Part shown: positions 1 to 64,000 of the stretch, piece after piece
Position numbering within the stretch: the stretch's first letter is position 1
Layout of the letters: each line of letters starts with the position of its first letter
NCBI GenBank assembly: GCA_028289585.1
Contig: JANQPI010000020.1
Location: 96,039-160,038, forward strand
Direction of reading: 5' to 3'
Source of the DNA: Candidatus Zixiibacteriota bacterium
Lineage (GTDB): Bacteria > Zixibacteria > MSB-5A5 > GN15 > FEB-12
Length of the DNA: 64,000 bases
Program-made: the position numbers and the translations under genes
The notes under the pieces: model-generated
The model's database searches: none
The model's input: the letters and a program-made list of their open reading frames with translations, nothing else
Told to the model about the DNA's origin: nothing

Positions 1-379
1 GCTCCGCTACGACGACGTCAGGGCTGATTCGGAACCAGATCGCGCCCTGCTCGACTTCCTCGAATCGACGTATCAGGCGGGTGCTCGTCTTGCGGGATGG
101 GACAAACTCGGTTTCCCGTCCTGATCTTAGTCGACGGATGAGCCCAAGCGCGGCAAAAACTAGACACAACCGACCGAAAAACAGGACTGAACTTATCCCT
201 TTTAGCGCCGGTCGACTCATTTCTATCGCATTGTACAGCAATAGATTAAACAGATATAGCGGCTGCCCGGCCGCCTCGCCTCCAGTTTTCTAGACCCACC
301 CGTACGATTTCCCTTGCTAGACATCGTCTAGCTTCCGATAATATTAACGAGAGCGTAGTGGGCTGCTCTCGCAGACTGA

Positions 380-416
380 AGCCGCAGGCAATTCTTTGAC
401 TTGCGGCTTTTTTGAT
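380..416 (+). terminator. possible rho-independent terminator (GCCGCAG...TTGCGGC stem followed by TTTTTTG) ending an upstream + strand transcript
   Basis: Imperfect 6-7 bp GC stem plus U-tract seen directly; no gene assigned upstream within window. Confidence 0.3.
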
Positions 417-471
417 GCCGCTCTCGCCGACAGTCGTTGCTCCCCCGCCCCTCCCGGTCTAGCATTCTTCT

Positions 472-1659
472 ATGTCAAAACGTCTATTGATTATCGCAGC
501 GTTGCTACTCGCCACGTTCATTCTCGCTACCTACTTCGATATCGATGATCGTTTGGCGGCTCGGATGGTAGAAACCGCTCCGGTGTCGTTTTCCGACGTC
601 GACCAACAACCCGTCGTCACTGAAGTCACCGCCGGTCTAACCGCACCCTGGGGAATGGTTTTCACTGCCCCCAATCGCATTTTGATAACCGAACGACGGG
701 GGACTGTTCGCACTGTCAGAGATGGTCAACTCACTTCCGAGCCGTTACTGATCATCTCCGACCTTGCCCACCGGGCCGATGGTTTCGAGGGTGGGTTGCT
801 CGACATCACACTTCATCCCGACTACGCCACCAATCGCTGGGTGTATCTCGCCTATACCACCCGCATCGATGAGTACAATAACACCCTGGTTGCCCGATAC
901 GTCGATGTCGACTCGGCCTTGGTCGACGAGACGATTATCTTCCCCGGTGTCGAGGGAACGTCGCGCGGCAACCACTTCGGATGTCGATTGCTTTTTGGTC
1001 CCGACGGAAAGCTGTATGTGACGTTGGGCGAACGAGGGGAAAAAGAACGGTCTCAGGATCTCATGGACCTGAATGGAAAGACCTTGCGGTTAAACGACGA
1101 CGGTTCCATTCCCGACGACAATCCGTTTGTGGACCGTGATGACGCCCATCCTGCGATCTATACCTACGGAAACCGCAACAGCCAGGGACTGGCCTTTGAA
1201 CCTGGGAGCGGGCGGCTTTGGTCAACTGACCATGGTCCGTCATGGTACGACGCACCCGGAGGTGGCGATGAGGTCAACATCTATGTCGCCGGTGGCAACT
1301 ACGGATGGCCGATTATTCACCACCGCGAAACGCGCGAAGGGCTCATCTCACCCGTCGCCGAGTACACGCCGGCGGTCGCGCCATCGGGCTGTGCCTTTAT
1401 CGACAGTGAGATCTGGCCGGAATCATGGCGCGGTGATCTGCTTATCGCGTGTCTGGCCGGCCAATGCCTGATCCGACTCGATCTCGAAGACGGCAATATC
1501 TCCCGGCAGATGCGCTTGCTCGACCGCGCGCACGGACGGTTACGACATGTGGCACAGGGCCCTGACGGCGCTATGTACGTCCTAACATCGGACACCGATG
1601 CTTACGGCCCCGGCCGTGATAACGGCGATCAGCTGCTGCGCCTAACCCCGCCTAGTTAA
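472..1659 (+). CDS. PQQ-dependent soluble sugar (glucose/sorbosone) dehydrogenase family protein with N-terminal signal/anchor
   Basis: 395-aa ORF; hydrophobic N-terminus; motifs typical of soluble quinoprotein dehydrogenases (HGP..., GGNYGWP, beta-propeller-like repeats). Confidence 0.75.
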   Translation: MSKRLLIIAALLLATFILATYFDIDDRLAARMVETAPVSFSDVDQQPVVTEVTAGLTAPWGMVFTAPNRILITERRGTVRTVRDGQLTSEPLLIISDLAHRADGFEGGLLDITLHPDYATNRWVYLAYTTRIDEYNNTLVARYVDVDSALVDETIIFPGVEGTSRGNHFGCRLLFGPDGKLYVTLGERGEKERSQDLMDLNGKTLRLNDDGSIPDDNPFVDRDDAHPAIYTYGNRNSQGLAFEPGSGRLWSTDHGPSWYDAPGGGDEVNIYVAGGNYGWPIIHHRETREGLISPVAEYTPAVAPSGCAFIDSEIWPESWRGDLLIACLAGQCLIRLDLEDGNISRQMRLLDRAHGRLRHVAQGPDGAMYVLTSDTDAYGPGRDNGDQLLRLTPPS

Positions 1660-2608
1660 GTTTGGCCGCCGACATGAGCGACGTTAAATCAGTCGTGCGG
1701 GCGGACTGCTCCACTGCCGGTCGATGCTGTTCAAACAACTGTTTACCCTCTTCGACCTTGCCGGCGAACTGTGCCTTGAGATGTTGCATGTCGAGCTTGC
1801 GACCACTGCCGTAATACGACATCGCCACCTGGCCCAACGCCCACGTTGTTCCAAACGTCATCATCGCACCAGTCGCCGTCTGAGCTGCCTTCTTACCGAA
1901 TCCCCCCAGAAAACCACCAAGCAGCTTGCGAGCTGATTGCTCGAGTACCTGCGACGTCATGCCAATACCGACAGTCGCCAGAAACTCTTTGATGTGACCA
2001 CGATCGAGGCCAACGCCGTATGCCTTGCCGACCTGGTACACGAGCTTCATTTGCAGTGGAATAATCGCCATCGTCGCCAACGACTGAGGAAGCAGCTCAA
2101 GCCCCCCGCAGAGAATCGCGAACTTCAGAATCGTGCTGTCGATCGACTTGGTATCGACCGCCACGGGTTGTCCATCGGGTCCCGCGACCGTCGCGGGCAC
2201 AGCGACATCCTGATCAACAGGCGCCTCAGCAAGCGCCTCGGCTTCGGCGACGATCGGTTCGGTGGTGCTGTTATCGAGGGCAAGCGCGGCCTGAAGTGAG
2301 GTCAGCCACGACCGCTCACTGTCCGTCGTTACACCGTCGGCATCGACCACCGCCACAGCAAACTCATAGGTCAACCGTCGCGCTTCAGGAGTGGACAGCA
2401 CAGCGGCTTCGGACTGAAGGTCGGTTTGCTTCAGAAGCACGCGAGTGTAGATCGTCGTTAGGTCGGCTCCTCCCATCGATGCAAAGATCGCTTTGAGTTT
2501 GGTCCGTTCCTGCTCGTCTTTGTCGCCATCGGCAAGTGCGGCCATCAGGGCAATCGCAGCGACGGCTTGTTGCTCTCGCTCGGTCATTGAAAATACTCTC
2601 CTCGTCAT
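1652..2608 (-). CDS. TerB-like N-terminal domain protein fused to an uncharacterised conserved C-terminal domain
   Basis: 318-aa ORF; N-terminus resembles tellurite-resistance TerB fold (AAIALMAALADGDKDEQER..., second TerB-like half), Gly-rich C-terminal domain of unknown function; divergent from the mutase operon. Confidence 0.5.
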   Translation of the reverse strand: MTRRVFSMTEREQQAVAAIALMAALADGDKDEQERTKLKAIFASMGGADLTTIYTRVLLKQTDLQSEAAVLSTPEARRLTYEFAVAVVDADGVTTDSERSWLTSLQAALALDNSTTEPIVAEAEALAEAPVDQDVAVPATVAGPDGQPVAVDTKSIDSTILKFAILCGGLELLPQSLATMAIIPLQMKLVYQVGKAYGVGLDRGHIKEFLATVGIGMTSQVLEQSARKLLGGFLGGFGKKAAQTATGAMMTFGTTWALGQVAMSYYGSGRKLDMQHLKAQFAGKVEEGKQLFEQHRPAVEQSARTTDLTSLMSAAKLN

Positions 2609-2786
2609 TCACGCTATGGTGACTCATTTACCCCGGTCGCACGCCGACAGTTCCCGGTATCGGTACTCTTCGTTTGACCAAGGTCGATGGCACTCATTGA
2701 CGTCGATAACAATGCATCCTATCATGCCCGCGGCAACTGAAACCGCTCACCACAGGCGATCGCCGGACGATCGCAGGGAGGTGCTC

Positions 2787-4925
2787 ATGGCAACTCAGCC
2801 GAACGCTCCGCGGGAGCGCCTGCTTGCCGACTTTCCCATTCCCGACCTCGACGAGTGGCGAGCCGAGGTAACTCGGCTTCTCAAAGGCGCCGACTATGAC
2901 CGGACGATGCAGACGAAGACTCCGGAGGGAATCACGCTGCAACCATTGTATACCGCCGCCGACACCGCCGCATTGTCGCCACCGTCTCCTCCGGGAACGG
3001 CACCATTTGTTCGCGGAACGCGGCGCGTCGCCGACCGCGACCACGCCTGGCAGATCGCCCAGCGCATCGACCACCCCGATTACGCCGCTTACAATGACGC
3101 CCTTCGCTACGACCTCGAACGAGGTGTGACAACTGCCGTGCTGCCGATCGACTTCGCCGGTCGACACGGTCTCGACCCCGACCAGGCACTGACCGGAGAA
3201 GTGGGCAACGACGGTGTTTCGGTCGTTTCGATCCGTGGTTTCAGCCACGCCCTTCGCGGGGTCGACCTCGAACGTGTTCCCGTTACCATTGAAACAGGGT
3301 CATCGGGCCTGTTTTATTATGCCTTGCTGCTGGCTCACGCCGATGCCATCGGCGTTGATCGCGCGAGCCTTCGTGGAACGATTGCCAACGACCCAATCGG
3401 TAGTCTCGCGGCCACCGGAAGCCTTCCCTATCCACTTTCCGGCGCGTTCGACGAAGTTGCCTGCATGACCGCGTACGCCGCAGACGAGACCCCGCACCTG
3501 CATACGGTGCGAGTCGACGGATCCGTGTACGCCGAGGCGGGAGCTAATGCCATTCAGGAACTCGCCGGTGCGATGGCAACCGCAATCACGTATTTACGCG
3601 AAGCCGAACAGCGTGGCGTGTCCCCTACTGTCATGCAGCAACATCTCGGCTTCAGCTTTTCCCTCGGGTCGAATCTTTTCATGGAGATCGCCAAGGTCCG
3701 AGCGGCGCGCCAGCTGTGGAATCGCATTCTTGAGGTGAGTGGCGTTAAGGAGTCCAATCGCTGCTCCACGATTCATGGCAAGACGACGTTACGAACCAAG
3801 ACCGTCTTCGATCCGTATGTCAACATGCTGCGCGATACGACCGAAGCGTTTGCCGGCGCTGCCTCCGGTGTCGATTCGCTTGAGGTTGTCCCCTTCGACA
3901 CGCCCCATGGATTGGCCGACTCGTTCTCTCGCCGTATTGCCCGCAATGTGCAACTGCTCCTGCGTGATGAGTCGAGCCTGGGACGACTCCTCGATCCCGG
4001 GGGTGGGTCCTACTATATCGAAAGCCTCACGGCTCGTCTTGCCGACGATACCTGGCGCGAGATCCAACGCCTTGAAACCGAAGGGGGACTCGTCCCGGGT
4101 CTTCTATCGGGGAGTGTGCAATCATCTATCCAGAACAGCGCATCGGCCGTGCTCACCTCGGTTGCGCGCCGACGGACAGTATTGGTCGGAACGAACCAGT
4201 ACCCCAACGCTCAAGAGCAGCCCTTGGACCGTGATCCGTTTGACTATGACGGCTTCTACACACGACGAGTGGCAGCCTTGGAGGAACTCCGGACCGCAAA
4301 CGAACAAGCCACGGAACTGGCCGTACTAAACCGACTCTCTGAATTGGCCGGCAACGGTGACCCCGCGCAGACTGTGCCCGTACTCATTGAAGCTGCCCGT
4401 CATGGCGCGACGCTGGGCGAGGTGACACGTTCGTTGCCAACCCGCACAGGTGAGGCGATTACCGTCGAAGCGGTGACGCCAATTCGCCTGGCAGAAGAGT
4501 TTGAAGTTCTGCGAGCTTCCGTCGCGGCGAGTACGACCAATACCAACGTCTTCCTTGCCACTGTCGGTCCGGTTGCACGCTACATGCCCCGGCTCGATTT
4601 TGCCGCCAGCTATTTCGAAGTTGGTGGCTTTACGGTTGAGCGGACGAGTGGATTCGCCGATGCTACCGCTGCACTCAACGCGGCCCGGGCGTCCGATGCA
4701 TCCATTGTGGTGATCGTTGGCCTGGATGAGACATATCCGGATGCAATCCCGACCATCGCATCGGGGCTGCCCACAGAACGACTTGTTGTAGTCGCCGGTC
4801 CACCACCCGACGAACCAACGGAACGTCAATACAACGAAGCGGGGGTCGACGTGTACATTCACCTCCGGTCGAACATCCTCGAAGTGCTCACCGGCATAGC
4901 CGAACGCGTGGGGGTTGAGCGATGA
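2787..4925 (+). CDS. mutA: methylmalonyl-CoA mutase small (beta) subunit
   Basis: In-frame ATG at 2787 inside the 2493..4925 ORF; mutase fold signatures ([10 protein letters not shown]), no B12-binding DxHxxG; stop overlaps start of the large subunit (ATGA). Confidence 0.8.
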
Positions 4926-7072
4926 GTGCGATTCCGAATTTTGCCGAAGTGGCGCTGAACGGCGATCACCAAAACACCGACAACGATGCGACTCGATCCG
5001 ATTCGGTCTGGCTGACACCCGAACAGATCGAGGTTCGGCCGTTCTACGAGGCCGACGATATCGGCGATGCCGAACAGACCGCCTATCTGCCCGGCCTCCC
5101 ACCATTCCACCGAGGACCGTACGCGACAATGTACGTGATGCGTCCGTGGACGATACGTCAGTACGCCGGTTTCTCGACCGCTGAGGAATCGAACGCTTTC
5201 TACCGGCGGAATCTCGCCGCCGGTCAACGCGGACTATCAGTCGCGTTTGATCTCGCCACCCACCGTGGCTACGACTCGGACCATCCACGGGTTGTTGGCG
5301 ATGTCGGCAAGGCGGGCGTGGCGATCGATACAATTGACGACATGAAGATCCTCTTCGATGGCATCCCGCTTGATCGCATGTCGGTGTCGATGACGATGAA
5401 CGGGGCAGTGCTACCGGTCATGGCATTCTACATTGTTGCGGCCCTCGAACAGGGAGCAACACTCGATCAGCTCACCGGAACAATCCAGAATGACATTCTC
5501 AAAGAGTACATGGTCCGCAATACGTACATCTATCCGCCGGCCGGATCGATGCGGATCATTGGTGACATCATCGCCTACACGGCCGAGCAGATGCCGAAGT
5601 TCAACTCCATATCGATCTCCGGCTATCACATGCAAGAAGCAGGCGCCACGGCTGATCTCGAAATGGCGTACACGCTGGCTGACGGCCTTGAGTATGTCCG
5701 CACCGGCCTGAACGCCGGGCTGACAATCGACCAGTTCGCACCGCGACTGTCGTTCTTCTGGGCGGTCGGTATGAATCCTTTCATGGAGATCGCCAAGATG
5801 CGCGCCGGGCGGGCACTGTGGGCGAAGCTGATCAAGCAATTCGACCCGAAAAACCCGAAGTCACTCATGCTGCGGACACACTGTCAGACATCAGGGTGGT
5901 CACTGACCGAACAGGATCCATTTAACAACGTCGCCCGGACCTGTCTTGAAGCGATGGCGGCCGCGATGGGACATACGCAATCCCTGCATACCAATGCTCT
6001 CGATGAAGCGATTGCATTGCCGACCGACTTCTCAGCCCGCATCGCCCGGAATACACAATTATATCTGCAGCATGAAACGGGCATCTGCGACGTCATCGAT
6101 CCGTGGGGCGGTTCGTATTATGTCGAATACCTCACCGATCAGCTGATGACACGAGGTTGGGCACACATTCAGGAAGTCGAGAAGCTTGGTGGAATGGCCA
6201 AAGCAATCGAGACCGGATTGCCGAAGATGCGCATCGAAGAGGCCGCTGCCCGCCGTCAGGCGAAAATCGACTCCGGCGCCGAGGTGATTGTTGGGACCAA
6301 CAAGTATCGACTCGACAAAGAGGATCCGATCGAAACGCTCGAAGTCGACAACCAAGCCGTGCGGCGGAGCCAGATTGAACGTATTCAACAGGTGAAAGCG
6401 AAGCGCGATGAAGCTGCGGTCAAAGAAGCGCTTGCTCGTCTGACCGCGGCCGCCGAAAGTGGATCGGGGAATCTGCTCGCCCTCTCAGTAGAAGCTGCTA
6501 AAAACCGAGCCACGCTCGGGGAGATCAGTTATGCGATGGAGAAAATCTGGGGACGGCATGTTGCGGAAACCAAGACAATCTCCGGGGTTTACTCAGCGGA
6601 GTATGCGGACATGACGACGATCAGCGACGTCCGGAAACTGACCGACCAGTTTGAGCATTCGGAAGGACGGCGACCACGTATTCTGATTGCCAAGATGGGT
6701 CAGGACGGTCACGACCGCGGCGCTAAAGTAATCGCGACCGCGTTCGCCGATCTCGGCTTTGATGTCGACGTTGGACCGCTCTTCCAGACTCCCGAAGAAA
6801 CCGCCCGCCAGGCAGTTGAAAATGATGTCCACGTTGTCGGGATGTCGTCGCTGGCCGCCGGTCACAAGACGCTGCTTCCGCAGTTGATTGACGAACTGAA
6901 GAAGCTTAATCGTGAGGACATTCTCGTGGTTGTCGGTGGGGTCATTCCCCATGCCGACTACGATACTCTCTACGAAATGGGTGCTGCGGCGATCTTTGGC
7001 CCGGGGACCGTCATTCCCGAAGCAGCACGTGACATTCTCGCCAAGCTCGGTCTGAAAGCCGCTGCTGAATAG
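4922..7072 (+). CDS. mutB: methylmalonyl-CoA mutase large (alpha) subunit with C-terminal B12-binding domain
   Basis: 716 aa; [11 protein letters not shown]-terminal cobalamin-binding motif [21 protein letters not shown]; 4-bp overlap with mutA. Confidence 0.93.
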
Positions 7073-8067
7073 TGGTATCGAATCAACGGACGCTCACACC
7101 GGAAGTACTTGCCTCCGGTGTCCGCGCAGGCGATCGCACGCTGCTGGGCCGGGCAATTACGCTGATTGAATCGAACGCGCCGCACCATCAGGCGGATGCC
7201 CAGTCCCTGCTCAAGCTGTTGCTTCCTGATACCGGAAACTCGATCCGACTCGGCATCACCGGTGTGCCCGGGGCTGGTAAATCGACCCTCATTGAAGCGC
7301 TCGGTCAATATGTCATCGACAAGGGACACCGGGTCGCGGTGCTCGCCGTCGATCCGTCGTCATCCTTAACGCGAGGATCAATTCTCGGCGACAAAACACG
7401 CATGCAAACGCTGTCGACAAATGACAACGCGTTCATTCGACCGTCGCCGTCCGGAGGTACACTCGGTGGCGTTGCCCGTAAAACCCGCGAGTCGATGCTG
7501 CTCTTTGAGGCAGCGGGCTATGATGTGATTATTGTCGAGACAATTGGTGTCGGGCAGAGCGAGATTACCGTCCGGTCATTGGTTGATTTCTTCCTGCTCA
7601 TTCAACTCGCCGGCGCTGGGGATGAACTACAGGGAATCAAACGTGGTGTCATGGAGTTGGCCGATTGCATCGCGGTGAACAAAGCCGACGGCGACAATGA
7701 GCAGCGTGCGAAAACCGCGGCGGCCGACCTCGAACGGGCGGTGCACTACCTGCAACCGGCGACCGAGGGGTGGACAACCAAAGTGATGACTGTCTCAGCC
7801 CTGGCTGGTGTCAATATCGAGATGGCATGGTCGACGGTCGAAGAGTTCGTCGCAATTGCCAAGACCAATGGGGCGTTTGAGACGCGGCGACGGTCTCAAC
7901 AGACAGAGTGGCTGCACGCGATGATCCGCGAACGGCTGGCCGAGCGTTTCTACTCTGATCCGAGAGTCGCTGCCCACCTCAACGAGATCGAACACGATGT
8001 CGCCAATGGACAACTGCCCGTCACAGAAGCAGCCATGAAGCTGCTGGGCTACACCGAGACGGACTAA
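7072..8067 (+). CDS. meaB: methylmalonyl-CoA mutase-associated G-protein chaperone (MeaB/ArgK family)
   Basis: Walker A GVPGAGKST, switch regions, NKAD motif; GTG start overlapping mutB stop by 1 nt (translational coupling). Confidence 0.9.
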   Translation: MVSNQRTLTPEVLASGVRAGDRTLLGRAITLIESNAPHHQADAQSLLKLLLPDTGNSIRLGITGVPGAGKSTLIEALGQYVIDKGHRVAVLAVDPSSSLTRGSILGDKTRMQTLSTNDNAFIRPSPSGGTLGGVARKTRESMLLFEAAGYDVIIVETIGVGQSEITVRSLVDFFLLIQLAGAGDELQGIKRGVMELADCIAVNKADGDNEQRAKTAAADLERAVHYLQPATEGWTTKVMTVSALAGVNIEMAWSTVEEFVAIAKTNGAFETRRRSQQTEWLHAMIRERLAERFYSDPRVAAHLNEIEHDVANGQLPVTEAAMKLLGYTETD

Positions 8068-9098
8068 ACTGCGGCTGGCTCGACGTTCTTCTTTTTGGCG
8101 AGAATCGACCGATCGACCAACGCTTTTCGAACCGTGTGAGAAAGGCGACCGAGTCCTTCAATCTCAAGATCGATTGAGTCACCATCCTCCAACCACGTCG
8201 GCATGAATTCACGACCGGCTTTCTTCGCTTCCAACGCTCCGGTGCCATTCAACTCCAGGTAACAGCCAGTACCAACCGTGCCGGAACCAATCACATCACC
8301 CGGGAAGATCTCAACACCGTACGAAACGCGTTCGATAATCTCAGCAAACGTCCAATTCATGTCGGCGAGGTTTCCTTCGGACACCTGGGTGCCGTTGTGC
8401 CACGCTTTCATCGATAGATTCCAGACGGTGCCGACGCCCTGTGAGCTCGGCGCGGATTTGTCGCGTAACTCATCGAGGGTGACCAGCCACGGACCAATTG
8501 ATGTGGCAAAGTCTTTCCCTTTTGCCGGCCCGAGAGAGAGCTTCATCTCCTCCATCTGGAGGACGCGTGCCGAGAAGTCGTTCATGATCGTCAGGCCGGC
8601 GATATACTGGTCGGCCTCGGCTGCCGGGATGTTTTTCCCATGACGACCGATGACAATGGCTGCTTCGAGTTCAAAATCGAGCTTGTGCAGGTGATCCGAT
8701 TCGACCTCCAAGTCACCACCACCGATGACTGAGTTGTGGTTGGTAAAATAGAAGACCGGAAACTGGTCGAACTCGGGAATCATATCGACGCCGCGGTTGC
8801 GCCGCGCGGTAGCAACGTGCTGACGAAAGGCGTAGGCATCACGGCATGACGGTGGTTTCGGGACGGGTGCAAGGAGCGTCGCATCGATGGCGTTAAGGGA
8901 AATCGAACCGTTAATGACCGCGTCCTGAACTTGTCTGGCAGTTGTCATTGCCGACTCACCCGCCGCGAGAAACGCGTTCATGTCTGCCGGAACCGACTGC
9001 TTGATTGCCACCGCACCCGCAGCAAGATCATAGATAGCACCGTCAATAAAAAGCCCCGCGTGACTGTGGCCACCGTGGGCATAGCTGACAAGTTTCAT
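8064..9098 (-). CDS. fumarylacetoacetate hydrolase (FAH) family protein, likely last step of homogentisate pathway
   Basis: 344-aa ORF with FAH-family fold motifs; co-directional with and immediately downstream of aminotransferase/hmgA/hppD. Confidence 0.75.
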   Translation of the reverse strand: MKLVSYAHGGHSHAGLFIDGAIYDLAAGAVAIKQSVPADMNAFLAAGESAMTTARQVQDAVINGSISLNAIDATLLAPVPKPPSCRDAYAFRQHVATARRNRGVDMIPEFDQFPVFYFTNHNSVIGGGDLEVESDHLHKLDFELEAAIVIGRHGKNIPAAEADQYIAGLTIMNDFSARVLQMEEMKLSLGPAKGKDFATSIGPWLVTLDELRDKSAPSSQGVGTVWNLSMKAWHNGTQVSEGNLADMNWTFAEIIERVSYGVEIFPGDVIGSGTVGTGCYLELNGTGALEAKKAGREFMPTWLEDGDSIDLEIEGLGRLSHTVRKALVDRSILAKKKNVEPAAV

Positions 9099-9106
9099 AA
9101 AACGTT

Positions 9107-10240
9107 CTAGCCCGCCGTTACCGCCGGGACTCCCTCCTGTTGTAGTGTCGTATAGACGTCGGCCACAATGTTCAGGGCCTCATTGGTTTCTTCCACGGTT
9201 CCCGTGTTGATTCGCACAGCTTCCGGTAAACCGAATGGTTTGACATGACGGAGAATCAATCCTCGGTCAAGACAGCCCATAGTGAACGCATAAGCGAACG
9301 CTTCGGACTCCAACACCAGGAGAATGAAATTCGCCGCACTCGGCACCTGGCGCATCCCGAGCTCGTCGAAGCGCTGGCGCATGATATCAAGCATCCGGTT
9401 GTTCAGTTCAACCGTGCGACTGACAAAATCGTGATCGTCGAGTGCGGCAATCGCTGCTACCTGAGCCGGTAATGACGGTTCAAACGGCAGTTTGACCTTG
9501 TACATTTCCCGAATGATTTGCGCATCGGCAATCGCGTAGCCAACCCGCAGCCCGGCCAGACCGTAATCTTTCGACAGCGTCCGCGTGACAATGAGATTGT
9601 CGTAGTTGAAATCCAGACCATTCGGATAGTCATCGAGATGAACCGAGTAGTTGTAGTACGCCTCATCGAGAACGACATAGACGTCCGACGGTACTTGTTC
9701 CATGAACGCGGCTAGGTCAGCTGTCCGGACATACGTTCCCGTCGGATTGTTGGCGTTTGCGATATACACGAGCCGAGTCTGTGGTGTAATCGCTTCCGCA
9801 ATTCTACTCAGATCGTACCCGTAGTCGGTCAGCGGAACGGTCACGAGCTTTCGGCCGTGCTTTCGCACATTGACATACATGCCAATGAACGTTCCCTCGG
9901 CGGTAACGACCGAATCATCCGGACCGACCAACGCCTTGACCATGTATGAGAGCAGTGCATCGGTACCAGCACCGCAGATAATCTGATCAGCCGGGCGTCC
10001 ATGAACGGTCGACAGCTTCTGAATCAGATCATGAGCGGCCGGATCGACATAGCGCCAGACTCCGTCGAGCGCATCACGTGCAGCAGCAATCGCCGCTGGT
10101 GAGGCGCCGAGAGGATTCTCATTCGACGCCAACTTGATGATGCGCGTCAGCCCCTTCTCGCGAGCCAACTCCTCGACCGGCTTGCCGGCAATATACGGAC
10201 GCAACGCCTGGATATGCTCGGGGATGCGGAATTCGGTCAT
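9107..10240 (-). CDS. class I/II PLP-dependent aminotransferase (HisC/aromatic aminotransferase family), probable tyrosine aminotransferase
   Basis: 377 aa; PLP-lysine region ...TLSKDYGLAGLRVGY...; operon context with hmgA/hppD. Confidence 0.85.
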   Translation of the reverse strand: MTEFRIPEHIQALRPYIAGKPVEELAREKGLTRIIKLASNENPLGASPAAIAAARDALDGVWRYVDPAAHDLIQKLSTVHGRPADQIICGAGTDALLSYMVKALVGPDDSVVTAEGTFIGMYVNVRKHGRKLVTVPLTDYGYDLSRIAEAITPQTRLVYIANANNPTGTYVRTADLAAFMEQVPSDVYVVLDEAYYNYSVHLDDYPNGLDFNYDNLIVTRTLSKDYGLAGLRVGYAIADAQIIREMYKVKLPFEPSLPAQVAAIAALDDHDFVSRTVELNNRMLDIMRQRFDELGMRQVPSAANFILLVLESEAFAYAFTMGCLDRGLILRHVKPFGLPEAVRINTGTVEETNEALNIVADVYTTLQQEGVPAVTAG

Positions 10241-10301
10241 TGCAATCGTACCCTAACTCTATCCACCGCAACACATACCGGCCCCGCCGGTTCCACCGAC
10301 C

Positions 10302-11468
10302 CTACTCGAGCCATGAGTGAGCGTAATCCCGATCGAGCGTCTTCTGGGCGTTGGTTGTCGGCAAAAGCGGCTGGTACGTATCAATCATGATCGCGTACTC
10401 CTCGGTCTTCTCCTTGCCGACCGAATCTTCGGTCTTGCCCGGTTGCGGACCGTGGGGCATCCCTCCCGGATGCAACGTTATCGATCCGTTCTTCACACCC
10501 TTACGCGACATGAAGTCACCGTCGACGTAGTACAGTACCTCATCCGAATCGATGTTCGAGTGGAAATACGGTGCCGGAATTGCGCCGGGATAGAAATCGT
10601 ACAGACGCGGGACGAAGTTGCAGAGTATGAACTGACCCGTTTTGAAACAGAGATGTACCGGCGGCGGGAGATGAATCCGACCGACTTTCGGATGGTAGCT
10701 CTTGATGTTAAACGCAAACGGATAGAGGAAGCCATCCCAGCCAACGACACCGAACGGATGATGTGGCATGATATGTTCGAAGAAACGCTCACCCGCCTTG
10801 AGAATGACGACAAAGTCACCAGCCTCATCCGACGGTTCCAGATACTCCGGCGCCTTGAAATCGCGCTCGGCATACGGCGCGTCCTCAGTCATCTGACCGT
10901 ATTCATTACGGTAGTTGCGGGGAATTTCGTAGGCGGTCGATGATTCGCAGATCATCAGTTTGTTGTTCGCAGTGTAGTCGTCGAACTTGATCTGATACGT
11001 CACCGCTCGTGGCACGATAATCTGGTCGCCCGGCTCGAACCGAATCTTGCCGAACTCCGAAAGCATCTCCCCCTCGCCGTGGTGGATGAAAACGTACTCC
11101 GCACCGTAGGCGTTGCGGAAGAATTCGTCGGTGTCCTTGTTCACGTGTGCGGTGTAGATCTTGCAGTGATCGTTGTAGAGGAAGAGATTCCGCGACCGAA
11201 TGAAATCCCCCGGCGTCTGCAGGTCATCGGTGAAGAAATGATGATATAACACCGGTGCTTCCGGCCAGGAGACATCCTGAGTCATTTCCGGAAGGTGCCG
11301 CACGGATTTGACCGCGGTTGGCAAGTTGTAGTGATACTTGTTCGAATAGACACCCGAGAAACCCTTCGACGAAAACAACTCCTCGCGATAGAGCGACTTG
11401 CCGTCTTTCTTGAAGAACGTTGTGTGTTTGACGCGGGGAATATCCCCGACACTATGGTAAAATGGCAT
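10302..11468 (-). CDS. hmgA: homogentisate 1,2-dioxygenase
   Basis: 388 aa, typical HGD length and sequence pattern (cupin fold); follows hppD. Confidence 0.9.
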   Translation of the reverse strand: MPFYHSVGDIPRVKHTTFFKKDGKSLYREELFSSKGFSGVYSNKYHYNLPTAVKSVRHLPEMTQDVSWPEAPVLYHHFFTDDLQTPGDFIRSRNLFLYNDHCKIYTAHVNKDTDEFFRNAYGAEYVFIHHGEGEMLSEFGKIRFEPGDQIIVPRAVTYQIKFDDYTANNKLMICESSTAYEIPRNYRNEYGQMTEDAPYAERDFKAPEYLEPSDEAGDFVVILKAGERFFEHIMPHHPFGVVGWDGFLYPFAFNIKSYHPKVGRIHLPPPVHLCFKTGQFILCNFVPRLYDFYPGAIPAPYFHSNIDSDEVLYYVDGDFMSRKGVKNGSITLHPGGMPHGPQPGKTEDSVGKEKTEEYAIMIDTYQPLLPTTNAQKTLDRDYAHSWLE

Positions 11469-11547
11469 CGTTGCCTCGCATACTCAGTTGTGAATTCACT
11501 CTCACTTCCCGTCGGCTGGTAACCAAAAGGAGGGGACGACGTCCCCC

Positions 11548-12714
11548 CTAGCAGGGAGGCATGATTTCCGTTGGATCGCGATCGAGATTGCCGCGCAGTT
11601 TCTGATCGAGTTCGATCGATTCGAACAGCGACTGGAAGTTCCCCTTGCCGAAGCCCTGGGAGTTTCCGTGGCGCTGAATGAACTCGAAGAAGAACGTCGG
11701 CCGGTCACAAATCGGCTTGGTAAAGAGCTGTAACAGATAACCGTCGGACTCCTTGTCGCACAGAATGCCGAGCCGCTGGAGGTCATCGATGTTTTCGTTG
11801 ATCTGCAACTCGCCTGCCTGCTCACGTTCGCGCAACTTGTCGTAGTAGGTGTCCGGGATAGCGAGGAACTCACAGCCGTTCTTACGGAGGGCATCGATCG
11901 TTGCAATGATATCGGCGGTCTGGATCGCGATATGCTGTACGCCAGAACCATAGTATTGCTCGATGTATTCTTCGATCTGGGATTTTTTGAGTCCCTCGAA
12001 CGGTTCGTTGATCGGGTTACGGATTTTGGAGTCTTTGGTGCGAACGACCTTGGAGAGCAACGCCGAGTACTGGGTGCCGATGTCGCCTGCCTTAAAGTCG
12101 ACAAACGTCTCCATGTCCATCGCCTTGTTGAAATAGCTCGCCCAGAGATTCATCTCATTCTCGCGGACGTTGCCGACAATATGGTCGATTCCGAGAATCC
12201 CCGTTTCGTGATGGTCGAGTTGAATACTCTGCACCGGGGCGCAGAAGTCGGGACCAAATATCCCCTTGTAGTGGTCGCGGTTGACATACACGAGTTCGGT
12301 GTCGTCGTACAGACGAATCGCGGCCTCGGTGATGTGTCCCTTTTCCGGATGCCCATCTTCTTCGATCCGTTCCGGGCGGCGTACCATGACGGCACCGTTC
12401 TGTGTCGCGTACGTGAATGCGGCGTCGACATCGTCGACCTCAACCGACCAGCGCTTGACACCGTCGCCATGACGTTGAATCCAGCCGAGCACATCGTAGC
12501 AGTGCGGCTGCAACGCGCCGGTGACGAGCAGTTTGAAATTGTTCTTCTGCAGGTAGTAGCTGCACTTGTCGCGCACTCCCGTTTCGGCGCCGCGGTAGCC
12601 GACAATCTCCATGCCGAGCGCTTTGGCGAACCAGTAGGCGGTCGTTTTCGCCGACCCGACATAGAACTCGACATAGTCATAGCCACGGATTCCCATGATT
12701 CCGCTATCCGACAT
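11548..12714 (-). CDS. hppD: 4-hydroxyphenylpyruvate dioxygenase
   Basis: 388 aa, two VOC/glyoxalase-like modules, conserved HPPD C-terminal region; RBS-like AGGAG upstream. Confidence 0.9.
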   Translation of the reverse strand: MSDSGIMGIRGYDYVEFYVGSAKTTAYWFAKALGMEIVGYRGAETGVRDKCSYYLQKNNFKLLVTGALQPHCYDVLGWIQRHGDGVKRWSVEVDDVDAAFTYATQNGAVMVRRPERIEEDGHPEKGHITEAAIRLYDDTELVYVNRDHYKGIFGPDFCAPVQSIQLDHHETGILGIDHIVGNVRENEMNLWASYFNKAMDMETFVDFKAGDIGTQYSALLSKVVRTKDSKIRNPINEPFEGLKKSQIEEYIEQYYGSGVQHIAIQTADIIATIDALRKNGCEFLAIPDTYYDKLREREQAGELQINENIDDLQRLGILCDKESDGYLLQLFTKPICDRPTFFFEFIQRHGNSQGFGKGNFQSLFESIELDQKLRGNLDRDPTEIMPPC

Positions 12715-12910
12715 ATCTTGCTCCTCTCGAACTCCGATCGCTGGTAGTCGTCATTGATGGTCGTAACCCGATGCGGCGCTAATGGTTCCAGCGCGCCGGG
12801 ACGACCGGTGGACGGGCCGCCTGTCCGCGTCTACCGTCCTAAGCTGATAATATAGAGTGTGGATTCCCGCCCGGCAAGGTGTGCGCGGAGCGGCAGCCGG
12901 CGCAGGGCGC

Positions 12911-13414
12911 TTAGGAACTGCCGAGCACCGACCAGACGAAGATACCGATCATCACCGCCGCGATCGTCACTTTCCCGACTCCCGCAACAAAGACGCCGAT
13001 AAACGACCCGAGTCCCGCGCGCAACGCGTTCGTGCGATTCCTGCCGAGTGTTGCCTCACCGACGACCGCACCGGCGAATGACCCGACGATAAACGTCACG
13101 ATCCCGAAGACCGGGAAGATAATCCCGGCAATCATGCCAACCACCGCGCCAATCGCCCCGGCCCATCCCCCACCGAAACGCTTCGCGCCGAACGCCGCAC
13201 CAAGATAGTCGAGCGCCCACGCGATCAGCATCAGCCCCGCCAGCCAGGCGACCGCCTCTCCGGAGATGTAGCTCCAGTCAGTCAGCCAGCCGAAGAGTAA
13301 CGCCGGGATGAAGATGAGCACCGTCCCCGGGATAACGGGCAGAACGGTCCCCGCGACTCCGACCAACATGACCAGTAGGGCGAGGATGAAGAGGGTAATT
13401 TCGATTCCGGTCAT
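12911..13414 (-). CDS. DUF456-family small integral membrane protein
   Basis: Gly/Ala-rich 4-TM protein; start chosen at MTGIEITLF... Confidence 0.55.
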   Translation of the reverse strand: MTGIEITLFILALLVMLVGVAGTVLPVIPGTVLIFIPALLFGWLTDWSYISGEAVAWLAGLMLIAWALDYLGAAFGAKRFGGGWAGAIGAVVGMIAGIIFPVFGIVTFIVGSFAGAVVGEATLGRNRTNALRAGLGSFIGVFVAGVGKVTIAAVMIGIFVWSVLGSS

Positions 13415-13552
13415 ACAGACAGAATACGCTCTGAAGTTGCAAGTATTCAAGTCCCCATCAGATCGTGCAAAAAAACCTGAAGCATCTGGTTGCGGCTACG
13501 TACACCAGAGTCAAACAGAACGCGTAATGCGGGCCAAAGACCGGAGGGCAGG

Positions 13553-14398
13553 ATGAGAACGTTGATTCGAGTAGTGCTGATCTTTATCGGGACGTTTATC
13601 GTCGTTGCCGGGTGGGGATGGTTCAATATCTGGCGCTCGCCGAAGTTTGCGTCCGATGCCCTGACCCTGACCGCCTGCCAAGAGAATCCGGCAATCCTGA
13701 GCATGGAACAGTACGGCGCCGTTGGTAGCCACGCTCGCCCGTATGTCGTGGAACGACCTGACCTGGTGCTGTTCGGCGCCGAGCATACGAAAGACCCCGA
13801 TGACCCCCAGATTGCCAGAATCGAATCGGCGTGGGCGCAACTCGACCCGACGGTAGCACTTGTCGAGGGTCGACTCGGCTTCCTGATTCCGTACGTCATG
13901 AATCCGGTACCGACATTCGGCGAGAGCGGCTATGTCGCCAAACTGGCCCGGAGCGACGGTGCGGCGATCTATTCCTGGGAGCTCCCCAAGTCGGAGTTGA
14001 TTCTTGAACTCGTTAAGGTATACCCGCCCGAGCAGGTCGCACTCAGTCAGGTTCTGAGTCCGTATTTCAGCAACTACCGGTTCGGCAAGCCGGACGATCC
14101 GGAAGCGTTCGTCGCGCAATTCCTCAACCGCGCACACTACCCCGGACTGGAGAACACGATCGGCTCAATAGATGATATCGACCAAATCTGGCAGCAGGAT
14201 TTCGCGGATGTCGCCGACTGGCGGGAAACGTCAGATCAATGGGGACTGCCTGGCTACCTAGGCGAAATCGCGGCGTCGGCCAACATGATCCGCAATCAGC
14301 ATTTGGCCTGTGTGATTGATGGGTTAGTGGCGAACGGCGAGCGAGTGTTTGTGATCGCCGGTTCCAGCCATGCCGTCTGCCTCGACCCGGCGCTGTGA
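13553..14398 (+). CDS. membrane-anchored hypothetical protein, possible TraB/GumN family
   Basis: N-terminal TM helix; LFGAEH..D near N-terminus and VIAGSSHAV near C-terminus resemble TraB/GumN signature motifs; weak. Confidence 0.4.
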   Translation: MRTLIRVVLIFIGTFIVVAGWGWFNIWRSPKFASDALTLTACQENPAILSMEQYGAVGSHARPYVVERPDLVLFGAEHTKDPDDPQIARIESAWAQLDPTVALVEGRLGFLIPYVMNPVPTFGESGYVAKLARSDGAAIYSWELPKSELILELVKVYPPEQVALSQVLSPYFSNYRFGKPDDPEAFVAQFLNRAHYPGLENTIGSIDDIDQIWQQDFADVADWRETSDQWGLPGYLGEIAASANMIRNQHLACVIDGLVANGERVFVIAGSSHAVCLDPAL

Positions 14399-14408
14399 TG
14401 CGACAACC

Positions 14409-14748
14409 CAAGTGACCTGGGTGCCCCACCTTTCAGGTGGGAATCTTTGCGGCAGCCGAAGGACGACGAGTCATCCCGGCCCCTCTGTCATCCCGGCCCC
14501 TCTGTCATCCCGGCCCCTCTGTCATCCCGGCGAAAGCCGGGATCCAGTCTTTGTCGGGTGGGGCAGGTGAGGACACCTGCCGCCCACAGGAGAAAGTGAC
14601 GAATCGCGCTGTTCCGAGATTGTCATAGTGGCGGAGACGCGGCATGGGTTGAGAGTAGCAGACAGCTTTTGCAAGTGGCAATCACATTGGGGGAGCCGAA
14701 TTTGAGAATCCCACCCTAAAGGGTGGGCCACCCCGGCCTGATGACCAC
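14409..14748. repeat. MITE-like palindromic repeat element, copy 1 (about 340 bp): terminal inverted repeats GTGCCCCACCTTTCAGGTGGGAATC / GAGAATCCCACCCTAAAGGGTGGGCCACC, three perfect 17-bp tandem units GTCATCCCGGCCCCTCT plus hairpins CCCGGCGAAAGCCGGG and GGCAGGTGAGGACACCTGCC
   Basis: Seen directly; second copy at 15507-15850. Confidence 0.7.
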
Positions 14749-14755
14749 AGAGGTG

Positions 14756-15361
14756 CTATCGCGATGAATCGGAGAGAATGGAATCTCTTAGCCAAGCTCG
14801 ATGTATGCTATCTGCAATTCGAATGCTATCCCTGATTCTCTTACGGTGCTGCTCAACTCCGAGGTATCGCACACTACCCCTGTAAAACCGAACAGAGTCT
14901 CCCTCGCATGCCCATGATACTTGAAACAGATCTCCCCCACAGTAATCAGTGGTCACAAGGAAGGAAACCTCCGCAGTGTCGTTAGCGTCTGGCGCAACCC
15001 GAATCGGTATCCTAACGTCCACGGAGCCTCGAGCCTCTACCTCAAATTCGACCAGAGAGTTCGAAGGCTGCGCCAAGTCATTACTGCCCATCGGTCCCAA
15101 CACACACGTCATTGGCCCATGGCAAACAGAGGTGAATGTGACTATTAGATCGAAGGACTGTCCAGCAAGGGGGCCGACACCGTGTTTAGATCGGAAAGCA
15201 GAGGGCCACAGAGCGTTGGCACGAGCGCTACCGCGTAACGTATCTCCACGCGTTTTGGCTTCCCAATCCTTTGTCGGCGGCTGTGAGCCGATGCCGACGA
15301 AGATAGTCACCAACACTACCAACAATCTCAAGAAGTCCGTAGCTACCGTCATAGTCCCCAT
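14756..15361 (-). CDS. hypothetical secreted/membrane protein; diverged third paralog of the N-terminal domain of the 1098-aa protease (shared EFEVE...DYCxG segment)
   Basis: 201-aa ORF in low-GC island; local similarity to ORFs 20049-21053 and 16756-20052 N-termini; preceded (on its own strand) by the 91-bp repeat. Confidence 0.4.
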   Translation of the reverse strand: MGTMTVATDFLRLLVVLVTIFVGIGSQPPTKDWEAKTRGDTLRGSARANALWPSAFRSKHGVGPLAGQSFDLIVTFTSVCHGPMTCVLGPMGSNDLAQPSNSLVEFEVEARGSVDVRIPIRVAPDANDTAEVSFLVTTDYCGGDLFQVSWACEGDSVRFYRGSVRYLGVEQHRKRIRDSIRIADSIHRAWLRDSILSDSSR

Positions 15362-15420
15362 GGATCCTGTAGATTTGATTCACGTCATCGTGCGCGTGTG
15401 TAAGAAACGACTGCACAGGG

Positions 15421-15511
15421 AATCCGTCCAATGCCGATTTCAGCTCCCCCGATTGAACCTACCATTTGTTCTTAATGTACTATATACTAGCCAATCGGGC
15501 GGCTGATCGCC
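15421..15511. repeat. 91-bp direct repeat copy A (AATCCGTCCAATGCCGATTTCAGCTCCCCCGATTGAACCTACCATTTGTTCTTAATGTACTATATACTAGCCAATCGGGCGGCTGATCGCC)
   Basis: About 95% identical to 21094-21184; AT-rich core TTAATGTACTATATACT could be a promoter for the downstream minus-strand gene. Confidence 0.75.
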
Positions 15512-15850
15512 TGGGTGCCCCACCTTTCAGGTGGGAATCTTTGCGGCAGCCGAAGGACGACGAGTCATCCCGGCATCCCTGTCATCCCGGTCCTTCTGTC
15601 ATCCCGGCGCCTCTGTCATCCCGGCGCAGGCCGGGATCCAGTCTTTGTCGCATGGGGCAGGTGAGGACACCTGCCGCCCACAGGAATACGCTAAAAAACT
15701 CTACTCCTTAACAGTCTCCTGATTGGTGAAGCTTACGGGGCAATATAACCCCTAAATCGAGGTTTTATCTGGACCAGTTTTTGGGCGAAAGGTCACCTTC
15801 GCTAGCCATCTGGTAATGGACGGGTGGCCCACCCTGGGCTTGATACTTAG
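15507..15850. repeat. MITE-like palindromic repeat element, copy 2 (degenerate 17-bp units GTCATCCCGGCATCCCT / GTCATCCCGGTCCTTCT / GTCATCCCGGCGCCTCT, same hairpins; degenerate right end near GGGTGGCCCACCC)
   Basis: Direct comparison with copy 1; right boundary approximate. Confidence 0.6.
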
Positions 15851-15883
15851 CCTGCCTCAATGCCAGAGAATAGCCCCGTTTAA

Positions 15884-16708
15884 CTACTGACAGGTGGGCA
15901 GTGGAGAAAACGTGATGAACAGATGGTCCTGCAGAGCAGTTAGATCCGACAACCCTACGATACCGTCGGGTGAACCGTCGCAGTTCGCTTCCGCCGGACA
16001 AATCAAGGGACTAAGAGAGATAAAAAGGTGATCGACCAACGCACTGAAGTCCGCTAAGGACACTATGTCGAGTGGGTCGCCATCAACATTGCCAACGTCC
16101 GCGACACAACAACTACCTTGATCTTGTACGTGTAGGGCACCTGCCCAGACCGGATACCAAAGCGTAGTCGGTGTCCCACCCGCTGCCGCATAAACAACAT
16201 TTGGGAAGAGAGCGTGGGATGTATCCATTACGAAGGTGTTTCCAGCCGTCCAATGCTCAACGGTAAAGTGGAATGTCACCAGCTCTTGAGACTGGGGAGC
16301 AGCGGTCAAACCCGGCAAACTAATTAGCTGACCGGCAAACATGCAATGCTTCAGACTGTTAGATGAATCGACGTTGTTATTGTACATCGATGTGAACAGA
16401 TAGAAATTGAATGCACTGTCAACTGCTACAGGAACAACGGAACTATCCAGTCTGACTCCATCCAGATTCCAAACAAACTGTGCAGCTGCCATCTTGAGAA
16501 ACGATGAGTCGAGCTTGTACATGAACGACACAGCGAAGCTGGAGTCACCAACACTCAGATTAAGTGGATCAGACAACCTGAGTTTCATCGAATCAGGAAC
16601 ACCCGGGTCTAGGATGTCAAAAGCCGGTGCACTCGGAGCCGACAACAACGCCGTGCAATACAAGACCAAAGCAAAGCAACGGACTCCCCGAAAAGAATTG
16701 CATTTCAT
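15884..16708 (-). CDS. secreted protein with signal peptide and C-terminal tandem dockerin-like (EF-hand-loop) module; probably co-transcribed with the upstream metalloprotease
   Basis: 274 aa; N-terminal hydrophobic signal; C-terminus ...CCVADVGNVDGDPLDIVSLADFSALVDHLFISLSPLICPAEANCDGSPDGIVGLSDLTALQDHLFITFSPLPTCQ; 47-bp gap to protease gene. Confidence 0.6.
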   Translation of the reverse strand: MKCNSFRGVRCFALVLYCTALLSAPSAPAFDILDPGVPDSMKLRLSDPLNLSVGDSSFAVSFMYKLDSSFLKMAAAQFVWNLDGVRLDSSVVPVAVDSAFNFYLFTSMYNNNVDSSNSLKHCMFAGQLISLPGLTAAPQSQELVTFHFTVEHWTAGNTFVMDTSHALFPNVVYAAAGGTPTTLWYPVWAGALHVQDQGSCCVADVGNVDGDPLDIVSLADFSALVDHLFISLSPLICPAEANCDGSPDGIVGLSDLTALQDHLFITFSPLPTCQ

Positions 16709-16755
16709 GGCATAACCTCCTCCTCTAAAATACTAATGACCAAACTCCATCGCAA

Positions 16756-19700
16756 TCACGGACAGATCTCCAATAGACTGAAGCTGATATAGAGATGATC
16801 AATTATCGCTAATACGTCAGCCTGAGAAACGCCCGGCTCACAACTCCCTCCGACAGTTCGAAGGTTAGCACTCTCAGGGCAATGAATCGCAATAAAGTCA
16901 ATAAATAGATGATTGATGTATATGCTCAAGTCAGATTGAGTGACGTCGTTGTCACCGAATCCATATATATCACCCGCAGTTCGATCTGAAAAACGGCACG
17001 GACCGGCCTTACAGGTCAAGTGGCCATTCTCGGAAGCAACGTCAAACTTGCCGAGATTTGTTGACAAGTTCCAATCCTCTAGGAACTCAGACATACTATC
17101 CGGCTGTGTGATAACTAAGAACTGAAGTATGTCGGTAAGCGAGTGTTGAAGTGTATCCTTGATACCATCCGGATTCGGAGTAAAGACCCCGGTCCAGTTG
17201 CCGCTTTCAAAAGGACTATAATTGTCATCCTCGCCTGCGTCATAGAGATCCCAAATCAAGCAGCCCGCTGAAGCCTCAAACAAGCAATGATCCGCACATC
17301 CGGATTGACCAGAGAAATCGACACCATTCTCTAGTCTGTATTGACGACCCGTCTCAAGGTCAAGAACCGCGGCAAACGTATACTCATAGTTCCAGTTGTA
17401 GCCAAGGGAACCCAAGCCTGTACCAAGGGTATCGCGTAGAGCGCCTTGGAAGAACTCGGCGAATCCCTCGGACGAAGCCTTAACCGGGTCCGAATTCGAA
17501 GAGTCGCACCAAGAATGAGAGGAGATTAGACTTGTCCGGTCGTCAAAGAAACGGTAGTGGTCGTGAAAAGCGTGGGCATACTCGTGCAAAATAGCCTCTG
17601 GGTCCCGCAAATCGTATAGGTAGTCAACTTTCCAACTACTTATGCTAATGTGACCGTCGAGGTAGCCAGTCGTGTCAAAAGAACTTGTCGACATTGTTAC
17701 CCGAGGCGGTGGATCGATTCCGACTCGTTCGGTGAGTTGTTCAGCAGCGAAGCGTAGCACATCGAGAGCATAAAACACATCGGAATTGATCGAATCCGGA
17801 GGCAGGATGAAGTCGACAGTGTAGTTCCCTCCAGGTAAGTCCATTGACAGTACTGAATCTCGAAAGTACCCGTCGGAAAAATTGACCGATGTAACGGAGC
17901 AAACAGGCGTCACCGCAACGAGACGGATATAAGGATCGATCGCACCACTCCCGATTTCTCCATCTTCATTAGTGAATTCGAAAGTGAATTTACCCAGGGA
18001 ATCAGTAACCGTCGTGGCTATTAGGTCATCAGGATTTCCAAAAATAAAATCCTCGTCCCAGGCTTCCACGCGAGCTCCAATGATAGGTCGATCACCTTCG
18101 TTGTTTGGTCGTCTTCGATAATAGGTGGCAGTCCCACGTATAACGACCTTTCGGTTGTAGAACTGGTACTCTCGAGTGGCAGTATTATTCGTCTGGTCAG
18201 GCTCGCCAAAGCCACCAAGACTGTTCAGAATTACAACGATATTGCCAAGAAAACTCGCCTGTTCAATCGGTTTAAATTCGACATCTTGGAAAAAGAGTAG
18301 CTGATTAGTTTGCGGTTGAATCGATTCAACAAAAAGATATGTCGATTGGGATACCTGATTATTGACTTCTATCGAAAATGCTCCGGATTCACCCAGCCCG
18401 TCATTCCTTACGCCGATGCAAACGCGATTCGGCTCACCCATGTACAACGTGTCATCAACCAAGCAACCGAGATCTTGAGAGACCGAAAAGACGTCCGGTA
18501 GGAAGGGATCCTGGTAGAACTCTAGGTCAAAGTTTGGCTTCCCGCGAACTTCCAAGTCGTCAATATAGACTCCTAATTTGTCATTTCCATCGTCATAGCC
18601 CGAACGGAAAGTAAAAATTAGAAAGACAGAATCCGGTAGAGTATCTATAGGCGTAGAGCCTTGACGAAACGTCTTGAGCGGAAATGAAATCGACTGCCAA
18701 CCGTTTGACGTTCCTCCGTAGGTGAGGAATCCGTTGACTAGGCTATTAGTGTTAAGGGAATCTCGGGAGTGAGCATATTGTACTACAAAAAAATTGTTTG
18801 AGAAGACCTGTTCAAAATCAAACCAGCACTGGAAAATGCAGTTTGCACTACGGAAGCCAGATAAATCAATTCCGATAGTATCGGCAAGAGTCGCGATCAT
18901 CCCTGGCGGGTAGGCTGGCGCGGGGCTATCCGCCGTGTCACTTGCACCTGCACACCAAATCGACGGTACAAAAGCACTCCCATGATAAAAGCTCGCGCCC
19001 CAGTGGGCCACGCCGTTGCCGGGATCGGAGTCGTAGCTTTGCCATCTATCCGATAAACCAAAATTGAATTCATCCTTGAAAATGATCGAGTCACTCGTGT
19101 TCACTTCTCTTCGCGGAGAAGAATCGCTAGTCGTGTCCTGCTGCTCACCAGGGGCGGTGATTCGGGAGTTCACAAATTCAGCAAACCACATCAATAGCGA
19201 ATCAATCTGAGCCGCGGCTGTTGATGTCGCTGTCTTTGAAACATACGCCCAGTAGTGATCGGGTGCGTACGGTACGAGTGAGTCGACTCGATCTCGCACA
19301 GCAGCAACCACCTCAGGTGTGAAAATAGCCATTCTCCGCCGAGCGGTCTCGGGAGTTTGATCGGAGTGTGGTGTGTTCACTGAGGGGTCGCGGATAGGCT
19401 TGAGGTCGTTTGCTAATCTGACCGAGTCAATCATCTCGCTGACTCTGCGATTGTGCTCGAGAATCTCCTCAAGCGGAATACGACCTTGCATAGTATCGGA
19501 GGCCCAGTATTGGCTCGCCATTTCACGCAATCTCGCGTTCAGCGACCATCTCTCCAGAACTTCGACAACATTCTGGCCATTATTGAACGCATCATGTGGT
19601 TTATTGCTGACTGTCACTGAATCGACATAGTCTGCAATGTAAATATGAAAGAAATTGAATAATCCGTTACAGTAGTCGACACTGACAGGAAATGCGGTGT

Positions 19701-20052
19701 AGCGCTCAGGCGGATACTGCAATTCGACCTCAAACTCAATCTGCCGCTGCCCATTGAGATCCAACTCCAACTCATTGGGAACAGGACGTGGCATTTCTTG
19801 AGGGCTAGAAACCCCTATTCTCACAGTCGGACAGTTAAGGTACTCATCCCGGGGCATCGCCGTTACACGCACCCTAACAGGCTGTCCGCGGATAACCCCG
19901 CCGACAACTTCGAGACGAGTTTCGATTGAGACATTCGGCAGCTTGCGGGGCGTAGCATCGCTTTGTGATACGAGAATTATTAGCGAGAAAAGAACGAAAA
20001 TCGTAAGTCGCTGTGGAGCAATCATCACACACCCCCAGTTTGGATGACTCAT
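16756..20052 (-). CDS. large secreted zinc metalloprotease (HExxH: LHEYAHAFH) with N-terminal paralogous domain, central beta-rich domains and C-terminal dockerin-like module
   Basis: 1098 aa; signal-like N-terminus; HEYAH motif; C-terminal ...DNDVTQSDLSIYINHLFIDF...GVSQADVLAIIDHLYISFSLLEICP; low-GC composition. Confidence 0.7.
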   Translation of the reverse strand: MSHPNWGCVMIAPQRLTIFVLFSLIILVSQSDATPRKLPNVSIETRLEVVGGVIRGQPVRVRVTAMPRDEYLNCPTVRIGVSSPQEMPRPVPNELELDLNGQRQIEFEVELQYPPERYTAFPVSVDYCNGLFNFFHIYIADYVDSVTVSNKPHDAFNNGQNVVEVLERWSLNARLREMASQYWASDTMQGRIPLEEILEHNRRVSEMIDSVRLANDLKPIRDPSVNTPHSDQTPETARRRMAIFTPEVVAAVRDRVDSLVPYAPDHYWAYVSKTATSTAAAQIDSLLMWFAEFVNSRITAPGEQQDTTSDSSPRREVNTSDSIIFKDEFNFGLSDRWQSYDSDPGNGVAHWGASFYHGSAFVPSIWCAGASDTADSPAPAYPPGMIATLADTIGIDLSGFRSANCIFQCWFDFEQVFSNNFFVVQYAHSRDSLNTNSLVNGFLTYGGTSNGWQSISFPLKTFRQGSTPIDTLPDSVFLIFTFRSGYDDGNDKLGVYIDDLEVRGKPNFDLEFYQDPFLPDVFSVSQDLGCLVDDTLYMGEPNRVCIGVRNDGLGESGAFSIEVNNQVSQSTYLFVESIQPQTNQLLFFQDVEFKPIEQASFLGNIVVILNSLGGFGEPDQTNNTATREYQFYNRKVVIRGTATYYRRRPNNEGDRPIIGARVEAWDEDFIFGNPDDLIATTVTDSLGKFTFEFTNEDGEIGSGAIDPYIRLVAVTPVCSVTSVNFSDGYFRDSVLSMDLPGGNYTVDFILPPDSINSDVFYALDVLRFAAEQLTERVGIDPPPRVTMSTSSFDTTGYLDGHISISSWKVDYLYDLRDPEAILHEYAHAFHDHYRFFDDRTSLISSHSWCDSSNSDPVKASSEGFAEFFQGALRDTLGTGLGSLGYNWNYEYTFAAVLDLETGRQYRLENGVDFSGQSGCADHCLFEASAGCLIWDLYDAGEDDNYSPFESGNWTGVFTPNPDGIKDTLQHSLTDILQFLVITQPDSMSEFLEDWNLSTNLGKFDVASENGHLTCKAGPCRFSDRTAGDIYGFGDNDVTQSDLSIYINHLFIDFIAIHCPESANLRTVGGSCEPGVSQADVLAIIDHLYISFSLLEICP

Positions 20053-20104
20053 ACTACCAATGACAGTATAGAGTATGACGTACCGCGCACGCAGTCACCA
20101 AACT
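20032..20104. repeat. 73-bp segment (5' UTR plus first 7 codons of the protease gene) near-identical to 21023-21094
   Basis: Exact match except a 1-bp indel; tandem duplication signature. Confidence 0.85.
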
Positions 20105-21053
20105 CGATTTCAGGAGTCTCCGGTTTCTTTCGATTTGATTCAACGTCTTTCTTCTGAAGATGCCGCGTCCTCACGTACTCTTCGAACCACTCCAAGAGCT
20201 CGTCGACTCGCTGTTTGGCCGATGCAGTCGCCGTCTTCGAAACATATGCCCAGTAATGATGTGGCGCATACGAAACCAATGAATCCACTCTAGATCGTAC
20301 TGCATCAACTTCCTCGGGATTTAGCAGGAACATTGCCTGTCTAACCGAACTCTGGCTGCTGTCGGACAGGCTAGTCTCCAAAGTCGTTGCGAAAATCGGG
20401 CCAAGCCCCATCAACGTTCGGATCGAGTCGATCTGTCTACGAACCTCATCGTTATGTTGGCCAATATCGTCTATCCGAAAGCTTGGACCGAGAGTATCTG
20501 GAGACAAGAAGCGGCTCTCTAACTGCTTCAGTTGCTGTTCGAGGCGCCGCCTTTCTAACGTCGCAGGAACACTCGTCCCGCTTCTAAAACCGATGTCGGG
20601 TACATCCGTGACAACTACAGAATCAACGTAGTCGACGATAAAAAACTCATAGAAATTGAGATATCGATCACAGAATTTGAAGCTGACCGAGTACGCCAAG
20701 TATAGCTCGGGGAGAAAGTTGACTTCGAACTCTACATCTATCCTCCCCGATGACTGCCGATCTACCTGCTGCTCGGTCGGACTCGGTTGGGGCATATTCC
20801 GAGCCACGTGCAAATCGACTAAGACCGTTTCGCAGGTGTCGAACTCGGGCCGAGGAATCGCGGTAACGCGTAGGCTAATTGGATGCCCTCGAACTATTTC
20901 GCCAACAACTTCTACATTGGCATCGATCGATACGTCGGGTAGAGCGCGGGACCGGGCATCGCTCTTTGAAACAGCGGTGAGGGTCAGTAAAAGAACAAAT
21001 GCCAAGACTCGGCATGAGTAGATCATCACACACCCCCAGTTTGGATGACTCAT
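20049..21053 (-). CDS. paralog of the N-terminal domain of the 1098-aa metalloprotease (stand-alone, about 334 aa), stop overlaps protease start (ATGA)
   Basis: Shares MSHPNWGCVMI start and similar following region (...LP[ND]VSI...VEVVG..RG.P...RVTA.PR... EFEV...); start chosen at the conserved MSHPNW methionine. Confidence 0.55.
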   Translation of the reverse strand: MSHPNWGCVMIYSCRVLAFVLLLTLTAVSKSDARSRALPDVSIDANVEVVGEIVRGHPISLRVTAIPRPEFDTCETVLVDLHVARNMPQPSPTEQQVDRQSSGRIDVEFEVNFLPELYLAYSVSFKFCDRYLNFYEFFIVDYVDSVVVTDVPDIGFRSGTSVPATLERRRLEQQLKQLESRFLSPDTLGPSFRIDDIGQHNDEVRRQIDSIRTLMGLGPIFATTLETSLSDSSQSSVRQAMFLLNPEEVDAVRSRVDSLVSYAPHHYWAYVSKTATASAKQRVDELLEWFEEYVRTRHLQKKDVESNRKKPETPEIEFGDCVRGTSYSILSLVV

Positions 21054-21094
21054 ACTACCAATGACAGTATAGAGTATGACGTACCGCGCACGCA
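21023..21094. repeat. second copy of the 73-bp 5' UTR/start duplication
   Basis: Direct sequence comparison. Confidence 0.85.
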
Positions 21095-21184
21095 ATCCGT
21101 CCAAAGCCGATTTCAGCTCCCTCGATTGAACCTACCATTTGCTCTTAATGTACTATATACTAATCAATCGGGCGGCTGATCGCC
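21094..21184. repeat. 91-bp direct repeat copy B; a further degenerate copy lies at about 20098-20130 inside the 3' end of the paralog ORF
   Basis: About 95% identity with 15421-15511. Confidence 0.75.
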
Positions 21185-21223
21185 CACCAACAATGCCGAC
21201 ACCGCTAGCCACAAGGGGTTACG

Positions 21224-23011
21224 ATGCCGACAGTTGCCTCTACCGAAACGCCGGTTGACTTTACCAGCAACCCGCAGGTCCGCGCCCTCCCCAACTACCT
21301 TCGACAGTTCATTGTCGAACAGAACTACGACGCCTACCACCCGGTCGACCACGCCGTCTGGCGTTACATCATGCGTCAGAACTGCCATTTCCTGCGCGAG
21401 AACGCCCACAAAGTCTATTTCAAGGGGCTGCTCGAAACGGGGATCGACCTCGACAAGATTCCGTCGATCGCCGAAATGAATGACATCCTGGGCAAGATCG
21501 GCTGGGGCGCGGTGGCCGTCGACGGGTTCATCCCCCCGGCGGCGTTCATGGAGTACCAGGCGTACAAAGTGCTCGTCATCGCCGCCGACATGCGGCAACT
21601 GCATCATATCGACTACACCCCCGCGCCGGATATTGTCCACGAGGCGGCCGGGCATGCGCCGATCATTGTCGACGAGGAATACTCGAACTACCTGCAACGC
21701 TTCGGCGAAATCGGTGCCCTGGCGATGTACTCGAAGCGAGATTACGAGCTCTACGAGGCGATTCGCAAGCTGTCGATTCTCAAAGAAACGCCTGGCGCCG
21801 ATGAAAACGAAATCGACGCCACAGAAAAGCAGGTCAAATGGCTACAGGAAAATCTCGGGGAACCGTCGGAAATCGCCCGCCTGCAACGTCTGCACTGGTG
21901 GACAGTCGAATACGGCCTGATCGGCACGCTCGACAAGGCCAAGATCTACGGTGCGGGATTGCTCTCATCGATCGGCGAGTCGGTCAAATGCCTCGAACCG
22001 AATGTCAAGAAGTTGCCGTACACGCTCGCTGCGGCTGACTACGCCTTCGATATCACCGAGATGCAACCGCAACTTTTTGTCACCCCCGACTTCACACATC
22101 TGCACAACGTTCTCGAAGAATTCGCCGACACAATGGCACTCCGTCGCGGCGGCGCCTACGGCGTCAAGATGGCGATCGACACCGAGGCAACCAACACCGC
22201 CGAATACTCAAGCGGTTTACAGGTGTCAGGAATTTTCAGCGATCTAAAGACCGATGCCAATGGCGACGTGATCTTTATCAAGACATCGGGTGCGACCACC
22301 CTCGCCCATCAGCGGACGTGTCTCGACGGTCACGGTCCCGAGTATCATGCCGACGGCTTCTCCTCGCCGGTTGGTAAGTTTAAGAACGTCCCGCGCGATC
22401 CGGGTGATCTCGACGATTCCGCGCTCGAAATGATGGGCCTGCGTTTCGGTCAGCCGGGCAAACTCGAATTCGAGTCCGGCATCACGGTAGAGGGAACGCT
22501 CGAACGGGCCGTCCGCAAAGACGACAAGCTCCTCTTACTCGTCTGGTCGAACTGTACGGTCACCTACGGCGGCGAAACACTGTTCCGTCCGGAATGGGGA
22601 ACCTACGACATGGCGGTCGGTGCGACAATTACGTCGGTCTTCTGCGGTGCTGCTGACAAAGATGCTCACCACGAAATCGCTCCGGTCTCGCGCACGCGAA
22701 CGATCAAAGTCCACTACACCGATAAAGAGCGCGCTCGCCAGAAGCTCTACGGTGAGGTGCGGAAGATACGCGACGGCCAGGGGTCGACCGAGGCCCTTCC
22801 GGATATCTGGACCAAGGTCACCACCGAGCACCCCGACGACTGGTTGCTGTCGACCGAGATTCTAGAACTCGTCGAGCATCTCAAAATCTATCCAGATCTC
22901 AACAAACGGATTCGCGCCTATCTCGCCACCAAGGCAGAGGAGGATGCGATCACGCGCAAGTTGATTGAGGACGGTCTCAGTCTCTCGTTCCGCATCACTG
23001 CCCGCGACTAG
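21224..23011 (+). CDS. phhA: long-form aromatic amino acid hydroxylase (phenylalanine 4-monooxygenase) with a roughly 300-aa C-terminal extension of unknown function
   Basis: Iron-binding/pterin region PDIVHEAAGHAPIIVDEEYSNYLQRFGEIG matches the PAH/TH/TPH catalytic signature; total 595 aa. Confidence 0.8.
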   Translation: MPTVASTETPVDFTSNPQVRALPNYLRQFIVEQNYDAYHPVDHAVWRYIMRQNCHFLRENAHKVYFKGLLETGIDLDKIPSIAEMNDILGKIGWGAVAVDGFIPPAAFMEYQAYKVLVIAADMRQLHHIDYTPAPDIVHEAAGHAPIIVDEEYSNYLQRFGEIGALAMYSKRDYELYEAIRKLSILKETPGADENEIDATEKQVKWLQENLGEPSEIARLQRLHWWTVEYGLIGTLDKAKIYGAGLLSSIGESVKCLEPNVKKLPYTLAAADYAFDITEMQPQLFVTPDFTHLHNVLEEFADTMALRRGGAYGVKMAIDTEATNTAEYSSGLQVSGIFSDLKTDANGDVIFIKTSGATTLAHQRTCLDGHGPEYHADGFSSPVGKFKNVPRDPGDLDDSALEMMGLRFGQPGKLEFESGITVEGTLERAVRKDDKLLLLVWSNCTVTYGGETLFRPEWGTYDMAVGATITSVFCGAADKDAHHEIAPVSRTRTIKVHYTDKERARQKLYGEVRKIRDGQGSTEALPDIWTKVTTEHPDDWLLSTEILELVEHLKIYPDLNKRIRAYLATKAEEDAITRKLIEDGLSLSFRITARD

Positions 23012-23067
23012 GTCACAAGTGACCCTCGCTAAGGAGACTCCTTGCTGATTCGTATTCCTTCCGATAA

Positions 23068-23087
23068 ATGCAACTTATCGGTTGCAT
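23068..23087. promoter_or_regulatory. perfect inverted repeat ATGCAAC-N6-GTTGCAT, candidate operator (ArsR-family) overlapping the -35 element
   Basis: Seen directly; lies in the promoter of the SRPBCC-ArsR pair. Confidence 0.5.
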
Positions 23088-23109
23088 AACCCCAGAAGCT
23101 TCGTATAAT
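23082..23109 (+). promoter_or_regulatory. sigma70-like promoter: -35 TTGCAT (23082-23087), 16-bp spacer, -10 TATAAT (23104-23109)
   Basis: Consensus-like hexamers with canonical spacing about 24 nt upstream of ATG 23133; AGGAGG RBS at 23120-23125. Confidence 0.5.
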
Positions 23110-23113
23110 TCGC

Positions 23114-23129
23114 GCAACCAGGAGGTTGC
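23114..23129. promoter_or_regulatory. second palindrome GCAACC-AGGA-GGTTGC overlapping the RBS, candidate second operator half-site pair
   Basis: Seen directly; shares the GCAAC/GTTGC half-site with the upstream palindrome. Confidence 0.4.
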
Positions 23130-23132
23130 ATA

Positions 23133-23579
23133 ATGAACGATACGATCGAAAAGGTAGTCGAACTCGCCGCTCCCGTCTCCCGCGTCTGGCAGGCGGTGAC
23201 CGATCACAAAGAGTTCGGTACATGGTTCAAGGTTGATATCGACGGTCCGTTTCGGGCCGGGGAGCTGTCTCGTGGGCAGTTCACTAATGAGGGCTACGAG
23301 CACGTGCGTTGGCTGGCAAAAGTCGAGGCGATCGAGCCCGAGACCTATTTCGCCTTTCGCTGGCATCAGGAGGAGATCGACTCGGCACGCCGCCTCGAAG
23401 AGGAACCGACGACCTTGGTCGAATTCCACCTGGAGCCGACAGAGTTCGGTACGCGGCTGACGATTCGCGAATCCGGTTTCGCCGGTCTCCCCGAGGCATC
23501 GCGGCTCGAATCGCTCAAGCGCAATACCGAGGGCTGGAACTTTCAGGCTGACAACATCACCGATTATGTCGGTTCGTGA
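23133..23579 (+). CDS. SRPBCC-superfamily protein (AHSA1/Aha1-like activator-of-Hsp90-ATPase-homolog family)
   Basis: 148 aa; typical partner of ArsR regulators; overlaps downstream gene. Confidence 0.65.
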   Translation: MNDTIEKVVELAAPVSRVWQAVTDHKEFGTWFKVDIDGPFRAGELSRGQFTNEGYEHVRWLAKVEAIEPETYFAFRWHQEEIDSARRLEEEPTTLVEFHLEPTEFGTRLTIRESGFAGLPEASRLESLKRNTEGWNFQADNITDYVGS

Positions 23580-23904
23580 ATCATCGCCACCGCCTGTCGA
23601 TGCCGCTCCGATCTTCGCGGCGCTGGGTGACCAGACTCGTCTGGCTCTGATTGGGCGACTGCTAAACGGCGAACAGCGCTCGATAACCGAATTGAGCCGC
23701 GGCCTCGCTCTCACTCGCCAGGGTGTGACCAAACATCTTCACATTTTGGAAGCCGCCGGTGTGGTTGCCGGACAACGGGTCGGCCGTGAAAGTCGATACG
23801 AGCTGCGTCGCGAACCGATCGACCGGGTACGAGAGTTTCTCAACCTAGTGTCTCGGGAGTGGGATGTCGCCATCGACCGTCTCAAGTCACATCTTGAGGA
23901 GTAA
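23566..23904 (+). CDS. ArsR/SmtB-family winged-HTH transcriptional regulator
   Basis: IFAALGDQTRLALIGRLLNGEQRSITELSRGLALTRQGVTKHLHILEAAGVV helix-turn-helix region. Confidence 0.8.
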   Translation: MSVRESSPPPVDAAPIFAALGDQTRLALIGRLLNGEQRSITELSRGLALTRQGVTKHLHILEAAGVVAGQRVGRESRYELRREPIDRVREFLNLVSREWDVAIDRLKSHLEE

Positions 23905-24310
23905 GCGACTGCGCCGTGCCCGTGTAGTGCCGATGCTCGGCGCGGTATTCGACTCAAATCTGCTGTTGTTGCTGGGAGAGAACGGTTTATCAGTGCGATC
24001 CTGTCCCTTGTGAATGACGTCACAAAAACGCCGCTCATCGAACCTCTGCAAGATGCTGTATGATAGGACCTTACGATTCACGCAGTACAAGTTAGTGCCT
24101 TAAACAACGACACAATCGTAGAATAATAGACAGCTTTAGACAGTATCTGTACCAGCTGTCACACACTATCTCCCTATCGCACACCACGTTTCGATTCTCA
24201 TCAAAGCCTCACCAAATTGTCGCCGATTGTACTTCGGACAAAGAAGGTCGCAATTATCTTGGGAGTGATCAAACGCTGGACGAAAGGTCCACTTCTGGAG
24301 GAGGAGTGAT

Positions 24311-24517
24311 ATGCCGATGATTCCCTTGATTCCGCCGACGCCGAATGACTGCGCCGTCTGCCCGCCTAGCCGGCTCCTGGAATTGCCTGTCGACTTTTCG
24401 ACCGGGGGCAAATTCCTGCGCGAAATCGATCGCTTCTTCGAGGGCTACGAGCAGGGCACTCAGGTTCTCGGTCAAATTGATCGAACGGCGCCAATTCGCT
24501 TGTATAACGAGTTGTAG
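24311..24517 (+). CDS. small hypothetical protein (68 aa) with good RBS (GGAGGAGGAG)
   Basis: ORF with upstream SD-like sequence in an otherwise AT-richer noncoding stretch; no recognisable domain. Confidence 0.25.
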   Translation: MPMIPLIPPTPNDCAVCPPSRLLELPVDFSTGGKFLREIDRFFEGYEQGTQVLGQIDRTAPIRLYNEL

Positions 24518-24565
24518 CGCCGGTCACTTGCTGTCGCCGTAACCGGGCGCTATTCTGACCCGATC

Positions 24566-25036
24566 ATGGATGCGCTGCGGTTAACAGTTGTCTTACTACT
24601 CGGAGTGGTCATTGGTCTGAGCGACGTCGCTCGGGCTAACGACTCGATCCCCCCCGCTGATTCCCTCTCCCTCTATGAGCGGATCGGTGCCGATGACGGT
24701 CTCACCAGTTTGGTCGAGAGCTATCTCGCCCGTGTCGTTGCCGATTCGTCTCTCGCCCGCATTCATCGCCATCGTTCCGTGGAGTCACTTGGATGGATCA
24801 CCGGGCTGGCAACCGGCTTCCTCTGTCGCGAAACGGGCGGTCCTTGCTGGTCGCCGATAACGCTCAGGTGGTTTTCCCGCTTCGGCTCGCTGACACCCGC
24901 GGAATTCGTGCGGCTTCTGGATCACGCTGCAACAACCCTGGACATCCATGAAATCGATGCCGATTCGCGGGCAGAGTTCTTGCGCATCTTGTCGAGCTAC
25001 GAACCCGATTTGGTCGCGACCTCGACAAACGAATGA
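24566..25036 (+). CDS. secreted truncated-hemoglobin-like (2/2 globin) protein
   Basis: Signal-like N-terminus; LYERIGADDGLTSLVESYLARVVADSSLARIH resembles trHb B-E helix pattern (LYEKLGG...FY..V..D). Confidence 0.45.
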   Translation: MDALRLTVVLLLGVVIGLSDVARANDSIPPADSLSLYERIGADDGLTSLVESYLARVVADSSLARIHRHRSVESLGWITGLATGFLCRETGGPCWSPITLRWFSRFGSLTPAEFVRLLDHAATTLDIHEIDADSRAEFLRILSSYEPDLVATSTNE

Positions 25037-25101
25037 CCATGGACGCACGTCCCCGCGTATATCACAAAGACAAGCTACTTCAGACATAGGGAGCGATCAC
25101 G

Positions 25102-28100
25102 GTGACCAAGCTTTTCACGCTGCTCTGCGGCTTTTGTCTGCTACTCTCTCCGGCGATGGCCGAGACAGTCTTTGACGAACTCACGGCCGACCAAGAAATC
25201 GCGGCCTTCCAGGTTGAAGCGGTTTACGAGACCGATGCCGGAGCTGGTATGGGTGCACGATTCCGTCACGTCCCAACCGGCTTCGTACTCGACCTCCTGC
25301 GTATCCAGTCGGTTCCGCAGGCGTTCATGTGGGTAAACTCACCGCCGTTCTCTGACGGTGGCGAGCCCCACACGCTCGAGCATCTGCTTCTCGGTAAGGG
25401 GAATCGCGGCCGCTACGTTGCGTCACTTGAAGACATGGCGCTCGGATCGTCGTCGGCCTACACCGAACAACTACGCACCTGCTATCACTTCCACACTAAC
25501 GCGGGAACCGAAACGTTCTTCCTGCTTTTCCGCGAGAAACTTGATGCGATGCTGAACCCGACTTTCACCGATGAAGAGATTCGTCGGGAAGTGATGAATT
25601 ATGGCATCAAGATCGATCCGACGACCGGTGATCGCACCCTGGAGGAAAAGGGGACGGTCTATAACGAAATGGTCAGCTCGTTTGAGCGCCCGTGGGGCAA
25701 CCTGTGGTACGAAATGCGTCAGAATATCTTCGGCGCCGATCACGAATACTCGCGGTCGGCCGGTGGCACGCCTGAAGCGCTGCGCCAACTGCCGCCGGAA
25801 GCGATCCGACGCTTTCACGACTCGACCCACCAGCTCTGGAACATGGGGGCTGTGGCAGCCCTTCCTAACGAGATTGCTGTCGACGACGCGCTGCAGTTGT
25901 TTTCGGATATTCTCGCCGCAGTGGATCCGGATGCCGGTCCCGGTGAGGATGCCGCCACCGCCTATGATCGCCTTCCTCCGTTCCGCTCAGCCGAGCCGGG
26001 AGCGATTCTGCAGACCGCCTTCAAGTCAGCGAACCCGCAGGAGCCCGGCTTGATGTTCCTTGCCTGGCCGCCCGTGAATCGACTTGAGAACAACGATTGG
26101 ATGATGGCCGATCTTCTCATGGAACTCGTGGCCACCGGCCAGACGTCGAACCTCCACAAGAAGCTGATCGACAGTCGCGAGCGCGTCACCGACATCGGTG
26201 CCACCTCGATTTTTGGATGGGTCGACGACGGTCCGGGTCAGTCGTTTATGATCGGTATCTCCGATGTCCGGCCGTCGGCTACGTCACCTGCAATGATCGA
26301 TTCCATACGCGGCTTGATTGTCAACGAATTCGCCCGCATTGCCTCGTGGTCCGATGATGATCCAGACCTCGCAGCGTTCAATGAGCGCGCGATGACCCGT
26401 CTGATAGCCAACGAACGAGCCAATCGGATGTTTCTCAATCAGCCTCCGCGCTGGGGGTACCGAGGGACCGGATCGGCCTGGCTCGACCTGCTACAACGAT
26501 TGCATCGGACCGGAGAGTTTCGCCGATCACTCACGCGTAACGCGGAGGTGGCGTTCGCTCGTGCCCAATTGGAAACCGAGGGTAACATCTGGAAAGCGTA
26601 CATCGACGGTTGGCAGCTCGGACAGCAGCTCCCCTACGCCGGTGCGACACAACCCGACCCGGGAATCATTCAGGCGACGCAGGACGCCACGGCGGCGCGA
26701 CTTGGTGCCAAGTTGGCCACCCTGCGGGAGACCTACAACGCCACAACCGATGACGAGGCAATAGCGGCGTTTGCTGCCGACTACGACGCTCAGACAGCGA
26801 TCCTCGATTCGATCGCCGCGGAAAACACCGTACCAAGCTTCATCGACAACCCACCCCTTACGATCGATCCAACGCTCGCCTATCGCATCGAGTCGCTCCC
26901 CGGCGGCGGCGATCTGGTCGTGTCGACCTTCGACAACATCTCCAGCGCGACGATCGGATTAGCAATGGACCTCTCGGTGACGCCGGAATCCGAACTACTC
27001 TATGTTGCCGCGCTACCGACACTGCTTCGTCAAACCGGAGTGATCCGCGACGATCAACCGATCCCGTTTGACCAGTTCGATGAATCGGTACGCCGGGAGA
27101 TTCGCTCTCTCGATGCCTACGTCACGACCAATCACCGGAGTGAGCGTGCCGAACTTGTGGTCCGCGCCTCCGGTTCGGAGATCGCAGAGAACCGAACAGC
27201 AATCGGATGGCTTGAGACGATGCTGCTGGCCCCGGACCTTCGGATTGAAAACCTCCCTCGCATCATCGATGCAATCGATCGCACGCTGTCGGGACATCGG
27301 ACTCGGATGCAGGGCTCCGAAGAATCGTGGGTGACCGAGCCTGCCAACGCGTACTGGCGGCAGGATAATCCCCTGCTGCTCGCGACATCGTCGTTCATGA
27401 CCGAAGCCCATCTGTTGCAGCGATTCCGCTGGCAGTTGCGAGCGGCGCCGGACCAGGCGACTGGCGACGCAACATCGATGTTCATGCAGCGCCTGAATGA
27501 TCTGGGCACTCTCGGTGGCGATCGCGCCACGGCCTCGGCGTTAGTCAAATCGATTGCGGACAATGCTGCCGACCAATCGTCGCACTCCCTCGCCGTTGAT
27601 TACCTTGCGCTCCCCGAAGCCGCCCGAGAGCTCGTTCATGAGGCAGCCGTTGATCTCGTCGCGAATCTTCCGGGGATTCCGGATGAGTCGTTCGCCGACG
27701 ACTGGGCACTGCTGGTTACGCAGATGATGGCTGACCTGCGGACCTCACCCGCAACTGCACTCGCCAACGCTGACAACGTGCTCAACCGACTCCGCAATCA
27801 GGCGGCGGTACGTGGGTTCGCGATCACAAACGCGACCGAACAATCGGCCTTGATCGAACGCGTCAGTTCGATCGTTGCGAAGCTCGATGACACACCGATC
27901 GAGCGCGTGAAGTACACACGCCGAGCGCGCGTCGACGACCGTATTCAGCAACGTTTGGATGATCGGACCGAGCCGCTGCTGGTCGGCTTGGTGAACAACA
28001 ACACGAGTTCGGGCGTGCACATTCACACCGCCGACTGTGCGTCATTTTTCGACAGTGATACGTCGCTCCTGCTCAATTTCCTCGCTGCTCGCCTTTACGG

Positions 28101-28680
28101 CGGTGGGGGCGCACATTCGATGTTCATGCGGACGTGGGGTGCCGGGCTGGCCTATTCCAATGGTCTGCGCAGCAACGAGGTAAATGGCCGACTGATCTAT
28201 TATGCCGAACGCTGTCCCGACCTCGCACAGACGATTTCATTCGTTACCGACGTATTGAAAAATGCCCCCACGGATCCGGCACTCACCGACTACGCAGTAT
28301 CGCAGGCATTCGCCGTGATGCGATCGGGAGATGATTTCGCCCGTCGTGGCGAGGCAATGGCAGCCTATCTGGCCGACGGTTTGACTGACGAGGTCGTCTC
28401 GCGATTCCGTTCAGGGATTCTCGAACTGCGTTCAATCGACGATCTCGCAACTGTCCTCTTTGATCGAATGGACGAGGTGTACGGAACGGTACTGCCGGGT
28501 TACGGTCCGGCCCTCACGAGCAACCGGGAGACACACAACGCTCGGTTTTTCGTAATTGGTCCGGATGCTCAACTGGATGCCTACACCGAGTATCTCAAGA
28601 CTGTCGAGGGCAATGCGGCAAGCGTTACAAAGCTCTATCCCCGCGACTTCTGGCTGACCGACGATGGACGCATGAACTGA
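25102..28680 (+). CDS. large secreted M16-family (pitrilysin/insulinase-like) zinc metalloprotease, tandem M16 halves
   Basis: 1192 aa; signal peptide MTKLFTLLCGFCLLLSPAMA; inverted zinc motif HTLEHLLLGKG (HxxEH); GTG start. Confidence 0.7.
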   Translation: MTKLFTLLCGFCLLLSPAMAETVFDELTADQEIAAFQVEAVYETDAGAGMGARFRHVPTGFVLDLLRIQSVPQAFMWVNSPPFSDGGEPHTLEHLLLGKGNRGRYVASLEDMALGSSSAYTEQLRTCYHFHTNAGTETFFLLFREKLDAMLNPTFTDEEIRREVMNYGIKIDPTTGDRTLEEKGTVYNEMVSSFERPWGNLWYEMRQNIFGADHEYSRSAGGTPEALRQLPPEAIRRFHDSTHQLWNMGAVAALPNEIAVDDALQLFSDILAAVDPDAGPGEDAATAYDRLPPFRSAEPGAILQTAFKSANPQEPGLMFLAWPPVNRLENNDWMMADLLMELVATGQTSNLHKKLIDSRERVTDIGATSIFGWVDDGPGQSFMIGISDVRPSATSPAMIDSIRGLIVNEFARIASWSDDDPDLAAFNERAMTRLIANERANRMFLNQPPRWGYRGTGSAWLDLLQRLHRTGEFRRSLTRNAEVAFARAQLETEGNIWKAYIDGWQLGQQLPYAGATQPDPGIIQATQDATAARLGAKLATLRETYNATTDDEAIAAFAADYDAQTAILDSIAAENTVPSFIDNPPLTIDPTLAYRIESLPGGGDLVVSTFDNISSATIGLAMDLSVTPESELLYVAALPTLLRQTGVIRDDQPIPFDQFDESVRREIRSLDAYVTTNHRSERAELVVRASGSEIAENRTAIGWLETMLLAPDLRIENLPRIIDAIDRTLSGHRTRMQGSEESWVTEPANAYWRQDNPLLLATSSFMTEAHLLQRFRWQLRAAPDQATGDATSMFMQRLNDLGTLGGDRATASALVKSIADNAADQSSHSLAVDYLALPEAARELVHEAAVDLVANLPGIPDESFADDWALLVTQMMADLRTSPATALANADNVLNRLRNQAAVRGFAITNATEQSALIERVSSIVAKLDDTPIERVKYTRRARVDDRIQQRLDDRTEPLLVGLVNNNTSSGVHIHTADCASFFDSDTSLLLNFLAARLYGGGGAHSMFMRTWGAGLAYSNGLRSNEVNGRLIYYAERCPDLAQTISFVTDVLKNAPTDPALTDYAVSQAFAVMRSGDDFARRGEAMAAYLADGLTDEVVSRFRSGILELRSIDDLATVLFDRMDEVYGTVLPGYGPALTSNRETHNARFFVIGPDAQLDAYTEYLKTVEGNAASVTKLYPRDFWLTDDGRMN

Positions 28681-28707
28681 TTCGGGAAGCTCCTGAGATT
28701 CGACAGA

Positions 28708-28740
28708 CAGCCGCCGCAGAGAAAAACTCTGCGGCGACTG
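28708..28740. terminator. bidirectional stem-loop (CAGCCGCCGCAGAG-AAAAACT-CTCTGCGGCGACTG) between convergent M16 and symporter genes
   Basis: 10-12 bp GC-rich stem seen directly in the 65-bp convergent intergenic gap. Confidence 0.55.
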
Positions 28741-28745
28741 TTGGT

Positions 28746-29984
28746 TTAGGCGGTCGGCGATGGTGTGGGCTCTTTGAGCTCGGCGGTATTGGCGATCACA
28801 GCGGTGCCCACCGAATCGCCCCAGACGTTCACAGTGGTCCGACAGCGGTCAAGGAACCAATCGACCGCCCAGATCAATCCGATCCCCTCGATCGGTAAAT
28901 TGACCGCGGTCAAGACAAAGACCATCATAACGGTACCCGCGTGCGGAATCCCAGCCGCACCGACCGAAACCATCGTCGCGGTGATAAAGATCAGCAGTTG
29001 ATCGGTTAGTGTCAGATCGATACCAAAGACCTGTGCGATAAAGACCGCTGCCACCGCCTCGTACAAAGCGGTTCCATCCATATTGATTGTCGCACCCAAC
29101 GGTGTCACGAATGAGACCGCCTTCGGATCGACTTTGTTTTTCTCCTCAAGTTCTTCCATCGTGATCGGCAACGTTGCCGACGACGACGCGGTTGTAAACG
29201 CGGTCATGAAGACCTTGCCGAGGTTAGTACCGAACTCCCACGGTGACCGCCCCCCGAGATACTTGAGAAGTAGTGGCAGCGTAACGAACGCATGAATCGC
29301 CAGGCCGATGATGACGGTCAGCGAGTACATGCCGAGCGACGAAACAAGTTCGGTCAACTCGTCACGTTTCTCCGCGACAATTGAACCGATTAGCGCCAGC
29401 ACACCAATCGGAGCCGCATAGATGATCAGGTGAACGAGTTTCATCATCGCCTGATTGATACCATCAAAGAACCCGATCAGAACATCCGCCCGCCGTCCCA
29501 TCGTAGTGAGCACGCCGCCGAACACGAGCGAGAAGAGAATGAGACCCAGAATTTCACCGTCAGCGGCCGCTCCGACCAGATTGCTGGGGATAAGCGAAAG
29601 AAAAATATCTTCGATTCCGCGACCCTGGGCCTTCTCAACTACATCGGGTACCGCGGTGTCGAGCGGCTCAACGCCGACACCCGGCCGCAGGATATTGACC
29701 AGAATCAGACCGACAATAAGCGACAACATCGTCGTACTGAAATAGTAGGCGACCGTCTTACCCGCAGTGCGACCAAGGCGGCGAATGTCACCGAGCGAGG
29801 TAACGCCGATGATGACCGACGACACAATCAGTGGGATGACGACCAATTTGAGTGCGTTGATGAACAGCGTCCCAACAACGCCCAGAGCACCGAAGACATT
29901 GGGAAGAAAGTAGCCGCCGAGAGCACCGACGACCGTCCCCACGATCATGCCAATCAGAATGATATTGCCGCTCTTATCGGTCAT
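28746..29984 (-). CDS. dicarboxylate/amino acid:cation symporter (DAACS family, GltP/GltT-like)
   Basis: 412 aa, 8-10 TM, conserved DAACS motifs (…PLGATINMDGTALYE…). Confidence 0.85.
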   Translation of the reverse strand: MTDKSGNIILIGMIVGTVVGALGGYFLPNVFGALGVVGTLFINALKLVVIPLIVSSVIIGVTSLGDIRRLGRTAGKTVAYYFSTTMLSLIVGLILVNILRPGVGVEPLDTAVPDVVEKAQGRGIEDIFLSLIPSNLVGAAADGEILGLILFSLVFGGVLTTMGRRADVLIGFFDGINQAMMKLVHLIIYAAPIGVLALIGSIVAEKRDELTELVSSLGMYSLTVIIGLAIHAFVTLPLLLKYLGGRSPWEFGTNLGKVFMTAFTTASSSATLPITMEELEEKNKVDPKAVSFVTPLGATINMDGTALYEAVAAVFIAQVFGIDLTLTDQLLIFITATMVSVGAAGIPHAGTVMMVFVLTAVNLPIEGIGLIWAVDWFLDRCRTTVNVWGDSVGTAVIANTAELKEPTPSPTA

Positions 29985-30052
29985 ATGCGCCTCAGATGGT
30001 AGGAATGTGCTGCGGGAGTATAGAGACTTGGGACAGGAGAAACAAGCGACCC

Positions 30053-31440
30053 TCAGACAGGAGAATCGATCAACTGTTTCTCAAACGTAACCGCCGACAA
30101 CATCGCATCGACATAGAAATAGTGCTCAAGCTTGAACGGTATGAAGCGGAGCGATACATCGTCCGGTCGAAACCAGCGATCACACACCTCGGCGTTAGGG
30201 TCACGACCAATACGGGTGCGAAAGATTACGACATCGGCCAGTGACAGTGCGCTCGGCAGCGTCAACGTAACGGGCGCCAGACGATACCCGGCCAACGACG
30301 AAGCATCGGCATCGACCCAATCAAATCGCCCCCCCGCCACGGTCATGCGGTGCGCCAGCTTGTACACCTGCTCGAAACGCTCCACGCGAAAGGCGGGGAT
30401 AAGCAATTCCCTCGGCGGAGTTGTTGACGTGAACAGGCGCTGCAACTCCTGCTCCTGACTCCGCCCCAGATCGAAAGCCCAGAATGGTACGAGGAGTGAT
30501 CCCGGGGCGCTTCCGGCCGCCAACGATGCGTTAACTGCAATCGCCTGCTCGGCAATGTCGACACGTCCGCAGTTGGCGCAGCTATAGAAGTAGGAGTGAT
30601 TGTCCGGAAGGTCGACGCCGCAGTTGTCGCAGCGATGAAACGAAAGTCCGAGTGAACCGAACGTCATCGCTATCTCCGATGGAGTCTCGGTCGACGACAC
30701 GTCGTTCGCAATCGGCTCCTTCAGCAACCGTCCGGAAACGCCATCCTGAACAAACCGCCGGACGCCATTACTGTCGTAGGTTTCGATCACTACGTACGGG
30801 AAATAGACCAGATCGACCTCAGGATGGAACCATTCAGTGCGGTTCTGCCCAAAATCGCCGTGCGACATCATCCCCATCACCCCGATACTCCGGGCGGCGG
30901 CCGCTTCGGCTTCCTCCGATGAAACGACAACAGGCAAGAGATCGTAATCGCCCTCAACGCGGTCGCTGGTAAGCGGCGCAATCGGGAGAATTGCGGAACG
31001 CATTCCGATCGACGCTGGTACTCCCGCCAGCGGAGCCGCGGCTGCTACAGTCGTCTCATGCGGCGAGAGCCAGATCGACGTCGTATCGACATCGTACTCG
31101 ACGTCGGGTTGCTCACTGGAGACAACCATCGCTGTCCGTTGCTCTCGCGTGTTGCGGAGCTTCAGAACGACTGCCTTAATTCGCCAGTAGGGGTAGAGCA
31201 GATGCTTGATCTGAAGCGACGACGATGTCAACCGCTCTCCTGCCTCCTTGAGAGCGCGGTCGAGTTTGAAGCGGAGTTCGCGACGCGAGAGCCTGGTGGT
31301 GACAAAGAATGCCGGCGGTTGATCGGGACGGACAATACGTAGCACCGAACCGCAGGAGGTGCAGACGGCGAGAAAGAAATCGTCGTCAAGCTCGATGTCG
31401 GCACCACACCCGGGGCAACCGACATCGATCGTAAACCCAC
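30053..31440 (-). CDS. tandem zinc-ribbon protein (two CxxC...CxxC ribbons, two similar halves), YdjG/YdjH-like partner of SPFH protein; start uncertain (annotated ATG overlaps upstream gene by 197 nt, likely a non-ATG start near 31440)
   Basis: CPGCGADI...CTSCGSV and CDNCGVD...CANCGRV motifs; co-directional and contiguous with the SPFH gene. Confidence 0.5.
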
Positions 31441-31445
31441 TTCGT

Positions 31446-32555
31446 TTACTGGCCGGCTGACTCGGTGCCACCCGCAACCGCCTGTCCACATTCGGCACAG
31501 AATTTCGCGTTCGGAATGAGCTCAGCCGAACACTTGGTGCATGACTCAATGGCCGGGACACCCGTGCCGCAGTTCGGGCAGAACTTCGGACGTCCCACTG
31601 AGGCGAGATCAAAGCCACACGACATACAGAACGCGGCGGCATTCATGCGGCCACCACCCGAAGGTCCAAACGGACGCCCGCCCCCTCCAGTTGCCGACGC
31701 GCCGGGGTCGCTTGAGCCGGGCGGGTGGCCGGATGCCAGCATACCGGGCATCAGCATTCCTACGCCCGCCCCCAAACCGAGACCGGCCCCGGCGGCCTGA
31801 GCCGAACCTGGCTGACCGAAGCCCTTCGCCACCTGGAATTGCATGAACTTACCGAGATCACCCACAGCACCCATGCCGGAGCGATTGTCGATCATCTTGG
31901 CGACTTCCTCCGGCGGCGTGATCGACGTGATATAGAAATCGACCAGTGTCAGTCCATACTTGGCAAACTCATCAGTGACGAGCTGCTTGAACTCGGCTGA
32001 CAGCTCGGTGTATTGGGCCGGAAGATCAAACACCGTTTCCAGCTTTTCGCCGAGCATATCATTCATACGAGCGATGATGACATCACGGAGGTAGGACTGG
32101 ATGTCTGCCGTCGTAAACCGAGCCTCGCGGCCAACGATCTGATCAAGGAACGTGACCGGTTCGGAAATCTTGATCGTGAACGCGCCGTGCGCGCGAAGGC
32201 GAACCAGACCGAGCTGCTTGTCGCGGAACGCGACCGGGTGCGTGGTTCCCCACTTCAGATCAGTAAAGACCTTGAGATTAACGAAGTACGCCTCGGCCCG
32301 GAATGGTGAATTAAAGCCGAACGGAAACGCAGCAAGACGCGTCAAGATCGGTATATTGGCGGTCACCAGCGTATGCCGACCGGGACCAAACTGATCGGCT
32401 GCCTGACCGGACTTGTAGAAGATGGCGAGCTGGCTGTCCCGAACGATTAACTGGGCACCCAGCTTAAAATCCGCCGATCCGTTTTGTGGAATCCGGTGAA
32501 TCATCTCGGTCCCCGAGGGGTCCATCCATTCAATGACTTCGATTAAGAGCGACAT
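31446..32555 (-). CDS. SPFH/band-7-like protein (YdjI-like) with Gly-rich linker and C-terminal double zinc ribbon
   Basis: 369 aa; SPFH-like core, ...[13 protein letters not shown]..., C-terminal CMSCG...CPNCG...CTKCS...CAECG. Confidence 0.65.
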
Positions 32556-32781
32556 AACGGGCCTCCGAATAGCGGAATCGTTTGTCCGGTCTTCGACATC
32601 CGTCGCGGAATTCTCTACAACCGGCGGCTATCCTATCGCCTCGTTTGCCAAAAGAGTTCAATTCGGGTACGGCTCTGGGCGCCCGGTATTCGCAAAAAAA
32701 ACTTGGGCAGGTGGAGGTTCGGTCCGTTAATTAAAGCGTGGTTCGGCATCCGAATCGCTCTATCATGAAGATGCTAAACTG

Positions 32782-34443
32782 ATGAGACGCAAGACGTTTG
32801 CAATTTCTATCTGCCTCCTGGTCGGTTTCGGCCTGCCGCTTTCGGCCGCTCCCGGAGATACCCTTCTGCCCGATCTGATCGTTAATCCGAACGATCTCTA
32901 CGATAATGAAATCGTCCGGGCCGATGTCTTCGGCGGCCTCTATCTGCGCATATCTAACGGTGTCGCCAACGTCGGTGACGGCCCCCTGATTATCCGGACG
33001 ATCGACGGCTCCGAAACCGATTCGACCCAGGCCGTGGAGCAGCTTATGCAGGTCGAGGGTGGACCGTTTGCAACCAACGAGGCCGGCACGTTCATCTTCC
33101 ATCCGACCCACGGACATATTCACTTCGAAGGCTGGGCCCTGTTCCAGTTGCGGGAAGTCCTGGCGGACGATGGCGTCGGCGACCCGATTGCAATCGGCAA
33201 CAAGATCTCCTTCTGCATTGTCGACGAGAGCGTGTTCGACAACACGCTGCCTAACTTCGATCCGGCCGGACCATTCATTTTGTGCGGCGTACCACCAGGC
33301 GAGACCGTCGTGCAGGGATTGTCGGTTGGCTGGATCGACACCTACGACAAATCGCTCCCCGATCAATTCATTGACATCACAACGGTTCCCGACGGTGAGT
33401 ACTGGCTGGAGTCGATCGCAGATCCGGACAATCGGATCATCGAACGCGACGAAACGAACAATGTCGCGCGCATCAAGATTACACTGGGTTCAGGTGGCGA
33501 TAGCTATGAACCAAACGATGCGATCGTTGTCGTTAACGATCGTGAGTCGGGAGTGCCGAATTCTCCCAACATCGGACCGGCCGCTCCGGAGCTGACAATC
33601 ACCAATCTCTCACTACACGTGTCCGGTGATCGTGATTACTTCAAGGTCTACTTCCCGGGTGAAGGAGCAATGGGCGACTACGTTCGACTTACATTCCCGG
33701 TTGGTCCCGATGTGCCCGTCCTGCAACTACTCGACTCGGCATACCAACTGGTCGGGCAGGCAACCACTGGCTTTGGGGAACGAGTAATCAGCCTCGACGG
33801 TCTTGCCGCCGGTTGGCATTACATCAAAGTGATCGGTCAGAGTGGCTCGCTTTTGGAAGACTACACCCTGGAGGTGAATCCGCCGGCTAACAGCCCCCCC
33901 ACGCTGACACTCACCACGCCGGTTCAGGCAGATACGATCCTACACGGCTTCGACACCTATCCGGTGGAATGGAACTACTCCGATCCGGAGGGTAACTCCG
34001 CCTGGGTAACGTTCTACGTTAACGATCAGCCGGTTCTCGACGGTACCGAATTCATGCTTCCCCAGACTCGTTACACGCCGGCCGAATTCGGTCAAGCGAC
34101 AATCAACTCGGCCTATCTGGACTCAACAACCTACTACGTCTATGGTGAAATCACCGACGGTGGAAGCGTTTCGGGCTCGTGGGCAACGGGAACACTGACT
34201 CTGATCCCTCCGCCCTGTTGCTTTGCCCTCACTGGTAACGTTGATTGCGATCCGAGCGGTGAAACGGGGCTGGCCGACCTCAGTACCCTGATCGACCACC
34301 TTTTCATCACGTTCGCTCCCCTCTGTTGCGCCGGCGAGGCTGATATGGTCATCAGCAACGGGGACGAGGTCGGCTTGCAAGAACTATCTGCACTGATCAA
34401 TCACCTCTTCATCTCCTTCGAGCCGCTTCCTTCCTGCCGCTAA
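32782..34443 (+). CDS. secreted multidomain protein: putative lysyl-oxidase-like copper domain (HPTHGHIHFEGW), PPC (pre-peptidase C-terminal) domain, and C-terminal tandem dockerin-like module
   Basis: Signal peptide MRRKTFAISICLLVGFGLPLSAAPG; PPC signature YEPNDA...DRDYFKV...GWHYIKV...YTLEV; C-terminus CCFALTGNVDCDPSGETGLADLSTLIDHLFITFAPLCCAGEADMVISNGDEVGLQELSALINHLFISFEPLPSCR. Confidence 0.6.
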   Translation: MRRKTFAISICLLVGFGLPLSAAPGDTLLPDLIVNPNDLYDNEIVRADVFGGLYLRISNGVANVGDGPLIIRTIDGSETDSTQAVEQLMQVEGGPFATNEAGTFIFHPTHGHIHFEGWALFQLREVLADDGVGDPIAIGNKISFCIVDESVFDNTLPNFDPAGPFILCGVPPGETVVQGLSVGWIDTYDKSLPDQFIDITTVPDGEYWLESIADPDNRIIERDETNNVARIKITLGSGGDSYEPNDAIVVVNDRESGVPNSPNIGPAAPELTITNLSLHVSGDRDYFKVYFPGEGAMGDYVRLTFPVGPDVPVLQLLDSAYQLVGQATTGFGERVISLDGLAAGWHYIKVIGQSGSLLEDYTLEVNPPANSPPTLTLTTPVQADTILHGFDTYPVEWNYSDPEGNSAWVTFYVNDQPVLDGTEFMLPQTRYTPAEFGQATINSAYLDSTTYYVYGEITDGGSVSGSWATGTLTLIPPPCCFALTGNVDCDPSGETGLADLSTLIDHLFITFAPLCCAGEADMVISNGDEVGLQELSALINHLFISFEPLPSCR

Positions 34444-34555
34444 ATCTCTGCTTGTTCCGATCCTCTCCGAGTCACACTTTGTGGAAACTTAGACAACCAA
34501 CCACCGGTTCTAAGCGCCGACACCCGAAGATTCATTTCGACGCAAGGAACCGACA

Positions 34556-35182
34556 ATGGGGATTCCCGAACCACTGACCAAGCGCTCCTCAATAGCTGAG
34601 CCGCTACCTGACTTGACAGAACACGAACTCACCAGCCTAGCCGGACACTACGAACAGATTCTTCGTGGCGTTGGCGAAGATGTCGATCGCGAGGGGCTCG
34701 TCCGTACCCCGATGCGAGCGGCCAAGGCGTTTAGTCACCTTACCCGTGGTTACCGACAGAGCCTTGAGGAAATCGTCAACGGTGCGCTCTTCGAATCCGA
34801 CACCGATGAAATCGTTCTCGTCAAGAATATCGAACTCTACTCGCTGTGTGAGCATCACCTCCTGCCGTTCATCGGCAAAGCCCATGTGGCCTATCTGCCG
34901 GGCGGGAAGATTATCGGACTCTCCAAAGTCGCTCGCATCGTGGACATGTTCGCCCGCCGACTCCAGGTTCAGGAACGGCTGACCAAAGAAATTGCCGATG
35001 CCCTACAGTCGGTTACCGACGCAGCTGGCGTAGGCGTTGTCGTTGAGGCCAAACACCTCTGCATGATGGCGCGAGGTGTAGAAAAGCAAAACTCGGTGAT
35101 GAAGACATCGTGCGTCCTGGGTGAGTTTCGCTCCGACCCGGCAACACGACGCGAATTCTTCAGCTTGATCTACCGGGACTAG
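34556..35182 (+). CDS. folE: GTP cyclohydrolase I
   Basis: 208 aa; conserved ...CEHHLLPF...[23 protein letters not shown]... Confidence 0.9.
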
Positions 35183-35384
35183 TTTCAGGCGACGCGGGAT
35201 TGTCTCGCGCTAACCACGTCGCCTCAATCGCGGCACACGAGCAACTTCCAGTTCGGTTCCGCCAGAGCGCCTGATGTTAGCAACTGTCTCTCGCAAATTC
35301 GAGTTATGCACGTCCCGCCGCCTCGGGGCTTCCGACTGGGCTCCGGAACGGCGGAGTCGTTTATATGGACCCGCGGGCCTGGCC

Positions 35385-36488
35385 ATGCACGGTACCGGTT
35401 TCAACCCGCAGGTCTATGTTGTTTTAGCCGGAGATGTTGATCCCGAGACCGGGATGATGGTCGACCTCGGCGAGGTCAAAGAGCGGATTCGCGAAGTGCT
35501 CTATCCGGCGTTCGATCATCGCCATCTCAATGCTGACACCGCACCGTTCAACCGGGTCCCCCCCACGGGTGAGATGGTCGGACTCGAAATCATGCAGCTA
35601 CTGACACCGCTCTTTGTGCGCGACCACGTCCGTATTGCCGCGGTTCATGTGCGCGAGGATGAATACTCGGGAGTTACCGTCTACGAATCCGGCAAAGTTG
35701 ACCGTCATACGACCATCGTCTTTTGTGCAGCACGCGTCACGCGATCACCGCATCTCTCGGAGGAGCAGAACCGTGAATTGTTTGGTATCGCAGCCGATCC
35801 AGCCGGCCACGGCCACACCTATCATCTGCACACCGTCGTGAGTGATCCGGTCGATGCAGCGACTGGTGTTATCATTCCTTATGTCGATCTCTGCCGAGCG
35901 CTGGAGGATGTTCGCTCGGAGCTCGATCACCGCCATCTCAATGTACAGGTCGACGGACTTGCAGAACAGCCGATAACAACGGAGAATCTGGCCCGCTACT
36001 GTTTGCGACGTCTCGCCGCTCACCTTCCCATCGATCGAGTGAAGCTCTACGAATTCCCGCATTTCTACGCCGAGCATACACTCAGCAATCTAACGAGCCT
36101 GGGAGTCCATGCGTCGTTCGACGCGATGCATCGTCTGCATTCCCCTCATCTGTCCGATCGCAAGAACAAGAAGACCTACGGCAAGTGTAACAACCCGAAC
36201 GGACACGGCCACACGTATCGCACCGAATTCAGTGTGTCGGCTCCGTTCAATGAGCAGACCGGGACGGTTGCCGTCCTTGATGAGCTTACGGAGAGTGTGG
36301 AGTCGGTCGTGGCTGGATATCACCACAAACATCTCGACCGGGAACTCGACGATTTTCACGATCGGCCGTCGACGGGTGAGAACATCATCGCCGCCCTCTG
36401 GCAACGTGCCGAGCCGGGGTTGCCGGGGAACCTGCAGCGCCTTAGACTCTGGGAAACACCGAACAATCGCTTCGCCATCCGGCGCTGA
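35385..36488 (+). CDS. 6-pyruvoyl-tetrahydropterin synthase family protein with three tandem PTPS/QueD-like modules
   Basis: Three DH(R/K)HLN motifs and two zinc-site HGHTY triads (PAGHGHTYHLHT, NPNGHGHTYRTE); start chosen at in-frame ATG 35385 (ORF opens at 35274). Confidence 0.7.
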   Translation: MHGTGFNPQVYVVLAGDVDPETGMMVDLGEVKERIREVLYPAFDHRHLNADTAPFNRVPPTGEMVGLEIMQLLTPLFVRDHVRIAAVHVREDEYSGVTVYESGKVDRHTTIVFCAARVTRSPHLSEEQNRELFGIAADPAGHGHTYHLHTVVSDPVDAATGVIIPYVDLCRALEDVRSELDHRHLNVQVDGLAEQPITTENLARYCLRRLAAHLPIDRVKLYEFPHFYAEHTLSNLTSLGVHASFDAMHRLHSPHLSDRKNKKTYGKCNNPNGHGHTYRTEFSVSAPFNEQTGTVAVLDELTESVESVVAGYHHKHLDRELDDFHDRPSTGENIIAALWQRAEPGLPGNLQRLRLWETPNNRFAIRR

Positions 36489-36508
36489 CATCGACGAGGG
36501 GTTCACAC

Positions 36509-37201
36509 ATGCCGCGATATCTGATCACCGGCGCAAGTAAGGGAATTGGTCGGGCCACGGCCCGTCGACTCGCCAACAAATCGATCGACCTCATTCTTCA
36601 CGGCCGCGATGAAACGGCCCTTGATGCTGTGCGAATCGATTGTGAAGGCCGAGGAGCGAGTGTAGCGACAGTCGCCGCCGACTTGAGCACGGTCGACGGC
36701 GCCCAGGCGGTTATTGATGCCATCGGCTCACAGTCGCTCGATCTATTGTGCAACAACGCTGGCTACGCGGTCGCCAAGTCCCTTGATGAGATTACCGTTG
36801 ATGACTGGAATCGACAGTTTGCCGTTAATGTCACCGCTCCCTTTCTCCTGATTAAAGCACTGGCACCGGCAATGCCGGCCGGTTCGATGATCGTCAACAT
36901 GTTGTCGGTCGCTGCCAAGAACGGCTTTCCCAATTGGTCAGCGTACTGCATGAGCAAGTTCGCGCTTGAGGGGTTTTCGCAGTCGATCCGACACGAACTG
37001 CGTGAACGCGGGATCAAGATTCTCACCATCTACCCTGCCGCCACGGATACGGAAATTTGGGAGACCTCGGTCGGCCGACCCGGTCCGGAGCAGATGCTGC
37101 CTCCCGAAGAAGTCGCCGAACAGATAGCGTTCGCTCTCGCCCGACCAAACGACGTCATGGTCCAGTTTGGCCCGATCAGCCATCTGATGGGGTATCTATA
37201 G
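36509..37201 (+). CDS. short-chain dehydrogenase/reductase (SDR); by context a sepiapterin-reductase-like final step of tetrahydrobiopterin synthesis
   Basis: TGASKGIGRATA Rossmann motif, YxxxK active site region (YCMSK); immediately downstream of folE and PTPS. Confidence 0.75.
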   Translation: MPRYLITGASKGIGRATARRLANKSIDLILHGRDETALDAVRIDCEGRGASVATVAADLSTVDGAQAVIDAIGSQSLDLLCNNAGYAVAKSLDEITVDDWNRQFAVNVTAPFLLIKALAPAMPAGSMIVNMLSVAAKNGFPNWSAYCMSKFALEGFSQSIRHELRERGIKILTIYPAATDTEIWETSVGRPGPEQMLPPEEVAEQIAFALARPNDVMVQFGPISHLMGYL

Positions 37202-37648
37202 GGTCGATCACGGTAACCACGGCTTTTCATCAGCAGTCAGATCATCGCCAGCTTGCCAACGCCCGCATGAAGAGCAACCAGGAGTGGACAGCGCCTTCCG
37301 GTATCGCGCCTACCGATCAGGCAGTTTTTCTGGACCATAATCGGATTCTTACCGAGCGCTCATATCCGATTAACGCTTGGGCCGTTTCCTTCCTTCACAC
37401 CAGACTAGCCTACCATCATCTACCCTTCCAATCCTCAGGCGATGGCCGGTGAACGTTCTCCGCGACACCGGCTATCATTTTATCTGGGAGCTAACGAACC
37501 GACCGGTCGACCGCTCGGTTTGACTTCATATGAGCAACGGACCCCGAGTCCGGGACGGTGCGGTTCGCCGGTCCTGATTTCCCAGGCCGAGAAATCGGTA
37601 AACCTAGGCATCCAACTTCGCCAGAGGAGACCCCGCTTCGACGAGAAG

Positions 37649-39184
37649 ATGGCAACAACCCTTCGACTCATTCTTGGCGACCAGCTGAATCACAATCACT
37701 CGTGGTTCACAACGGTCGACGACTCGGTTGTCTATGTGATGATGGAGATTCGTCCGGAGTCCGAGTACGTGCGTCATCATATTCAGAAACAACTCGCGTT
37801 CTTCACGGCAATGCGACGATTTGCTAATTGGCTGCGCACGCGAGGTCATCGGGTCGATTACTTAACGATCACCGATCACCGTAACCAACACAGCTTTTTG
37901 GCAAATTGTCAGATGCTGGTCGAGTCTCTCGGAGCAACGCGATTCGATTTCATTGAACCGGACGAGTACCGCCTCGACCAGCAGCTCGCCGACGTCGTCG
38001 CAGAGCTTGGTCTCGATGCCGCCATGGTCGACAGCGAACACTTTCTGACATCGCGGACCGACCTGGGTGACTTCTTTGCAGGCAAGAAGACATACCTGAT
38101 GGAATCGTTTTATCGCATGATGCGACGACGTCACGACGTACTGATGGACGGTGACGGACCTCGGGGTGGGAAATGGAATCTCGACACGGAGAATCGCAAG
38201 CCGCTGCCCAAGAATCATCAACTACCGGACCGGCCCGGCTTCGCCAACGATGTTCGCGACATTCTCATCGACATCGAAACCGCCGGGTTGCTCTCGTTCG
38301 GGCGAGTTGACGCCACAGCCCTGCGCTGGCCGCTTGATCGGCGGCAAGCGCTGCAGGCGCTGCAGCAATTCGTCGACATCGCGTTACCAGATTTCGGCAG
38401 GTACCAGGATGCGATGACATCGTCGGGATCGTTCCTGTACCATTCCCTCCTATCGTTTGCACTCAACGTGAAGCTCCTGCATCCGCGGGAGGTGATCGAT
38501 GCGGTCGTGGCGGCCGGCGATGCTCACTCCCGTGACATTCCGTTCAGCGCCGTGGAGGGCTTTGTCCGACAGATTCTCGGTTGGCGTGAATACATGCGCG
38601 GCATCTACTGGTCAACAATGCCCGACTATGCAGATCAGAATTACTTTGGCCATACGAATCGACTCCCCTCCTGGTACTGGACCGGAGATACGAAGATGGC
38701 CTGTCTGCGACATGCGATCACGCAGTCGCTTGACGATGCCTATGCACATCACATTCAACGGCTGATGATCACCGGCAACTTCGCTCTCCTGGCGGGTATT
38801 GATCCCGATGAGGTCGGTTCGTGGTACCTGGGGATCTATATCGATGCGATCGAATGGGTGGAGATCACCAACACTCGTGGAATGAGTCAGTTCGCCGATG
38901 GCGGACTTGTTGCCACTAAGCCGTATGTCTCCAGTGCCAACTACATCAATAAAATGTCAGATTATTGCATGTCATGTCACTACAGTCGCACTCTACGGAC
39001 CGGTGAGCAGGCGTGCCCATTCAATTCTCTCTATTGGGATTTTTTCGATCGTCAGCGCCATCTGTTGGGCACTAACCACCGACTGAGCATGGTCTATCGA
39101 ACGCTTGATAAGCTGAGTGCGACTGACCGCGACGCGATCCGCCGTCACGCGAAATCCATACGGAAAAATCTAGATTTGCTGTAA
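37649..39184 (+). CDS. cryptochrome/photolyase-related protein (COG3046, FeS-BCP/CryB/PhrB-type, possible (6-4) photolyase)
   Basis: N-terminal LRLILGDQL, FAD-binding domain motifs, C-terminal Cys cluster (CMSCHY...CPF) consistent with a [4Fe-4S] site. Confidence 0.7.
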   Translation: MATTLRLILGDQLNHNHSWFTTVDDSVVYVMMEIRPESEYVRHHIQKQLAFFTAMRRFANWLRTRGHRVDYLTITDHRNQHSFLANCQMLVESLGATRFDFIEPDEYRLDQQLADVVAELGLDAAMVDSEHFLTSRTDLGDFFAGKKTYLMESFYRMMRRRHDVLMDGDGPRGGKWNLDTENRKPLPKNHQLPDRPGFANDVRDILIDIETAGLLSFGRVDATALRWPLDRRQALQALQQFVDIALPDFGRYQDAMTSSGSFLYHSLLSFALNVKLLHPREVIDAVVAAGDAHSRDIPFSAVEGFVRQILGWREYMRGIYWSTMPDYADQNYFGHTNRLPSWYWTGDTKMACLRHAITQSLDDAYAHHIQRLMITGNFALLAGIDPDEVGSWYLGIYIDAIEWVEITNTRGMSQFADGGLVATKPYVSSANYINKMSDYCMSCHYSRTLRTGEQACPFNSLYWDFFDRQRHLLGTNHRLSMVYRTLDKLSATDRDAIRRHAKSIRKNLDLL

Positions 39185-39341
39185 CGCTCGTGTACGACTT
39201 CTGTCGAATATCTGCATAAGCAACGTTACGGTTGGTCGCGTTTTTGGCAACCTGCAAGTCAATGATTCTCTGAGTAATCTGGAATTCGATAGATTCCCCC
39301 GGGCAGCCCCGCTATACTTCAGGCGCGTAAGGAGTGTGCTT

Positions 39342-40691
39342 ATGGATGCTGTCTTTCTCTCGCGGTTGCAGTTCGCAATGACGATAGGCTTTCACTACCT
39401 CTTCCCCCCGCTCTCCATCGGTCTCGGCCTCATCCTGGTTCTCATGGAGGGAACCTACATGGTCACGAAGAACCGTATCTATCACGACATGACACGGTTC
39501 TGGGTGAAGATCTTTGGACTGATATTCGCCCTCGGAGTAGCGTCGGGAATTGTCATGGAGTTTCAGTTTGGGACGAACTGGTCGACGTACTCTCGCTATG
39601 TAGGCGATGTGTTCGGTTCAGCCCTGGCTGCTGAGGGCGTGTTCGCGTTTTTCCTCGAGTCGGGGTTCCTGGCGATTCTTCTGTTCGGCTGGAACAAGGT
39701 CTCACCGGGGATGCATTTCACATCGACCGTACTCGTCTGCCTCGGGGCTCACTTCTCGGCGATCTGGATTGTGGTTGCCAATTCGTGGCAGCAGACTCCG
39801 GCCGGCTATCACATTGTCGGGGTCGGCGATTCGGCTCGAGCTGAAATTGTGAACTTCTGGGAGCTGGTCTTCAACCCATCATTCCTGGATCGCATTTTCC
39901 ATGTGTATATGGGGGCCTGGCAGGCAGGGGCGTTCTTTGTAATATCGGTCGCTGCCTGGTATCTGATCAAAAACCGGCATACCGATTTCGCAAAACGCTC
40001 GATTCGTATCGCCCTTGTCTTCGCTATTGTCGCGTCGGTGTTACAGGCCGTTTCCGGGCACCAGTCCGCCGACACGCTCGTCGAAACGCAGCCAGCCAAA
40101 CTGGCCGCAATGGAAGGCCATTTTGAAGCCTCTGCCCCGGCTGACCTGTACCTCTTTGGCTGGGTGAACGAGGAAACGCAGGAAGTTACGGGTGTCCGGC
40201 TGCCCGGCATGCTGTCCTGGCTGGTCTCGGGCAGCAGCGAAACACCGCTGACCGGCTTAAACGCGTTTGAGGAAGGAGACCGACCACCGGTCAACATTGT
40301 CTTCCAGGCCTATCACCTGATGGTAGGCATTGGTATCTTGCTGATTCTTATCGCAGCGGTTTCAGGAATCATGTGGGCAACCGGCAAACTCTGGAATGCC
40401 CGGTGGCTACTGTGGATTCTGGTCTTCTCGGTGCTGTTACCCCAAGCCGCAAACCAGCTCGGGTGGATAACGGCCGAGGTAGGGCGTCAACCGTGGATTG
40501 TGTACAATCTGCTGCGCACCAAGGATGCTGTGTCGCCGATTGTCACCGTCGGAGAGGTCTGGTTCTCCATCCTGTTGTTTGGAGCGATCTACTCCCTCCT
40601 CTTCGTGTTGTTCATCTTCCTGCTCAACGAAAAGATCCAGCATGGACCTGAGGACGCGGCCAAGCTTGAACTGGCTGGAAAGCGAGCGTAG
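39342..40691 (+). CDS. cydA: cytochrome bd ubiquinol oxidase subunit I
   Basis: Typical CydA N-terminus MDAVFLSRLQFAMTIGFHYLFPP; AAGGAG RBS 7 nt upstream of ATG 39342 (GTG 39336 also possible). Confidence 0.92.
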   Translation: MDAVFLSRLQFAMTIGFHYLFPPLSIGLGLILVLMEGTYMVTKNRIYHDMTRFWVKIFGLIFALGVASGIVMEFQFGTNWSTYSRYVGDVFGSALAAEGVFAFFLESGFLAILLFGWNKVSPGMHFTSTVLVCLGAHFSAIWIVVANSWQQTPAGYHIVGVGDSARAEIVNFWELVFNPSFLDRIFHVYMGAWQAGAFFVISVAAWYLIKNRHTDFAKRSIRIALVFAIVASVLQAVSGHQSADTLVETQPAKLAAMEGHFEASAPADLYLFGWVNEETQEVTGVRLPGMLSWLVSGSSETPLTGLNAFEEGDRPPVNIVFQAYHLMVGIGILLILIAAVSGIMWATGKLWNARWLLWILVFSVLLPQAANQLGWITAEVGRQPWIVYNLLRTKDAVSPIVTVGEVWFSILLFGAIYSLLFVLFIFLLNEKIQHGPEDAAKLELAGKRA

Positions 40692-40693
40692 CG

Positions 40694-41719
40694 ATGGATC
40701 TCAATACTATCTGGTTTATCCTGATTGGCGTACTGCTTGCCGGCTATGCAGTCCTCGACGGTTTTGATCTGGGTGTCGGTGCTCTTCACCTCTTCACCGA
40801 CAACGATCTCGATCGTCGCATCATGATCAATTCGATTGGTCCGGTGTGGGACGGTAATGAGGTCTGGTTGGTCACCGGAGGTGGCGCCCTCTTCGCCGCC
40901 TTCCCGGAAGTCTATGCGACCGCGTTCAGCGGCTTTTACATCGCACTCATGTTGCTGCTGGTAATGCTCATCTTCCGAGCTGTGGCAATCGAGTTTCGCT
41001 CCAAGCGTCCCGATCCTGGCTGGCGGAAGATGTGGGATATCTCATTCGCGGTCTCATCGATCGTGTCGTCGATCCTGATCGGTGTCGCTCTCGGCAATAT
41101 CGCAATGGGTATTCCGCTCGACGCTGACTATGAGTTCGCCGGTTCGTTCCTGGGTCTGCTTCGCCCCTACCCAATCCTGGTTGGATTAACGACTGTCGCT
41201 CTCTTCATGATGCACGGCAATATTTACGTCGTGATGAAGACAGAAGGAGATCTGCAGGAGAAAGCGCGAGGTTGGATCAAGTACACAATTGGTCTGTTCA
41301 TGAGCCTCTATCTGATCGTCACCGTCTGGACGCTAATTGGTGGAGAGGATCTGAAGCACATGACCGATACAATCTATGCCAATCCGTGGCTCTTCGTGGT
41401 GCCGGCGATCACCCTGCTCGCCATCCTGAACGTACCGCGCGAGTTGCATCACGGCCGCGAAGGGCGAGCGTTCATTTTCTCCTGCGTCTCGGTCGTCGGT
41501 CTCCTCGCTCTGTTCGGAATCGGTATGTTCCCCAACCTGATCTACTCCTGGCCGAATCCCGAACACTCGCTGAACATCATCAATGCCGCGTCGTCGCAGA
41601 AGACATTGACAATCATGGGTATCATCGCCCTGATCGGTATGCCGATCGTTATCGCCTACACGATCTCGATCTACTGGGTCTTCCGTGGCAAAGTGGTTCT
41701 CGACGAAATGTCGTACTGA
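40694..41719 (+). CDS. cydB: cytochrome bd ubiquinol oxidase subunit II
   Basis: 341 aa, 8 TM, 3-bp spacing from cydA. Confidence 0.9.
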   Translation: MDLNTIWFILIGVLLAGYAVLDGFDLGVGALHLFTDNDLDRRIMINSIGPVWDGNEVWLVTGGGALFAAFPEVYATAFSGFYIALMLLLVMLIFRAVAIEFRSKRPDPGWRKMWDISFAVSSIVSSILIGVALGNIAMGIPLDADYEFAGSFLGLLRPYPILVGLTTVALFMMHGNIYVVMKTEGDLQEKARGWIKYTIGLFMSLYLIVTVWTLIGGEDLKHMTDTIYANPWLFVVPAITLLAILNVPRELHHGREGRAFIFSCVSVVGLLALFGIGMFPNLIYSWPNPEHSLNIINAASSQKTLTIMGIIALIGMPIVIAYTISIYWVFRGKVVLDEMSY

Positions 41720-41743
41720 TTCGCTATCATTCATGCCTTTCTC

Positions 41744-41778
41744 AAGCGCCCGGCTCTGCCGGGCGCTTTCTTTTGGGG
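41744..41778 (+). terminator. rho-independent terminator after cydAB (AAGCGCCCGGC-TCTG-CCGGGCGCTT + TCTTTTGGGG)
   Basis: Perfect 10-11 bp GC stem with U-rich tail directly after cydB stop. Confidence 0.7.
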
Positions 41779-41781
41779 ATC

Positions 41782-42243
41782 ATGCGGATGGTGATCACGG
41801 TTCTCTTTCATATGAGGTTCCTCGATCAGATCACCACCCGCCTCGACTCGATGGTGGGCGTACGGTATGAGCGCGAACCGGACCGGGTGATCGTACCGGC
41901 CGCACGACCAGCCGGTTTCGCTGTGCGTATCATCGACCACGGCGGGTCTTGGACCATTCTCTACGATGAGCATGAGATCACCACTCGTGAGGCCGACGAA
42001 GCGGCCAATACGTTCTTCCTGGGCCTCTCCGATCGCATTCGCCTCGTCCTCACCAAACGGCGCGGCAAAACGTATCGGTGGACGGTACAGATTTTCGATA
42101 ACGGCGATTGGGTCGTAGACGACGAGTCGCGGCGGGTCTGGATTCCGTTCTGGCAGCCGACAACGCGAATTGTGCGTCAGAACAACCTGCTCCGGGACCG
42201 AAATCAGGCACCAGATGCCGAATCCGGGAACGCCCAAGGTTAG
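41782..42243 (+). CDS. hypothetical protein (153 aa)
   Basis: ORF starting MRMVITVLF directly after terminator; part of a longer spurious frame; no recognised domain. Confidence 0.35.
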   Translation: MRMVITVLFHMRFLDQITTRLDSMVGVRYEREPDRVIVPAARPAGFAVRIIDHGGSWTILYDEHEITTREADEAANTFFLGLSDRIRLVLTKRRGKTYRWTVQIFDNGDWVVDDESRRVWIPFWQPTTRIVRQNNLLRDRNQAPDAESGNAQG

Positions 42244-42538
42244 ACAACCGTCGGTGGCCGCAGAGGGACCCGCGCCATCCCGCATAAACTCTTATCTGGC
42301 AATCGCTTATACAGAAGAGCCGACTTTGACAAAAATCGGACGGAAGTGGCCAGAAATTGGAACACGACCAGCTCTGGAGTGTTTAAGGCGCAACGAGAGC
42401 GCGAGGGCAGATTTTTCGGGACATTTGGCGTAAGGCACTTATATTCCCGCCGACTCCTGAGCATCTCAGAACCTAATCGTGAAAATTAAAGAAGATTTAC
42501 CAATACGTAGGTAACCGTACCAAAGGGAGACGATTGCA

Positions 42539-43195
42539 ATGAAGAAAGTTATGATGCTTGGCATTTCCGCTCTGGCACTGGTCGCGTTCATGAGCGCTCC
42601 GTCGGCCGCCGCGTGCAGCGACAAGTCCGACGCGAAGCAGGCTTCGGCCAAGACCGAGTGCGCGGCGAAGACCGACGCCAAGATGGCCTCTGCTTCGAGC
42701 TGTGATAAGACCAATGCCAAGCTTGCCTCGGGCAAGGATTGCGCCTCGACCTGCGCCAAGGGTGCCTCGGCCTCGCACGCGAGCTCGTCCTGCTCGACCG
42801 ACAAGGCCACCATGGCCAAGGGTGTCTGCCCGGTTTCCGGTGCTAAGTACACCGATGCTCAGTGGGCTGCCGCGGTGGCCAAGGAAGTTGGCTACACCGG
42901 TGAGGTGAAGATGGTCAACATGTCCGTCAAGGGCATGACCTGCAACGGCTGCGCCTCGGGTGTCTCTTCGACGCTCGCCAAGATGGACGGCGTCGTTGGC
43001 ATCGCCGACGTGTGCTACAAGTCCGGTATGGCCAAGGTTGTTGTCGCTCCGGCGCACGCCAAGTCCGCTGTGATGGTCAAGGCCGTCGTCGACAAGGGCT
43101 ACGAAGCGAAGGTTATGACCGCTTCGGCCAAGAGCGCCTCCAAGAGCTCGTGCTCGGCCGCCAAGAAGGCTGACTCCGAGTCCAAGCCGCTCTAA
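42539..43195 (+). CDS. secreted heavy-metal-associated (HMA) domain protein with Cys/Lys/Ala/Ser-rich low-complexity N-terminal region
   Basis: Signal peptide MKKVMMLGISALALVAFMSAPSAAA; GMTCNGCASGV (MxCxxC) HMA motif; AAAGGGAG RBS; AT-rich promoter region upstream. Confidence 0.65.
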   Translation: MKKVMMLGISALALVAFMSAPSAAACSDKSDAKQASAKTECAAKTDAKMASASSCDKTNAKLASGKDCASTCAKGASASHASSSCSTDKATMAKGVCPVSGAKYTDAQWAAAVAKEVGYTGEVKMVNMSVKGMTCNGCASGVSSTLAKMDGVVGIADVCYKSGMAKVVVAPAHAKSAVMVKAVVDKGYEAKVMTASAKSASKSSCSAAKKADSESKPL

Positions 43196-43216
43196 GCTAT
43201 TCGGTTGACTGATTTG

Positions 43217-43247
43217 AGGCGGGGCTCAGTGCCCCGCCTTTTTTTGT
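43217..43247 (+). terminator. rho-independent terminator (AGGCGGGGC-TCAGT-GCCCCGCCT + TTTTTTT)
   Basis: Perfect 9-bp GC stem plus 7-T tract seen directly. Confidence 0.8.
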
Positions 43248-43281
43248 CTACCGACCTCACTTTTGGCTTCATCACCCACCC

Positions 43282-44295
43282 GTGGCCGCCGTTACTAACG
43301 ATATGAGACGTCGCTACTCCGGTCTTATTCTTGTTATCGCGATCCTTTCCGTATCGTCAACCGATGCGGCCAAGTTTGCCGGCGAGGCGTTTGAGCTCGG
43401 TGTTGGCGCGCGCGGTATGGCTCTTGGCGGCGCAGTCGTAGCCGGACCGCACGACGCCTCGGCCGCCTACTGGAATCCGGCCGGACTGATCCGTCTCGAC
43501 GGTCAGTACCTCATCGCCATGCATGCCGAGACGTTTGGTTCGTTGTTGAACCACGACTACGTCGGCTACGCCAACAGCCGCGTCCGATCGTCAGGCAAAC
43601 GGATCGGTTTCGGCGTCTTCGGCTACTATCTCGGTGGGGGCGGCATCAAGATCACCGAACTCGATCAGTTCAACCGCGCCATCGTCGACCGCGAGGAGAA
43701 CCATTTCGATCTGATGCTCGGTGCCTCATTGGCCGGACAATTAGACAATGGCATCGATCTTGGGGCGACGGTGAAGGTGATTTACCGAGACATCGGTACC
43801 GAGTCCGGAGTCGGGTTGTCTCTCGACGTAGGTGCACTCTACGACGTTCGTGAGTGGCTGACGGTTGGTCTAACGCTCTCCGACATCACGACCGGTTATA
43901 TTCGCTATGGGGGCGGCACGGAAACGGTGCTGAACGACGGTACCGATACGACAACCGTGGCCAATGCCGAGACGATTTATCCAACTGTCCGGCCGGGCTT
44001 TGCGGTAAGTCACACGATCGGCGACTGGCGCGGGACCGTTGTTGGCTCGGGCGACATCAAATTCGAGAACCTGGAGACGGCCGCACAGTTCTGGAGCGGC
44101 GCCCTCTCACTCGACACCCACTGGGGACTTGAAATCGGCTGGCGAGAAATGGTGTTCGGTCGCACCGGTTTCGATATCGGTCGATTCACTGCCGGCGGTG
44201 GCGTTCTCTTCCGCAATATCTCTGTCGACCTTGCCTACCTTCATTCTGACGATCTCGACGAAACGTTTCGCGTCTCGGCAGGCTATCGTTGGTAA
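43282..44295 (+). CDS. outer-membrane beta-barrel protein, FadL/PorV-like family
   Basis: Signal peptide; N-terminal AGEAFELGVGARGMALGGAVVAGPHDASAAYWNPAGL resembles FadL/TodX/PorV N-terminal signature; alternating beta-strand pattern, C-terminal aromatic (YRW). Confidence 0.5.
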   Translation: MAAVTNDMRRRYSGLILVIAILSVSSTDAAKFAGEAFELGVGARGMALGGAVVAGPHDASAAYWNPAGLIRLDGQYLIAMHAETFGSLLNHDYVGYANSRVRSSGKRIGFGVFGYYLGGGGIKITELDQFNRAIVDREENHFDLMLGASLAGQLDNGIDLGATVKVIYRDIGTESGVGLSLDVGALYDVREWLTVGLTLSDITTGYIRYGGGTETVLNDGTDTTTVANAETIYPTVRPGFAVSHTIGDWRGTVVGSGDIKFENLETAAQFWSGALSLDTHWGLEIGWREMVFGRTGFDIGRFTAGGGVLFRNISVDLAYLHSDDLDETFRVSAGYRW

Positions 44296-44307
44296 CGCGA
44301 GTCCAGC

Positions 44308-44697
44308 TCAATCGAGACGAACAGGAATCGGCTTCCGCGCCTCGTCGACTGCAACCATCGTAAATGTCCCTGCGATTCCCTTCACACGAGAACCATCCGA
44401 AACCTGCTCAATCCAGATCTCGACCATCGTTTGCACCGATGTCCGACCGACCCGGGCGACACGACCGATCAGTTCAATGATCGAACCCTCGGGGATCGGC
44501 TGCTTGAAGTCGATGCGATCGAGGGATACCGTAACATATTGCTGACGTGAAAAGCGAGCGGCGGTCAACGCCGCGACTTCGTCCATCCACAGCAGCGCAT
44601 AGCCGCCGAACAGCGTACCGATGTGATTCGTGTGCTCGGGGAAGACCTGCTTTACCTGGCGGGTAATTGACTTCTCAACCTGCGCTTCAAACGGCAT
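44308..44697 (-). CDS. hotdog-fold acyl-CoA thioesterase
   Basis: 129 aa; ...HTNHIGTLFGGYALLWMDEVAA... 4HBT-type motif. Confidence 0.75.
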   Translation of the reverse strand: MPFEAQVEKSITRQVKQVFPEHTNHIGTLFGGYALLWMDEVAALTAARFSRQQYVTVSLDRIDFKQPIPEGSIIELIGRVARVGRTSVQTMVEIWIEQVSDGSRVKGIAGTFTMVAVDEARKPIPVRLD

Positions 44698-44723
44698 TGT
44701 AGCCCCTTCTCTGGAAAACCATC

Positions 44724-46670
44724 CTACTCGGCCGAGTCAAGGTGTGGGAGATCGGCAAAGAAGTCGAGCGATTCCGGATTCGCGAGGGCATCCCGATTGG
44801 TAACCGATTCCCCGTGAATAATTCGAGTAACCGCAATCTCAACCTTCTTGCCATTCAACGTATGCGGGATTGCCGGAGCGGGAACGATGACTGCCGGCAC
44901 ATGACGCGGGGTTGTCCGCTCTCTAATCGTTGCCCGAATCCGTTGGTGAAGAGCATCACTCCAGACAACACCCTCGGCCAGAACGACGAACAGCACGACT
45001 CGGATATCGTCATGCCACCGCTGGCCAATGACAAGAGAATCAACTACTTCGTCCATCGCTTCAACCGGCGCATAGATCTCCGCAGTACCAATCCGCACTC
45101 CCCCTGGATTGAGTGTCGCATCGGAGCGACCATAGACAATCACTCCGCTCCGTTCGGTAATCTTGATGTAGTCACCGTGACGCCACACCCCCGGAAAGTG
45201 TTCGAAGTACGCGCCCCGGTAGAGTGAACCGTCGGGATCATTCCAGAATGAAACCGGCATCGACGGAACTGGTTGGGTACAGACTAACTCACCAACGCGA
45301 TCGGTCAGCGATTGGCCATCATCGGACCAACATTCAACCGCCATCCCAAGCCCCCGACACTGGATTTCTTCTCGGTACACGGGCAACGTCGGATTCCCGA
45401 GCATAAAGCAGCTCACAATATCCGTTCCCCCCGAAATCGATGACAGACAGACCTCAGGGCGAATCGCACCGTAGACGTAGTCGAAGTTAGCTCCCGCGAG
45501 CGGGGCACCTGTTGACAAGATCGTACGCAACGAATCAAGTCGGTGGCTGTTGCGTGGTCGCATGTTGGCATGCTCACAGAACGAAAGAAACTTTGGAGAT
45601 GTACCAAAAACCGTCAACGACTCCTCGTCGATCAGATCAAACAGCGACTCTCGTCGCGGATACGCCGGGGCACCGTCGTAGAGAACGATGGTCGCTCCAA
45701 TTTGCAGCGATGAAATCAACCAGTTCCACATCATCCATCCGCAGGTTGTGAAATAGAAGACCCGATCGTCACGAGTGATGCCGGTATGCAGCACGTGTTC
45801 TTTCCAGTGCTGCAGAAGCACGCCTCCGGCTCCGTGAACGATACACTTCGGCTTACCCGTCGTCCCCGACGAATACATGATGTACACGGGATGGTCGAAC
45901 GGAAGTTCACAAAACGGTAATTCGGTTACCGTCTCCGAGGTGAGGTCAGCCCACGACAGGAATCCGGTTGTGTCGGGCGATTCATGCAGAAACGGTACGA
46001 TCACGACCTCTTCCAGGTGCGGCAAGGATTCATGGAGGTGCCGGATTTCGTCCATGCGGTCAAATGCCTTGCCCTGGTAACGATACCCGTCGGTCGCGAT
46101 CAGGACCTTCGGTTCGATCTGACCGAAACGATCCATGACGCCCTGAAAGCCAAAGTCAGGTGACGACGACGACCAGATGGCGCCGAGCGACGTTGTCGCC
46201 AGCATCGCGATTACCGTCTCCGGTACATTGGCCATGAAGCCCGCAACCCGGTCACCGGTTGTGACACCAAGTCGCGCCAATCCCCGAGCGCAGGCAGCAA
46301 CCCGGTCAAACAGCTCACGATAGGAAATGACTTCGCGATCCCGACTCTCAGAGCGAGCCACAATCGCCGGATGGTCATCTTGATGTCGGAGGAGATTGGC
46401 CGCGAAATTCAAGCGGGTACCGGGAAACCAGTTCGCACCGGGCATGTCGGTCGACACCAGAGTTTCAGATGGTGGAGTCGAGTGCCGCACGTCGGCTTGA
46501 TCCCAAACTAACTGCCAGAACGCGTCGATTTCGGTCACGGACCATGACCAGAGTTCGTGGTAGTTGCCAAACGACCGCCCCGCGCGTTGCTCGGCGACGC
46601 GTAAGAACTTTGTCATCGCCGCCGCGTCGATGGCGGCAGGCGAAGGTTTCCAGAGGAGATCGTGGGTCAT
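44724..46670 (-). CDS. acetoacetyl-CoA synthetase (AMP-forming)
   Basis: 648 aa; AMP-binding motifs (YSSGTTGKPK), N-terminal region typical of acetoacetate-CoA ligases. Confidence 0.85.
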   Translation of the reverse strand: MTHDLLWKPSPAAIDAAAMTKFLRVAEQRAGRSFGNYHELWSWSVTEIDAFWQLVWDQADVRHSTPPSETLVSTDMPGANWFPGTRLNFAANLLRHQDDHPAIVARSESRDREVISYRELFDRVAACARGLARLGVTTGDRVAGFMANVPETVIAMLATTSLGAIWSSSSPDFGFQGVMDRFGQIEPKVLIATDGYRYQGKAFDRMDEIRHLHESLPHLEEVVIVPFLHESPDTTGFLSWADLTSETVTELPFCELPFDHPVYIMYSSGTTGKPKCIVHGAGGVLLQHWKEHVLHTGITRDDRVFYFTTCGWMMWNWLISSLQIGATIVLYDGAPAYPRRESLFDLIDEESLTVFGTSPKFLSFCEHANMRPRNSHRLDSLRTILSTGAPLAGANFDYVYGAIRPEVCLSSISGGTDIVSCFMLGNPTLPVYREEIQCRGLGMAVECWSDDGQSLTDRVGELVCTQPVPSMPVSFWNDPDGSLYRGAYFEHFPGVWRHGDYIKITERSGVIVYGRSDATLNPGGVRIGTAEIYAPVEAMDEVVDSLVIGQRWHDDIRVVLFVVLAEGVVWSDALHQRIRATIRERTTPRHVPAVIVPAPAIPHTLNGKKVEIAVTRIIHGESVTNRDALANPESLDFFADLPHLDSAE

Positions 46671-47639
46671 CTATGCCAAGGACTGGTCGGCGTATACACC
46701 GACGGCGAAAGCGAAACTGACTTCATCAGTTAGCAACGCAACAGCCATCACTCGTTCGAAACGCGCCCGAGCTCCGGGCTCTCGCTCCAGCACCAGTGCG
46801 GCGGCGAGCATGCCACAGAAGTCGCCCACCGACTCCATTCGCTCGAACGCTGCCCGGGCCTCATGGGTTTCGGCCGCAGACCTCGCGGCATCAATCAACC
46901 GCTCGACATCGTCAGCCGACGGCGGAGCTTCGGTATTGGCAAGTTGACCGAGGTTGTTCGCGGAGAGAATCGTTGATGTTCGCCACGACGATGGGAGCTG
47001 ATCGTAGCCGATGCCGCGGGTGGCAATCGGTTTGGCAACCTCGAACACCGCGTCGCCGGAGGCCCGGCAGTAGAAATCACCTCCCATCCGTGCCACTAAG
47101 TCGATCTTGTCGGGGTCGATTCTGCCGTCGCCAAAAATATCCTCGGCGATATGAATCATCTTGATCTCGCACAGCACCAGATTCCCCGATCCTGCCTGAC
47201 CGCCCAGCTCGATGATCCGATCGACCCGGCATTCGAGGTGAAATGGCGATTCGGCCACACGAGGTGGCGCGATGACATCCGAGGCAATCGGGGTCAACCC
47301 GCTCTTTACGAATTCATCGACTCCGACCCCGTACTCGGTCGATGCCAGCGAAACCTGCTGGACGATCGGGTAGGTTACTGCCTGGACCACGCACTCGGGC
47401 ACCACCTTAAGGTTCTCGAACGTGTGTTTGGTCGTGTTGTCCCGCACTCGCCGGGAGGGTGAGAACGCCAACATCGGCGGATTGGCCCCGAAAACGTTGA
47501 ACCAGGAAAAGGGGGAGAGATTGACCCGGCCGTCGCCATCGACGGTCGAAACCAAGGCGATTGGTCGGGGGCCGATCCCCCCCAGCAGATAGCCGAAAAG
47601 TTCCGGTGTTGGAGTGTCAGCGGGGTCAATTCGTCGCAC
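46671..47639 (-). CDS. flavin reductase-like FMN-binding domain protein with C-terminal extension
   Basis: N-terminal ...FGYLLGGIGPRPIALVSTVDGDGRVNLSPFSWF... flavin-reductase fold; abuts acetoacetyl-CoA synthetase with no gap. Confidence 0.6.
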   Translation of the reverse strand: MRRIDPADTPTPELFGYLLGGIGPRPIALVSTVDGDGRVNLSPFSWFNVFGANPPMLAFSPSRRVRDNTTKHTFENLKVVPECVVQAVTYPIVQQVSLASTEYGVGVDEFVKSGLTPIASDVIAPPRVAESPFHLECRVDRIIELGGQAGSGNLVLCEIKMIHIAEDIFGDGRIDPDKIDLVARMGGDFYCRASGDAVFEVAKPIATRGIGYDQLPSSWRTSTILSANNLGQLANTEAPPSADDVERLIDAARSAAETHEARAAFERMESVGDFCGMLAAALVLEREPGARARFERVMAVALLTDEVSFAFAVGVYADQSLA

Positions 47640-47771
47640 AGCGGCAAAAGTAGGCGGACGAGCGGATCGGGCAAGCGGATTTTCCTGACTGGCCGGATGT
47701 CGATTCAGTATTGCGCACTTCGTCGAGGTTATCCGTTACTCCTGCGGCCATACACCAAATGACAGGAGGAA

Positions 47772-48308
47772 ATGATGCGCCAGTTCTACACCTTCGCGCT
47801 GGGGTGCGCGGTCTGCCTGGGAAGCCAGCTTATGGCTCAATCGACCGCTCCACCGCCATGTTCGGCTCCCGAGGCATCACAGCTCGACTTCTGGGTCGGT
47901 ACCTGGGACGTCTCCTGGGATACGACCGGCGGGTTCACCATCACCACCGGAACCAACACGATCCAGCGCACTCATGGCGGTTGTGTTATCCACGAGTCGT
48001 TCAGCATGGATGGCGAAACGCCGTTTGCGGGGGAGTCGTGGTCGGTCTACAACCCGCCCCTCGGTATCTGGCAACAGACATGGGTCGACAACAGTGGCGG
48101 CTATCTCGTGCTGACTGGTGGCATGAAGGGGGACACGATGGAATTGGTCACAGCAGTCCGTCCGCTTAACGACACGCTGACGGTCAAGCAGCGCATGATC
48201 TTCTACGACATCACGTCCGATCGCTTCACCTGGGACTGGCAGAACTCAAATGACAGTGGGAAGACGTGGAAGCAGGCATGGCGGATCAACTACCAGCGGC
48301 GAGAATAA
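47772..48308 (+). CDS. secreted hypothetical protein (possibly DUF1579-like)
   Basis: Signal peptide; Trp-rich beta-type sequence; no confident family. Confidence 0.4.
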   Translation: MMRQFYTFALGCAVCLGSQLMAQSTAPPPCSAPEASQLDFWVGTWDVSWDTTGGFTITTGTNTIQRTHGGCVIHESFSMDGETPFAGESWSVYNPPLGIWQQTWVDNSGGYLVLTGGMKGDTMELVTAVRPLNDTLTVKQRMIFYDITSDRFTWDWQNSNDSGKTWKQAWRINYQRRE

Positions 48309-48314
48309 TCTCGA

Positions 48315-48860
48315 TTATCTCTCTCTGAGCCAGTTTTCAACTTTGCGAAAGTGATGTGCTTCATGGGCAGCCATCGTGCTGCCCAGCTGCACCAGGTTGA
48401 TTGACTTCGCAATCGGATACGGAATACGGATATGCCCGAGCACTGATTCCGAACGCCGATAGAGCAGCTCTTCAAGCCGCGCCAGGGTTTGCTCAAGGTC
48501 GTCGGTCAACGTCTCCAGGGCATTCGCACGGTCGGCAGCAATCGGCCGCACCGACGCCATTGCCTGCATCCCTTTGTATTCGGGACGTTGAAAGATGTCG
48601 ACCGGTTCGGAATTATAGGCACGGCCTTTCAGTAACCATGCGACCGGCGAGGCTACCGGAAGGTACAAGGTCAAGAGGTTACCAAGGGCACGACCGACTT
48701 TGACAAGATGGGTAAGATGCTCGCCCGGCGACCACTGACCATCCGGATTACGCAGCCACAACTGCTCGCGATCGAACGGCTGTAGTGGCGCGAGCGCCTG
48801 TTCGCGCTGTTCACGGAGCTGTGCGAAGTATCGCGTTAGATGAGGATGAGAATCCGGCAT
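48315..48860 (-). CDS. DinB/YfiT-like (DinB_2) metal-dependent protein
   Basis: 181 aa; spaced His residues (HLTHLV...HEAHH) typical of DinB_2 four-helix bundle. Confidence 0.6.
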   Translation of the reverse strand: MPDSHPHLTRYFAQLREQREQALAPLQPFDREQLWLRNPDGQWSPGEHLTHLVKVGRALGNLLTLYLPVASPVAWLLKGRAYNSEPVDIFQRPEYKGMQAMASVRPIAADRANALETLTDDLEQTLARLEELLYRRSESVLGHIRIPYPIAKSINLVQLGSTMAAHEAHHFRKVENWLRER

Positions 48861-48970
48861 TCCCCCGAGAGGATGACTTCGGCCCGTCGAACCGGCAAGC
48901 GGAATCGCTACGAAAAGGTGTTTGATGATCGGCTTGCGCGGCTGTTGGCAGTGGCGTATGCTTTTTACTC

Positions 48971-51900
48971 ATGCACAAACGAATCGCGCACGCCAGCTGG
49001 CTGGCCGTTCTCTGTTTCGGCCTGGCCTCGGTATCGATTGCTACCGCAGCATCGACTACCCCACCCCAGGGGATCCGTTCGAAACCGGCATCCCTGAAAC
49101 TGTTCACCAACGCCCGTATCATCGTCTCGCCGGAGCAAACGATCGCATCGGGTCAACTGCTCATTGATTCCGGCCGGGTCGTTGCCGTTGGCGAGTCGGT
49201 GTCGGCTTCTCCCGGAGCAATGCGTATTGACCTCGGTGGCAAGACAATTGCCCCCGGTCTGATCGATCCCTACACCGAGTACGGTCTGGCGCACGTGGGA
49301 CGTCTCTATGAACGTCGCACTCAGCGCACCCCGAAGTTAGACGGTACCCGCGAAGGTGCGAACGCCTGGAACGATGCCATCCACGCCCAGGTCGAATGGG
49401 TGGATCGCTTTCGCGTCAGTCGAAAAGATGCTGAGACGTGGTACAAGCGCGGCGTAACTACCGTCTATTCGATTAAGCACGATGGTATCTTCCGGGGTCG
49501 CGGCTTTGTGGCCAACTTGGGTGACGCGTTGCCCAACGACGAAGTCGTCGCAGCACATGCGCTCGCCGGACTATCGTTCGACAAAGGTACGTCGCAACAG
49601 ACCTACCCCCGCTCGCTGATGGGTTCGATCGCACTGCTTCGTCAGACGTTCTACGATGCCGATTGGTACCGCGCCGCCTCGGCGGCATTTGAAGCGAACC
49701 CGAATCAGCAGATGCCGGAGTTCAACCAGCCGATCGCTACTCTCGGTTCGTATAGCGGACCGTTTCTGATTGAGGTCGACGATGAATTAACGCTGTTGCG
49801 TGCTGCACGTATCGCTGAAGAGTTCGATCTCGACTTCATCTACGTTGGCTCGAACATGGAATATGCGCGACTGGATGAGATCGTCGCTCTCGACGCCCCG
49901 ATCATCCTCCCCCTCGCCATGCCGAAGAAGCCGGAGATTGCGTCGCTCGAAGATGAACGAGACGTTCGCCTGGCCGACCTTCGTCACTTTGAGCGTGCAC
50001 CGCACAATGCCCGGGTGTTGCACGAAGCCGGTGTGACAATCGCCCTCACCGGTCATGGATTGACCAAGAAGGAGGACTTCCGCAAGAACCTCCGCCGACT
50101 CATAGCTGCCGGTCTGCCCGAGCAGACAGCACTGGCTGCGGTAACAACGGTGCCAGCCGAACTGCTCGGAGTCAGCGATCACATTGGGACACTTGAACCG
50201 GGTAAGATGGCCAACTTTGCGATCTACAGTGACGATCTGTTTGCTGCCAAATCCGATCTCTATTCCGTCTGGATCGACGGTGACATCGCCCACGAACTCC
50301 TGTCACTCGAAGCGATTGACTGGCGTGGTGACTGGCAACTGACAATCGACGATCAGTCGTACGATCTATCGATCAAGGGGTCTCGCAAGAAGCTGACCGG
50401 CACGCTTGGTAGGGATACAACAACGGTAAAGCTGAGCAATCTGTCCGGTGAACTCCGTCACCTCCACTTTTCCGCTCCGCTCGATTCGTTTGGCACGCCA
50501 GCTATCGTGCGCGTCGCCTTGACATCAATCGGCAATCGACTCATTGGAAGCGCCGATCTCCCTCTGGGGCGTGTACCCGCGACTGCCACTCGTACCGGAG
50601 ACTGGGAGCCGGTAGCGGACAAGACAGAGGCGATTGTTGCGCAACCACTTCTCTCGACGTTGACGTTCCCCAACGTTGCCTTCGGGTTCGAAACGATGCC
50701 CGAACCGGAAGACATCCTAATTCGCAATGCCACAATCTGGACCTCCGACGATGACCGCGGCGTTTTACGCAATGCCGACATGCTTGTGCGGGACGGTGTC
50801 ATCCGCGATATCGGCGAAAACTTGGACGCTCCGAGCGATGTGCGGGTCATTGACGGTACGAACAAACATATCAGCCCGGGAATCATTGACGAGCACTCGC
50901 ATATCTGTATCTCGCGTGGAGTCAACGAAGGTTCACACTCCAACACTGCCGAAGTGCGTATTGGTGACGTTGTCAATTCGGATGACATCGCAATGTACCG
51001 CGCCCTGGCCGGTGGCGCTACGGCGGCACAGTTGCTTCACGGTTCGGCCAATTCGGTCGGAGGTCAGGCTCAGGTCATTAAGTTCCGCTGGGGCAAACCA
51101 CCGGAGGAATTGAAGATCGAGACCGCGCCACCGACGATCAAGTTCGCGCTCGGTGAAAACGTCAAACAGTCGAACTGGGGTGACAACAATCGCATTCGCT
51201 ATCCCCAGACGCGGATGGGTGTAGAATCGATCATGAAAGATGGTTTCCTCGCTGCCGTTGAGTATGAGGCCGCCTGGGACGCCTACGATGAACTGTCGCG
51301 AAGTGACCAGGCCCGCACCGTGCCGCCACGCCGCAACCTGCAGCTGGACGCCATGCTCGCGATCCGTAACTCCGAAATGTTCATCCATTGTCACTCGTAC
51401 CATCAGACCGAGATCCTGATGCTGATGCGACTGGCCGAGGAGTTCGGCTTCACGTTACAGACGTTCACCCACATTCTCGAGGGCTACAAGGTCGCCCCGG
51501 AGATGGCCGCTCACGGCGCGGGCGGTTCATCGTTCGCCGATTGGTGGGCATACAAGTACGAGGTGATCGATGCAATTCCGCACAACCCGTGTTTGATGCA
51601 TCAGGCGGGCGTCGTGACGTCGATCAACTCCGACTCGCAGGAGATGATCCGGCGCCTCAATCAGGAGGCAGCCAAGTCCGTAATGTATTGTGGTATGGCC
51701 GAGGAGGATGCCCTCGACATGGTCACGATCAACCCGGCGATTCAGTTGAAGATCGATGATCTGACCGGATCACTCGTTCCGGGCAAAGACGCCGACTTCG
51801 TCATATGGAATGGCCCCCCGCTCGCCACCTATAGTACTGTCGAACAGACTTGGGTCGACGGCACAAACTACTTCTCGCGAGAGCGTGACGCTGCCTTGCG

Positions 51901-52051
51901 AGTGGCAGTCACGATTGAAAAGCGAGCACTGATCCAGAAGCTTCTCGGAGCCGACAGTACCGGTTCGGCACCGAGCCACAGCGAACAAAAAATGGAAAAA
52001 GAGTGGCACTGTGATGATGTACAGGATGTGTGGCATGTTCGCGGCCGTTAA
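48971..52051 (+). CDS. secreted double amidohydrolase-domain protein
   Basis: 1026 aa; signal peptide; two amidohydrolase-like modules (…PGLIDPYTEYG… and …ISPGIIDEHSHICISRG…). Confidence 0.65.
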   Translation: MHKRIAHASWLAVLCFGLASVSIATAASTTPPQGIRSKPASLKLFTNARIIVSPEQTIASGQLLIDSGRVVAVGESVSASPGAMRIDLGGKTIAPGLIDPYTEYGLAHVGRLYERRTQRTPKLDGTREGANAWNDAIHAQVEWVDRFRVSRKDAETWYKRGVTTVYSIKHDGIFRGRGFVANLGDALPNDEVVAAHALAGLSFDKGTSQQTYPRSLMGSIALLRQTFYDADWYRAASAAFEANPNQQMPEFNQPIATLGSYSGPFLIEVDDELTLLRAARIAEEFDLDFIYVGSNMEYARLDEIVALDAPIILPLAMPKKPEIASLEDERDVRLADLRHFERAPHNARVLHEAGVTIALTGHGLTKKEDFRKNLRRLIAAGLPEQTALAAVTTVPAELLGVSDHIGTLEPGKMANFAIYSDDLFAAKSDLYSVWIDGDIAHELLSLEAIDWRGDWQLTIDDQSYDLSIKGSRKKLTGTLGRDTTTVKLSNLSGELRHLHFSAPLDSFGTPAIVRVALTSIGNRLIGSADLPLGRVPATATRTGDWEPVADKTEAIVAQPLLSTLTFPNVAFGFETMPEPEDILIRNATIWTSDDDRGVLRNADMLVRDGVIRDIGENLDAPSDVRVIDGTNKHISPGIIDEHSHICISRGVNEGSHSNTAEVRIGDVVNSDDIAMYRALAGGATAAQLLHGSANSVGGQAQVIKFRWGKPPEELKIETAPPTIKFALGENVKQSNWGDNNRIRYPQTRMGVESIMKDGFLAAVEYEAAWDAYDELSRSDQARTVPPRRNLQLDAMLAIRNSEMFIHCHSYHQTEILMLMRLAEEFGFTLQTFTHILEGYKVAPEMAAHGAGGSSFADWWAYKYEVIDAIPHNPCLMHQAGVVTSINSDSQEMIRRLNQEAAKSVMYCGMAEEDALDMVTINPAIQLKIDDLTGSLVPGKDADFVIWNGPPLATYSTVEQTWVDGTNYFSRERDAALRVAVTIEKRALIQKLLGADSTGSAPSHSEQKMEKEWHCDDVQDVWHVRGR

Positions 52052-53351
52052 CCGGATCGCCGTTGCGCTTGTGCTGTTGAACGCGTTGGCGGCAGCGCAT
52101 GATCAGGTACCCGGCGAACCCCAGAGCGAGCCAATTCTCCTCCGGGGAGGAACGCTGTATACGGTGGCCAACGGCGTGCAGGCCGGGACCGACATTCTCT
52201 TTGAAAATGGTCGCATTACGGCAATTGGCACAGATCTGACGGCACCCGGAAATTCGCGCGTGATTGATGTCTCCGGTCAGCATGTCTACCCGGGATTGAT
52301 TGCGGCTAATACGCAGCTTGGGCTCATCGAAATCGGTGCGGTGCGTGCCACGAACGATATCACCGAGGTCGGGACTTTCACACCGGAAGCGAAAGCTCAT
52401 ATCGCGTTCAATCCGTCGTCACTGATCATCCCCACGATCCGTTCGCATGGAATCACAACGGTGCAAACCGTCCCGGGCGGATCACTCGTGCGCGGACAAC
52501 CGTGCATCATGCACCTGGAGGGCTGGACGAAAGAGGATGCCGCGGTTGAGTACACCGACGGTATCATCATGACGTGGCCGGGCGTTCGAGTATCAACTGG
52601 ATGGTGGGTTGAGATGACGCCCGAGGAGCAACGGGAGAATCAGGTAAAGCAGCGGTTGCAGCTTCGTCAACTGTTCGCCGATGCCCGGGCCTACCACGAC
52701 CTGCGTGCAACTGGCGCCACAATAGCCATCGACCAACGTTTTGAAGCGATGCGACAACTATTCCTGCGCGAGCAGCCCCTTTACGTAGGCGCAAACGATG
52801 CTCGCCAGATCGTTGAGGCGGTAACGTTCGCCAACGAATATCAGGTCGACCTGGTCATTGTTGGCGGTCGGGAAGCTCATCTCGTCGTTGATCTGCTCGC
52901 AACCTACAAGATCCCCGTCATCATCGGTAGCATCACGGCGACGCCAGCCCACGCCGATGATCCGTATGACACGCCGTTTGTTATGCCGCAGGTCCTCCAC
53001 GATGCTGGCGTCCCGTTCGCGATCTCCAAGGGTGGTTACTGGAATGTCCGGACACTTCCGCTGCAGGTTGGCCACGCAATCGCGTTCGGACTGGAGCCGG
53101 CGATCGGCCTCCGGGCGGTGACCCTATCCCCCGCAGAGATTCTTGGCATCGACGACCGACTCGGTTCGCTGGAAGTTGGTAAAGAGGCGACCCTCTTTGT
53201 AAGCGACGGCGATATCTTCGATCATCTTACGCGATCCGTGACACGCATGTGGATTCGCGGCCGCCAGGTCTCACTCGACAATCACCAGGAAGAACTCTAC
53301 CGAAAGTACCAGGAGAAGCAACGGCAGTGGCCGATGCTCGCGCCGGAGTAG
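52011..53351 (+). CDS. secreted amidohydrolase family protein
   Basis: 446 aa; signal peptide; ...PGLIAANTQLGLIEIGAVRAT...; 41-bp overlap with upstream paralog-like gene (true start may be a few codons downstream). Confidence 0.65.
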   Translation: MMMYRMCGMFAAVNRIAVALVLLNALAAAHDQVPGEPQSEPILLRGGTLYTVANGVQAGTDILFENGRITAIGTDLTAPGNSRVIDVSGQHVYPGLIAANTQLGLIEIGAVRATNDITEVGTFTPEAKAHIAFNPSSLIIPTIRSHGITTVQTVPGGSLVRGQPCIMHLEGWTKEDAAVEYTDGIIMTWPGVRVSTGWWVEMTPEEQRENQVKQRLQLRQLFADARAYHDLRATGATIAIDQRFEAMRQLFLREQPLYVGANDARQIVEAVTFANEYQVDLVIVGGREAHLVVDLLATYKIPVIIGSITATPAHADDPYDTPFVMPQVLHDAGVPFAISKGGYWNVRTLPLQVGHAIAFGLEPAIGLRAVTLSPAEILGIDDRLGSLEVGKEATLFVSDGDIFDHLTRSVTRMWIRGRQVSLDNHQEELYRKYQEKQRQWPMLAPE

Positions 53352-53492
53352 CAAGATCGGCGTAAACGAATGAAGCGGAGGGGTTCTGTCGGAACTCTTC
53401 CGCTTTTTTGTGCTTTCGAGTAAGGGACATGCCGCGCTACCGACCTAGCGGCAAATATGACATACACTCACTCCAGATAAGGAAACCGAAAG

Positions 53493-54050
53493 ATGCCTCG
53501 TACCACTGCTGTTGATCCGGCCACCGCCACTGGCGATCTGAAACAGATGTTTGACCAGATGGAAAAGGGATTGGGGATGGTCCCCAATATCTTCAAGGGA
53601 ATGGCCGCCAATCCGGTCATCCTGAACGCGTACTTCGCACTCGATAAGTCCCTGGCCGAGAGCACGCTGACGCCACGTCAGCGCGAGGTCGTGCGGATGA
53701 CGACAAGTGTCGTCAATGACTGCGGCTACTGCCAGGCAGCGCACACCGCGATCAGTAAAGGCCTGAAGCTTGAGGATGACTATATCATCGCGATCCGTCG
53801 TGGCCAGGTCGACGACCCGCAGGATCAGGCGCTGATCACGCTGACACGACGCTTGATTGAGACGAAGGGCTTTGTCGCCAACGACGAGCTCTCGGCGTTC
53901 CAACAGGCTGGTTTCACAGAAGCGAACATTACCGACGTGATCACGATCATCGCACAGAAAACGCTCACCAATCTGTTCAATCATGTCCACGAAACTGAAA
54001 TTGACTTCCCGGAGATTCCCTCCCTCAGCGCCACCCCCGCTGGCGCTTAG
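53493..54050 (+). CDS. carboxymuconolactone decarboxylase (AhpD-like) family protein
   Basis: 185 aa; ...NDCGYCQAAH... CxxC-H motif. Confidence 0.75.
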   Translation: MPRTTAVDPATATGDLKQMFDQMEKGLGMVPNIFKGMAANPVILNAYFALDKSLAESTLTPRQREVVRMTTSVVNDCGYCQAAHTAISKGLKLEDDYIIAIRRGQVDDPQDQALITLTRRLIETKGFVANDELSAFQQAGFTEANITDVITIIAQKTLTNLFNHVHETEIDFPEIPSLSATPAGA

Positions 54051-54146
54051 TGCCAAGCCTCACTGTTTCAGTTTCCCAACGTTGTCTCACGACCGCGTCG
54101 GTAGTCCCACCGGCGCGGTCACTTTTTAGGCAGGATCATCGTGGTA

Positions 54147-56606
54147 CTATAGGGAGAAGCCGAAGGAGAATTGGAAGCGACGCGAATCGGGGCGATCCGC
54201 CCCGGCAGACTCGACGTAGTCAGACAGTTGCCAGGTGAAGTAGACCGCGAGATTGAAGAGTCCCAGTGACTTGGTCAGATCGGTGATACCGAATCCGATC
54301 TCCCGGTAGATCGACGGTGCCGCAAACGTCGCAGGGAGTGTGACGGCATCCGTACTGACGAACTCGCTCACAAACGCCCCGCCATGCACCTGCAATCCGA
54401 ACGGGATGTCTTTGATCAGCGGGAGATTTGAAGCGACCCACAGTTCACGACCAAAGTCATGGAGCATGTAGCCACCAACAACGCGATCTCCCCAGTAGTT
54501 GATGTCGTTCTGCGTTCCAATGAACGACGGCGAGAACTCCTGCGTACCGCCAAAGGCGAAGGTAAACGGTCCCGCAACTGACTCGACTGTCGGCAGTCGC
54601 TGCGGCGGAACATCACCGTCGGTCACCGACCCGAACAGCTCGACTGTAGTTTCGCCCAATGGCAGAAAAAGACCAATGAATCGTACCTGAGCCCCCACCA
54701 GACGGAATGTAAAGTCCGATTGCAGTGCCTCCCGGTCCGACCATTCACCAAACAATCGGGCTTCAATATAGCGTGGCGCGTAGCGGATGACATCTCGCTG
54801 AGGCAGCGCCGCTCGAGGTCGAGAATCGTAGGCCAGTTCGCCAGCCAACGAAACGATCCGTCCCGACGCCGAAACGCGGTTGGCCCGGACGTCGTCGGCC
54901 GAGGCAAAGACCGAGAAGTCGGTTGCGACCGGTTGATCAAAATGCTCACGATTACGAAACTCCAACGAGAAGCCGGACTTCCGCCACAGCTTCCCGCCAA
55001 TTGCGGCGGTTACCCCTCGATAGCGCCAGTAGTCGGAGTTATCACCGGCTGCCCAGAACGCCGGAGCGGTCATGTCGGACGGGTAGAACAGATTTACACC
55101 GTTGATGCGTGTGATCCGATCGTCATAGCTGACCGACACGCGCAGGCGCTCGCGCGAGCGAAGATCTAATGTCAGCGTGCCACCGTATTGCGCGCGATCC
55201 GCATCAAAAGCATACCCACCAAAGCCACCAACTGTCACCGGACCGAATCGCGCTAGTTTCGGGATCGGTACACCGGCATATGGCCCCTCGACCCGATTAA
55301 AACGATAGAGATCGGGTGCTAGCCCATTAGCGACCGCAATCGACCGACCAAACAGGCCGAGCAGTTGTCGCCCCAGAGGAGTGGGGAGCGCTTCGATGGA
55401 GTCGATGCGACGGTACCCGTCGACTTCCTGCTGAGACAGCGGCACCAATGGTCCGGTGAGCCAATCGGAGGAATCCGATGCGTCGGCATCGGTAGCCACG
55501 ACCAGCTCGTATTCGTTGAACGTACCCCGCGAGAAGACGGTATCGAAGACAAAGTCCGATAACGCTGCGGTGTAGTCGAAGCCGAACGCGGATGGTACGC
55601 CTGGCAACGGAATGGCGAGATCGAAACCTCCCGCAGCCGATACTTCGACCGGCATCCAAATCGAATCGGTAAACGGTGCCAGTGTCTGCCGGTACCGTAG
55701 CGACGTTAAGAACGGCACATCGAATCCCTCGGAGAGTCCAACATCGACAGCAACAAAGTCGTACGTTTCGGCAGCGATAAGAATGGTACCGACAAAGAGT
55801 TTGTCATCGGGATTACGGGGTGTCACTTCGAGCGCATAACAGCCAACACCCGACGCAACGACCGAATCAAAGAGCTCATATTGGTAGTGATCAAGCGCAT
55901 CGGACGCGATTGGCGACACAACTCGCGCAGGACCAAAGTCCAGTCGATCGTTGTTGAAGTTAAGCAATTCGCCGACGGTAATCAGATTACTTTCAGCATC
56001 GAAGTTGGCTGACTGACGTCGACGATTGATCGTGACCTGAAAGTCATCCGGGCGCTGCCATTTGGCCGTCGATTGTGATTCGGCGATGAGAAACACCTGT
56101 TCCTCAACCGGCTTGCCTGAGTCGGTCAGAGTGAGACGTGCATACGCCTCAAATTGATACGAATCAAGTCGATCTAACACGACCTGCTTACGACGGATCG
56201 CTTCGAGGATGATCTGCTGAGCCCGATCATAGGCCTTGTCCCACACTCGGATCGTACCGGCGTCAACGACTGAGGAAAACATCTGAATCGTCAGTTCACC
56301 TGATAGCGGAACGGTGATCGTATCGATGACCGTGAAGTACGAAACGTGCGTGAAGCGGAGAATATGGCGACCAGGGGCAAGATCGACTTGCCAGTAACCG
56401 TCAGCATTGGTTAGGGTCGCACCAGCCTCGTCGTCGATGCGAACCGTTACCCGGTCGATCGGTGACCCATCCCGTGCGTCGACAACTCGCCCACTCACCG
56501 GGACCGCCCACGATTGAGTGACACTGAGACCAAACAGAGTGACGACAGCAACAAGCCACTGGAGGGATCGGATCCCGCGTATCATCTCCCCTGGCGTCTT
56601 ACTCAT
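54147..56606 (-). CDS. large outer-membrane protein with N-terminal carboxypeptidase-regulatory-like (CarboxypepD_reg) domain (DUF5686-like)
   Basis: 819 aa; signal peptide; VSGRVVDARDGSPIDRVTVRI...DGYWQVDLAPGRHILRFTHVSY; C-terminal beta-barrel-like, ends ...FSFGFSL. Confidence 0.55.
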   Translation of the reverse strand: MSKTPGEMIRGIRSLQWLVAVVTLFGLSVTQSWAVPVSGRVVDARDGSPIDRVTVRIDDEAGATLTNADGYWQVDLAPGRHILRFTHVSYFTVIDTITVPLSGELTIQMFSSVVDAGTIRVWDKAYDRAQQIILEAIRRKQVVLDRLDSYQFEAYARLTLTDSGKPVEEQVFLIAESQSTAKWQRPDDFQVTINRRRQSANFDAESNLITVGELLNFNNDRLDFGPARVVSPIASDALDHYQYELFDSVVASGVGCYALEVTPRNPDDKLFVGTILIAAETYDFVAVDVGLSEGFDVPFLTSLRYRQTLAPFTDSIWMPVEVSAAGGFDLAIPLPGVPSAFGFDYTAALSDFVFDTVFSRGTFNEYELVVATDADASDSSDWLTGPLVPLSQQEVDGYRRIDSIEALPTPLGRQLLGLFGRSIAVANGLAPDLYRFNRVEGPYAGVPIPKLARFGPVTVGGFGGYAFDADRAQYGGTLTLDLRSRERLRVSVSYDDRITRINGVNLFYPSDMTAPAFWAAGDNSDYWRYRGVTAAIGGKLWRKSGFSLEFRNREHFDQPVATDFSVFASADDVRANRVSASGRIVSLAGELAYDSRPRAALPQRDVIRYAPRYIEARLFGEWSDREALQSDFTFRLVGAQVRFIGLFLPLGETTVELFGSVTDGDVPPQRLPTVESVAGPFTFAFGGTQEFSPSFIGTQNDINYWGDRVVGGYMLHDFGRELWVASNLPLIKDIPFGLQVHGGAFVSEFVSTDAVTLPATFAAPSIYREIGFGITDLTKSLGLFNLAVYFTWQLSDYVESAGADRPDSRRFQFSFGFSL

Positions 56607-57046
56607 TAAATTGTCGTTGCCGCCGATGCCCCGGCATAGACATACAGCATCAAGTAAACGATTACTCCCGAGACAGATACGAGCATCCAGACCGGCCAGA
56701 CCCAGCGGGCAATCTTGCGATGGCTCTCAAACTTCTGCCGCCACGCCTGCCATACCATGATTAGAATGAACGGCGTCATCACCGCAGCGAGGATGATGTG
56801 CGGAACAAGAATGACGAAGTAGACAGGGCGCGTCCAATCCTGAAGCGGATACGGCACCGATCCAACGAAGTAATGGTAAACAAGGTAGGAAGTCAAAAAA
56901 GCGGCAGAAACAGCGAGAGCCGCGATCATGAAGCGCTGATGCACCTCGCGGCGACCTCGACGGATATTGACATATCCAAGCGTAAGCAGCACAGTCGCGA
57001 TGGTGTTCAAAACAGCATTCAGCGTTGGGAGATCGGTGATACTCAT
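56606..57046 (-). CDS. DUF420 family membrane protein (frequent companion of haem-copper oxidase assembly genes)
   Basis: 146 aa, 4 TM; overlaps neighbours by 1-4 nt. Confidence 0.65.
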   Translation of the reverse strand: MSITDLPTLNAVLNTIATVLLTLGYVNIRRGRREVHQRFMIAALAVSAAFLTSYLVYHYFVGSVPYPLQDWTRPVYFVILVPHIILAAVMTPFILIMVWQAWRQKFESHRKIARWVWPVWMLVSVSGVIVYLMLYVYAGASAATTI

Positions 57047-58599
57047 GCTCCGTACCGTGCGAGAGCCTCAAGATGTACATTCAGTAAACGCATATCGTCG
57101 GGGTCAGCATGCTCGTAGTACCCACGAATGTAGGCTTCCTGATCGACCAGAATGAACTTGGTAGAATGACCGCCAGGGAGGTCCCCGGACACCAGAAATC
57201 CCTGCTCCGCCAATTGCACAACATCACCGATCGAGTCCGTCCGGATGTAGCGCCAACGTTCGTCGACGACACCTTGTTCGGCAAGATAGCGATCGAGCAC
57301 CGCAAGCGAATCGTAGTCAGGATCAACCGAGATGGAAATGATTCTCACGTCGTCGCTGTGCGCATACCGGTCGTAGATCCGTTGGAGTTCGGCGGCCATG
57401 GGCGGGCAGGCGCCCGGACAGCGGGTAAACATGAACGCTACGAGCGTCAAACGGTTGTCAAAGGCAGCGGCTGAGAACGGCTGACCGTCCTGATCGACAT
57501 AGTCAACGAACTCCGGCGCTGTCTTTACCAGAGGCAGATCGATCTGTGATGCGTGTGACTGACGAACAACAACCGAAGCGACCAGGGCGAGTCCAATGAC
57601 GGCCAGCGTTCCCGAAATCGTGGCTGCGCGAATCGACGCGGTCGCTGGCGCCGCGGTCAGTTGTGGCTGCCTTCCAAGAGCGGCAAACAGAAGGAGCGCC
57701 AGTCCAATATAGAGTGCCGCCAACCAGAGGTGGAACAGCTGCAGAAGTGGCGCCAGCCCCCCGAAGATCATCGCGAGACCAACAGCAACCTGAGCAAGCA
57801 CAACATAGAGCAACAGGGTATTCGGAACCGCGACCAGCGCACCCGCAGGCGAGGTCATGCGACGAATGGCGATTGTGCCAACTAGAGTGCCGAAGACAAC
57901 AATCAGTCCCGTCGTCATGTGGACCATGTACATGATCCCGGATTGGGACAGCCACTCAAGTGACGACAGCATCGGAAACTCTCGTGCGGCCATCTCGACC
58001 GAGGCACGCACCTCAGTACCGAGTACAACCTGCACCAAACCCGCAATCCAGAGGATAAGGGCAATTCGACGGGCCTTCACCGGATAGCGTGTCGTTGGCG
58101 CGTCACTTGTCGATTCCCCGAGGGCAGTGACGCGATGATACGCGTAGATGAGAAGTGAGGCGATCACGAGCGCAAGAAGGAGATGCAATGTCACGATGTG
58201 TGGCATCAGTTCCGATGACACGACAACAGAACCGAGCCACCCCTGCACTCCGGTCAACAGCATAGCGGATATGCTGGTGATCACCAGCTGACTGTCGGAT
58301 CGAAATCGCCAAACAGCTAAGACGGCCAGGGCGGTGATGACGAAACCGACGAAGACGCCGATCAGACGATTGCCGTATTCGATCCACGCTAGCGTCACAT
58401 TGAACATCGTCGGATCGATGTCGGCCGGAATCTGGCTGATATGCACCGGCGGTATCCAACTACCGAAACATTTTGGCCAATCCGGACAGCCGAGACCGGC
58501 TCCGGAGACGCGAACAAGTCCGCCAACGAAGATCAGGAAATAAGTCGCCAGCAGTGCCCAGAGAGCCAGGCGACGCATCAGGTGGATCTGTTTCTCCAT
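57043..58599 (-). CDS. fusion protein: haem A synthase (CtaA/COX15-like, 8 TM, GCPDWPKC motif) fused to SCO1/SenC copper chaperone domain (FTRCPGACP)
   Basis: ATG at 58599 preferred over the TTG at 58632 that lies inside a stem-loop. Confidence 0.7.
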   Translation of the reverse strand: MEKQIHLMRRLALWALLATYFLIFVGGLVRVSGAGLGCPDWPKCFGSWIPPVHISQIPADIDPTMFNVTLAWIEYGNRLIGVFVGFVITALAVLAVWRFRSDSQLVITSISAMLLTGVQGWLGSVVVSSELMPHIVTLHLLLALVIASLLIYAYHRVTALGESTSDAPTTRYPVKARRIALILWIAGLVQVVLGTEVRASVEMAAREFPMLSSLEWLSQSGIMYMVHMTTGLIVVFGTLVGTIAIRRMTSPAGALVAVPNTLLLYVVLAQVAVGLAMIFGGLAPLLQLFHLWLAALYIGLALLLFAALGRQPQLTAAPATASIRAATISGTLAVIGLALVASVVVRQSHASQIDLPLVKTAPEFVDYVDQDGQPFSAAAFDNRLTLVAFMFTRCPGACPPMAAELQRIYDRYAHSDDVRIISISVDPDYDSLAVLDRYLAEQGVVDERWRYIRTDSIGDVVQLAEQGFLVSGDLPGGHSTKFILVDQEAYIRGYYEHADPDDMRLLNVHLEALARYGA

Positions 58600-58616
58600 A
58601 GCTCGTTCTACAGACA

Positions 58617-58646
58617 GGGAAGCCGGGCACAATGACCCGGCTTCCC
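58617..58646 (-). promoter_or_regulatory. intercistronic perfect stem-loop (GGGAAGCCGGG-N8-CCCGGCTTCCC) between coxIV and the ctaA-sco fusion, no U-tract
   Basis: 11-bp perfect GC-rich stem seen directly in a 47-nt intergenic gap. Confidence 0.5.
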
Positions 58647-58679
58647 TCTGCCTTCTCCTATAACCCCGTGAGGCTAACG

Positions 58680-59204
58680 TCAGTGCCCATCATCCACCGA
58701 TTCTGAGTCCGTATCGGCTCCATCACTCGCCGCCAGACTGTCGGCAACGTCTGTAGTCGCGGCTGTGTCCATCGCGCCATGGTCGTCACCGTGACCATCG
58801 GCCCCATAGCCCGTTGGCCCCTCATAGTCGGGAATGCGCACGGCACGAATGGCGTCGAGGTCAGCTTGATTCGTAATTGGGATATTGTGCCCCTCGGTAA
58901 CGATCTCGCGATCAAAGAAATCGACCGCTGTTAAAGCGACAAACGCACCGAGCATGACGATCGAGAGAATGAAAATGGCGGCGTAGATCTTATTGTCCCA
59001 CCGAAGGTGCATGAAATAAAGCACGACCAGCGATGCTTTGGCGATCGCGATCACCATCGCTACCACGATATTGAACGGACCGAAATCGACGTAGAAGATT
59101 CCAACGGTCAACAGCGTGAGCAGGATCAGTGCCCCCCCCACGATCATGTACAGACGGAAGGGCAGGATGTGGTGATGATGTTCGCCGTGTGATGAATCCG
59201 ACAT
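58680..59204 (-). CDS. cytochrome c oxidase subunit IV (caa3-type, His-rich N-terminus, acidic C-terminal tail)
   Basis: 174 aa; 3 TM; position after subunit III. Confidence 0.7.
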   Translation of the reverse strand: MSDSSHGEHHHHILPFRLYMIVGGALILLTLLTVGIFYVDFGPFNIVVAMVIAIAKASLVVLYFMHLRWDNKIYAAIFILSIVMLGAFVALTAVDFFDREIVTEGHNIPITNQADLDAIRAVRIPDYEGPTGYGADGHGDDHGAMDTAATTDVADSLAASDGADTDSESVDDGH

Positions 59205-59214
59205 AATCTATCCC

Positions 59215-59874
59215 CTAGTGGATCAGGTAGAAGAGTGGGAAGAGGAAGATCCAGATCAAGTCAACCAAGTGCCAGTAGAGGCCGGTCATCTCAATCGGCG
59301 TGTAATAGTTCGCATTAAAGTGATTCTTCTGCGTTCGCCAGATCAACCACCCAATGGCAATCATCCCGGCGATGACGTGAATACCGTGAAGGCCGGTCAT
59401 CGCGAAGTAGACCGAGAAGAAAACGTGTGGATTCGTACCTTCGACACCGGTGTAGGTGTAGAACTGCCCCGGCAACTGCCCGACATGGAATTTATGAGCG
59501 TACTCGAAGTACTTGATGACGAGGAAAACACCCGCCAGCGCCATCGTGGACCAGAGGTAGGCAAGCGTCTTGATCTTGTCACCCAACTGCATCGCCCGGA
59601 TCGCCAACGCCATCGTGACCGATGAAACAATGAGCACAACCGTATTGGTCGCTCCCATCGACATACTCAACGTCTTGTGGGCTTCATAGAACATGTCGGG
59701 CTTCCAGGCCCGGAAAATGACGTAGGCACAGAAGAGCCCGCCGAAGAAGAGGACCTCCGTGAGCAGGAAGATCCACATGCCCATCTTCGACGATTCAGCT
59801 TGCTGCTCCGAGTCAGCAAAGTGATGAGCAACATGGCTCATCGAATGTGAGTGCGAGGCCGAATCCGCCATCAC
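59215..59874 (-). CDS. ctaE: cytochrome c oxidase subunit III
   Basis: 219 aa, typical subunit III helices and conserved motifs. Confidence 0.9.
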   Translation of the reverse strand: MMADSASHSHSMSHVAHHFADSEQQAESSKMGMWIFLLTEVLFFGGLFCAYVIFRAWKPDMFYEAHKTLSMSMGATNTVVLIVSSVTMALAIRAMQLGDKIKTLAYLWSTMALAGVFLVIKYFEYAHKFHVGQLPGQFYTYTGVEGTNPHVFFSVYFAMTGLHGIHVIAGMIAIGWLIWRTQKNHFNANYYTPIEMTGLYWHLVDLIWIFLFPLFYLIH

Positions 59875-59886
59875 TCCTCCACGGCG

Positions 59887-61569
59887 TTACTCTTTGGCAA
59901 CGCTTTCTCGGTGTTCACCTGGTTCCCCAGTCGTGGTATCATAGCCGTAATCAGTTAATGCCTCATCACGGTCGATCAGTACCTTGTCATAGTCATACGG
60001 TCCATGCTGCAGCACCTTGTCTTCCTCAAAGTTGTGCGGGTGCGGCGGCGACGTCGTCTCCCACTCCATCGTGAGTGATCCCCAGATATTCTTGGGTGCC
60101 TGACGACCCCAGATGAGCGAGTGCATCAGGTAAACGAAGACGAGAATAAAGCCAAGCCCCAGAATGAAGGAACCGTAGGACGAAAACGCGTGCAGCGGCT
60201 GGTAGGCATCGACATACGTCCAGTAGCGACGCGGCATCCCCTGCGAGCCAAGGACAAACTGCGGCAGAAATGTCATGTTGAAGCCAACGAATATGATCGC
60301 CGCACCAATCCGTCCAGCAGTCTCGTTGTAGAGCTTCCCGAACATCTTCGGCCACCAGAAGTGCAGGCCACCGAGGAAGGCGATCACCGTTCCACCCATC
60401 ATGACATAATGGAAGTGCGCGACGATAAAATACGTGTCGTGGAGATGGATGTCGACCGACAGAGCGCCGAGAAAGATTCCTGTCAGGCCACCGATCGTAA
60501 ACAGGAAGATGAACGAAAGCGCGTAGACCATTGGCGTCCGTAGATCAATCTGCGCCTTGTACATCGTCAGTAGCCAGTTGAAAATCTTGATACCGGTCGG
60601 AACACCGACAAAGAACGTGATGAACGAAAAGATCATCGCCGCTAACTCTGACTGGCCGGACGTGAACATGTGGTGCGCCCAGACGAGGAAGCTGGTAAAG
60701 GCAATTGCCAGACTCGAATACGCGATGAATTTATATCCGAAGATCTTCTTGTGACTGAACGTAGCGATGAGCTCAGAAATGATTCCGAGGGCCGGCAGAA
60801 TCATGATGTACACGGCCGGATGCGAATAGAACCAGAAGAAATGCTGGTACAACACCGGATCTCCGCCCAGAGCCGGATCGAAGATCCCCACGCCCAGCCA
60901 GCGCTCCAGAACGAGCAATAGCAAGGTGATCGCGAGCACGGGCGTCGCCATCACCTGAATGAGCGCGGTCGCATAGAGCGCCCAGATCATCAATGGTAGT
61001 TTGTACCAGGTCATCCCCGGTGCCCGCATCTTGTGGACAGTTACGATGAAGTTGATTCCGGTGAAAATCGATGAGAACCCGAGAATAAACGCTCCGAGGG
61101 TCATCGAAATGACCGCCGTGCCCGTTGTCGTTGAGTACGGTGTGTAGAACGTCCACCCGGTATCAACGGCACTGGCGAGGATCGAGTAGATCGCGAAGAT
61201 CGATCCAAAAACGTAAATGTACCAACTCGCCAGATTCAGCTTGGGAAAAGCAACATCCTTCGCCCCGATCATGAGCGGCAGCACGAAGTTCCCCAGCGCT
61301 GCCGGGATCGACGGAATAATGAACAAAAAGATCATGATCGCACCATGCAGTGTGAACACCTGGTTGTAGGTATTCGCGTCCATGATGTCCTGCCCCGGAT
61401 AGAGGAGCTCGGTTCGAATCAGGATCGCCAGGAAGCCGGCGATGGCGAAGAACAGTGTGATCGCGGCGAGGTAGAGAAGGCCTATTCGCTTGTGGTCGTA
61501 CGTAACGATCCAGCTCCATAGCCCCTTCGGCTCGGCCAGATAATTCATCTTGGGCATTACCATTGACAT
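59887..61569 (-). CDS. ctaD: cytochrome c oxidase subunit I
   Basis: 560 aa; haem-copper oxidase signature (…HFHYV…, …WAHHMF…). Confidence 0.95.
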
Positions 61570-61572
61570 ACG

Positions 61573-62529
61573 CTACTGTCCCGTTTGCTGCTTAACCTGC
61601 TTGATGAACGCAATCAGGCCATCGAGTTCATAGTCTTTCAGCTGACCCTGGTAGGTCGGCATGACCGGCTGATACCCCACGTGTATCTTTGCCCGCGGAT
61701 TGATGATCGATTCGCGAAGGTAATTCTCATCCATGATCGCCGTCGTTCCGTCGGTCAACTGGATGTCGCGCTCCCACGCGCCGAGGAACGACGGTCCCTG
61801 CACGATCGAGCCGTCGAGCGAATGACAGGTCACACACGCCTTCTTGACATAGAGAATCTCGCCCAGTTCGGCCGGCGGCAGATCTTCGCCGAAGCGGCTG
61901 ACCGAGTCGATCCAGGCCGCGTAGTTTTCTTCAGACAGCACGTGGACCTTGCCAACCATTTCGGAGTGCGCCTGGCCGCAGTACTCGGTGCAGAAAACAT
62001 CAAAGACGCCCTCGTGCGTGGGTTCGAACCAGACTTTCGTGTACCGGTTCGGGAGTACATCCATCTTGATGCGGAAGTTTGGAACGTAGAACGAGTGAAT
62101 CACGTCCGCCGATGACATAGTAAGCGTTACCGGTTTGTTGACCGGTACCGCAAAGTCGTTGGTGAGGTTGGCGCCCTCTTCGTACTGGTACGACCAGAAC
62201 CACTTTTGCCCGGTCACCTTGATCTCGGTTCCCTCAAGCGGCATGACACGCATCTTCATGTAGCCGGAGAAGCCCCAGAAGAACGCGACCATGATCAGTC
62301 CGGTCGGAATAATCGTCCACAACGCCTCAAGGAAGTTGTTGTGATCTTTAGCGGGAGTCAGTGTGTCCTTGCCGCGACGACGGTACCGCCAGGTGAAGAC
62401 CGCCATGAGCAGAATGACGATGGCAAAGATGATGATACTGGTGTCGAGGATCCAATAGAACAGGCCATCGACATCCTCGGCGATCGTCGAGTTTGCCGGT
62501 GGTAACCAGACGGTGCCTTCGTTTTCCAT
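61573..62529 (-). CDS. ctaC: cytochrome c oxidase subunit II with C-terminal cytochrome c domain (caa3-type)
   Basis: CuA region (…HSFYVPNF…CTEYCGQAHSEM…) and CVTCHS haem-binding motif; start chosen at MENEGTV (ORF opens at 62667). Confidence 0.88.
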   Translation of the reverse strand: MENEGTVWLPPANSTIAEDVDGLFYWILDTSIIIFAIVILLMAVFTWRYRRRGKDTLTPAKDHNNFLEALWTIIPTGLIMVAFFWGFSGYMKMRVMPLEGTEIKVTGQKWFWSYQYEEGANLTNDFAVPVNKPVTLTMSSADVIHSFYVPNFRIKMDVLPNRYTKVWFEPTHEGVFDVFCTEYCGQAHSEMVGKVHVLSEENYAAWIDSVSRFGEDLPPAELGEILYVKKACVTCHSLDGSIVQGPSFLGAWERDIQLTDGTTAIMDENYLRESIINPRAKIHVGYQPVMPTYQGQLKDYELDGLIAFIKQVKQQTGQ

Positions 62530-62530
62530 A

Positions 62531-63454
62531 CTATACCTCGTGCGACGACACTGGCGGTTGCGGTGAACGGTCTGCATCAATCGGAGCAGCGGCGCGAGAG
62601 CGTTTCCGACGCTCGCGGTACACCATTCCGCCGACCAACAAACCCAAGGCAAATATCGTAAGCACACCGCCGATCGTCATGGCGTTGCGTGCGAAGAGAA
62701 CGTATGAGCCGGCCTCGGGATCGTAGTGGAAGCAGGCCAGGATGAGCCGATCCATAGTTGTCCCGATCTTGCCATCCGATGCCTCGACCAAAGACAGGCG
62801 AACATCCTTTGGCTTGAATTCGATACCGTACAGGTAACGAGAGATCATACCATCCGGCGAAAGAATGATGAGCACGGCGGCATGGGCATACTCGTTTCGC
62901 TTCTCATCCCAGAAGTATTTGAAGCCTACCGCGTCGGCCAGTTGCTCGGATTGTTCTGCCGGTCCGACCAGAAAATGCCACGCCGGATTAAGGCCGGACA
63001 CACCCGCCTCCAAGACGTAGGTGCGCTTCTTGGCCTCGGCGAGTTCCCAGGTCTCTTCGGGGTTGATCGATACGTTAATGACCTCGTACTCGGCACCCGG
63101 TTGCAGACCGAGTTCCGGGAGCGCTTTGGTGATTCCGTTAAAGACGAGATTGCAGAGCATCGGACAACGGTAGTAACCGAGGACAAGAATTACCGGCCGA
63201 TCCTTGGCAAAATAGTCGCCGAGCGTAACCGCTTTGCCGCGATCGTCGGTAAAGGCGAGGTCGAACGGAATCGTATCGCCGAGATGTTCGACGATATCAA
63301 TCTTCTGGAGCTCCGGCTGATCATCCATCAGGTGCTGGGACCAACCAGACGTACTCACACCGACAAGCATGGCAGCTGCCGCCACCACGCGGAGAACCCT
63401 CCGGCCTCTGACGGACAGTCGTGGACGTGCTGTCGTCATACTACCTTGCTCCAT
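62531..63454 (-). CDS. SCO1/SenC-family copper chaperone with C-terminal membrane anchor
   Basis: 307 aa; thioredoxin-like fold with YYRCPMLCN (CxxxC). Confidence 0.75.
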   Translation of the reverse strand: MEQGSMTTARPRLSVRGRRVLRVVAAAAMLVGVSTSGWSQHLMDDQPELQKIDIVEHLGDTIPFDLAFTDDRGKAVTLGDYFAKDRPVILVLGYYRCPMLCNLVFNGITKALPELGLQPGAEYEVINVSINPEETWELAEAKKRTYVLEAGVSGLNPAWHFLVGPAEQSEQLADAVGFKYFWDEKRNEYAHAAVLIILSPDGMISRYLYGIEFKPKDVRLSLVEASDGKIGTTMDRLILACFHYDPEAGSYVLFARNAMTIGGVLTIFALGLLVGGMVYRERRKRSRAAAPIDADRSPQPPVSSHEV

Positions 63455-63588
63455 GTTTCACAAACTACAACCATCTGCATCGGCGTCCGGTTCAACCCAG
63501 ACCACAATTGGTCGGGTGTACTGTACCCGTCTCAACGCCCCTACTGCTCTGTGCCACCTGAAAGGCCAGCCCCGCTCGCACGCCCTGC

Positions 63589-63909
63589 CTAGGGCGTTCC
63601 CGCTGAGTCTAAGACGAGCGCCATCGCCGAATCGACCGGAATGCGATACGAAACAACGCCGCCCGTGTCGATCTTGCGATACTCCGACATCAGTTGCACC
63701 TCAGCCTCTTCAAGCTTGATAATCCGCTCATCGATCGGCTTGAGCTGCTGCTCATAGACCACGTGTTCGCGCTGGACAATGAAATACGTTTCCAACGAGA
63801 AGATCAAGATCACGACCACGACGAGTCCGATCAGGGTAATCCACAGGAAGAGCGCCGTATTGATGTCGCGGCGTTCATAATCTTTCGGCGGAATCATGCC
63901 CTCGGCCAT
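63589..63909 (-). CDS. small single-TM membrane protein, hypothetical
   Basis: 106 aa; one TM helix then coiled-coil-like region; heads the oxidase gene string. Confidence 0.35.
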   Translation of the reverse strand: MAEGMIPPKDYERRDINTALFLWITLIGLVVVVILIFSLETYFIVQREHVVYEQQLKPIDERIIKLEEAEVQLMSEYRKIDTGGVVSYRIPVDSAMALVLDSAGTP

Positions 63910-64000
63910 CAGATTACTCTCCTAGTGGTTCACGAAGCGTATCGACGCTTCGAGCTTCGGGTCACCTACCGGGACCAACGGGTTATTCGATAACTGACGC

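Follow-up and report, generated by a model that had tools for sequence, protein, structure and literature searches.

A low-GC islet of secreted-protein genes upstream of phhA in a Zixibacteria genome, probably acquired horizontally

In the genome of a Candidatus Zixiibacteriota bacterium, a low-GC segment with secreted-protein genes and repeats lies directly upstream of phhA. Is this segment acquired DNA or a native locus that has evolved rapidly? The initial annotation had offered both options. We analysed a stretch of 64 kb, the window, in which the segment covers positions 14416-21184. The features discussed below are:

11548..12714, minus strand, hppD, first gene of an hppD-hmgA-aminotransferase-FAH block
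13553..14398, plus strand, left flanking gene ("TraB-like"), 281-302 aa, native composition
14416..14591, no strand, D1a, composite repeat of 176 nt and 66.5 % GC, left end of the islet
14710..14734, minus strand, hairpin CCCACCC TAAA GGGTGGG, 22 nt downstream of gene A
14756..15361, minus strand, gene A, 201 aa, hydrophobic N-terminal leader, GC3 0.53
15421..15511, no strand, D2a, 91-nt leader/promoter-region block upstream of gene A
15510..15685, no strand, D1b, second 176-nt copy, 3' end of unit 2
15822..15834, minus strand, GC-rich palindrome GGGTGGCCCACCC, downstream of gene B
15884..16708, minus strand, gene B, 274 aa, predicted secreted, C-terminal dockerin-like double repeat
16756..20052, minus strand, gene C, 1098 aa (1089 aa if the start is Met10)
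20021..20093, no strand, D3a, 73 nt, 5' leader and first codons of gene C
20049..21053, minus strand, gene D, 334 aa, ORF open back to a TTG at 21104
21022..21094, no strand, D3b, 5' leader and first codons of gene D
21094..21184, no strand, D2b, 91-nt block, right end of the islet
21224..23011, plus strand, phhA-like right flanking gene, long-form aromatic amino acid hydroxylase, native composition
32782..34443, plus strand, lysyl-oxidase/CARDB protein gene, native composition, used for comparison

The GC content of the segment is 50.5 %, that of the remaining window 57.1 %; windows of the same size outside the segment average 57.1 ± 0.9 % (minimum 55.1 %). The drop in GC reported initially is real, but the flanks are at 57-60 % GC, not at about 62 %. 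The lowest 1-kb windows (46.7-49.9 % GC) are all located within 16-20.5 kb. Unit 1 (14416-15511), the first 1.1 kb of the segment, reaches 55 % GC because the D1 copies are GC-rich (65-67 %), thus the truly low-GC block extends from about 15.7 to 21.1 kb. GC3 was 0.50-0.55 in the four islet ORFs versus 0.60-0.82 in the other ORFs of the window that are confidently coding. GC1 was also shifted, hence the amino acid composition differs too. The RSCU correlation with the host gene set was 0.18-0.31 for genes B, C and D versus 0.56-0.96 for all other genes of at least 800 nt; gene A was too short to score and was left out. Tetranucleotide distances of 0.32-0.39 in the segment contrasted with 0.14-0.24 elsewhere, and the dinucleotide signature delta* was 83 versus 25.6 ± 5.9 (maximum 39.5) in windows of the same size. 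GC and codon usage are clearly not uniform along the window: the segment deviates strongly in GC and is an outlier by about 7-10 SD in GC3, codon usage, tetranucleotide content and dinucleotide signature. Its base composition is foreign by every measure applied.

Two units, arranged head to tail on the minus strand, make up the segment. Both have the same order of parts: a D2 leader block, one or more ORFs, a GC-rich hairpin and D1. Due to this shared order, the islet starts with D1 on the left and closes with D2 on the right, and its middle holds an intact D2|D1 junction. Gene A is the sole cargo of unit 1, while unit 2 carries the operon D-C-B. The boundaries are discrete. D1a begins 18 nt past the stop codon of the native left flanking gene, and D2b ends 40 nt before the start codon of phhA. 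Integrase, transposase, tRNA or phage genes were present neither in the islet nor in the flanking genes examined.

The three repeat classes of the initial annotation were all recovered in place: 176 nt with 94 % identity (D1), 91 nt with 94.5 % identity (D2; 91 % over 102 nt) and 73 nt with 100 % identity (D3; 99 % over 76 nt). The 64 kb contain no further copies of D1, D2 or D3. D1a comprises three hairpins and 3.6 tandem copies of a 17-nt unit, GTCATCCCGGCCCCTCT, the last of which forms the hairpin GTCATCCCGGCGAAAGCCGGGATCCAG. D1 had been regarded as a MITE-like element; the repeat exists, but it has no convincing terminal inverted repeats, and a possible target duplication of only 2 nt, and dispersed copies turned up neither in the window nor in public collections. 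The last two nucleotides of D2a (CC) are the first two of D1b at the internal D2|D1 junction. This dinucleotide alone is common to the three junctions, and neither a convincing att site nor a convincing target duplication was found. D3a also codes for the C-terminal 15 residues of gene D and contains its stop codon, which overlaps the first ATG of gene C (ATGA). A 14-nt match connects the hairpins after genes A and B. The hairpin at 14710..14734, not listed by the terminator scan, and the palindrome at 15822..15834 may be terminators, both without a U-tract.

A family of secreted paralogs had been proposed for the locus. All four minus-strand ORFs start with a hydrophobic, signal-peptide-like leader (judged by eye), and kinship is evident between C and D and in a C-terminal module common to B and C, but the relation of gene A is weak. 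Gene D is paralogous to residues 1-300 of gene C, a partial tandem duplication of 1001 bp. The two share 44 % amino acid identity over 297 aa with a dN of 0.52 and saturated synonymous sites, thus the duplication is old. The model of gene D contains a signal helix, an Ig/FnIII-like sandwich, two helices and a small alpha/beta domain. Gene A matched C and D with E values of 0.07 and 0.29, and the family in hhalign only weakly (E 0.0036, probability 9 %); matches in Pfam, NCBIfam or PHROG were not obtained. It may be a highly divergent copy of the N-terminal beta-sandwich module of the family. In the product of gene C, a signal-like leader is followed by a beta-sandwich with a helical/alpha-beta region and then by a stretch that shows homology to the CARDB-containing part of the relatives. 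A transthyretin-like sandwich comes next, ahead of a zinc metalloprotease domain with a thermolysin fold, and a dockerin-like module forms the C-terminus. The transthyretin-like sandwich was assigned by prediction, the CARDB type by homology to the relatives. The HExxH motif noticed before was confirmed as HEYAH, with H823-E824-x-x-H827, H846 and E862 as zinc-protease residues. The predicted catalytic domain would thus combine a thermolysin fold with HExxH plus Glu, and protease activity is likewise predicted.

Gene C has 74 remote homologs with 27-31 % identity; those with an organism name belong to Zixibacteria, plus one labelled only "bacterium". The homolog P0006 has a GC3 of 0.68 in a genome region with mostly 0.62-0.75, and P0005 has 0.57 in a region with 0.47-0.64. 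The family as such is not low in GC3: the members examined elsewhere, in two genomes, match the composition of their own hosts. The gene pair C-B is kept in the Zixibacteria locus L227, where a homolog of gene B (32 % identity over 219 aa, E 3e-24) is located directly downstream of P0005. Gene B thus encodes a small co-inherited partner of C, and the two have the same type of dockerin-like tail. Unrelated proteins with the dockerin-like module always carry it at the extreme C-terminus. Among them, the product of the comparison gene at 32782..34443 has a C-terminus of 75 aa that is 53 % identical to the module of gene B. The identity at third codon positions is 39 %, which argues against a recent exchange between this host gene and the islet module.

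Both flanking genes had been taken for core genes. The identity of phhA was confirmed (NF010657, E 4e-227), but the "TraB-like" gene on the left had no family match in Pfam, NCBIfam or PHROG. In L002, the Zixibacteria locus of the nearest relative, the FAH-AT-hmgA-hppD block is located 400 bp from phhA, compared with a gap of 8.5 kb between hppD and phhA in the window. The synteny comparison agreed with an accessory locus: the segment is absent from L002, and islet-like genes, the "TraB-like" gene or the DUF456 gene occurred in none of 80 phhA loci. These relatives are distant (55-72 % amino acid identity) and their neighbourhood is rearranged, thus the absence weighs less than it would with close genomes.

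Taken together, 14416-21184 is probably a small horizontally acquired islet, most likely from a lower-GC (about 48-50 %) Zixibacteria-type relative. Horizontal acquisition is better supported than a purely local rapid evolution because the family members examined in two other genomes are host-like in composition and the GC content of the islet is below that of non-coding host DNA (49.7 % without D1 versus 55.7 % in host intergenic DNA). Several observations oppose a transfer. Mobility genes and a convincing att site or target duplication were not found, and the relatives used for synteny are distant. The RSCU of the islet did not match that of the one 50 %-GC Zixibacteria locus tested (r = 0.35), no donor was identified, and L229, which carries the family, has a host-like dinucleotide signature (delta* 30.6). 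The lineage of the host may carry native family members. A native, fast-evolving family of secreted proteins could have expanded in tandem in place, its low GC arising from weak expression, relaxed selection and AT-biased mutation. The L229 signature fits such a history, as do the occurrence of the dockerin-like tail in a native gene of the 64 kb, the absence of mobility genes, the old C/D duplication and the low identity of the family to known relatives (at most 31 %, compared with 55-72 % for the neighbouring housekeeping genes). We consider it unlikely, however. It does not explain a GC content below that of host intergenic DNA, a shift of GC1 and dinucleotide signature in addition to GC3, or family members with host-like composition in two other genomes. 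Moreover, the deviating composition is confined to a single intergenic gap, which it fills completely, with repeat blocks at its ends, and the other secreted or ORFan-like genes of the window (25102-28680, 32782-34443 and 48971-52051) have normal codon usage.

The end pattern of the units also invites a comparison with integron cassettes or tandem integrative elements. The two units would then be non-autonomous, site-specific cassettes with different cargoes that integrated in tandem at one chromosomal site from circular intermediates with the same D2|D1 attachment region, served by a recombinase encoded elsewhere. A D1 half on the left, the intact D2|D1 in the middle and a D2 half on the right are the pattern of a tandem integration; the ends are 94-95 % identical around cargoes that are unrelated or nearly so, D1 is hairpin-rich and downstream of the ORFs, and the composition changes where the units end. 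Such an origin is improbable, since the 64 kb encode no recombinase, the shared core has just 2 nt, and additional D1 or D2 copies or other cassettes were found neither in the window nor in metagenome or viral contigs. Unequal crossing-over of a whole islet, followed by deletion and divergence, yields the same ends. It is very improbable that the assembly spliced in DNA of a lower-GC organism from the same metagenome via shared repeats. An independent Logan contig (L001) runs unbroken from phhA over the copy-specific D2b to D3b, where the islet genes have their leader and start. Contig L232 connects the left flank with D1a, of which it covers 30 nt before it breaks, and the same proteins are recorded on an NCBI contig of 601,861 bp. 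Alternative paths in the repeat graph would only swap the order of the units and not remove them from the site. The suspicion arises because each low-GC boundary is a repeat and the Logan assembly of run SRR20820731 breaks exactly at D1, D2/D3b and D3a; contig L082, for instance, ends 30 nt into D1b and 30 nt into D3a.

Under the favoured horizontal origin, the islet in the intergenic space upstream of phhA would help to split an ancestral Phe/Tyr catabolic cluster. Its products, for which secretion is predicted, would be exported, and their dockerin-like tails, a module also present on a native host protein, may dock them on a cell-surface scaffold. They could add an accessory extracellular proteolytic or binding capacity. 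The C/D duplication would be older than the transfer, because substitutions at synonymous sites of C and D have reached saturation, whereas the islet composition has not been ameliorated toward the host. The D3 copies (100 %) as well as the D1 and D2 copies (94-95 %) may owe their similarity to recent gene conversion or to the manner in which the units were joined. Lacking a recombinase, the islet would not be self-mobile now.

Several known systems resemble parts of the islet. Gene C was compared with proteases of MEROPS clan MA(E), i.e. M4 thermolysin and LasB and M36 fungalysin. Its identity to thermolysin is 7-8 %, and the protease domain matched no Pfam or NCBIfam peptidase model. Unlike the thermolysin-like proteases, gene C has no FTP/PepSY propeptide, its N-terminus being formed by a family-specific module, the CARDB-type region and the transthyretin-like domain. 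It probably represents an undescribed family within the clan. The dockerin-like modules did not match Pfam Dockerin_1, and a cohesin partner was not identified. In contrast to type I dockerins of cellulosomal enzymes, their Ca-binding loops are degenerate or lengthened and conserved cysteines (CC...C) frame the module; in some family members a FlgD_ig/T9SS-like tail takes its place. D1 shares with REP/BIME elements and MITEs a short, non-coding, intergenic and hairpin-rich structure downstream of genes, and its core hairpin is very widespread, often as inverted pairs. It differs in its two copies, both within the islet, in the missing match of the whole 176 nt elsewhere, in the lack of clear terminal inverted repeats and in the absence of a RAYT or transposase in view. 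Mycoplasma vsp/vlp surface-protein loci are multigene families with a conserved 5' cassette. The islet likewise combines saturated paralog bodies with a near-identical 5' leader and start in tandem genes for secreted or surface proteins, but it has only two or three members, all copies are oriented alike, it has neither a site-specific recombinase nor inversion sites, and there is no evidence of phase or antigenic switching. Compared with genomic islands and islets, the segment is small (6.8 kb), has no integrase, tRNA/tmRNA target or demonstrable att/direct-repeat core, and is composed of two tandem units sharing both ends. In its atypical GC content, codon usage and oligonucleotide signature, its discrete boundaries, its accessory secreted or surface proteins, the interruption of a conserved cluster and its absence from the syntenic site of relatives, it corresponds to them, and an islet of this sort is a familiar kind of feature.

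The islet (14416-21184) carries four ORFs, 4/4 on the minus strand, and three repeat classes, D1, D2 and D3, in two copies each (a, left; b, right). The initial annotation had noticed these repeats, and their positions were borne out; no further copies of D1, D2 or D3 were present within the 64 kb. The features are listed by position, followed by the order of elements in the two units:

14416-14591 and 15510-15685, repeat D1, 176 nt, 94% identical
14521-14547 and 15615-15641, 27-nt hairpin GTCATCCCGGCG-nnn-GCCGGGATCCAG, 23 fixed bases
14756-15361, minus strand, gene A, stands alone
15421-15511 and 21094-21184, repeat D2, 91 nt at 94.5% identity (102 nt at 91%)
15884-16708, minus strand, gene B, 47 nt after gene C
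16756-20052, minus strand, gene C, ATGA overlap with gene D
20021-20093 and 21022-21094, repeat D3, 73 nt, 100% identical
20049-21053, minus strand, gene D, ATGA overlap with gene C
Unit 1, minus-strand order: D2a, A, hairpin, D1a
Unit 2, minus-strand order: D2b-D3b, D, D3a, C, B, hairpin, D1b

In minus-strand reading, the islet consists of two units arranged head-to-tail. Read on the plus strand, it begins with D1, 18 nt past the stop of the native flanking gene, and ends with D2, 40 nt ahead of the start codon of phhA. An intact D2|D1 junction is located at 15510, with the dinucleotide CC common to both blocks. The homology between D2a and D2b ends exactly at the start of D1b and the sequence beyond is unrelated to the upstream region of phhA, which argues for a unit D1 ... 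D2 as the repeated entity, not an element inserted into a duplicated promoter. Among the independent Logan contigs of run SRR20820731, some end 30 nt inside D1a, D1b and D3a, and D3b contains a contig start; a k=31 graph is expected to behave in this way at true repeats. One of these contigs spans phhA, the copy-specific D2b and the islet-type leader D3b, another connects the left flank with D1, therefore the location of the islet is sound, and any ambiguity is limited to the order of its two units.

Gene D is a partial tandem duplicate of the leader and the first ~300 codons of gene C, with a period of 1001 bp. The two proteins share 44% identity (dN 0.52, dS saturated), yet the 73-nt leader/start block D3 does not differ between its copies, and D3a also encodes the final 15 codons of D. 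This sharp discontinuity between an identical leader and saturated gene bodies points to recent gene conversion or an unusually constrained leader. Neither an RNA structure nor a consensus promoter that would explain such a constraint was found. An Rfam scan of 12-24 kb (E <= 1) yielded two chance-level matches, none of them at D1, D2 or D3, and folding z-scores of -1.8 and -2.1 for the two strands of D1 and of -0.4 for D2+D3 did not support structured RNA. Both D2 and D3 were free of sigma-70 promoter and terminator matches, and the scan gave fewer sites than it did on shuffled sequence. Gene A encodes a hydrophobic leader and weakly resembles the N-terminal sandwich of the family (hhalign E 0.0036, probability 9%); it is probably a gene of uncertain affinity. 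Neither this gene nor gene D, in its 334-aa or its 351-aa form, is recorded as a called gene.

Quantitative analysis of composition and codon usage, proposed as a check in the initial annotation, revealed strong non-uniformity in GC, GC3, RSCU, tetranucleotide frequency and the dinucleotide signature distance delta*. The GC content was 50.5% in 14400-21190 versus 57.1% across the remaining window. The drop seen at first reading was thus real, but the flanks, then put at 62%, measured 57-60%. Same-size windows outside the islet had a mean GC of 57.1 +/- 0.9% with a minimum of 55.1%, and in the 1-kb profile the lowest point, 46.7-49.9%, was reached between 16 and 20.5 kb. Delta* was 83 for the islet versus 25.6 +/- 5.9 (maximum 39.5) for same-size windows, and the deviation amounted to 7-10 SD for GC and delta*. 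The tetranucleotide distance to the rest of the window peaked at 0.32-0.39 in the islet, compared to 0.14-0.24 elsewhere. GC3 was 0.50-0.55 in the four islet ORFs and 0.60-0.82 in the confidently coding ORFs of the window; GC1 of the islet ORFs was also lowered. RSCU of genes B, C and D correlated with the host set at r = 0.18-0.31, that of all other genes >=800 nt at 0.56-0.96. The islet without its D1 copies had a GC content of 49.7%, host intergenic DNA a higher one of 55.7%. A second, much weaker composition bump was observed at 58000-61000 (tetranucleotide distance 0.20-0.24, GC 54-55%) over genes for cytochrome-oxidase-like membrane proteins. It is probably an effect of amino-acid composition and not foreign DNA, because GC3 of these genes is normal (0.65-0.77).

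Pfam and NCBIfam gave essentially no match for any of the four islet proteins. In a word-index search of 5.8 billion proteins gene C matched itself only, and searches of this type were unproductive even with a profile query. The family was recovered only by an exhaustive HMMER scan of 1.84 billion cluster representatives, presenting 74 relatives with best identities of 27-31% over residues ~256-1098. Among those looked up, four are labelled candidate division Zixibacteria and a fifth 'bacterium'; several relatives carry CARDB, transthyretin-like, Dockerin_1 or FlgD_ig domains. The early recognition of an HExxH protease gene in the segment gained support, as H823, E824, H827, H846 and E862 are invariant across 14 family members, and H823, E824, H827 and E862 make up the HExxH motif and the third zinc ligand, a downstream Glu, of M4. 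Residues 630-1098 were modelled by AlphaFold from a 28-sequence alignment (pLDDT 77.7, pTM 0.80), and the model presents the two-lobe fold of thermolysin, in agreement with the thermolysin-fold structures matched by Foldseek. Model and structure matches indicate that C is a secreted protein of several domains, among them a catalytic domain of predicted thermolysin fold (gluzincin type) and a dockerin-like tail; protease activity is predicted. Gene C thus has the HExxH motif, the Glu and, by prediction, the two lobes of M4 thermolysin, but no peptidase model (Pfam Peptidase_M4 and Peptidase_M4_C included) and no solved protease was matched by sequence or profile. At the sequence level it lies outside M4, and it fits best as an undescribed family of the clan to which M4 belongs. 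Sigma-54-dependent activators with TPR_MalT domains adjoin C homologs on two unrelated public contigs (L229, 15559-17712; L231, 6596-8740), which hints at a sigma-54 control of the family. A -24/-12 motif was therefore looked for in D2 and D3 of the window, and none was seen by eye.

About two dozen of the HMMER matches are confined to the final ~80 residues of C and lie at the end of the matched proteins too, the behaviour that an anchoring or sorting module would show. Gene B also has this module at its end. The islet modules share the C-terminal duplicated-segment fold with dockerin type I, but those of B and C remained unmatched by Pfam Dockerin_1 even at E <= 10. The homolog P0010 matches Dockerin_1 at its own C-terminus; its HMMER match to C ends at residue 980, and the modules are not aligned together. 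The closest copy of the B module (53% amino acid identity) belongs to a lysyl-oxidase/CARDB protein of native composition (32782-34443, plus strand). A recent exchange of the module between gene B and this native gene was rejected, since the identity at third codon positions is only 39% and GC3 is 0.57 in B versus 0.69 in the native module; these values argue for shared ancestry of the module type. The module on the native protein suggests a cohesin-dockerin-type surface display system in the host. Its use by both host and presumed donor hints at such a display outside Firmicutes; nothing linking Zixibacteria with dockerin was found in the literature. In the Zixibacteria locus L227 a B homolog directly follows the C homolog P0005 (32% over 219 aa, E 3e-24), which marks C-B as a conserved gene pair.

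The segment had been suspected to be either horizontally acquired or a rapidly evolving accessory locus, and both composition and synteny support acquisition. Its main rival is a native, fast-evolving locus. The C homolog P0006 (GC3 0.68, neighbours mostly 0.62-0.75, locus 57% GC) and P0005 (GC3 0.57, neighbours 0.47-0.64, genome 50% GC) are both compositionally native in their genomes, therefore low GC3 is not intrinsic to the protein family. A GC content below that of host intergenic DNA, together with shifted amino-acid-determining codon positions, is not readily explained by relaxed selection in the host genome. The anomalous block fills exactly one intergenic gap, with its own repeat blocks at both bounds. 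In the nearest relative found, the Zixibacteria locus L002, FAH-aminotransferase-hmgA-hppD are adjacent to phhA with a gap of 400 bp; in the window the hppD-phhA gap measures 8.5 kb and contains a DUF456 gene, the 281-aa gene and the islet. The synteny comparison proposed at the outset found the segment absent from this site, and islet-like genes were near phhA in 0/80 loci, all from distant relatives (55-72% amino acid identity). Acquisition is favoured because of the native composition of the family elsewhere, the GC content below host non-coding DNA, the confinement to one gap and the synteny with L002. Codon-usage comparison identified no donor. The host is about equally distant from the Zixibacteria and Ignavibacteriales loci, and the 11 window proteins looked up (8 housekeeping, 3 islet) were all singletons at 90% identity among about 15 billion proteins, recorded solely from one NCBI contig and one sequencing run: the host lineage is without a sequenced close relative. 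A phage origin was rejected: no phage genes were found, PHROGs gave no match, and neither relatives of gene C nor the D1 3' hairpin were present in viral contigs. The description that fits the segment best is that of a small islet, horizontally acquired and not self-mobile, with an operon of Zixibacteria type for secreted proteins that bear dockerin-like tails; a thermolysin fold is predicted for one of them. Most likely, the duplication of C and D would predate the transfer and the array would have arrived as a block, since synonymous sites are saturated while the islet composition is not ameliorated.

D1 has a GC content of 65-67% and holds 3.6 tandem 17-nt units, the last copy of which forms the hairpin GTCATCCCGGCG-AAA-GCCGGGATCCAG. 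The description of D1 as MITE-like was not borne out: unlike a MITE, it has no clear terminal inverted repeats, its ends having only CCTG/CAGG and loosely similar hairpins in common. Two copies exist in 64 kb, both inside the islet. Neither copy is surrounded by a target duplication of its own, the 2-nt CC belonging to the whole-unit junctions. The 27-nt hairpin was present in at least 120 public metagenome contigs and 24 IMG/VR contigs (loci L083-L226) with a median GC of 64%; among the matches listed, flanks were not conserved and 38 of 157 occurrences had an inverted partner within 150 nt. Some occurrences show upstream half-site repeats, like D1. The hairpin is absent from Rfam, and no paper on it was found in the literature. 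D1 beyond this 27-nt core had no match in metagenome or viral contigs, and a two-anchor D1 pattern none in metagenome contigs. Thus D1 looks like a local composite around a REP-like hairpin.

The end pattern of the islet, D1 half, intact junction, D2 half, fits two histories: a tandem integration of two related circles, or the exact duplication of a bounded insert that then underwent loss and divergence. We consider it very improbable that D1 and D2 are the arms of an attachment site of undescribed small recombinase-less cassettes. Such cassettes, with different cargoes and the same D2|D1 junction, would owe their tandem capture at one chromosomal site to a recombinase whose gene lies elsewhere, and the protein recognition element would be the ubiquitous GTCATCCCGGCG...GCCGGGATCCAG hairpin inside D1. 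The left end, the internal junction and the right end have only CC in common, with no convincing att core beyond it, and local alignment of the two flanks reached a score of 11, attained by 12 of 500 shuffles.

The left flanking gene (13553-14398, plus strand, 281 aa) is of native composition and had been labelled TraB-like; even permissive thresholds gave this label no backing in Pfam, NCBIfam or PHROGs. Neither this gene nor the neighbouring DUF456 gene was near phhA in any of 80 related loci. Genes for Phe/Tyr degradation and pterin metabolism (FAH, aminotransferase, hmgA, hppD, phhA, a PTPS fusion, acetoacetyl-CoA synthetase and a flavin reductase-like gene) are spread across 40 kb (8064-12714, 21224-23011, 34556-36488, 44724-47639), and contiguous in the Zixibacteria and Ignavibacteriales loci L002, L015 and L054. 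A 1192-aa protein with a signal-like leader and native codon usage is encoded at 25102-28680 (plus strand). It has no Pfam match and carries HTLEH near its N-terminus, an HxxEH inverted zinc motif of the pitrilysin/M16 type.

The locus represents a clean, quantitatively supported small acquired islet in a lineage without a sequenced close relative. It also presents an uncharacterised family of large secreted proteins with a predicted thermolysin fold, which current family libraries miss and which has so far been found mainly in Zixibacteria MAGs. Mildly unusual are the identical 73-nt leader on saturated paralogs, the absence of the protease family from the libraries and the architecture of two units sharing both ends; nothing in the islet overturns current understanding. 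In an integron cassette array an IntI integrase with an adjacent attI site and Pc promoter would be expected, but the islet and flanking genes scanned included no tyrosine recombinase. As regards an attC-type imperfect palindrome at the 3' end of each promoterless cassette, D1 is located 3' in each unit and folds into hairpins; the units also have a conserved 5' block each, D2, and an R-box/L-box organisation was not identified. The islet differs from a genomic island by the lack of an integrase, transposase or other mobility gene in the islet or the flanking genes examined, of tRNA or tmRNA genes within 64 kb and of phage genes, but shares with it the deviant composition and the absence at the syntenic site in (distant) relatives.

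Follow-up and report, generated by a model that had tools for sequence, protein, structure and literature searches.

Why should two nearly identical stretches of upstream DNA stand before genes that share no nucleotide similarity with one another? The question is raised by a repeat, here called B, which occurs twice in the window (the whole 64-kb stretch of DNA that was analysed), as B1 at 15421-15511 and B2 at 21094-21184. The two copies are direct repeats that agree at 86 of 91 positions, with five substitutions and no gaps, so that the 91-bp direct repeat of about 95% identity reported in the preliminary description is real. Similarity is weakly prolonged to 15410 and 21083, giving 102 nt at 91%. 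Comparison of B1 with B2 by blastn inside the window gave E = 3e-37, far beyond chance, and the 24-nt core of B did not occur once in 100 shuffles. The mismatches are scattered along the repeat, leaving 20 nt as the longest uninterrupted identity. A search of the window for the core motif of B, with three mismatches allowed, returned only these two copies. Like the A copies and the decayed copy described below, B1 and B2 are listed without strand.

Both copies lie upstream of minus-strand genes, as had been stated. B1 extends from -60 to -150 relative to the ATG at 15361 of gene X (14756-15361, minus strand), and B2 from -41 to -131 relative to the ATG at 21053 of gene Y (20049-21053, minus strand), or from -68 to -158 if Met10 of Y is the start. 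B2 is at the same time situated in a 170-nt divergent spacer between Y and a plus-strand gene for phenylalanine (aromatic amino acid) hydroxylase (21224-23011), the start codon of which lies 39 nt past the end of B2 and is preceded by a GGGG Shine-Dalgarno-like site. A degenerate third copy, already noticed earlier, proved real but weak. It is called b (20097-20165) and corresponds to the left ~60 nt of B; positions 20082-20113 match at 82% (blastn E 1e-3), and alignable remnants continue to ~20165. The copy b is the continuation of a near-perfect 76-nt repeat, C1, and fades between 20097 and ~20165. It lies within the Y reading frame, at its 3' end, where it now codes for the C-terminal tail. 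As described beforehand, a decayed B precedes the gene for the 1098-aa protein, the third member of the family.

The genes between and around these copies are mostly orphans. Y encodes a 334-aa secreted-type orphan protein. Gene p1098 (16756-20052, minus strand) encodes a protein with a Y-like N-domain, an HEYAH motif (HExxH) and a dockerin-like C-terminal domain, which it shares with the product of p274 (15884-16708, minus strand), an orphan protein whose N-terminus resembles a signal peptide. The orphan ORF X encodes 201 aa and has a hydrophobic N-terminus; its coding signature is weak (GC 0.56/0.50/0.53 at the three codon positions), and it may be a gene in decay. GC3 of X, p274, p1098 and Y is 0.50-0.55, compared with 0.66-0.77 in neighbouring genes, and the GC content of the segment is 49-53% against 57%. 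Searches of 5.8 billion proteins found no homologs of Y or X besides themselves, the N-domain of p1098 matched only Y among 1.84 billion representative proteins, and PADLOC and NCBIfam returned nothing for the island genes.

Y aligns with residues 1-297 of p1098 without a gap (44% identity, E 3e-85), and 4-fold sites of the pair are 33% identical, which is saturation; judged by this alignment, Y is an ancient paralog of the p1098 N-domain. The paralog family put forward in the preliminary description holds in this part, for Y and the N-terminal 300 residues of p1098, but is not demonstrable for X, which gave BLASTP E 1e-3, hhalign probability 4% and tblastx E 0.04 against Y/p1098. The matches of X were always colinear, and a very remote relationship between X and Y is possible on that basis. 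At the nucleotide level, comparison of the X region with the Y/p1098/p274 region yielded nothing beyond 14-18-nt chance matches, and no other repeat of at least 35 nt connects the neighbouring genes in the window.

The stop codon of Y overlaps the ATG at 20052 of p1098. Met10 of both proteins is the likelier start as read from the sequence, being located 6 nt after GGGGG and yielding a canonical signal peptide; with this start, the Y stop lies 24 nt before the start of p1098. From the sequence we infer that Y, p1098 and p274 look like one operon. Y amounts to a free-standing copy of the p1098 N-domain (19153-20052) encoded immediately upstream, for which a role as prodomain, chaperone or inhibitor is conceivable. 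The dockerin-like domain common to p274 (15884-16114) and p1098 (16756-17000) is ~77 aa long, carries the motif D-x-L-x-x-x-x-D-H-L-F-I and recurs at the C-terminus of unrelated secreted proteins of relatives (L098, L100) as well as in dozens of representative proteins, perhaps serving for sorting or anchoring in this particular lineage.

All of these orphan genes lie within 8.5 kb (12715-21223, no strand) between a minus-strand gene for HPPD and the plus-strand hydroxylase gene. The left flank is a minus-strand homogentisate-pathway operon (FAA hydrolase, aminotransferase, HGD, HPPD), and the right-hand hydroxylase is part of this pathway too. In the Zixibacteria MAG L002, the HPPD and hydroxylase genes are adjacent and divergent; L098 carries a 3-kb sensor kinase between them, L101 has three small genes at this position, and in L100 a 1224-aa secreted protein is encoded upstream of the hydroxylase. 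Since the contents of the gap differ among relatives, the 8.5 kb is regarded as an insertion at a variable spot, and on this gene-order comparison the HPPD/hydroxylase junction behaves as an insertion hot spot inside a Phe/Tyr catabolic cluster.

The nearest relatives of the hydroxylase are 57-67% identical, and in relatives the DNA upstream of the hydroxylase did not resemble A, B or C significantly. L002 has a similar-looking motif, TAATTGTACGATATA, which was rejected as chance-level (92 of 300 shuffles scored as well). The search for an empty-site or single-allele relative returned none, the nearest hydroxylase being 67% identical. The 24-mer core of B had no match in GTDB representative genomes and the 20-mer core none in JGI metagenomes, while a 20-mer from the right arm of B gave 14 metagenome matches, all due to chance and without extension, and none in IMG/VR. 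A blastn search of plasmids and phages with B1 plus A2 returned a single 38-nt hairpin match only.

How the copies of B arose is shown by two further repeats and by the joint at which one of them meets B1. The window contains only four repeat families of at least 35 nt, and three of these, A, B and C, each in exactly two copies in 64 kb, interlock at this locus. B is no stand-alone repeat; the preliminary description saw the repeat itself correctly but missed the interlocking A and C repeats and the B1|A2 joint. The fourth family consists of two methylmalonyl-CoA mutase paralogs, where a 56-nt repeat (3664-3719 and 5766-5821, 77%) represents a conserved motif of the adjacent subunit genes.

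The A copies, A1 (14416-14591) and A2 (15510-15685), are 176 nt long and 94% identical. A1 lies 3' of X (minus strand) and of a 302-aa ORF (plus strand), and A2 lies 3' of p274 (minus strand). The element comprises 3.6 copies of a 17-nt tandem unit, GTCATCCCGGCCCCTCT, and three GC-rich hairpins. One of the hairpins, ATCCCGGCG-nnn-GCCGGGATCCAG, looks REP-like by its sequence and matches an unannotated spot of a Sphingopyxis plasmid at 89.5% over 38 nt. Hairpins of the type CCCACC...GGTGGG that are related to A were also seen at 14710-14727, and an inverted 14-mer at 15822-15835.

All boundaries of A and B are sharp. The end of B1 and the start of A2 share the dinucleotide CC (15510-15511), with zero bases between the two elements, forming a permuted end-to-start joint with a 2-nt overlap, a configuration characteristic of tandem or additive segmental duplication. 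The two repeats are equally diverged, with 10 differences in 176 nt for A (5.7%) and 5 in 91 nt for B (5.5%); their spacing is unequal, 1094 nt for the A pair versus 5673 nt for the B pair. On the plus strand, the order is thus the 302-aa ORF (+), A1, X (-), B1 fused to A2, p274 (-), p1098 (-), C1 with b, Y (-), C2, B2 and the hydroxylase gene (+).

The joint was also found in an independent sequence graph. The k = 31 Logan unitigs of SRR20820731 match the window exactly over 14562-15539, 15656-20050 and 21065-33011, and the first of these spans the whole of B1 together with the B1|A2 joint. The unitigs break only at exact repeats of at least 30 nt, ending exactly 30 nt into the runs of exact identity, which measure 65 and 33 nt in A and 73 nt in C. 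B leaves the k-mer graph unbroken because its longest exact run is 20 nt.

The third repeat, C, is found on the minus strand at 20021-20096 (C1) and 21022-21097 (C2), with 75 of 76 positions identical. Given the Met10 start, the C block spans -68 to +5 of the start codon, approximately so for C1 around the likely start of p1098 (ATG 20025-20023). C2 covers the leader and start region of Y and includes a weak sigma-70-like pair (TTGCGT at 21095-21090, TATACT at 21071-21066). Around the start, the identity is perfect over 73 nt and ends in sharp edges, compared with a nucleotide identity of ~54% elsewhere between Y and p1098, a background at which a 73-nt run has a probability of ~2e-20. The downstream edge of the run lies 2 nt past the likely start codon. 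To judge by these edges and this contrast, recent gene conversion has most likely homogenised the C block. The identity may also owe something to selection on the leader, since the edges of the run coincide with the start codon and the -35-like hexamer.

With a confidence somewhat above even, we take B to be upstream (intergenic) DNA that was copied along with A by duplication or recombination, and that would represent shared upstream regulatory DNA and not a recombination site itself. That B has a regulatory role is held with moderate confidence. In the proposed pathway, the minus strand would carry two transcription units, X and Y-p1098-p274, each flanked 5' by a B copy and 3' by the hairpin cluster of an A copy. 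B1, which closes one such frame, would have been joined to A2, which opens the next, through an illegitimate joint with 2-nt microhomology. The source event may have been a tandem duplication of the A...B segment or the arrival of a second A...B allele, taken from a related strain and inserted additively, in this case anchored by homology on one side (homology-facilitated illegitimate recombination, PMC5361080). Gene content between the frames would afterwards have been exchanged or lost, which would account for the ~94.5% identity within A and B alongside the lack of any nucleotide similarity between X and the Y operon.

The evidence for a tandem duplication is divided: the permuted joint with microhomology and the equal age of the two repeat pairs are present, whereas equal spacing and a homologous interior are absent. 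The equal divergence of A and B fits a single event. Because the spacings are unequal (1094 versus 5673 nt) and the interiors unrelated, a plain duplication is insufficient and at least one further event is needed, in which two alleles with conserved flanks would have been joined, or each copy would later have lost a different part. An older tandem duplication, comprising part of B, C and the N-domain, would have given rise to Y and the N-terminus of p1098; its copy of B would have decayed to b, and the C block around the start codon would later have been homogenised. X and the Y operon would in this way inherit the same upstream control region from B. The earlier suggestion of upstream DNA spread by gene duplication agrees with this anatomy, with B on the 5' side of both minus-strand units and a decayed B before the third family member, and to it are now added three points, namely that B1 and A2 meet in a permuted joint, that A and B are equally old, and that the start region carries a sharply bounded, homogenised block of 76 nt.

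The interior of B bears on what the segment may do. It forms an imperfect palindrome of 75 nt (15435-15509 in B1, 21108-21182 in B2), running CGAT..TCAGC..CCCGATTGA, ~34 nt, TCAATCGGG..GCTGA..ATCG around the AT-rich core TAcTATATAcTA (15473-15489 in B1, 21146-21162 in B2). As single-stranded DNA, the palindrome is more stable than shuffled sequences on the minus strand (z = -4.7 for B1 and -2.1 for B2). Each of the five substitutions between B1 and B2 breaks a pair of the palindrome and none is compensatory; each copy has one different arm mismatch. With two copies only, such a comparison has no power to detect selection. The palindrome region lies at about -36 to -126 from the weak candidate promoter of Y and is also directly upstream of the divergent hydroxylase.

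A consensus promoter scan of B detected no site at threshold. With the scan relaxed to 8/12, two pairs were found on the plus strand of both copies (TTGAAC, 19 nt, TACTAT; CTACCA, 18 nt, TATACT), and one, for Y, on the minus strand where B2 borders C2 (TTGCGT, 18 nt, TATACT). The AT-rich core had been proposed as a promoter, which these scans do not support, as it gave no sigma-70-type match on the minus strand and the weak matches within B (8/12) are oriented to the plus strand. Rfam returned no match at the gathering threshold and chance matches only, at E up to 1, and the RNA leader folded no better than shuffles (z between -1.1 and +0.4). A known cis-regulatory RNA or sRNA was therefore rejected as a candidate, there being neither an Rfam match nor an unusually stable leader fold.

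These properties would also suit a locus in which B1 and B2, like A1 and A2, are leftovers of recombination that have no regulatory role and are alike because the event was fairly recent. The identical divergence of A and B, the uncompensated substitutions in the palindrome arms, the lack of a consensus promoter, the leader RNA that folds like its shuffles and matches no Rfam family, and the older copy b that was let decay are all consistent with this. It is at odds with the layout of the hydroxylase spacer, in which B2 fills the usable part and leaves 39 nt, so that some promoter must be located within B2 or past it; the AT-rich core of 20 nt and the right arm, which carry none of the five substitutions, argue weakly in the same direction. 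We regard a functionless remnant as a real but rather unlikely possibility.

The orientation of the weak matches inside B means that the segment may serve the hydroxylase, not X or Y, or nothing. Taken further, B would be the promoter region of the hydroxylase, and B1 a stray copy that fires into the A2 hairpins without serving the minus-strand genes, yielding a short RNA or antisense transcripts to p274/p1098. This is in line with the finding of sigma-70-like pairs inside B on the plus strand only, in both copies, with the position of B2 39 nt before the hydroxylase ATG and its GGGG Shine-Dalgarno-like site, and with the first A2 hairpin, followed by AATCTTTG, coming directly after B1. The matches themselves are weak (8/12, long spacer) and below the scan threshold, however, B has no significant similarity to the upstream regions of the hydroxylase in relatives, and no RNA family was found, and we consider such a plus-strand role improbable.

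It had further been proposed that the B copies bracket an invertible or excisable 5.7-kb segment. Inversion is excluded by the orientation of the copies, as recombination between direct repeats deletes or duplicates the intervening DNA and never inverts it. Excision would cast B1 and B2 as attL/attR-type sites of an integrative island, and the direct repeats do bracket low-GC genes for orphan secreted proteins at a spot that varies in relatives. The claim found no support in the gene content: no integrase, recombinase or transposase was detected among ORFs of at least ~150 aa in 472-28680 and ten larger ORFs beyond, or in precomputed Pfam calls for 21.2-33 kb; the island gave no integrase or recombinase among Pfam, NCBIfam or PADLOC matches; and no tRNA or tmRNA gene that could serve as a target is present in the 64 kb. 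The composition gives a mixed picture. The genes enclosed by B1 and B2 are low in GC, X is atypical as well although it stands outside the pair, and the bracketed segment begins with a native-like A copy, an element native to the left flank, which an att model does not explain. The mismatches are moreover spread along B, with no identical core longer than 20 nt. An excisable island is thus very unlikely.

We give similarly little credence to the idea that the A...B segment is an undescribed non-autonomous gene cassette with a 176-nt hairpin-rich left end and a 91-nt palindromic right end, units of which would accumulate head to tail at the HPPD/hydroxylase hot spot, mobilised in trans by an enzyme whose gene lies elsewhere in the lineage, or to its variant in which B and C act as recombination handles that reshuffle the expression of secreted proteins. 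Slighter still is the chance that B alone is MITE-like, or that A...B segments are non-autonomous cassettes mobilised in trans and stacking head to tail. The sharp ends of A and B, the internal palindrome of B and the hairpins of A, and the presence of two tandem units with the same ends and different cargo are compatible with it. The palindrome is offset, though, with the left 14 nt outside it, so that the termini of B are not inverted repeats; the flanks contain no target-site duplication; the window has two copies only, both at this locus; and searches of GTDB representative genomes, JGI metagenomes, IMG/VR, plasmids and phages returned no copy. GTTRRRY/RYYYAAC core sites, a transposase and an integrase were likewise absent. 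Two specific candidates were rejected: a MITE, for the lack of terminal inverted repeats, target-site duplication and dispersed copies, and an integron attC site or cassette array, for the lack of an IntI integrase and of GTTRRRY on the strands of B or the ends of A. Finally, an assembly artefact in which two strain haplotypes were concatenated can practically be dismissed: the contig is metagenome-derived and the ~5% divergence of the copies is what co-existing strains would show, but the B1|A2 overlap of just 2 nt means that graph mis-joining cannot produce the joint, which is present in the independent k = 31 unitig that is exact over 14562-15539.

Read as copied upstream DNA, the locus would record three successive rearrangements, namely an old tandem duplication, the homogenisation of a start region and, later, the duplication of a frame that left a preserved microhomology joint, all at a spot that differs between relatives. 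If B is functional, new orphan secreted-protein genes in this uncultured lineage related to Zixibacteria would have gained one shared control region by duplication, without evolving a promoter from scratch.

Several known systems resemble parts of this arrangement. MITEs of the Correia/ERIC type, which carry promoters, are ~100-nt elements with inverted repeats and an AT-rich centre found near gene starts; B is alike in its ~100-nt size, inverted repeats and AT-rich centre, and differs in having no terminal inverted repeats, target duplication or dispersed copies. The C block resembles gene conversion between tandem paralogs in being a sharp-edged, 73-nt identical tract in paralogs with saturated synonymous sites, the difference being that here its limits are very nearly those of the leader plus start codon (-68 to +5 of Met10), so that selection on an expression module may contribute as well.

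The B1|A2 joint is best compared with additive gene displacement, described for T6SS effector-immunity modules and Rhs orphan arrays, in which incoming DNA is anchored at a conserved flank and joined illegitimately at its other end, the old module being kept beside the new one and conserved boundary sequences being repeated along the array (Kirchberger et al. 2017, PMC5361080). Such a process would yield the order A1-X-B1|A2-W-B2 with a microhomology joint, as seen here. The present locus differs in containing no toxin or immunity genes and no conserved coding 5' anchor, so that the anchors would be the non-coding A and B. For this case we infer the mechanism from one locus.

The closest counterpart of B itself is the putative mobile promoter, of which >4000 families have been catalogued, with similar 50-100-nt upstream regions located before non-aligning genes (Matus-Garcia, Nijveen and van Passel 2012, PMC3488235). 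Of these families, 68% are two-membered, the mean identity is 92%, and one of the proposed origins is 'random duplications mediated by recombination' (PMC3488235). A putative mobile promoter is defined as a sequence of >50 nt with at least 80% identity, at about -150 to -50 before the translation start and with non-aligning adjacent coding sequences (PMC3488235). B agrees with this definition in every sequence criterion (91 nt, 94.5%, two members), in a class that is operational because promoter activity is outside its definition. It differs from the typical family in that its copies are 5.7 kb apart in one locus and tied to A by a duplication joint, and in that its two downstream genes may be very remotely related to each other. 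With thousands of reused upstream regions already catalogued, neither the succession of rearrangements nor the sharing of a control region would surprise a specialist. Among these systems, B is real but nothing out of the ordinary, an upstream segment that has been reused and is found together with its partner repeats in a foreign island of orphan secreted-protein genes.

Follow-up and report, generated by a model that had tools for sequence, protein, structure and literature searches.

An old partial tandem duplication next to a secreted HExxH-family gene, with a near-identical 76-nt leader at both gene starts

How do two adjacent genes come to share a nearly identical stretch of DNA at their starts when the rest of their common sequence has diverged to saturation? 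This question is raised by two genes on the minus strand of a 64,000-nt stretch (hereafter, the window) of a Candidatus Zixiibacteriota contig. Gene B (16756..20052) encodes a multidomain protein of 1098 aa, and gene A (20049..21053), directly upstream of it, encodes a protein of 334 aa. The original prediction, made from the DNA alone, held that a promoter and an N-terminal domain had been duplicated in tandem, yielding a stand-alone paralog translationally coupled to a full-length protease.

The repeat at the two gene starts is real, and its dimensions differ from those first described, namely a 73-bp block at 20032-20104 and 21023-21094 that is identical except for one indel. Copy 1 (21022..21097, minus strand), 5′ of gene A, and copy 2 (20021..20096, minus strand), which lies 5′ of gene B and covers the stop codon of gene A together with the 15 codons before it, are identical at 75 of 76 nucleotides with no indels, and their exact run is 73 nt long (20021-20093 = 21022-21094). 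Gapped similarity reaches further, to 20021-20113 versus 21022-21116 (93.7% over 95 nt, two gap positions), and the 2-nt indel, probably the one noticed originally, sits 5′ of the 76-nt block, outside the ungapped match. We term this block the leader block L. It contains two candidate start codons, ATG1 (21053-21051 in copy 1) and ATG2 (21026-24), together with a TATACT −10-like hexamer, a GGGGG run, and an inverted repeat, TCATACT-N16-AGTATGA (7+7 nt). The 3′ edge of L falls almost exactly at the start codon, two codons past ATG2. Its 5′ edge is gradual: the 95 nt at 93.7% identity give way to remnants such as CTGAAATCG, found in the upstream regions of A, B, and a third gene, D.

An assembly artefact as the source of the repeat was rejected, as the junction sequence is unique and an independent assembly breaks at the repeat edges. 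Specifically, a contig of the independent Logan assembly (L001) equals window positions 15656-20050 exactly and ends at 20050. Assuming that the Logan graph was built with k=31, a break at 20050 is expected for a repeat starting at 20021, and under this assumption the break indicates that the repeat was present in the reads.

The translated sequences confirmed that gene A is a paralog of the N-terminus of B. The two proteins align without gaps over residues 1-297 of B with 44% identity (E 3e-85), so that their relatedness extends far beyond the first 11 residues, yet over 297 aa rather than the roughly 330 aa initially proposed. The repeat is in direct orientation with a constant offset of 1001 nt, as in a tandem duplication that includes the upstream DNA. 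Divergence between the copies is deep, with saturated synonymous sites (pS 0.76), pN of 0.37, dN of 0.51, and a third-position identity of 37%. At the same 1001-nt offset, the DNA identity of A and B is ~99% inside L versus ~55% elsewhere in the coding region. The longest identical run of A and B other than L is 9 nt, and 73 consecutive matches would arise at p=0.55 with a chance of ~1e-19. As would be seen in a conversion tract, L at 75/76 identity stands out from flanks with ~55% DNA identity and a pS of 0.76. The reading frame of A stays open over 323 diverged codons (chance ~2e-7), and this, together with pN being lower than pS, indicates that A is a maintained gene.

The end of gene A records how the gene was formed. 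Its C-terminal tail (aa 298-334; 20049..20160, minus strand) has no homology to B from residue 298 onward. The last ~21 codons (20113..20049) are a translated copy of former upstream and leader DNA, and the 5′ part of the tail (20114-20160) retains only faint traces of upstream homology. In an AF2 model, the tail is predicted to be disordered (pLDDT 31-46, no secondary structure). Thus, the predicted duplication of an upstream region and an N-terminal part into a separate gene was borne out: a 1001-nt unit that spans the upstream DNA and codons 1-297 of B was duplicated in tandem, giving rise to the intact separate gene A. The duplication is ancient, and both copies have since been under purifying selection.

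In the product of gene A, a signal peptide is combined with an Ig-like beta-sandwich at aa 44-149, a helical hairpin, a small beta-alpha-beta-beta unit at 236-272, and a long helix, with an AF2 pLDDT of 67 overall and ~85 in the sandwich. A terminator-like hairpin within its signal-peptide codons (21015-20999) was dismissed as a chance occurrence, with 5 such hairpins found versus 6.5 expected. The build of Ig-like sandwich, helices, and small alpha/beta unit is family-wide. We define the N-module family by a signal peptide, a beta-domain bearing PPNDTS-like and TTGDS-like motifs, and a match to a profile from other organisms, and we assign A, B, and D to it. Comparing A and B with the family N-termini by hhalign gave a probability of 95% (E 2e-8), and every complete close homolog begins with the module. 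Gene D (14756..15361, minus strand; 201 aa) is a highly diverged copy, whose beta-domain carries the NDT and GDS family motifs and which ends where the family “PLTD” motif lies. Its pairwise match to A and B is weak (E 0.001-0.007, protein identity ~20%). Among 516 window ORFs, a profile of 40 beta-domains, built from other organisms only, matched only A (2.3e-8), B (5.7e-6), and D (1.4e-5), the next best score being 0.32, and D is thus a true third paralog. This had been anticipated from the shared motifs “EFEVE” and “DYC(N/G)G”, although the former proved to be out of register with the latter.

Stand-alone N-modules are not unique to the window. At locus L005, in another MAG, a 1261-nt segment holding upstream DNA and the N-module was duplicated independently (dN/dS 0.28), which produced a stand-alone module gene separated by a 300-nt intergenic gap; there, the upstream region is not specially homogenised, with 71-87% identity throughout. 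Stand-alone N-module genes also occur at loci L058 and L059, with no neighboring peptidase. The module was released as a separate gene in at least two independent events, and there are also loci where it stands by itself. Scanning JGI metagenomes with the A/B alignment turned up no relatives, and word-indexed protein searches with B and with the N-module profile returned only the window’s own proteins.

Gene B is built, in order, of the N-module (aa 1-297, 19162-20052), a MAM/jelly-roll-like domain, a CARDB-like domain, a transthyretin-like domain, an HExxH catalytic-like region, and a dockerin-like C-terminus. The HEYAH motif (aa 823-827; 17572..17586, minus strand) is the family-invariant HExxH, and the likewise invariant SEGFA motif (17458-17472, minus strand) holds E862. 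Across 22 sequences, H823, E824, H827, H846, and E862 are invariant, giving an HExxH with a third ligand. By its HExxH...H...E motif, B is a putative zinc-protease-like, gluzincin-like protein. The name “protease” agrees with the invariant residues, but neither Pfam nor NCBIfam gave a peptidase model above threshold for the catalytic region, and PDB sequence searches matched only the CARDB, TTR, and dockerin parts. Foldseek matches were dominated by jelly-roll/MAM-like domains, and the InhA-like MAM domain was weakly matched by homologs of B. For B itself Pfam gave no match, Dockerin_1 included; this model is matched by 6 of the 22 homologs, and the family profile matches solved dockerins at E 1e-5 to 0.03. 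The family is secreted and uncharacterised, with members mostly in Zixibacteria MAGs and almost exclusively from MAGs. In MAGs, frameshifts or in-frame stops interrupt several loci of the family; a recoded stop codon behind the in-frame stops was rejected, as the stops are TGA, TAA, and TAA.

Gene C (15884..16708, minus strand; 274 aa) follows B, with an N-domain lacking any match, a dockerin-like C-terminus, and a strong Shine-Dalgarno sequence, GAGGAGGAGG. Its homologs lie directly downstream of the family peptidase gene at loci L007, L019, and L020, making it a conserved partner. Pfam, NCBIfam, and PDB sequence searches with A, C, and D yielded no match. A propeptide or inhibitor role had been suggested for the N-domain of B. 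The confident part of the predicted structure is a generic Ig/Fn3-like sandwich, the module lies far from the catalytic domain, and some of its copies have no peptidase next to them, so that such a role is not supported. Our best guess is that the N-module acts outside the cell as a self-contained binding or scaffold unit in a B-C surface peptidase system and not as a classical propeptide.

The stop codon of A and the first ATG of B overlap as ATGA at 20052-20049, which had suggested translational coupling. ATG2, 27 nt 3′ of ATG1, is combined with a canonical signal peptide and with a G-rich Shine-Dalgarno-like run (GGGGG) 6 nt upstream, and the signal peptides of homologs begin at the ATG2 position. 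Judged from the sequence, ATG2 is the likelier start for both genes, with products of 325 aa for A (from 21026) and 1089 aa for B (from 20025). If B starts there, the stop codon of A lies 23 nt upstream of the start of B, and the ATGA no longer forms a coupling overlap; the overlap exists, but direct translational coupling is doubtful. L would then be almost wholly non-coding (71 nt plus ATGAT). As to the promoter claimed for this region, a sigma-70 promoter would have −35 and −10 hexamers spaced 16-18 nt apart, and a strict sigma-70 scan found none in L or in D2, a second repeat upstream of A; by eye, TTGCGT-18-TATACT can be discerned in L and TATAGT in D2, and the sigma-70 consensus may not be that of the host. 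We infer that L serves both A and B as a promoter-proximal leader that includes the ribosome-binding region. A structured-RNA leader or riboswitch was rejected, since the two leader copies fold no better than shuffled sequence (z-scores of −0.54 and −0.95) and Rfam gave no gathering-threshold match, nor any in the leader when matches up to E<=1 were admitted.

Two further repeats accompany L, all on the minus strand. D2 occurs 5′ of gene A (21083..21184), in the divergent intergenic region shared with a phenylalanine-hydroxylase-like gene at 21224, and 5′ of gene D (15410..15511), with 91% identity over 102 nt. D1, which contains hairpins and a 17-nt tandem repeat, occurs 3′ of gene C (15510..15685), where it abuts D2, and 3′ of gene D (14416..14591), with 94% identity over 176 nt. 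The upstream regions thereby form a patchwork, in which L is common to A and B and D2 is common to A and D, while B lacks D2 and D lacks L.

We consider it most likely, with moderate confidence, that an ancient 1001-nt duplication was followed by gene conversion that kept L identical. The original prediction had offered conversion or selection on the 5′ region; these are indeed the two options to weigh, and we favor conversion. The upstream copy produced by the tandem duplication became gene A, whose frame leaves the module, enters the duplicated upstream DNA, and stops at the TGA overlapping the first ATG of B. Both copies then diverged to synonymous saturation under purifying selection, except for a 73-76-nt segment. 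Gene conversion over short tracts, whether recent or repeated, would have homogenised L between the tandem copies, and selection for a common expression signal may help to keep it so. A run of 73 identical bases is long enough for RecA-dependent exchange, and the pairwise patchwork of L and D2 is what gene conversion predicts. We infer conversion as the mechanism in the face of several opposing points. The flanks of L are too diverged to initiate recombination, so that either L has been maintained continuously or a single recent event had its edges fall there by chance. In addition, the 3′ edge at the start codon suggests function more than chance, the strict scan gave no promoter in L, and the upstream region at L005 is not specially homogenised. 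The searches brought up no sister genome or strain and no related genome or metagenome contig that carries these genes, and in the present data extreme constraint or a recent replacement would look the same as concerted evolution.

Extreme constraint would mean purifying selection alone, acting on the 76 nt of L as a cis-regulatory element (a promoter plus operator, or an mRNA leader to which a protein or an sRNA binds) without recombination. L ends 5 nt into the probable coding region and thus maps onto expression signals, and it holds the inverted repeat and the TATACT hexamer described above. Furthermore, the 11-mer AGTATANAGTA is confined to L and D2, with four sites in the window versus 0 expected, only two of which are independent. 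We nonetheless regard this explanation as unlikely, since 75/76 identity, spacers included, during synonymous saturation far exceeds what is known of bacterial promoters and leaders. L also lacks a stable or unusual RNA fold and an Rfam family, and the absence of L from D and of D2 from B would require the constraint to differ for each gene pair.

It is also improbable that L, D2, and D1 are dispersed or mobile intergenic repeats (REP/MITE-like, promoter-carrying), or the result of recent foreign recombination, with their identity reflecting recent arrival. The setting would suit such elements: the gene cluster is a low-GC island (48-50% versus ~57%) that breaks up a Phe/Tyr catabolism cluster, and three repeat families at 91-99% identity are packed within 7 kb. 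D1 has its hairpins and 17-nt tandem repeats, and it abuts a 20-codon fragment that resembles the N-terminus of REP-associated/IS200-like transposases. This fragment, however, has no Pfam support. L is flanked by neither terminal inverted repeats nor target-site duplications, and its 5′ edge fades gradually, as paralogous DNA of some age should. Neither the 64-kb window nor 59 other family-related loci contain additional copies of L, D1, or D2. The leader 22-mer of L is absent from GTDB representative genomes and viral contigs, and the cores of D2 and D1 are absent from viral contigs. The three blocks may still be dispersed repeats with copies beyond the 64-kb window.

A more elaborate possibility, to which we assign a very low probability, is that the 76-nt blocks around A form a recombination cassette that could delete, re-create, or amplify A, or swap promoter modules among the three paralogs, with A acting as a secreted decoy, competitor, or regulator of a surface-anchored B-C peptidase complex. 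If true, uncultured bacteria would have a means of tuning an extracellular protease that has not been described before. Least probable of all is that A and B are one gene with an internally duplicated N-module, split by a frameshift (through error, pseudogenisation, or a programmed +1 shift): homologs P0028, P0046, and P0066 carry two tandem beta-domains in one polypeptide, the frame of B is open for 14 codons 5′ of ATG1 (a stop-to-stop ORF to 20094), and several MAG loci are broken, as noted, but the B copy keeps a signal peptide and a full leader with starts, neither of which is present in the internal modules of the two-module homologs, the junction derives from non-coding DNA and equals the genuine upstream sequence of A, the 1001-nt unit is not a multiple of 3 (nor is 1003, its length without the 2-nt indel), and L005 has the same stand-alone layout.

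Taken together, an old, saturated duplication with a near-identical L at both starts is a clear but fairly ordinary instance of gene-family evolution; it opens no long-standing question and demonstrates no new mechanism. The case shows the gene of a multidomain secreted enzyme shedding an autonomous N-terminal module as its own gene, the upstream, presumably promoter-bearing region included, and it shows that a very short stretch at a gene start can stay identical while its surroundings diverge to saturation. It also defines a previously undescribed N-terminal module within an uncharacterised HExxH family that is widespread in Zixibacteria-like MAGs, making the module worth structural and functional study with a view to extracellular proteolysis by bacteria of sediments that are still uncultured.

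Several known systems offer parallels. B resembles the M6 immune inhibitor A-like gluzincins in its HExxH with a downstream Glu in an “EGFA”-type motif, and its family in the weak MAM match, the CARDB and transthyretin-like domains, and the dockerin-like tail, but differs in that its catalytic region has no Pfam, NCBIfam, or PDB sequence match. PepSY and FTP are propeptide domains of M4/M36 peptidases. Gene A is similar to these, and to I9 subtilisin-propeptide-like stand-alone protease inhibitors such as the Plasmodium SUB1 inhibitor (PMC6993865), in being a separate protein homologous to the N-terminal non-catalytic region of an adjacent secreted peptidase. It differs in three respects: in B, ~500 aa (MAM-, CARDB-, and TTR-like) lie between the N-module and the catalytic domain, the N-module matched I9, FTP, and PepSY in neither sequence nor fold, and stand-alone N-modules also occur far from any peptidase gene. 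In the lpl lipoprotein-like cluster of Staphylococcus aureus, a short conserved block lies centrally in each ORF (PMC2568036). As here, tandem secreted or surface paralogs on a genomic island carry a conserved block amid diverged coding DNA, a possible recombination site; yet the lpl block is central and its rearrangements are documented in many genomes, whereas the block described here covers the leader and start and is known from one genome. Unlike lpl, the present locus has only two copies of L, and a second block, D2, is shared with a third gene. A further parallel is partial tandem duplication of a 5′ end, in which the upstream region and the 5′ part of a gene are copied, the new ORF ends in duplicated upstream DNA, and both copies are retained; in the present case, however, A is a complete autonomous module rather than an arbitrary fragment, and the cut point recurs independently in L005.

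The region holds four genes on the minus strand, of which A (21053..20049, 334 aa counted from the first ATG) aligned with residues 1-297 of B (20052..16756, 1098 aa) at 44% identity with zero gaps (E 3e-85) and an offset of 1001 nt, bearing out the original prediction that the start region and N-terminal domain were duplicated. By segment, the C-terminal alpha/beta unit was the most similar (60% identity), followed by the beta-sandwich (42%), the remainder of the signal peptide (41%) and the helical hairpin (31%). Residues 298-334 of A showed no homology to B; the final ~21 codons come from DNA matching the upstream region of A itself, and this tail is predicted to be disordered (pLDDT 31-46). 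At the DNA level, the two copies at this offset agreed at ~55% of coding-region positions, but at 100% of positions in the two 30-nt windows around the start. Nei-Gojobori estimates gave a saturated pS of 0.76 and a dN of 0.51, and third codon positions were 37% identical. A is a maintained gene: pN is below pS, and its reading frame is uninterrupted across 323 diverged codons, which would happen by chance with a probability of about 2e-7. The duplication is old, and the near-identical block at the starts of A and B therefore needs a special cause.

This block, L, is a direct repeat of 76 nt (20021-20096 and 21022-21097; 75/76 identical, no indel by the repeat finder). BLASTN gave an exact run of 73 nt (20021-20093 and 21022-21094) and a gapped extension (20021-20113 and 21022-21116; 93.7% over 95 nt, two gap positions). 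The repeat as first described is thus real, with its first coordinate pair ~10 nt off and its indel upstream of the identical part. Elsewhere, the longest identical run between A and B was 9 nt, and the probability of 73 consecutive matches at p=0.55 is near 1e-19. Two further repeats surround the genes: D2 (102 nt, 91% identity) upstream of A (21083-21184) and of D (15410-15511), and D1 (176 nt, 94% identity) after C (15510-15685) and after D (14416-14591), giving the minus-strand order D2-L-A-L-B-C-D1-D2-D-D1. L is common to A and B, and D2 to A and D; mere remnants of D2 lie upstream of B, and the counterpart of L at D has diverged. An assembly artefact was rejected as the source of the repeat. 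A Logan assembly of run SRR20820731 includes a 4395-nt contig identical to 15656-20050, whose ends are the de Bruijn unitig stops expected if 20021-20051 and a stretch of D1 each have two contexts at k=31, a value we assume for Logan; on that reading the repeats are present in the reads themselves. In addition, the A/B junction (20097-20160) is unique sequence.

The 11-mer AGTATANAGTA occurs at four sites in the window (15478-15488, 20065-20075, 21066-21076 and 21151-21161) against zero expected, confined to L and D2 and oppositely oriented in the two; as repeat copies, these amount to two independent sites. The two upstream of A are inverted relative to each other and separated by ~75 nt. The 11-mer may serve as a regulator site or as a -10-like element. 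D1 looks REP/BIME-like, with perfect hairpins (GGCAGGTG...CACCTGCC and CCCACCT-GAA-AGGTGGG) and 3.6 copies of a 17-nt tandem repeat, GCCGGGATGACAGAGGG. A 20-codon ORF start, MPRLRHYDNLGTARFVTFSC (14586-14645, minus strand), reads directly into D1; it had no Pfam match, and its resemblance to the N-terminus of REP-associated/IS200-like tyrosine transposases is a lead at most.

The ATGA at 20052-20049 was confirmed. In the family alignment, the signal peptides of other members start level with the second ATG of A (21026) and of B (20025), from which both genes would encode canonical signal peptides, MIYSCR-VLAFVLLLTLTAV-SKSDA in A and MIAPQR-LTIFVLFSLIILV-SQSDA in B. A GGGGG run 6 nt upstream of this ATG is suggestive only, because Shine-Dalgarno sequences are scarce among the host genes of the window. 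If the second ATG is used, the identical block comprises a 71-nt non-coding leader plus ATGAT, and the stop of A sits 23 nt upstream of the B start. With the second ATG the likelier start, the translational coupling proposed from the overlap is doubtful.

Direct searches with the N-terminal module (B residues 1-297) found nothing beyond A and B. Complete homologs nevertheless have N-termini that are collinear with A/B: a signal peptide is followed by a beta-domain containing PPNDTS and (T)TGDS motifs (YPPERYTA and DYVDSV in A/B), then by helices and an LDLRDPxDY...GFYRxxxTK unit (LNPEEVDA...HYWAYVSKT in A/B); hhalign of A/B against 11 family N-termini gave a probability of 95% (E 2e-8, residues 20-150). 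We built a profile of 40 beta-domains, all of them from other organisms, and scanned the 516 ORFs >= 60 aa in the window with it. Because this foreign profile matched A (E 2.3e-8), B (5.7e-6) and D (15361..14756, 201 aa; 1.4e-5), with the next at E 0.32, D is, on sequence evidence, a genuine third paralog; its pairwise statistics alone were weak, and the EFEVE match first cited for it is out of register.

B had been called a protease. It matched no Pfam or NCBIfam peptidase model and no PDB sequence, and the activity is only predicted, from an invariant motif. Among 1.84 billion representatives searched exhaustively with HMMER, about 70 proved distantly homologous to residues ~300-1098, and H823, E824, H827, H846 and E862 (HExxH ... 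H ... SEGFA), along with a WDxYD motif, were invariant in an alignment of 22 of them. SEGFA resembles the M1 NEGFA motif. Homologs bear CARDB, transthyretin-like, weak InhA-like MAM, dockerin or T9SS-tail domains, and the family profile matched solved structures of CARDB, TTR and dockerin domains only. The AF2 model of B (pLDDT 78) had Foldseek matches mostly to gingipain cleaved-adhesin and meprin MAM-like jelly rolls. Putative zinc metallopeptidase-like protein with a gluzincin-type motif is a fair label. In a GTDB genome scan, most of the family came from MAGs of Zixibacteria and other members of the FCB group, and distant relatives turned up elsewhere.

The duplication has a counterpart in a Zixibacteria MAG (L005, contig JAQVRW010000224.1), in which a 1261-nt tandem duplication comprises the upstream region and N-module, with a 310-aa stand-alone gene (958-1890) before the full-length gene (from 2219). 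Both copies are under purifying selection, given a dN/dS of 0.28 (65% identity, dS 0.96); their upstream DNA is 76-87% identical, without a perfect block. Stand-alone module genes without a nearby peptidase occur in L058 (378-1430, adjoining metabolic genes) and L059 (6953-8056, followed by a two-module gene at 8111-9685), and some other homologs also carry two N-modules in one polypeptide. Homologs of C lie directly 3' of the peptidase gene in at least three other MAGs, L007 (3738-4454), L019 (9117-9770) and L020 (7917-8624), so B-C is a conserved pair and A a lineage-specific addition. C (16708..15884, 274 aa) has an N-domain of unknown type, without a Pfam match, and a dockerin-like tail, and may be a cohesin-like or scaffold partner; its Shine-Dalgarno, GAGGAGGAGG, is strong in an otherwise SD-poor window. 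Single in-frame stops interrupt family genes in three "uncultured Ignavibacteriales" co-assembly MAGs (L004 8284-8286 TGA; L016 1911-1913 TAA; L024 3988-3990 TAA), and frameshifts just behind the N-module split those in L009, L012, L013, L017 and L057; pseudogenes, noise in the assemblies and genes that are really split are all possible readings.

A-D lie in a low-GC island (14400-21200; 48-50% vs about 57% around it), flanked (context 8064-13450 and 21224-23011) on one side by FAA hydrolase, aminotransferase, homogentisate dioxygenase, a glyoxalase-superfamily (HPPD-like) protein and DUF456, and on the other by a biopterin-dependent hydroxylase. The island interrupts an apparent Phe/Tyr catabolism cluster, which together with the low GC suggests horizontal acquisition. 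The hydroxylase start is ambiguous, as ATGCCGACA occurs twice in frame, 30 nt apart (21194-21232, plus), and its upstream region overlaps D2. A 302-aa ORF at the island edge (13490-14398, plus) had no Pfam match, and a 1192-aa ORF nearby (25102-28680, plus) none in Pfam or NCBIfam. Farther off, a 56-nt direct repeat (3664-3719 and 5766-5821, 77% identity) lies in ORF 2493-4925 and the adjoining methylmalonyl-CoA-mutase gene (4922-7072; Pfam checked for this second ORF only), probably a trace of paralogous mutase subunits.

The identical leader is best explained, and somewhat probably, by short-tract gene conversion, one of the options first raised: the upstream regions of tandem paralogs would convert one another, and selection for common expression signals would possibly stabilize the result. 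Constraint alone is an improbable cause, as every spacer base would need preserving while synonymous sites saturated, and it would need to act on differing segments in differing gene pairs. Equally doubtful is that L, D2 and D1 are copies of a mobile element, which is at odds with the gradual 5' edge of L and with the lack of further copies across the 64-kb window searched. The 59 other family-related loci and the viral contigs had none either, and a 22-mer of L was absent from GTDB representative genomes. Nor is a structured RNA likely, given fold z-scores of -0.5 and -0.95 and no Rfam match for the leader.

Propeptide-like inhibitors are known for subtilases (PMC6993865), but the propeptide or inhibitor role once suggested for the N-domain finds no support in its position, fold or genomic distribution. 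For gene conversion among these leaders, a documented parallel exists in S. aureus, where the tandem paralogs of the lpl cluster have a conserved block that acts as a recombination site (PMC2568036); the present case is a further example of known evolutionary processes, in an uncharacterized family.

Follow-up and report, generated by a model that had tools for sequence, protein, structure and literature searches.

A divergent dockerin with conserved cysteines on exported Zixibacteria proteins, most likely a docking domain

Three genes in the window and their C-terminal modules

The DNA studied here, hereafter called the window, is a stretch of 64,000 nucleotides from a Candidatus Zixiibacteriota contig (JANQPI010000020.1). 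Translation and alignment of its ORFs revealed that the same C-terminal module of about 80 residues is present on exactly three of them (Table 1). A first-pass annotation had proposed from the sequence that these three C-termini are shared, and the proposal held when we scanned all ORFs of the window with an HMM of the family trained on 229 modules, none of them from the window: the HMM found exactly these ORFs, and the next-best ORF reached only E = 1.1. The ORFs as delimited by the annotation are real, but two of them lie on the minus strand, so that the modules of carriers 2 and 3 are found at the low-coordinate ends of their genes. In a six-frame translation of the window, the motif [DN]HL[FY]I occurs six times, each time inside one of the three modules. 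Compared with copy 1, the other two copies are 49% and 33% identical at the protein level, and the DNA identity among the copies is only 49–57%, indicating that the conservation is at the protein level and does not reflect a recent DNA repeat.

Table 1. Positions in the window of the module carriers, the module copies and the two repeats of copy 1.
Feature	Coordinates	Strand	Description	Basis
Carrier 1	32782..34443	+	553 aa: signal-like N-terminus, lysyl-oxidase-like domain, CARDB-like stretch, module
Carrier 2	15884..16708	-	274 aa: signal-like N-terminus, ~170-aa domain of no assigned fold, module
Carrier 3	16756..20052	-	1098 aa: HEYAH (HExxH) motif, transthyretin-like/CarboxypepD_reg-like stretch, module
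Module copy 1	34201..34440	+	residues 474-553 of 553-aa carrier 1	family HMM, E = 1e-27
Module copy 2	15887..16126	-	residues 195-274 of 274-aa carrier 2	family HMM, E = 4e-32; alignment
Module copy 3	16759..17013	-	residues 1014-1098 of 1098-aa carrier 3	family HMM, E = 1.6e-13; alignment
Copy 1, repeat 1	34234..34314	+	Ca-loop-like G-N-V-D-C-D-P-S-G-E-T-G-L-A-D, then helix L-S-T-L-I-D-H-L-F-I-T-F	alignment to family profile and 4fl4 dockerin
Copy 1, repeat 2	34339..34419	+	loop A-D-M-V-I-S-N-G-D-E-V-G-L-Q-E, then helix L-S-A-L-I-N-H-L-F-I-S-F

Apart from the module, the carriers are very different proteins. In carrier 1, residues 102–234 match the Pfam family Lysyl_oxidase (PF01186, E = 2.3e-14), and a CARDB match was obtained at E = 1.1e-4. 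Carrier 2, whose gene adjoins that of carrier 3, gave no Pfam or NCBIfam match at all. The sole homologue of its N-terminal domain comprises residues 565–718 of a relative, P0021, where the domain is flanked by two dockerin-like modules. Carrier 3 is a putative HExxH metalloprotease, and its TTR-52 match (E = 2e-4) lies under the Pfam cut-off. As judged by eye, all three carriers begin with a hydrophobic, signal-like stretch.

The three copies differ in how much of the module they have kept. Copy 1 contains six cysteines (C479, C480, C489, C515, C516 and C552) and terminates in S-C-R-stop. Its first repeat retains the Ca-ligand columns 13, 15, 17 and 26, with Gly instead of Asp in column 23, and the loop of its second repeat is degenerate, having ligand-type residues in columns 48 (D), 52 (S) and 61 (E) only. 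Copy 2 has cysteines in columns 6, 7, 43, 49 and 79 and terminates in T-C-Q-stop. Copy 3 is the most divergent: it contains a single N-terminal Cys (P-C-R-F in place of the CC pair), it has lost most of the Ca-ligand residues, it carries a 3-residue insert in loop 2, and it terminates in I-C-P-stop. The residue pattern that the first-pass annotation had written for the module describes copies 1 and 2 well but fits copy 3 poorly, because the CC pair and most of the Ca-ligand residues are absent there. Relative to the family consensus, the window copies have His for Tyr in D-H-L-F-I, and their columns 23 and 58, which are Asp in about 90% of the family, are occupied by Gly, Ser or Thr.

Relationship of the module to dockerins

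The module is a divergent type-I-like dockerin, even though Pfam and NCBIfam are blind to the window copies. These copies produced no match in either library at E<=10, in keeping with the earlier impression of an unrecognised signature, and thus fall short of the gathering score of Pfam Dockerin_1 (22.9 bits). Profile comparison was more sensitive. A profile of 49 module sequences matched the Clostridium thermocellum Cel9D dockerin in the PDB (4fl4_A, E = 2.5e-5) as well as CelD (E = 5.5e-4, both repeats covered), and 10 of its 13 PDB matches at E<=1 were dockerin modules or dockerin-bearing cellulosomal proteins. An earlier profile of nine sequences also had Clostridium dockerins as its top PDB matches (E = 0.022). 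With regard to individual sequences, weak Dockerin_1 matches were seen for 18 of 40 isolated family modules (best E = 3.2e-4), and N-terminal or internal copies in multi-module relatives exceeded the gathering score (46.7 bits in P0136, 33.9 in P0017 and 29.3 in P0012). The same copies are also matched by the module HMM.

The predicted structure points in the same direction. The AF2 model of the module had a pLDDT of 86.8, and when it was used as a query in Foldseek, the top 24 matches were all dockerins, with TM values up to 0.83; the predicted fold is superimposable on those of solved dockerins. The likeness to type-I dockerins noticed by the first-pass annotation is supported by both profile and model. 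Helices are placed by the model at positions 24–36 and 59–71, with a short linker helix at 44–47, and the sequence repeats internally with an offset of 35 residues (N13/N48, D26/D61). As modelled, the module consists of two tandem F-hand units, each a Ca-binding-type loop followed by a helix, that are packed as in type-I dockerins.

Matches to NCBIfam Omp28_seleno were also obtained for 18 of the 40 modules, but membership of that family was rejected, the scores being 13–17 bits against a cut-off of 200. The matches are confined to the last 60 of the 377 model positions, which represent another dockerin-like tail.

Conservation was computed over 230 unique modules. The Ca-ligand columns are well kept in repeat 1 (N13 97%, D15 91%, D17 85%, D23 91%, D26 99%) and in repeat 2 (N48 87%, D50 90%, D58 87%, D61 100%). 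According to the alignments, each Ca loop comprises 14 residues against the canonical 12, owing to a 2-residue insertion that is usually Pro-x. Both repeats keep the helix motif D-L-T/S-A-L-I-D-Y-L, in thousands of secreted proteins that are unrelated outside the module, and behind each helix comes a hydrophobic, proline-rich tail, L-F-I-S-F-T-P-P/L, that is likewise conserved. Four cysteines are conserved (C6 89%, C7 87%, C43 94% and C79 94%). A further pair, C16 and C42, is generally present or absent together (both in 101 modules, neither in 120, mixed in 9; Fisher 8e-54, a value that ignores phylogeny), so that four or six cysteines are the dominant patterns. The protein ends one residue past the last Cys, with Q, L or P as that residue, in 211 of 221 C-terminal modules. 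This C-x-COOH end is not a dockerin feature and counts against the dockerin reading, as do the failure of the window copies to match Dockerin_1 and their loss of Asp in columns 23 and 58.

In dockerins generally, a non-covalent clasp between the N- and C-terminus stabilises the cohesin-binding form, and it joins residues just ahead of the first loop to the C-terminus (PMC3821032). The N-terminal copies in the relatives have a Cys exactly at clasp position -1 and another at the module end, which suggests that the clasp may be closed by a disulfide. The four or six cysteines would then probably be paired in two or three disulfides, one of which would make the N-to-C clasp covalent. One of C6 and C7 would be expected to bond with C79 and the other with C43, and C16 with C42. 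Since the window copies have lost some of the Ca ligands, they may rely on disulfides more than on calcium. It should be underlined that the calcium dependence of the module, like the formation and the pairing of the disulfides, is inferred.

Among the closest known systems is the type-I dockerin, PF00404 (Cel9D/CelD, 4FL4 and 1CLC; DocCel5 of A. cellulolyticus, 5NRK). Like type-I dockerins, the module is mostly C-terminal on signal-peptide proteins and present in multiple copies per genome, and its two ends meet, as they do in the clasp of dockerins (PMC3821032). In contrast to type-I dockerins, it has the longer Ca loops with their Pro-x insertion, the LFISFTPP tails, the four or six conserved cysteines and the strict C-x-COOH end; it has I/L-S/G and I-D-Y at the cohesin-contact residues, where type-I dockerins have S-T and K-R; and its host is an uncultured, presumably diderm phylum. 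Ruminococcus flavefaciens FD-1 offers another parallel, with 222 dockerins, including 156 C-terminal, 32 internal and 19 N-terminal ones, and with one group in which the loop is extended from 12 to 15 aa (PMC2930009). The two sets have in common a very large number of paralogues, distinct subgroup signatures, some loops of more than 12 residues, clustered carrier genes that include peptidases and many unknown domains, and the order C-terminal, internal, N-terminal in frequency. They differ in that R. flavefaciens has documented scaffoldins (ScaA/B/C/E), Gram-positive cell-wall anchoring and no conserved cysteines.

Among the models in NCBIfam, the GC-type dockerin (NF041540) is likewise C-terminal and is treated by NCBI as an anchoring domain. 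It is a lineage-specific variant. Its cut-off of 29 bits was not reached by any of the 40 family modules, the best score being 15 bits, with matches in two of them, and the window copies gave no match to this model.

By its longer loops, its cysteines, its tail and the rule for its terminus, the module stands out as a distinct dockerin subfamily. This subfamily is described by no Pfam or NCBIfam model and in none of the literature that we found; our literature search returned nothing on a Zixibacteria dockerin, cohesin or type IX secretion system (T9SS), nor on the GC-type dockerin.

Distribution of the family and the search for a receptor

A word-indexed search with the three window copies returned seven relatives, of which one bore the name Zixibacteria. 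The first-pass annotation had suggested an HMM search for further carriers, and such a search, run exhaustively over 1.84 billion cluster representatives, yielded 5,799 clusters (50% identity) at E<=1e-3 and 2,257 at E<=1e-10. The hits with a source name are all Zixibacteria. Named relatives overall are almost all from this phylum, and single genomes contain dozens of copies, in agreement with the suggestion that the module is lineage-specific. In a scan of genomes, one per species, 230 stretches were confirmed, and the best 80 came almost all from MAGs labelled Zixibacteria. Among these best 80 of 230, at least 28 module loci belong to a single closed chromosome of 3.44 Mb (Zixibacteria, CP070824.1). 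Seventy-eight loci of about 6 kb contain 105 module-bearing ORFs, showing that carriers are often neighbours, like the pair in the window. When the neighbouring genes across the 78 related loci were clustered, the only recurrent ones were carrier paralogues and an antisense-ORF artefact.

In 143 of the 156 best representatives (~92%), no more than one residue separates the module from the end of the protein. About 30 of the 156 bear extra copies, often located right after the signal peptide or internally. P0008 has internal modules together with a genuine Por_Secre_tail at its own terminus, which shows the module to be distinct from the T9SS signal. The carriers among the relatives are diverse and typical of surface or extracellular proteins (TSP_3, PKD, beta-propeller, FG-GAP, beta-helix and peptidase domains), and glycoside hydrolases were not enriched in the sample scanned.

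Pfam scans of the larger ORFs in the window detected no cohesin, and neither did phmmer with a cohesin query that had first been verified against 1ANU/1OHZ; the first-pass annotation had seen no cohesin-like partner either. The ~170-aa N-terminal domain of carrier 2 was considered as the missing cohesin, an idea that found no support. Its hhalign probability against the verified CipA cohesin-2 was 0.07, and no cohesin appeared among its PDB profile matches. A single-sequence AF2 model of this domain, with a pLDDT of 30.8, was unusable.

Beyond the window, the receptor search covered about 80 related loci with short genome flanks, and phmmer gave one lead. Locus L049, which comes from a MAG rich in modules, contains a gene oriented divergently to a carrier gene. 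The protein that it encodes has a sub-threshold match to Pfam Cohesin (E = 0.006, 17.2 bits, cut-off 24.1), and all seven of its PDB sequence matches are cohesins. The protein also bears a canonical-looking dockerin and a genuine T9SS Por_Secre_tail. A metagenome scan with this candidate returned two near-identical loci (L080/L081). When the candidate and this metagenome homologue were compared with CipA cohesin-2, hhalign reported a probability of 81% and E = 1.2e-5, over 44 columns only. Genes for the Cys-containing dockerin were absent near both metagenome loci. These observations suggest that T9SS-anchored cohesin-like receptors may exist in the lineage.

A probable docking function and its alternatives

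We consider it most likely, with a probability of roughly 60%, that the module is a cysteine-stapled divergent dockerin on Sec-exported Zixibacteria proteins that docks them to a common receptor. The module is appended to exported proteins of very different kinds and would serve as a common plug for its carriers. In the window, carrier 1 is lysyl-oxidase-like, carrier 2 is small and of no assigned fold, and carrier 3 is the putative HExxH metalloprotease. Docking would be non-covalent, to a shared receptor that may be cohesin-like or of another type and that would sit on the cell surface or belong to an extracellular assembly. Both the docking function and the nature of the receptor are what we infer here; a helix motif shared by unrelated proteins, in combination with a dockerin fold, makes docking to a common receptor the best-supported mechanism.

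A more far-reaching form of docking is conceivable, although we regard it as unlikely: a phylum-wide, non-cellulolytic, cellulosome-like display, in which each genome would encode dozens of secreted enzymes and adhesins whose disulfide-clasped dockerins plug into cohesin-like receptors. The T9SS would anchor these receptors to the outer membrane, and the C-x-COOH end would take part in recognition or locking.

A different view is that the dockerin fold has been co-opted for sorting or secretion, as a C-terminal tag recognised by a dedicated export or attachment machinery, possibly with cleavage or modification at the terminal Cys-x, in the way that T9SS CTDs, PEP-CTERM and LPXTG signals are handled. 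The strong preference for the very C-terminus among the top 156 representatives and the almost invariant C-x-COOH end favour this view, and dozens of lineage-restricted copies per genome on diverse surface-type proteins are the usual footprint of such signals. The T9SS CTD in particular (PF18962 Por_Secre_tail / TIGR04183) is C-terminal, about 75–80 aa long, found on dozens of diverse secreted proteins of the FCB group, and present in the same lineage as the module. However, it is a beta-sandwich, whereas the module is predicted to be alpha-helical with Ca loops, and the T9SS CTD models did not match the module although the same scans detected genuine Por_Secre_tails in relatives. LPXTG, PEP-CTERM and GlyGly-CTERM signals have a short motif followed by a hydrophobic TM helix and a basic tail; the module end (...F-x-P-L-P-x-C-x) has neither a hydrophobic helix nor a basic cluster, and it matched no NCBIfam sorting signal. 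The first-pass annotation was thus right in setting the module apart from T9SS CTD, PEP-CTERM and LPXTG. The copies that follow a signal peptide or lie internally also speak against a sorting signal, as does P0008, where a real T9SS CTD takes the terminus. Furthermore, the module is an autonomously folding Ca-loop domain with helix residues conserved as in binding dockerins, true dockerins show an equal positional distribution (PMC2930009), and no candidate processing enzyme was found. A sorting role is accordingly rather improbable, and a docking domain fits the evidence somewhat better than a cleaved sorting signal does.

Alternatively, the module might have no cohesin-type partner and act as a structural cap stabilised by Ca2+ or disulfides, or as a tag for self-association or for binding glycans or minerals. 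One weak case apart, no cohesin was seen in the window or in the ~80 related loci, and many proteins carry two to five modules, which could self-associate. Peer et al. reportedly described, in 2009, dockerin-like modules outside cellulosomes, often without cohesins. On the other hand, the exposed helix motif D-L-T-A-L-I-D-Y-L is conserved beyond the needs of fold stability, suggesting one common ligand, and the partner search in related genomes covered short flanks only. We find this partner-less role doubtful. As for a chance or compositional likeness, or a recent DNA duplication without functional meaning, the short length of the module is all that speaks for it. It is refuted by the distance between the three carriers and the next ORF in the independent HMM scan, by the thousands of family members, by protein motifs kept at such low DNA identity, and by the confident structure model.

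The family comprises about 5,800 clusters and, in a closed Zixibacteria genome, takes up roughly 1% of the genes; it represents a conserved domain that is missed by standard libraries. Its identity as a dockerin variant annotates tails that are otherwise hypothetical, and flags many proteins as extracellular or surface-displayed. Since dockerin-like modules outside cellulosomes are already known, current understanding is not overturned. The disulfide-clasped copies, partly depleted of Ca ligands, could interest those who engineer cohesin–dockerin pairs. Docking to a common receptor leads to the testable prediction that an uncultured, environmentally widespread phylum builds its exoproteome on such a receptor, and the cellulosome-like display outlined above, if true, would be the first such surface-display system in a diderm candidate phylum.

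Carrier proteins of the window and their neighbours

The 1098-aa carrier of the cysteine-rich dockerin variant (Cys-dockerin) contains a HEYAH (HExxH) motif, which suggests from sequence that it is a putative zinc metalloprotease. No Pfam peptidase model matched this carrier, its sole Pfam match being a weak transthyretin-like stretch. The start of its gene is overlapped by the stop of a 351-aa ORF without any dockerin-like module. When read from Met18, this ORF shares its first 11 residues (MSHPNWGCVMI) with the carrier and is 44% identical to carrier residues 1–297 (blastp, E = 4.8e-85); it is a tandem paralogue of the carrier's N-terminal region.

The carriers are surrounded by genes that serve the breakdown of aromatic amino acids and the production of pterin cofactors, and the lysyl-oxidase-like carrier (553 aa) is directly upstream of the GTP cyclohydrolase I gene. 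Elsewhere in the window, the ORF overlapping and downstream of the SPFH/Band-7 gene gave more zinc-ribbon matches, and its listed start is probably too far upstream.

Coordinates of the features discussed
Feature	Position	Strand	Remark
351-aa ORF	20049-21104	-	adjoins 1098-aa carrier
1098-aa carrier	16756-20052	-	HEYAH
Module end, 553-aa carrier	34435-34443	+	C-R
Module end, 274-aa carrier	15884-15892	-	C-Q
Module end, 1098-aa carrier	16756-16764	-	C-P
Carrier neighbours	8064-12714, 21224-23011, 34556-37201		FAA hydrolase, aminotransferase, homogentisate dioxygenase-like and HPPD-like glyoxalase-fold proteins; biopterin-dependent hydroxylase; GTP cyclohydrolase I, PTPS, SDR
SPFH/Band-7 protein (C-terminal zinc ribbons) and overlapping downstream ORF	30053-31642, 31446-32555	-	
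L049 cohesin-like protein	1-1995	reverse	CAYVWS010000089.1
L080/L081 cohesin-like proteins			Ga0272444_10045103, Ga0272443_10026247

The C-terminal end across the family

Among the relatives from the family search (P0008–P0235), the stop falls exactly one residue past the last cysteine in 211 of the 221 C-terminal modules, giving C-Q, C-L or C-P ends, a precision that is explained by no dockerin property. Modules 60–81% identical to the Zixibacteria consensus also occur on L001, L012, L022 and the CAZNAI01/CAYVWS01 loci, which were submitted within MAGs labelled Aenigmatarchaeota, Sedimentisphaerales, Bifidobacterium and 'uncultured Ignavibacteriales'; these contigs are probably mis-binned or mislabelled.

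Possible adaptors and receptors

A small architecture of 317–345 aa recurs in P0010, P0015, P0018, P0020, P0023 and P0027, in which a signal peptide is followed by a canonical-loop dockerin (Cys at -1 and a second Cys at its own end), an unknown domain of about 150 aa and a C-terminal Cys-dockerin. Such proteins could be double-dockerin adaptors or cross-linkers. One protein family, found at loci L049, L080 and L081, carries a T9SS Por_Secre_tail (the C-terminal sorting domain of type IX secretion) in addition to a weak cohesin-like domain and a dockerin of canonical appearance. At L049 its gene adjoins, divergently, a gene bearing the Cys-dockerin module, and its product is a possible receptor for the Cys-dockerin.
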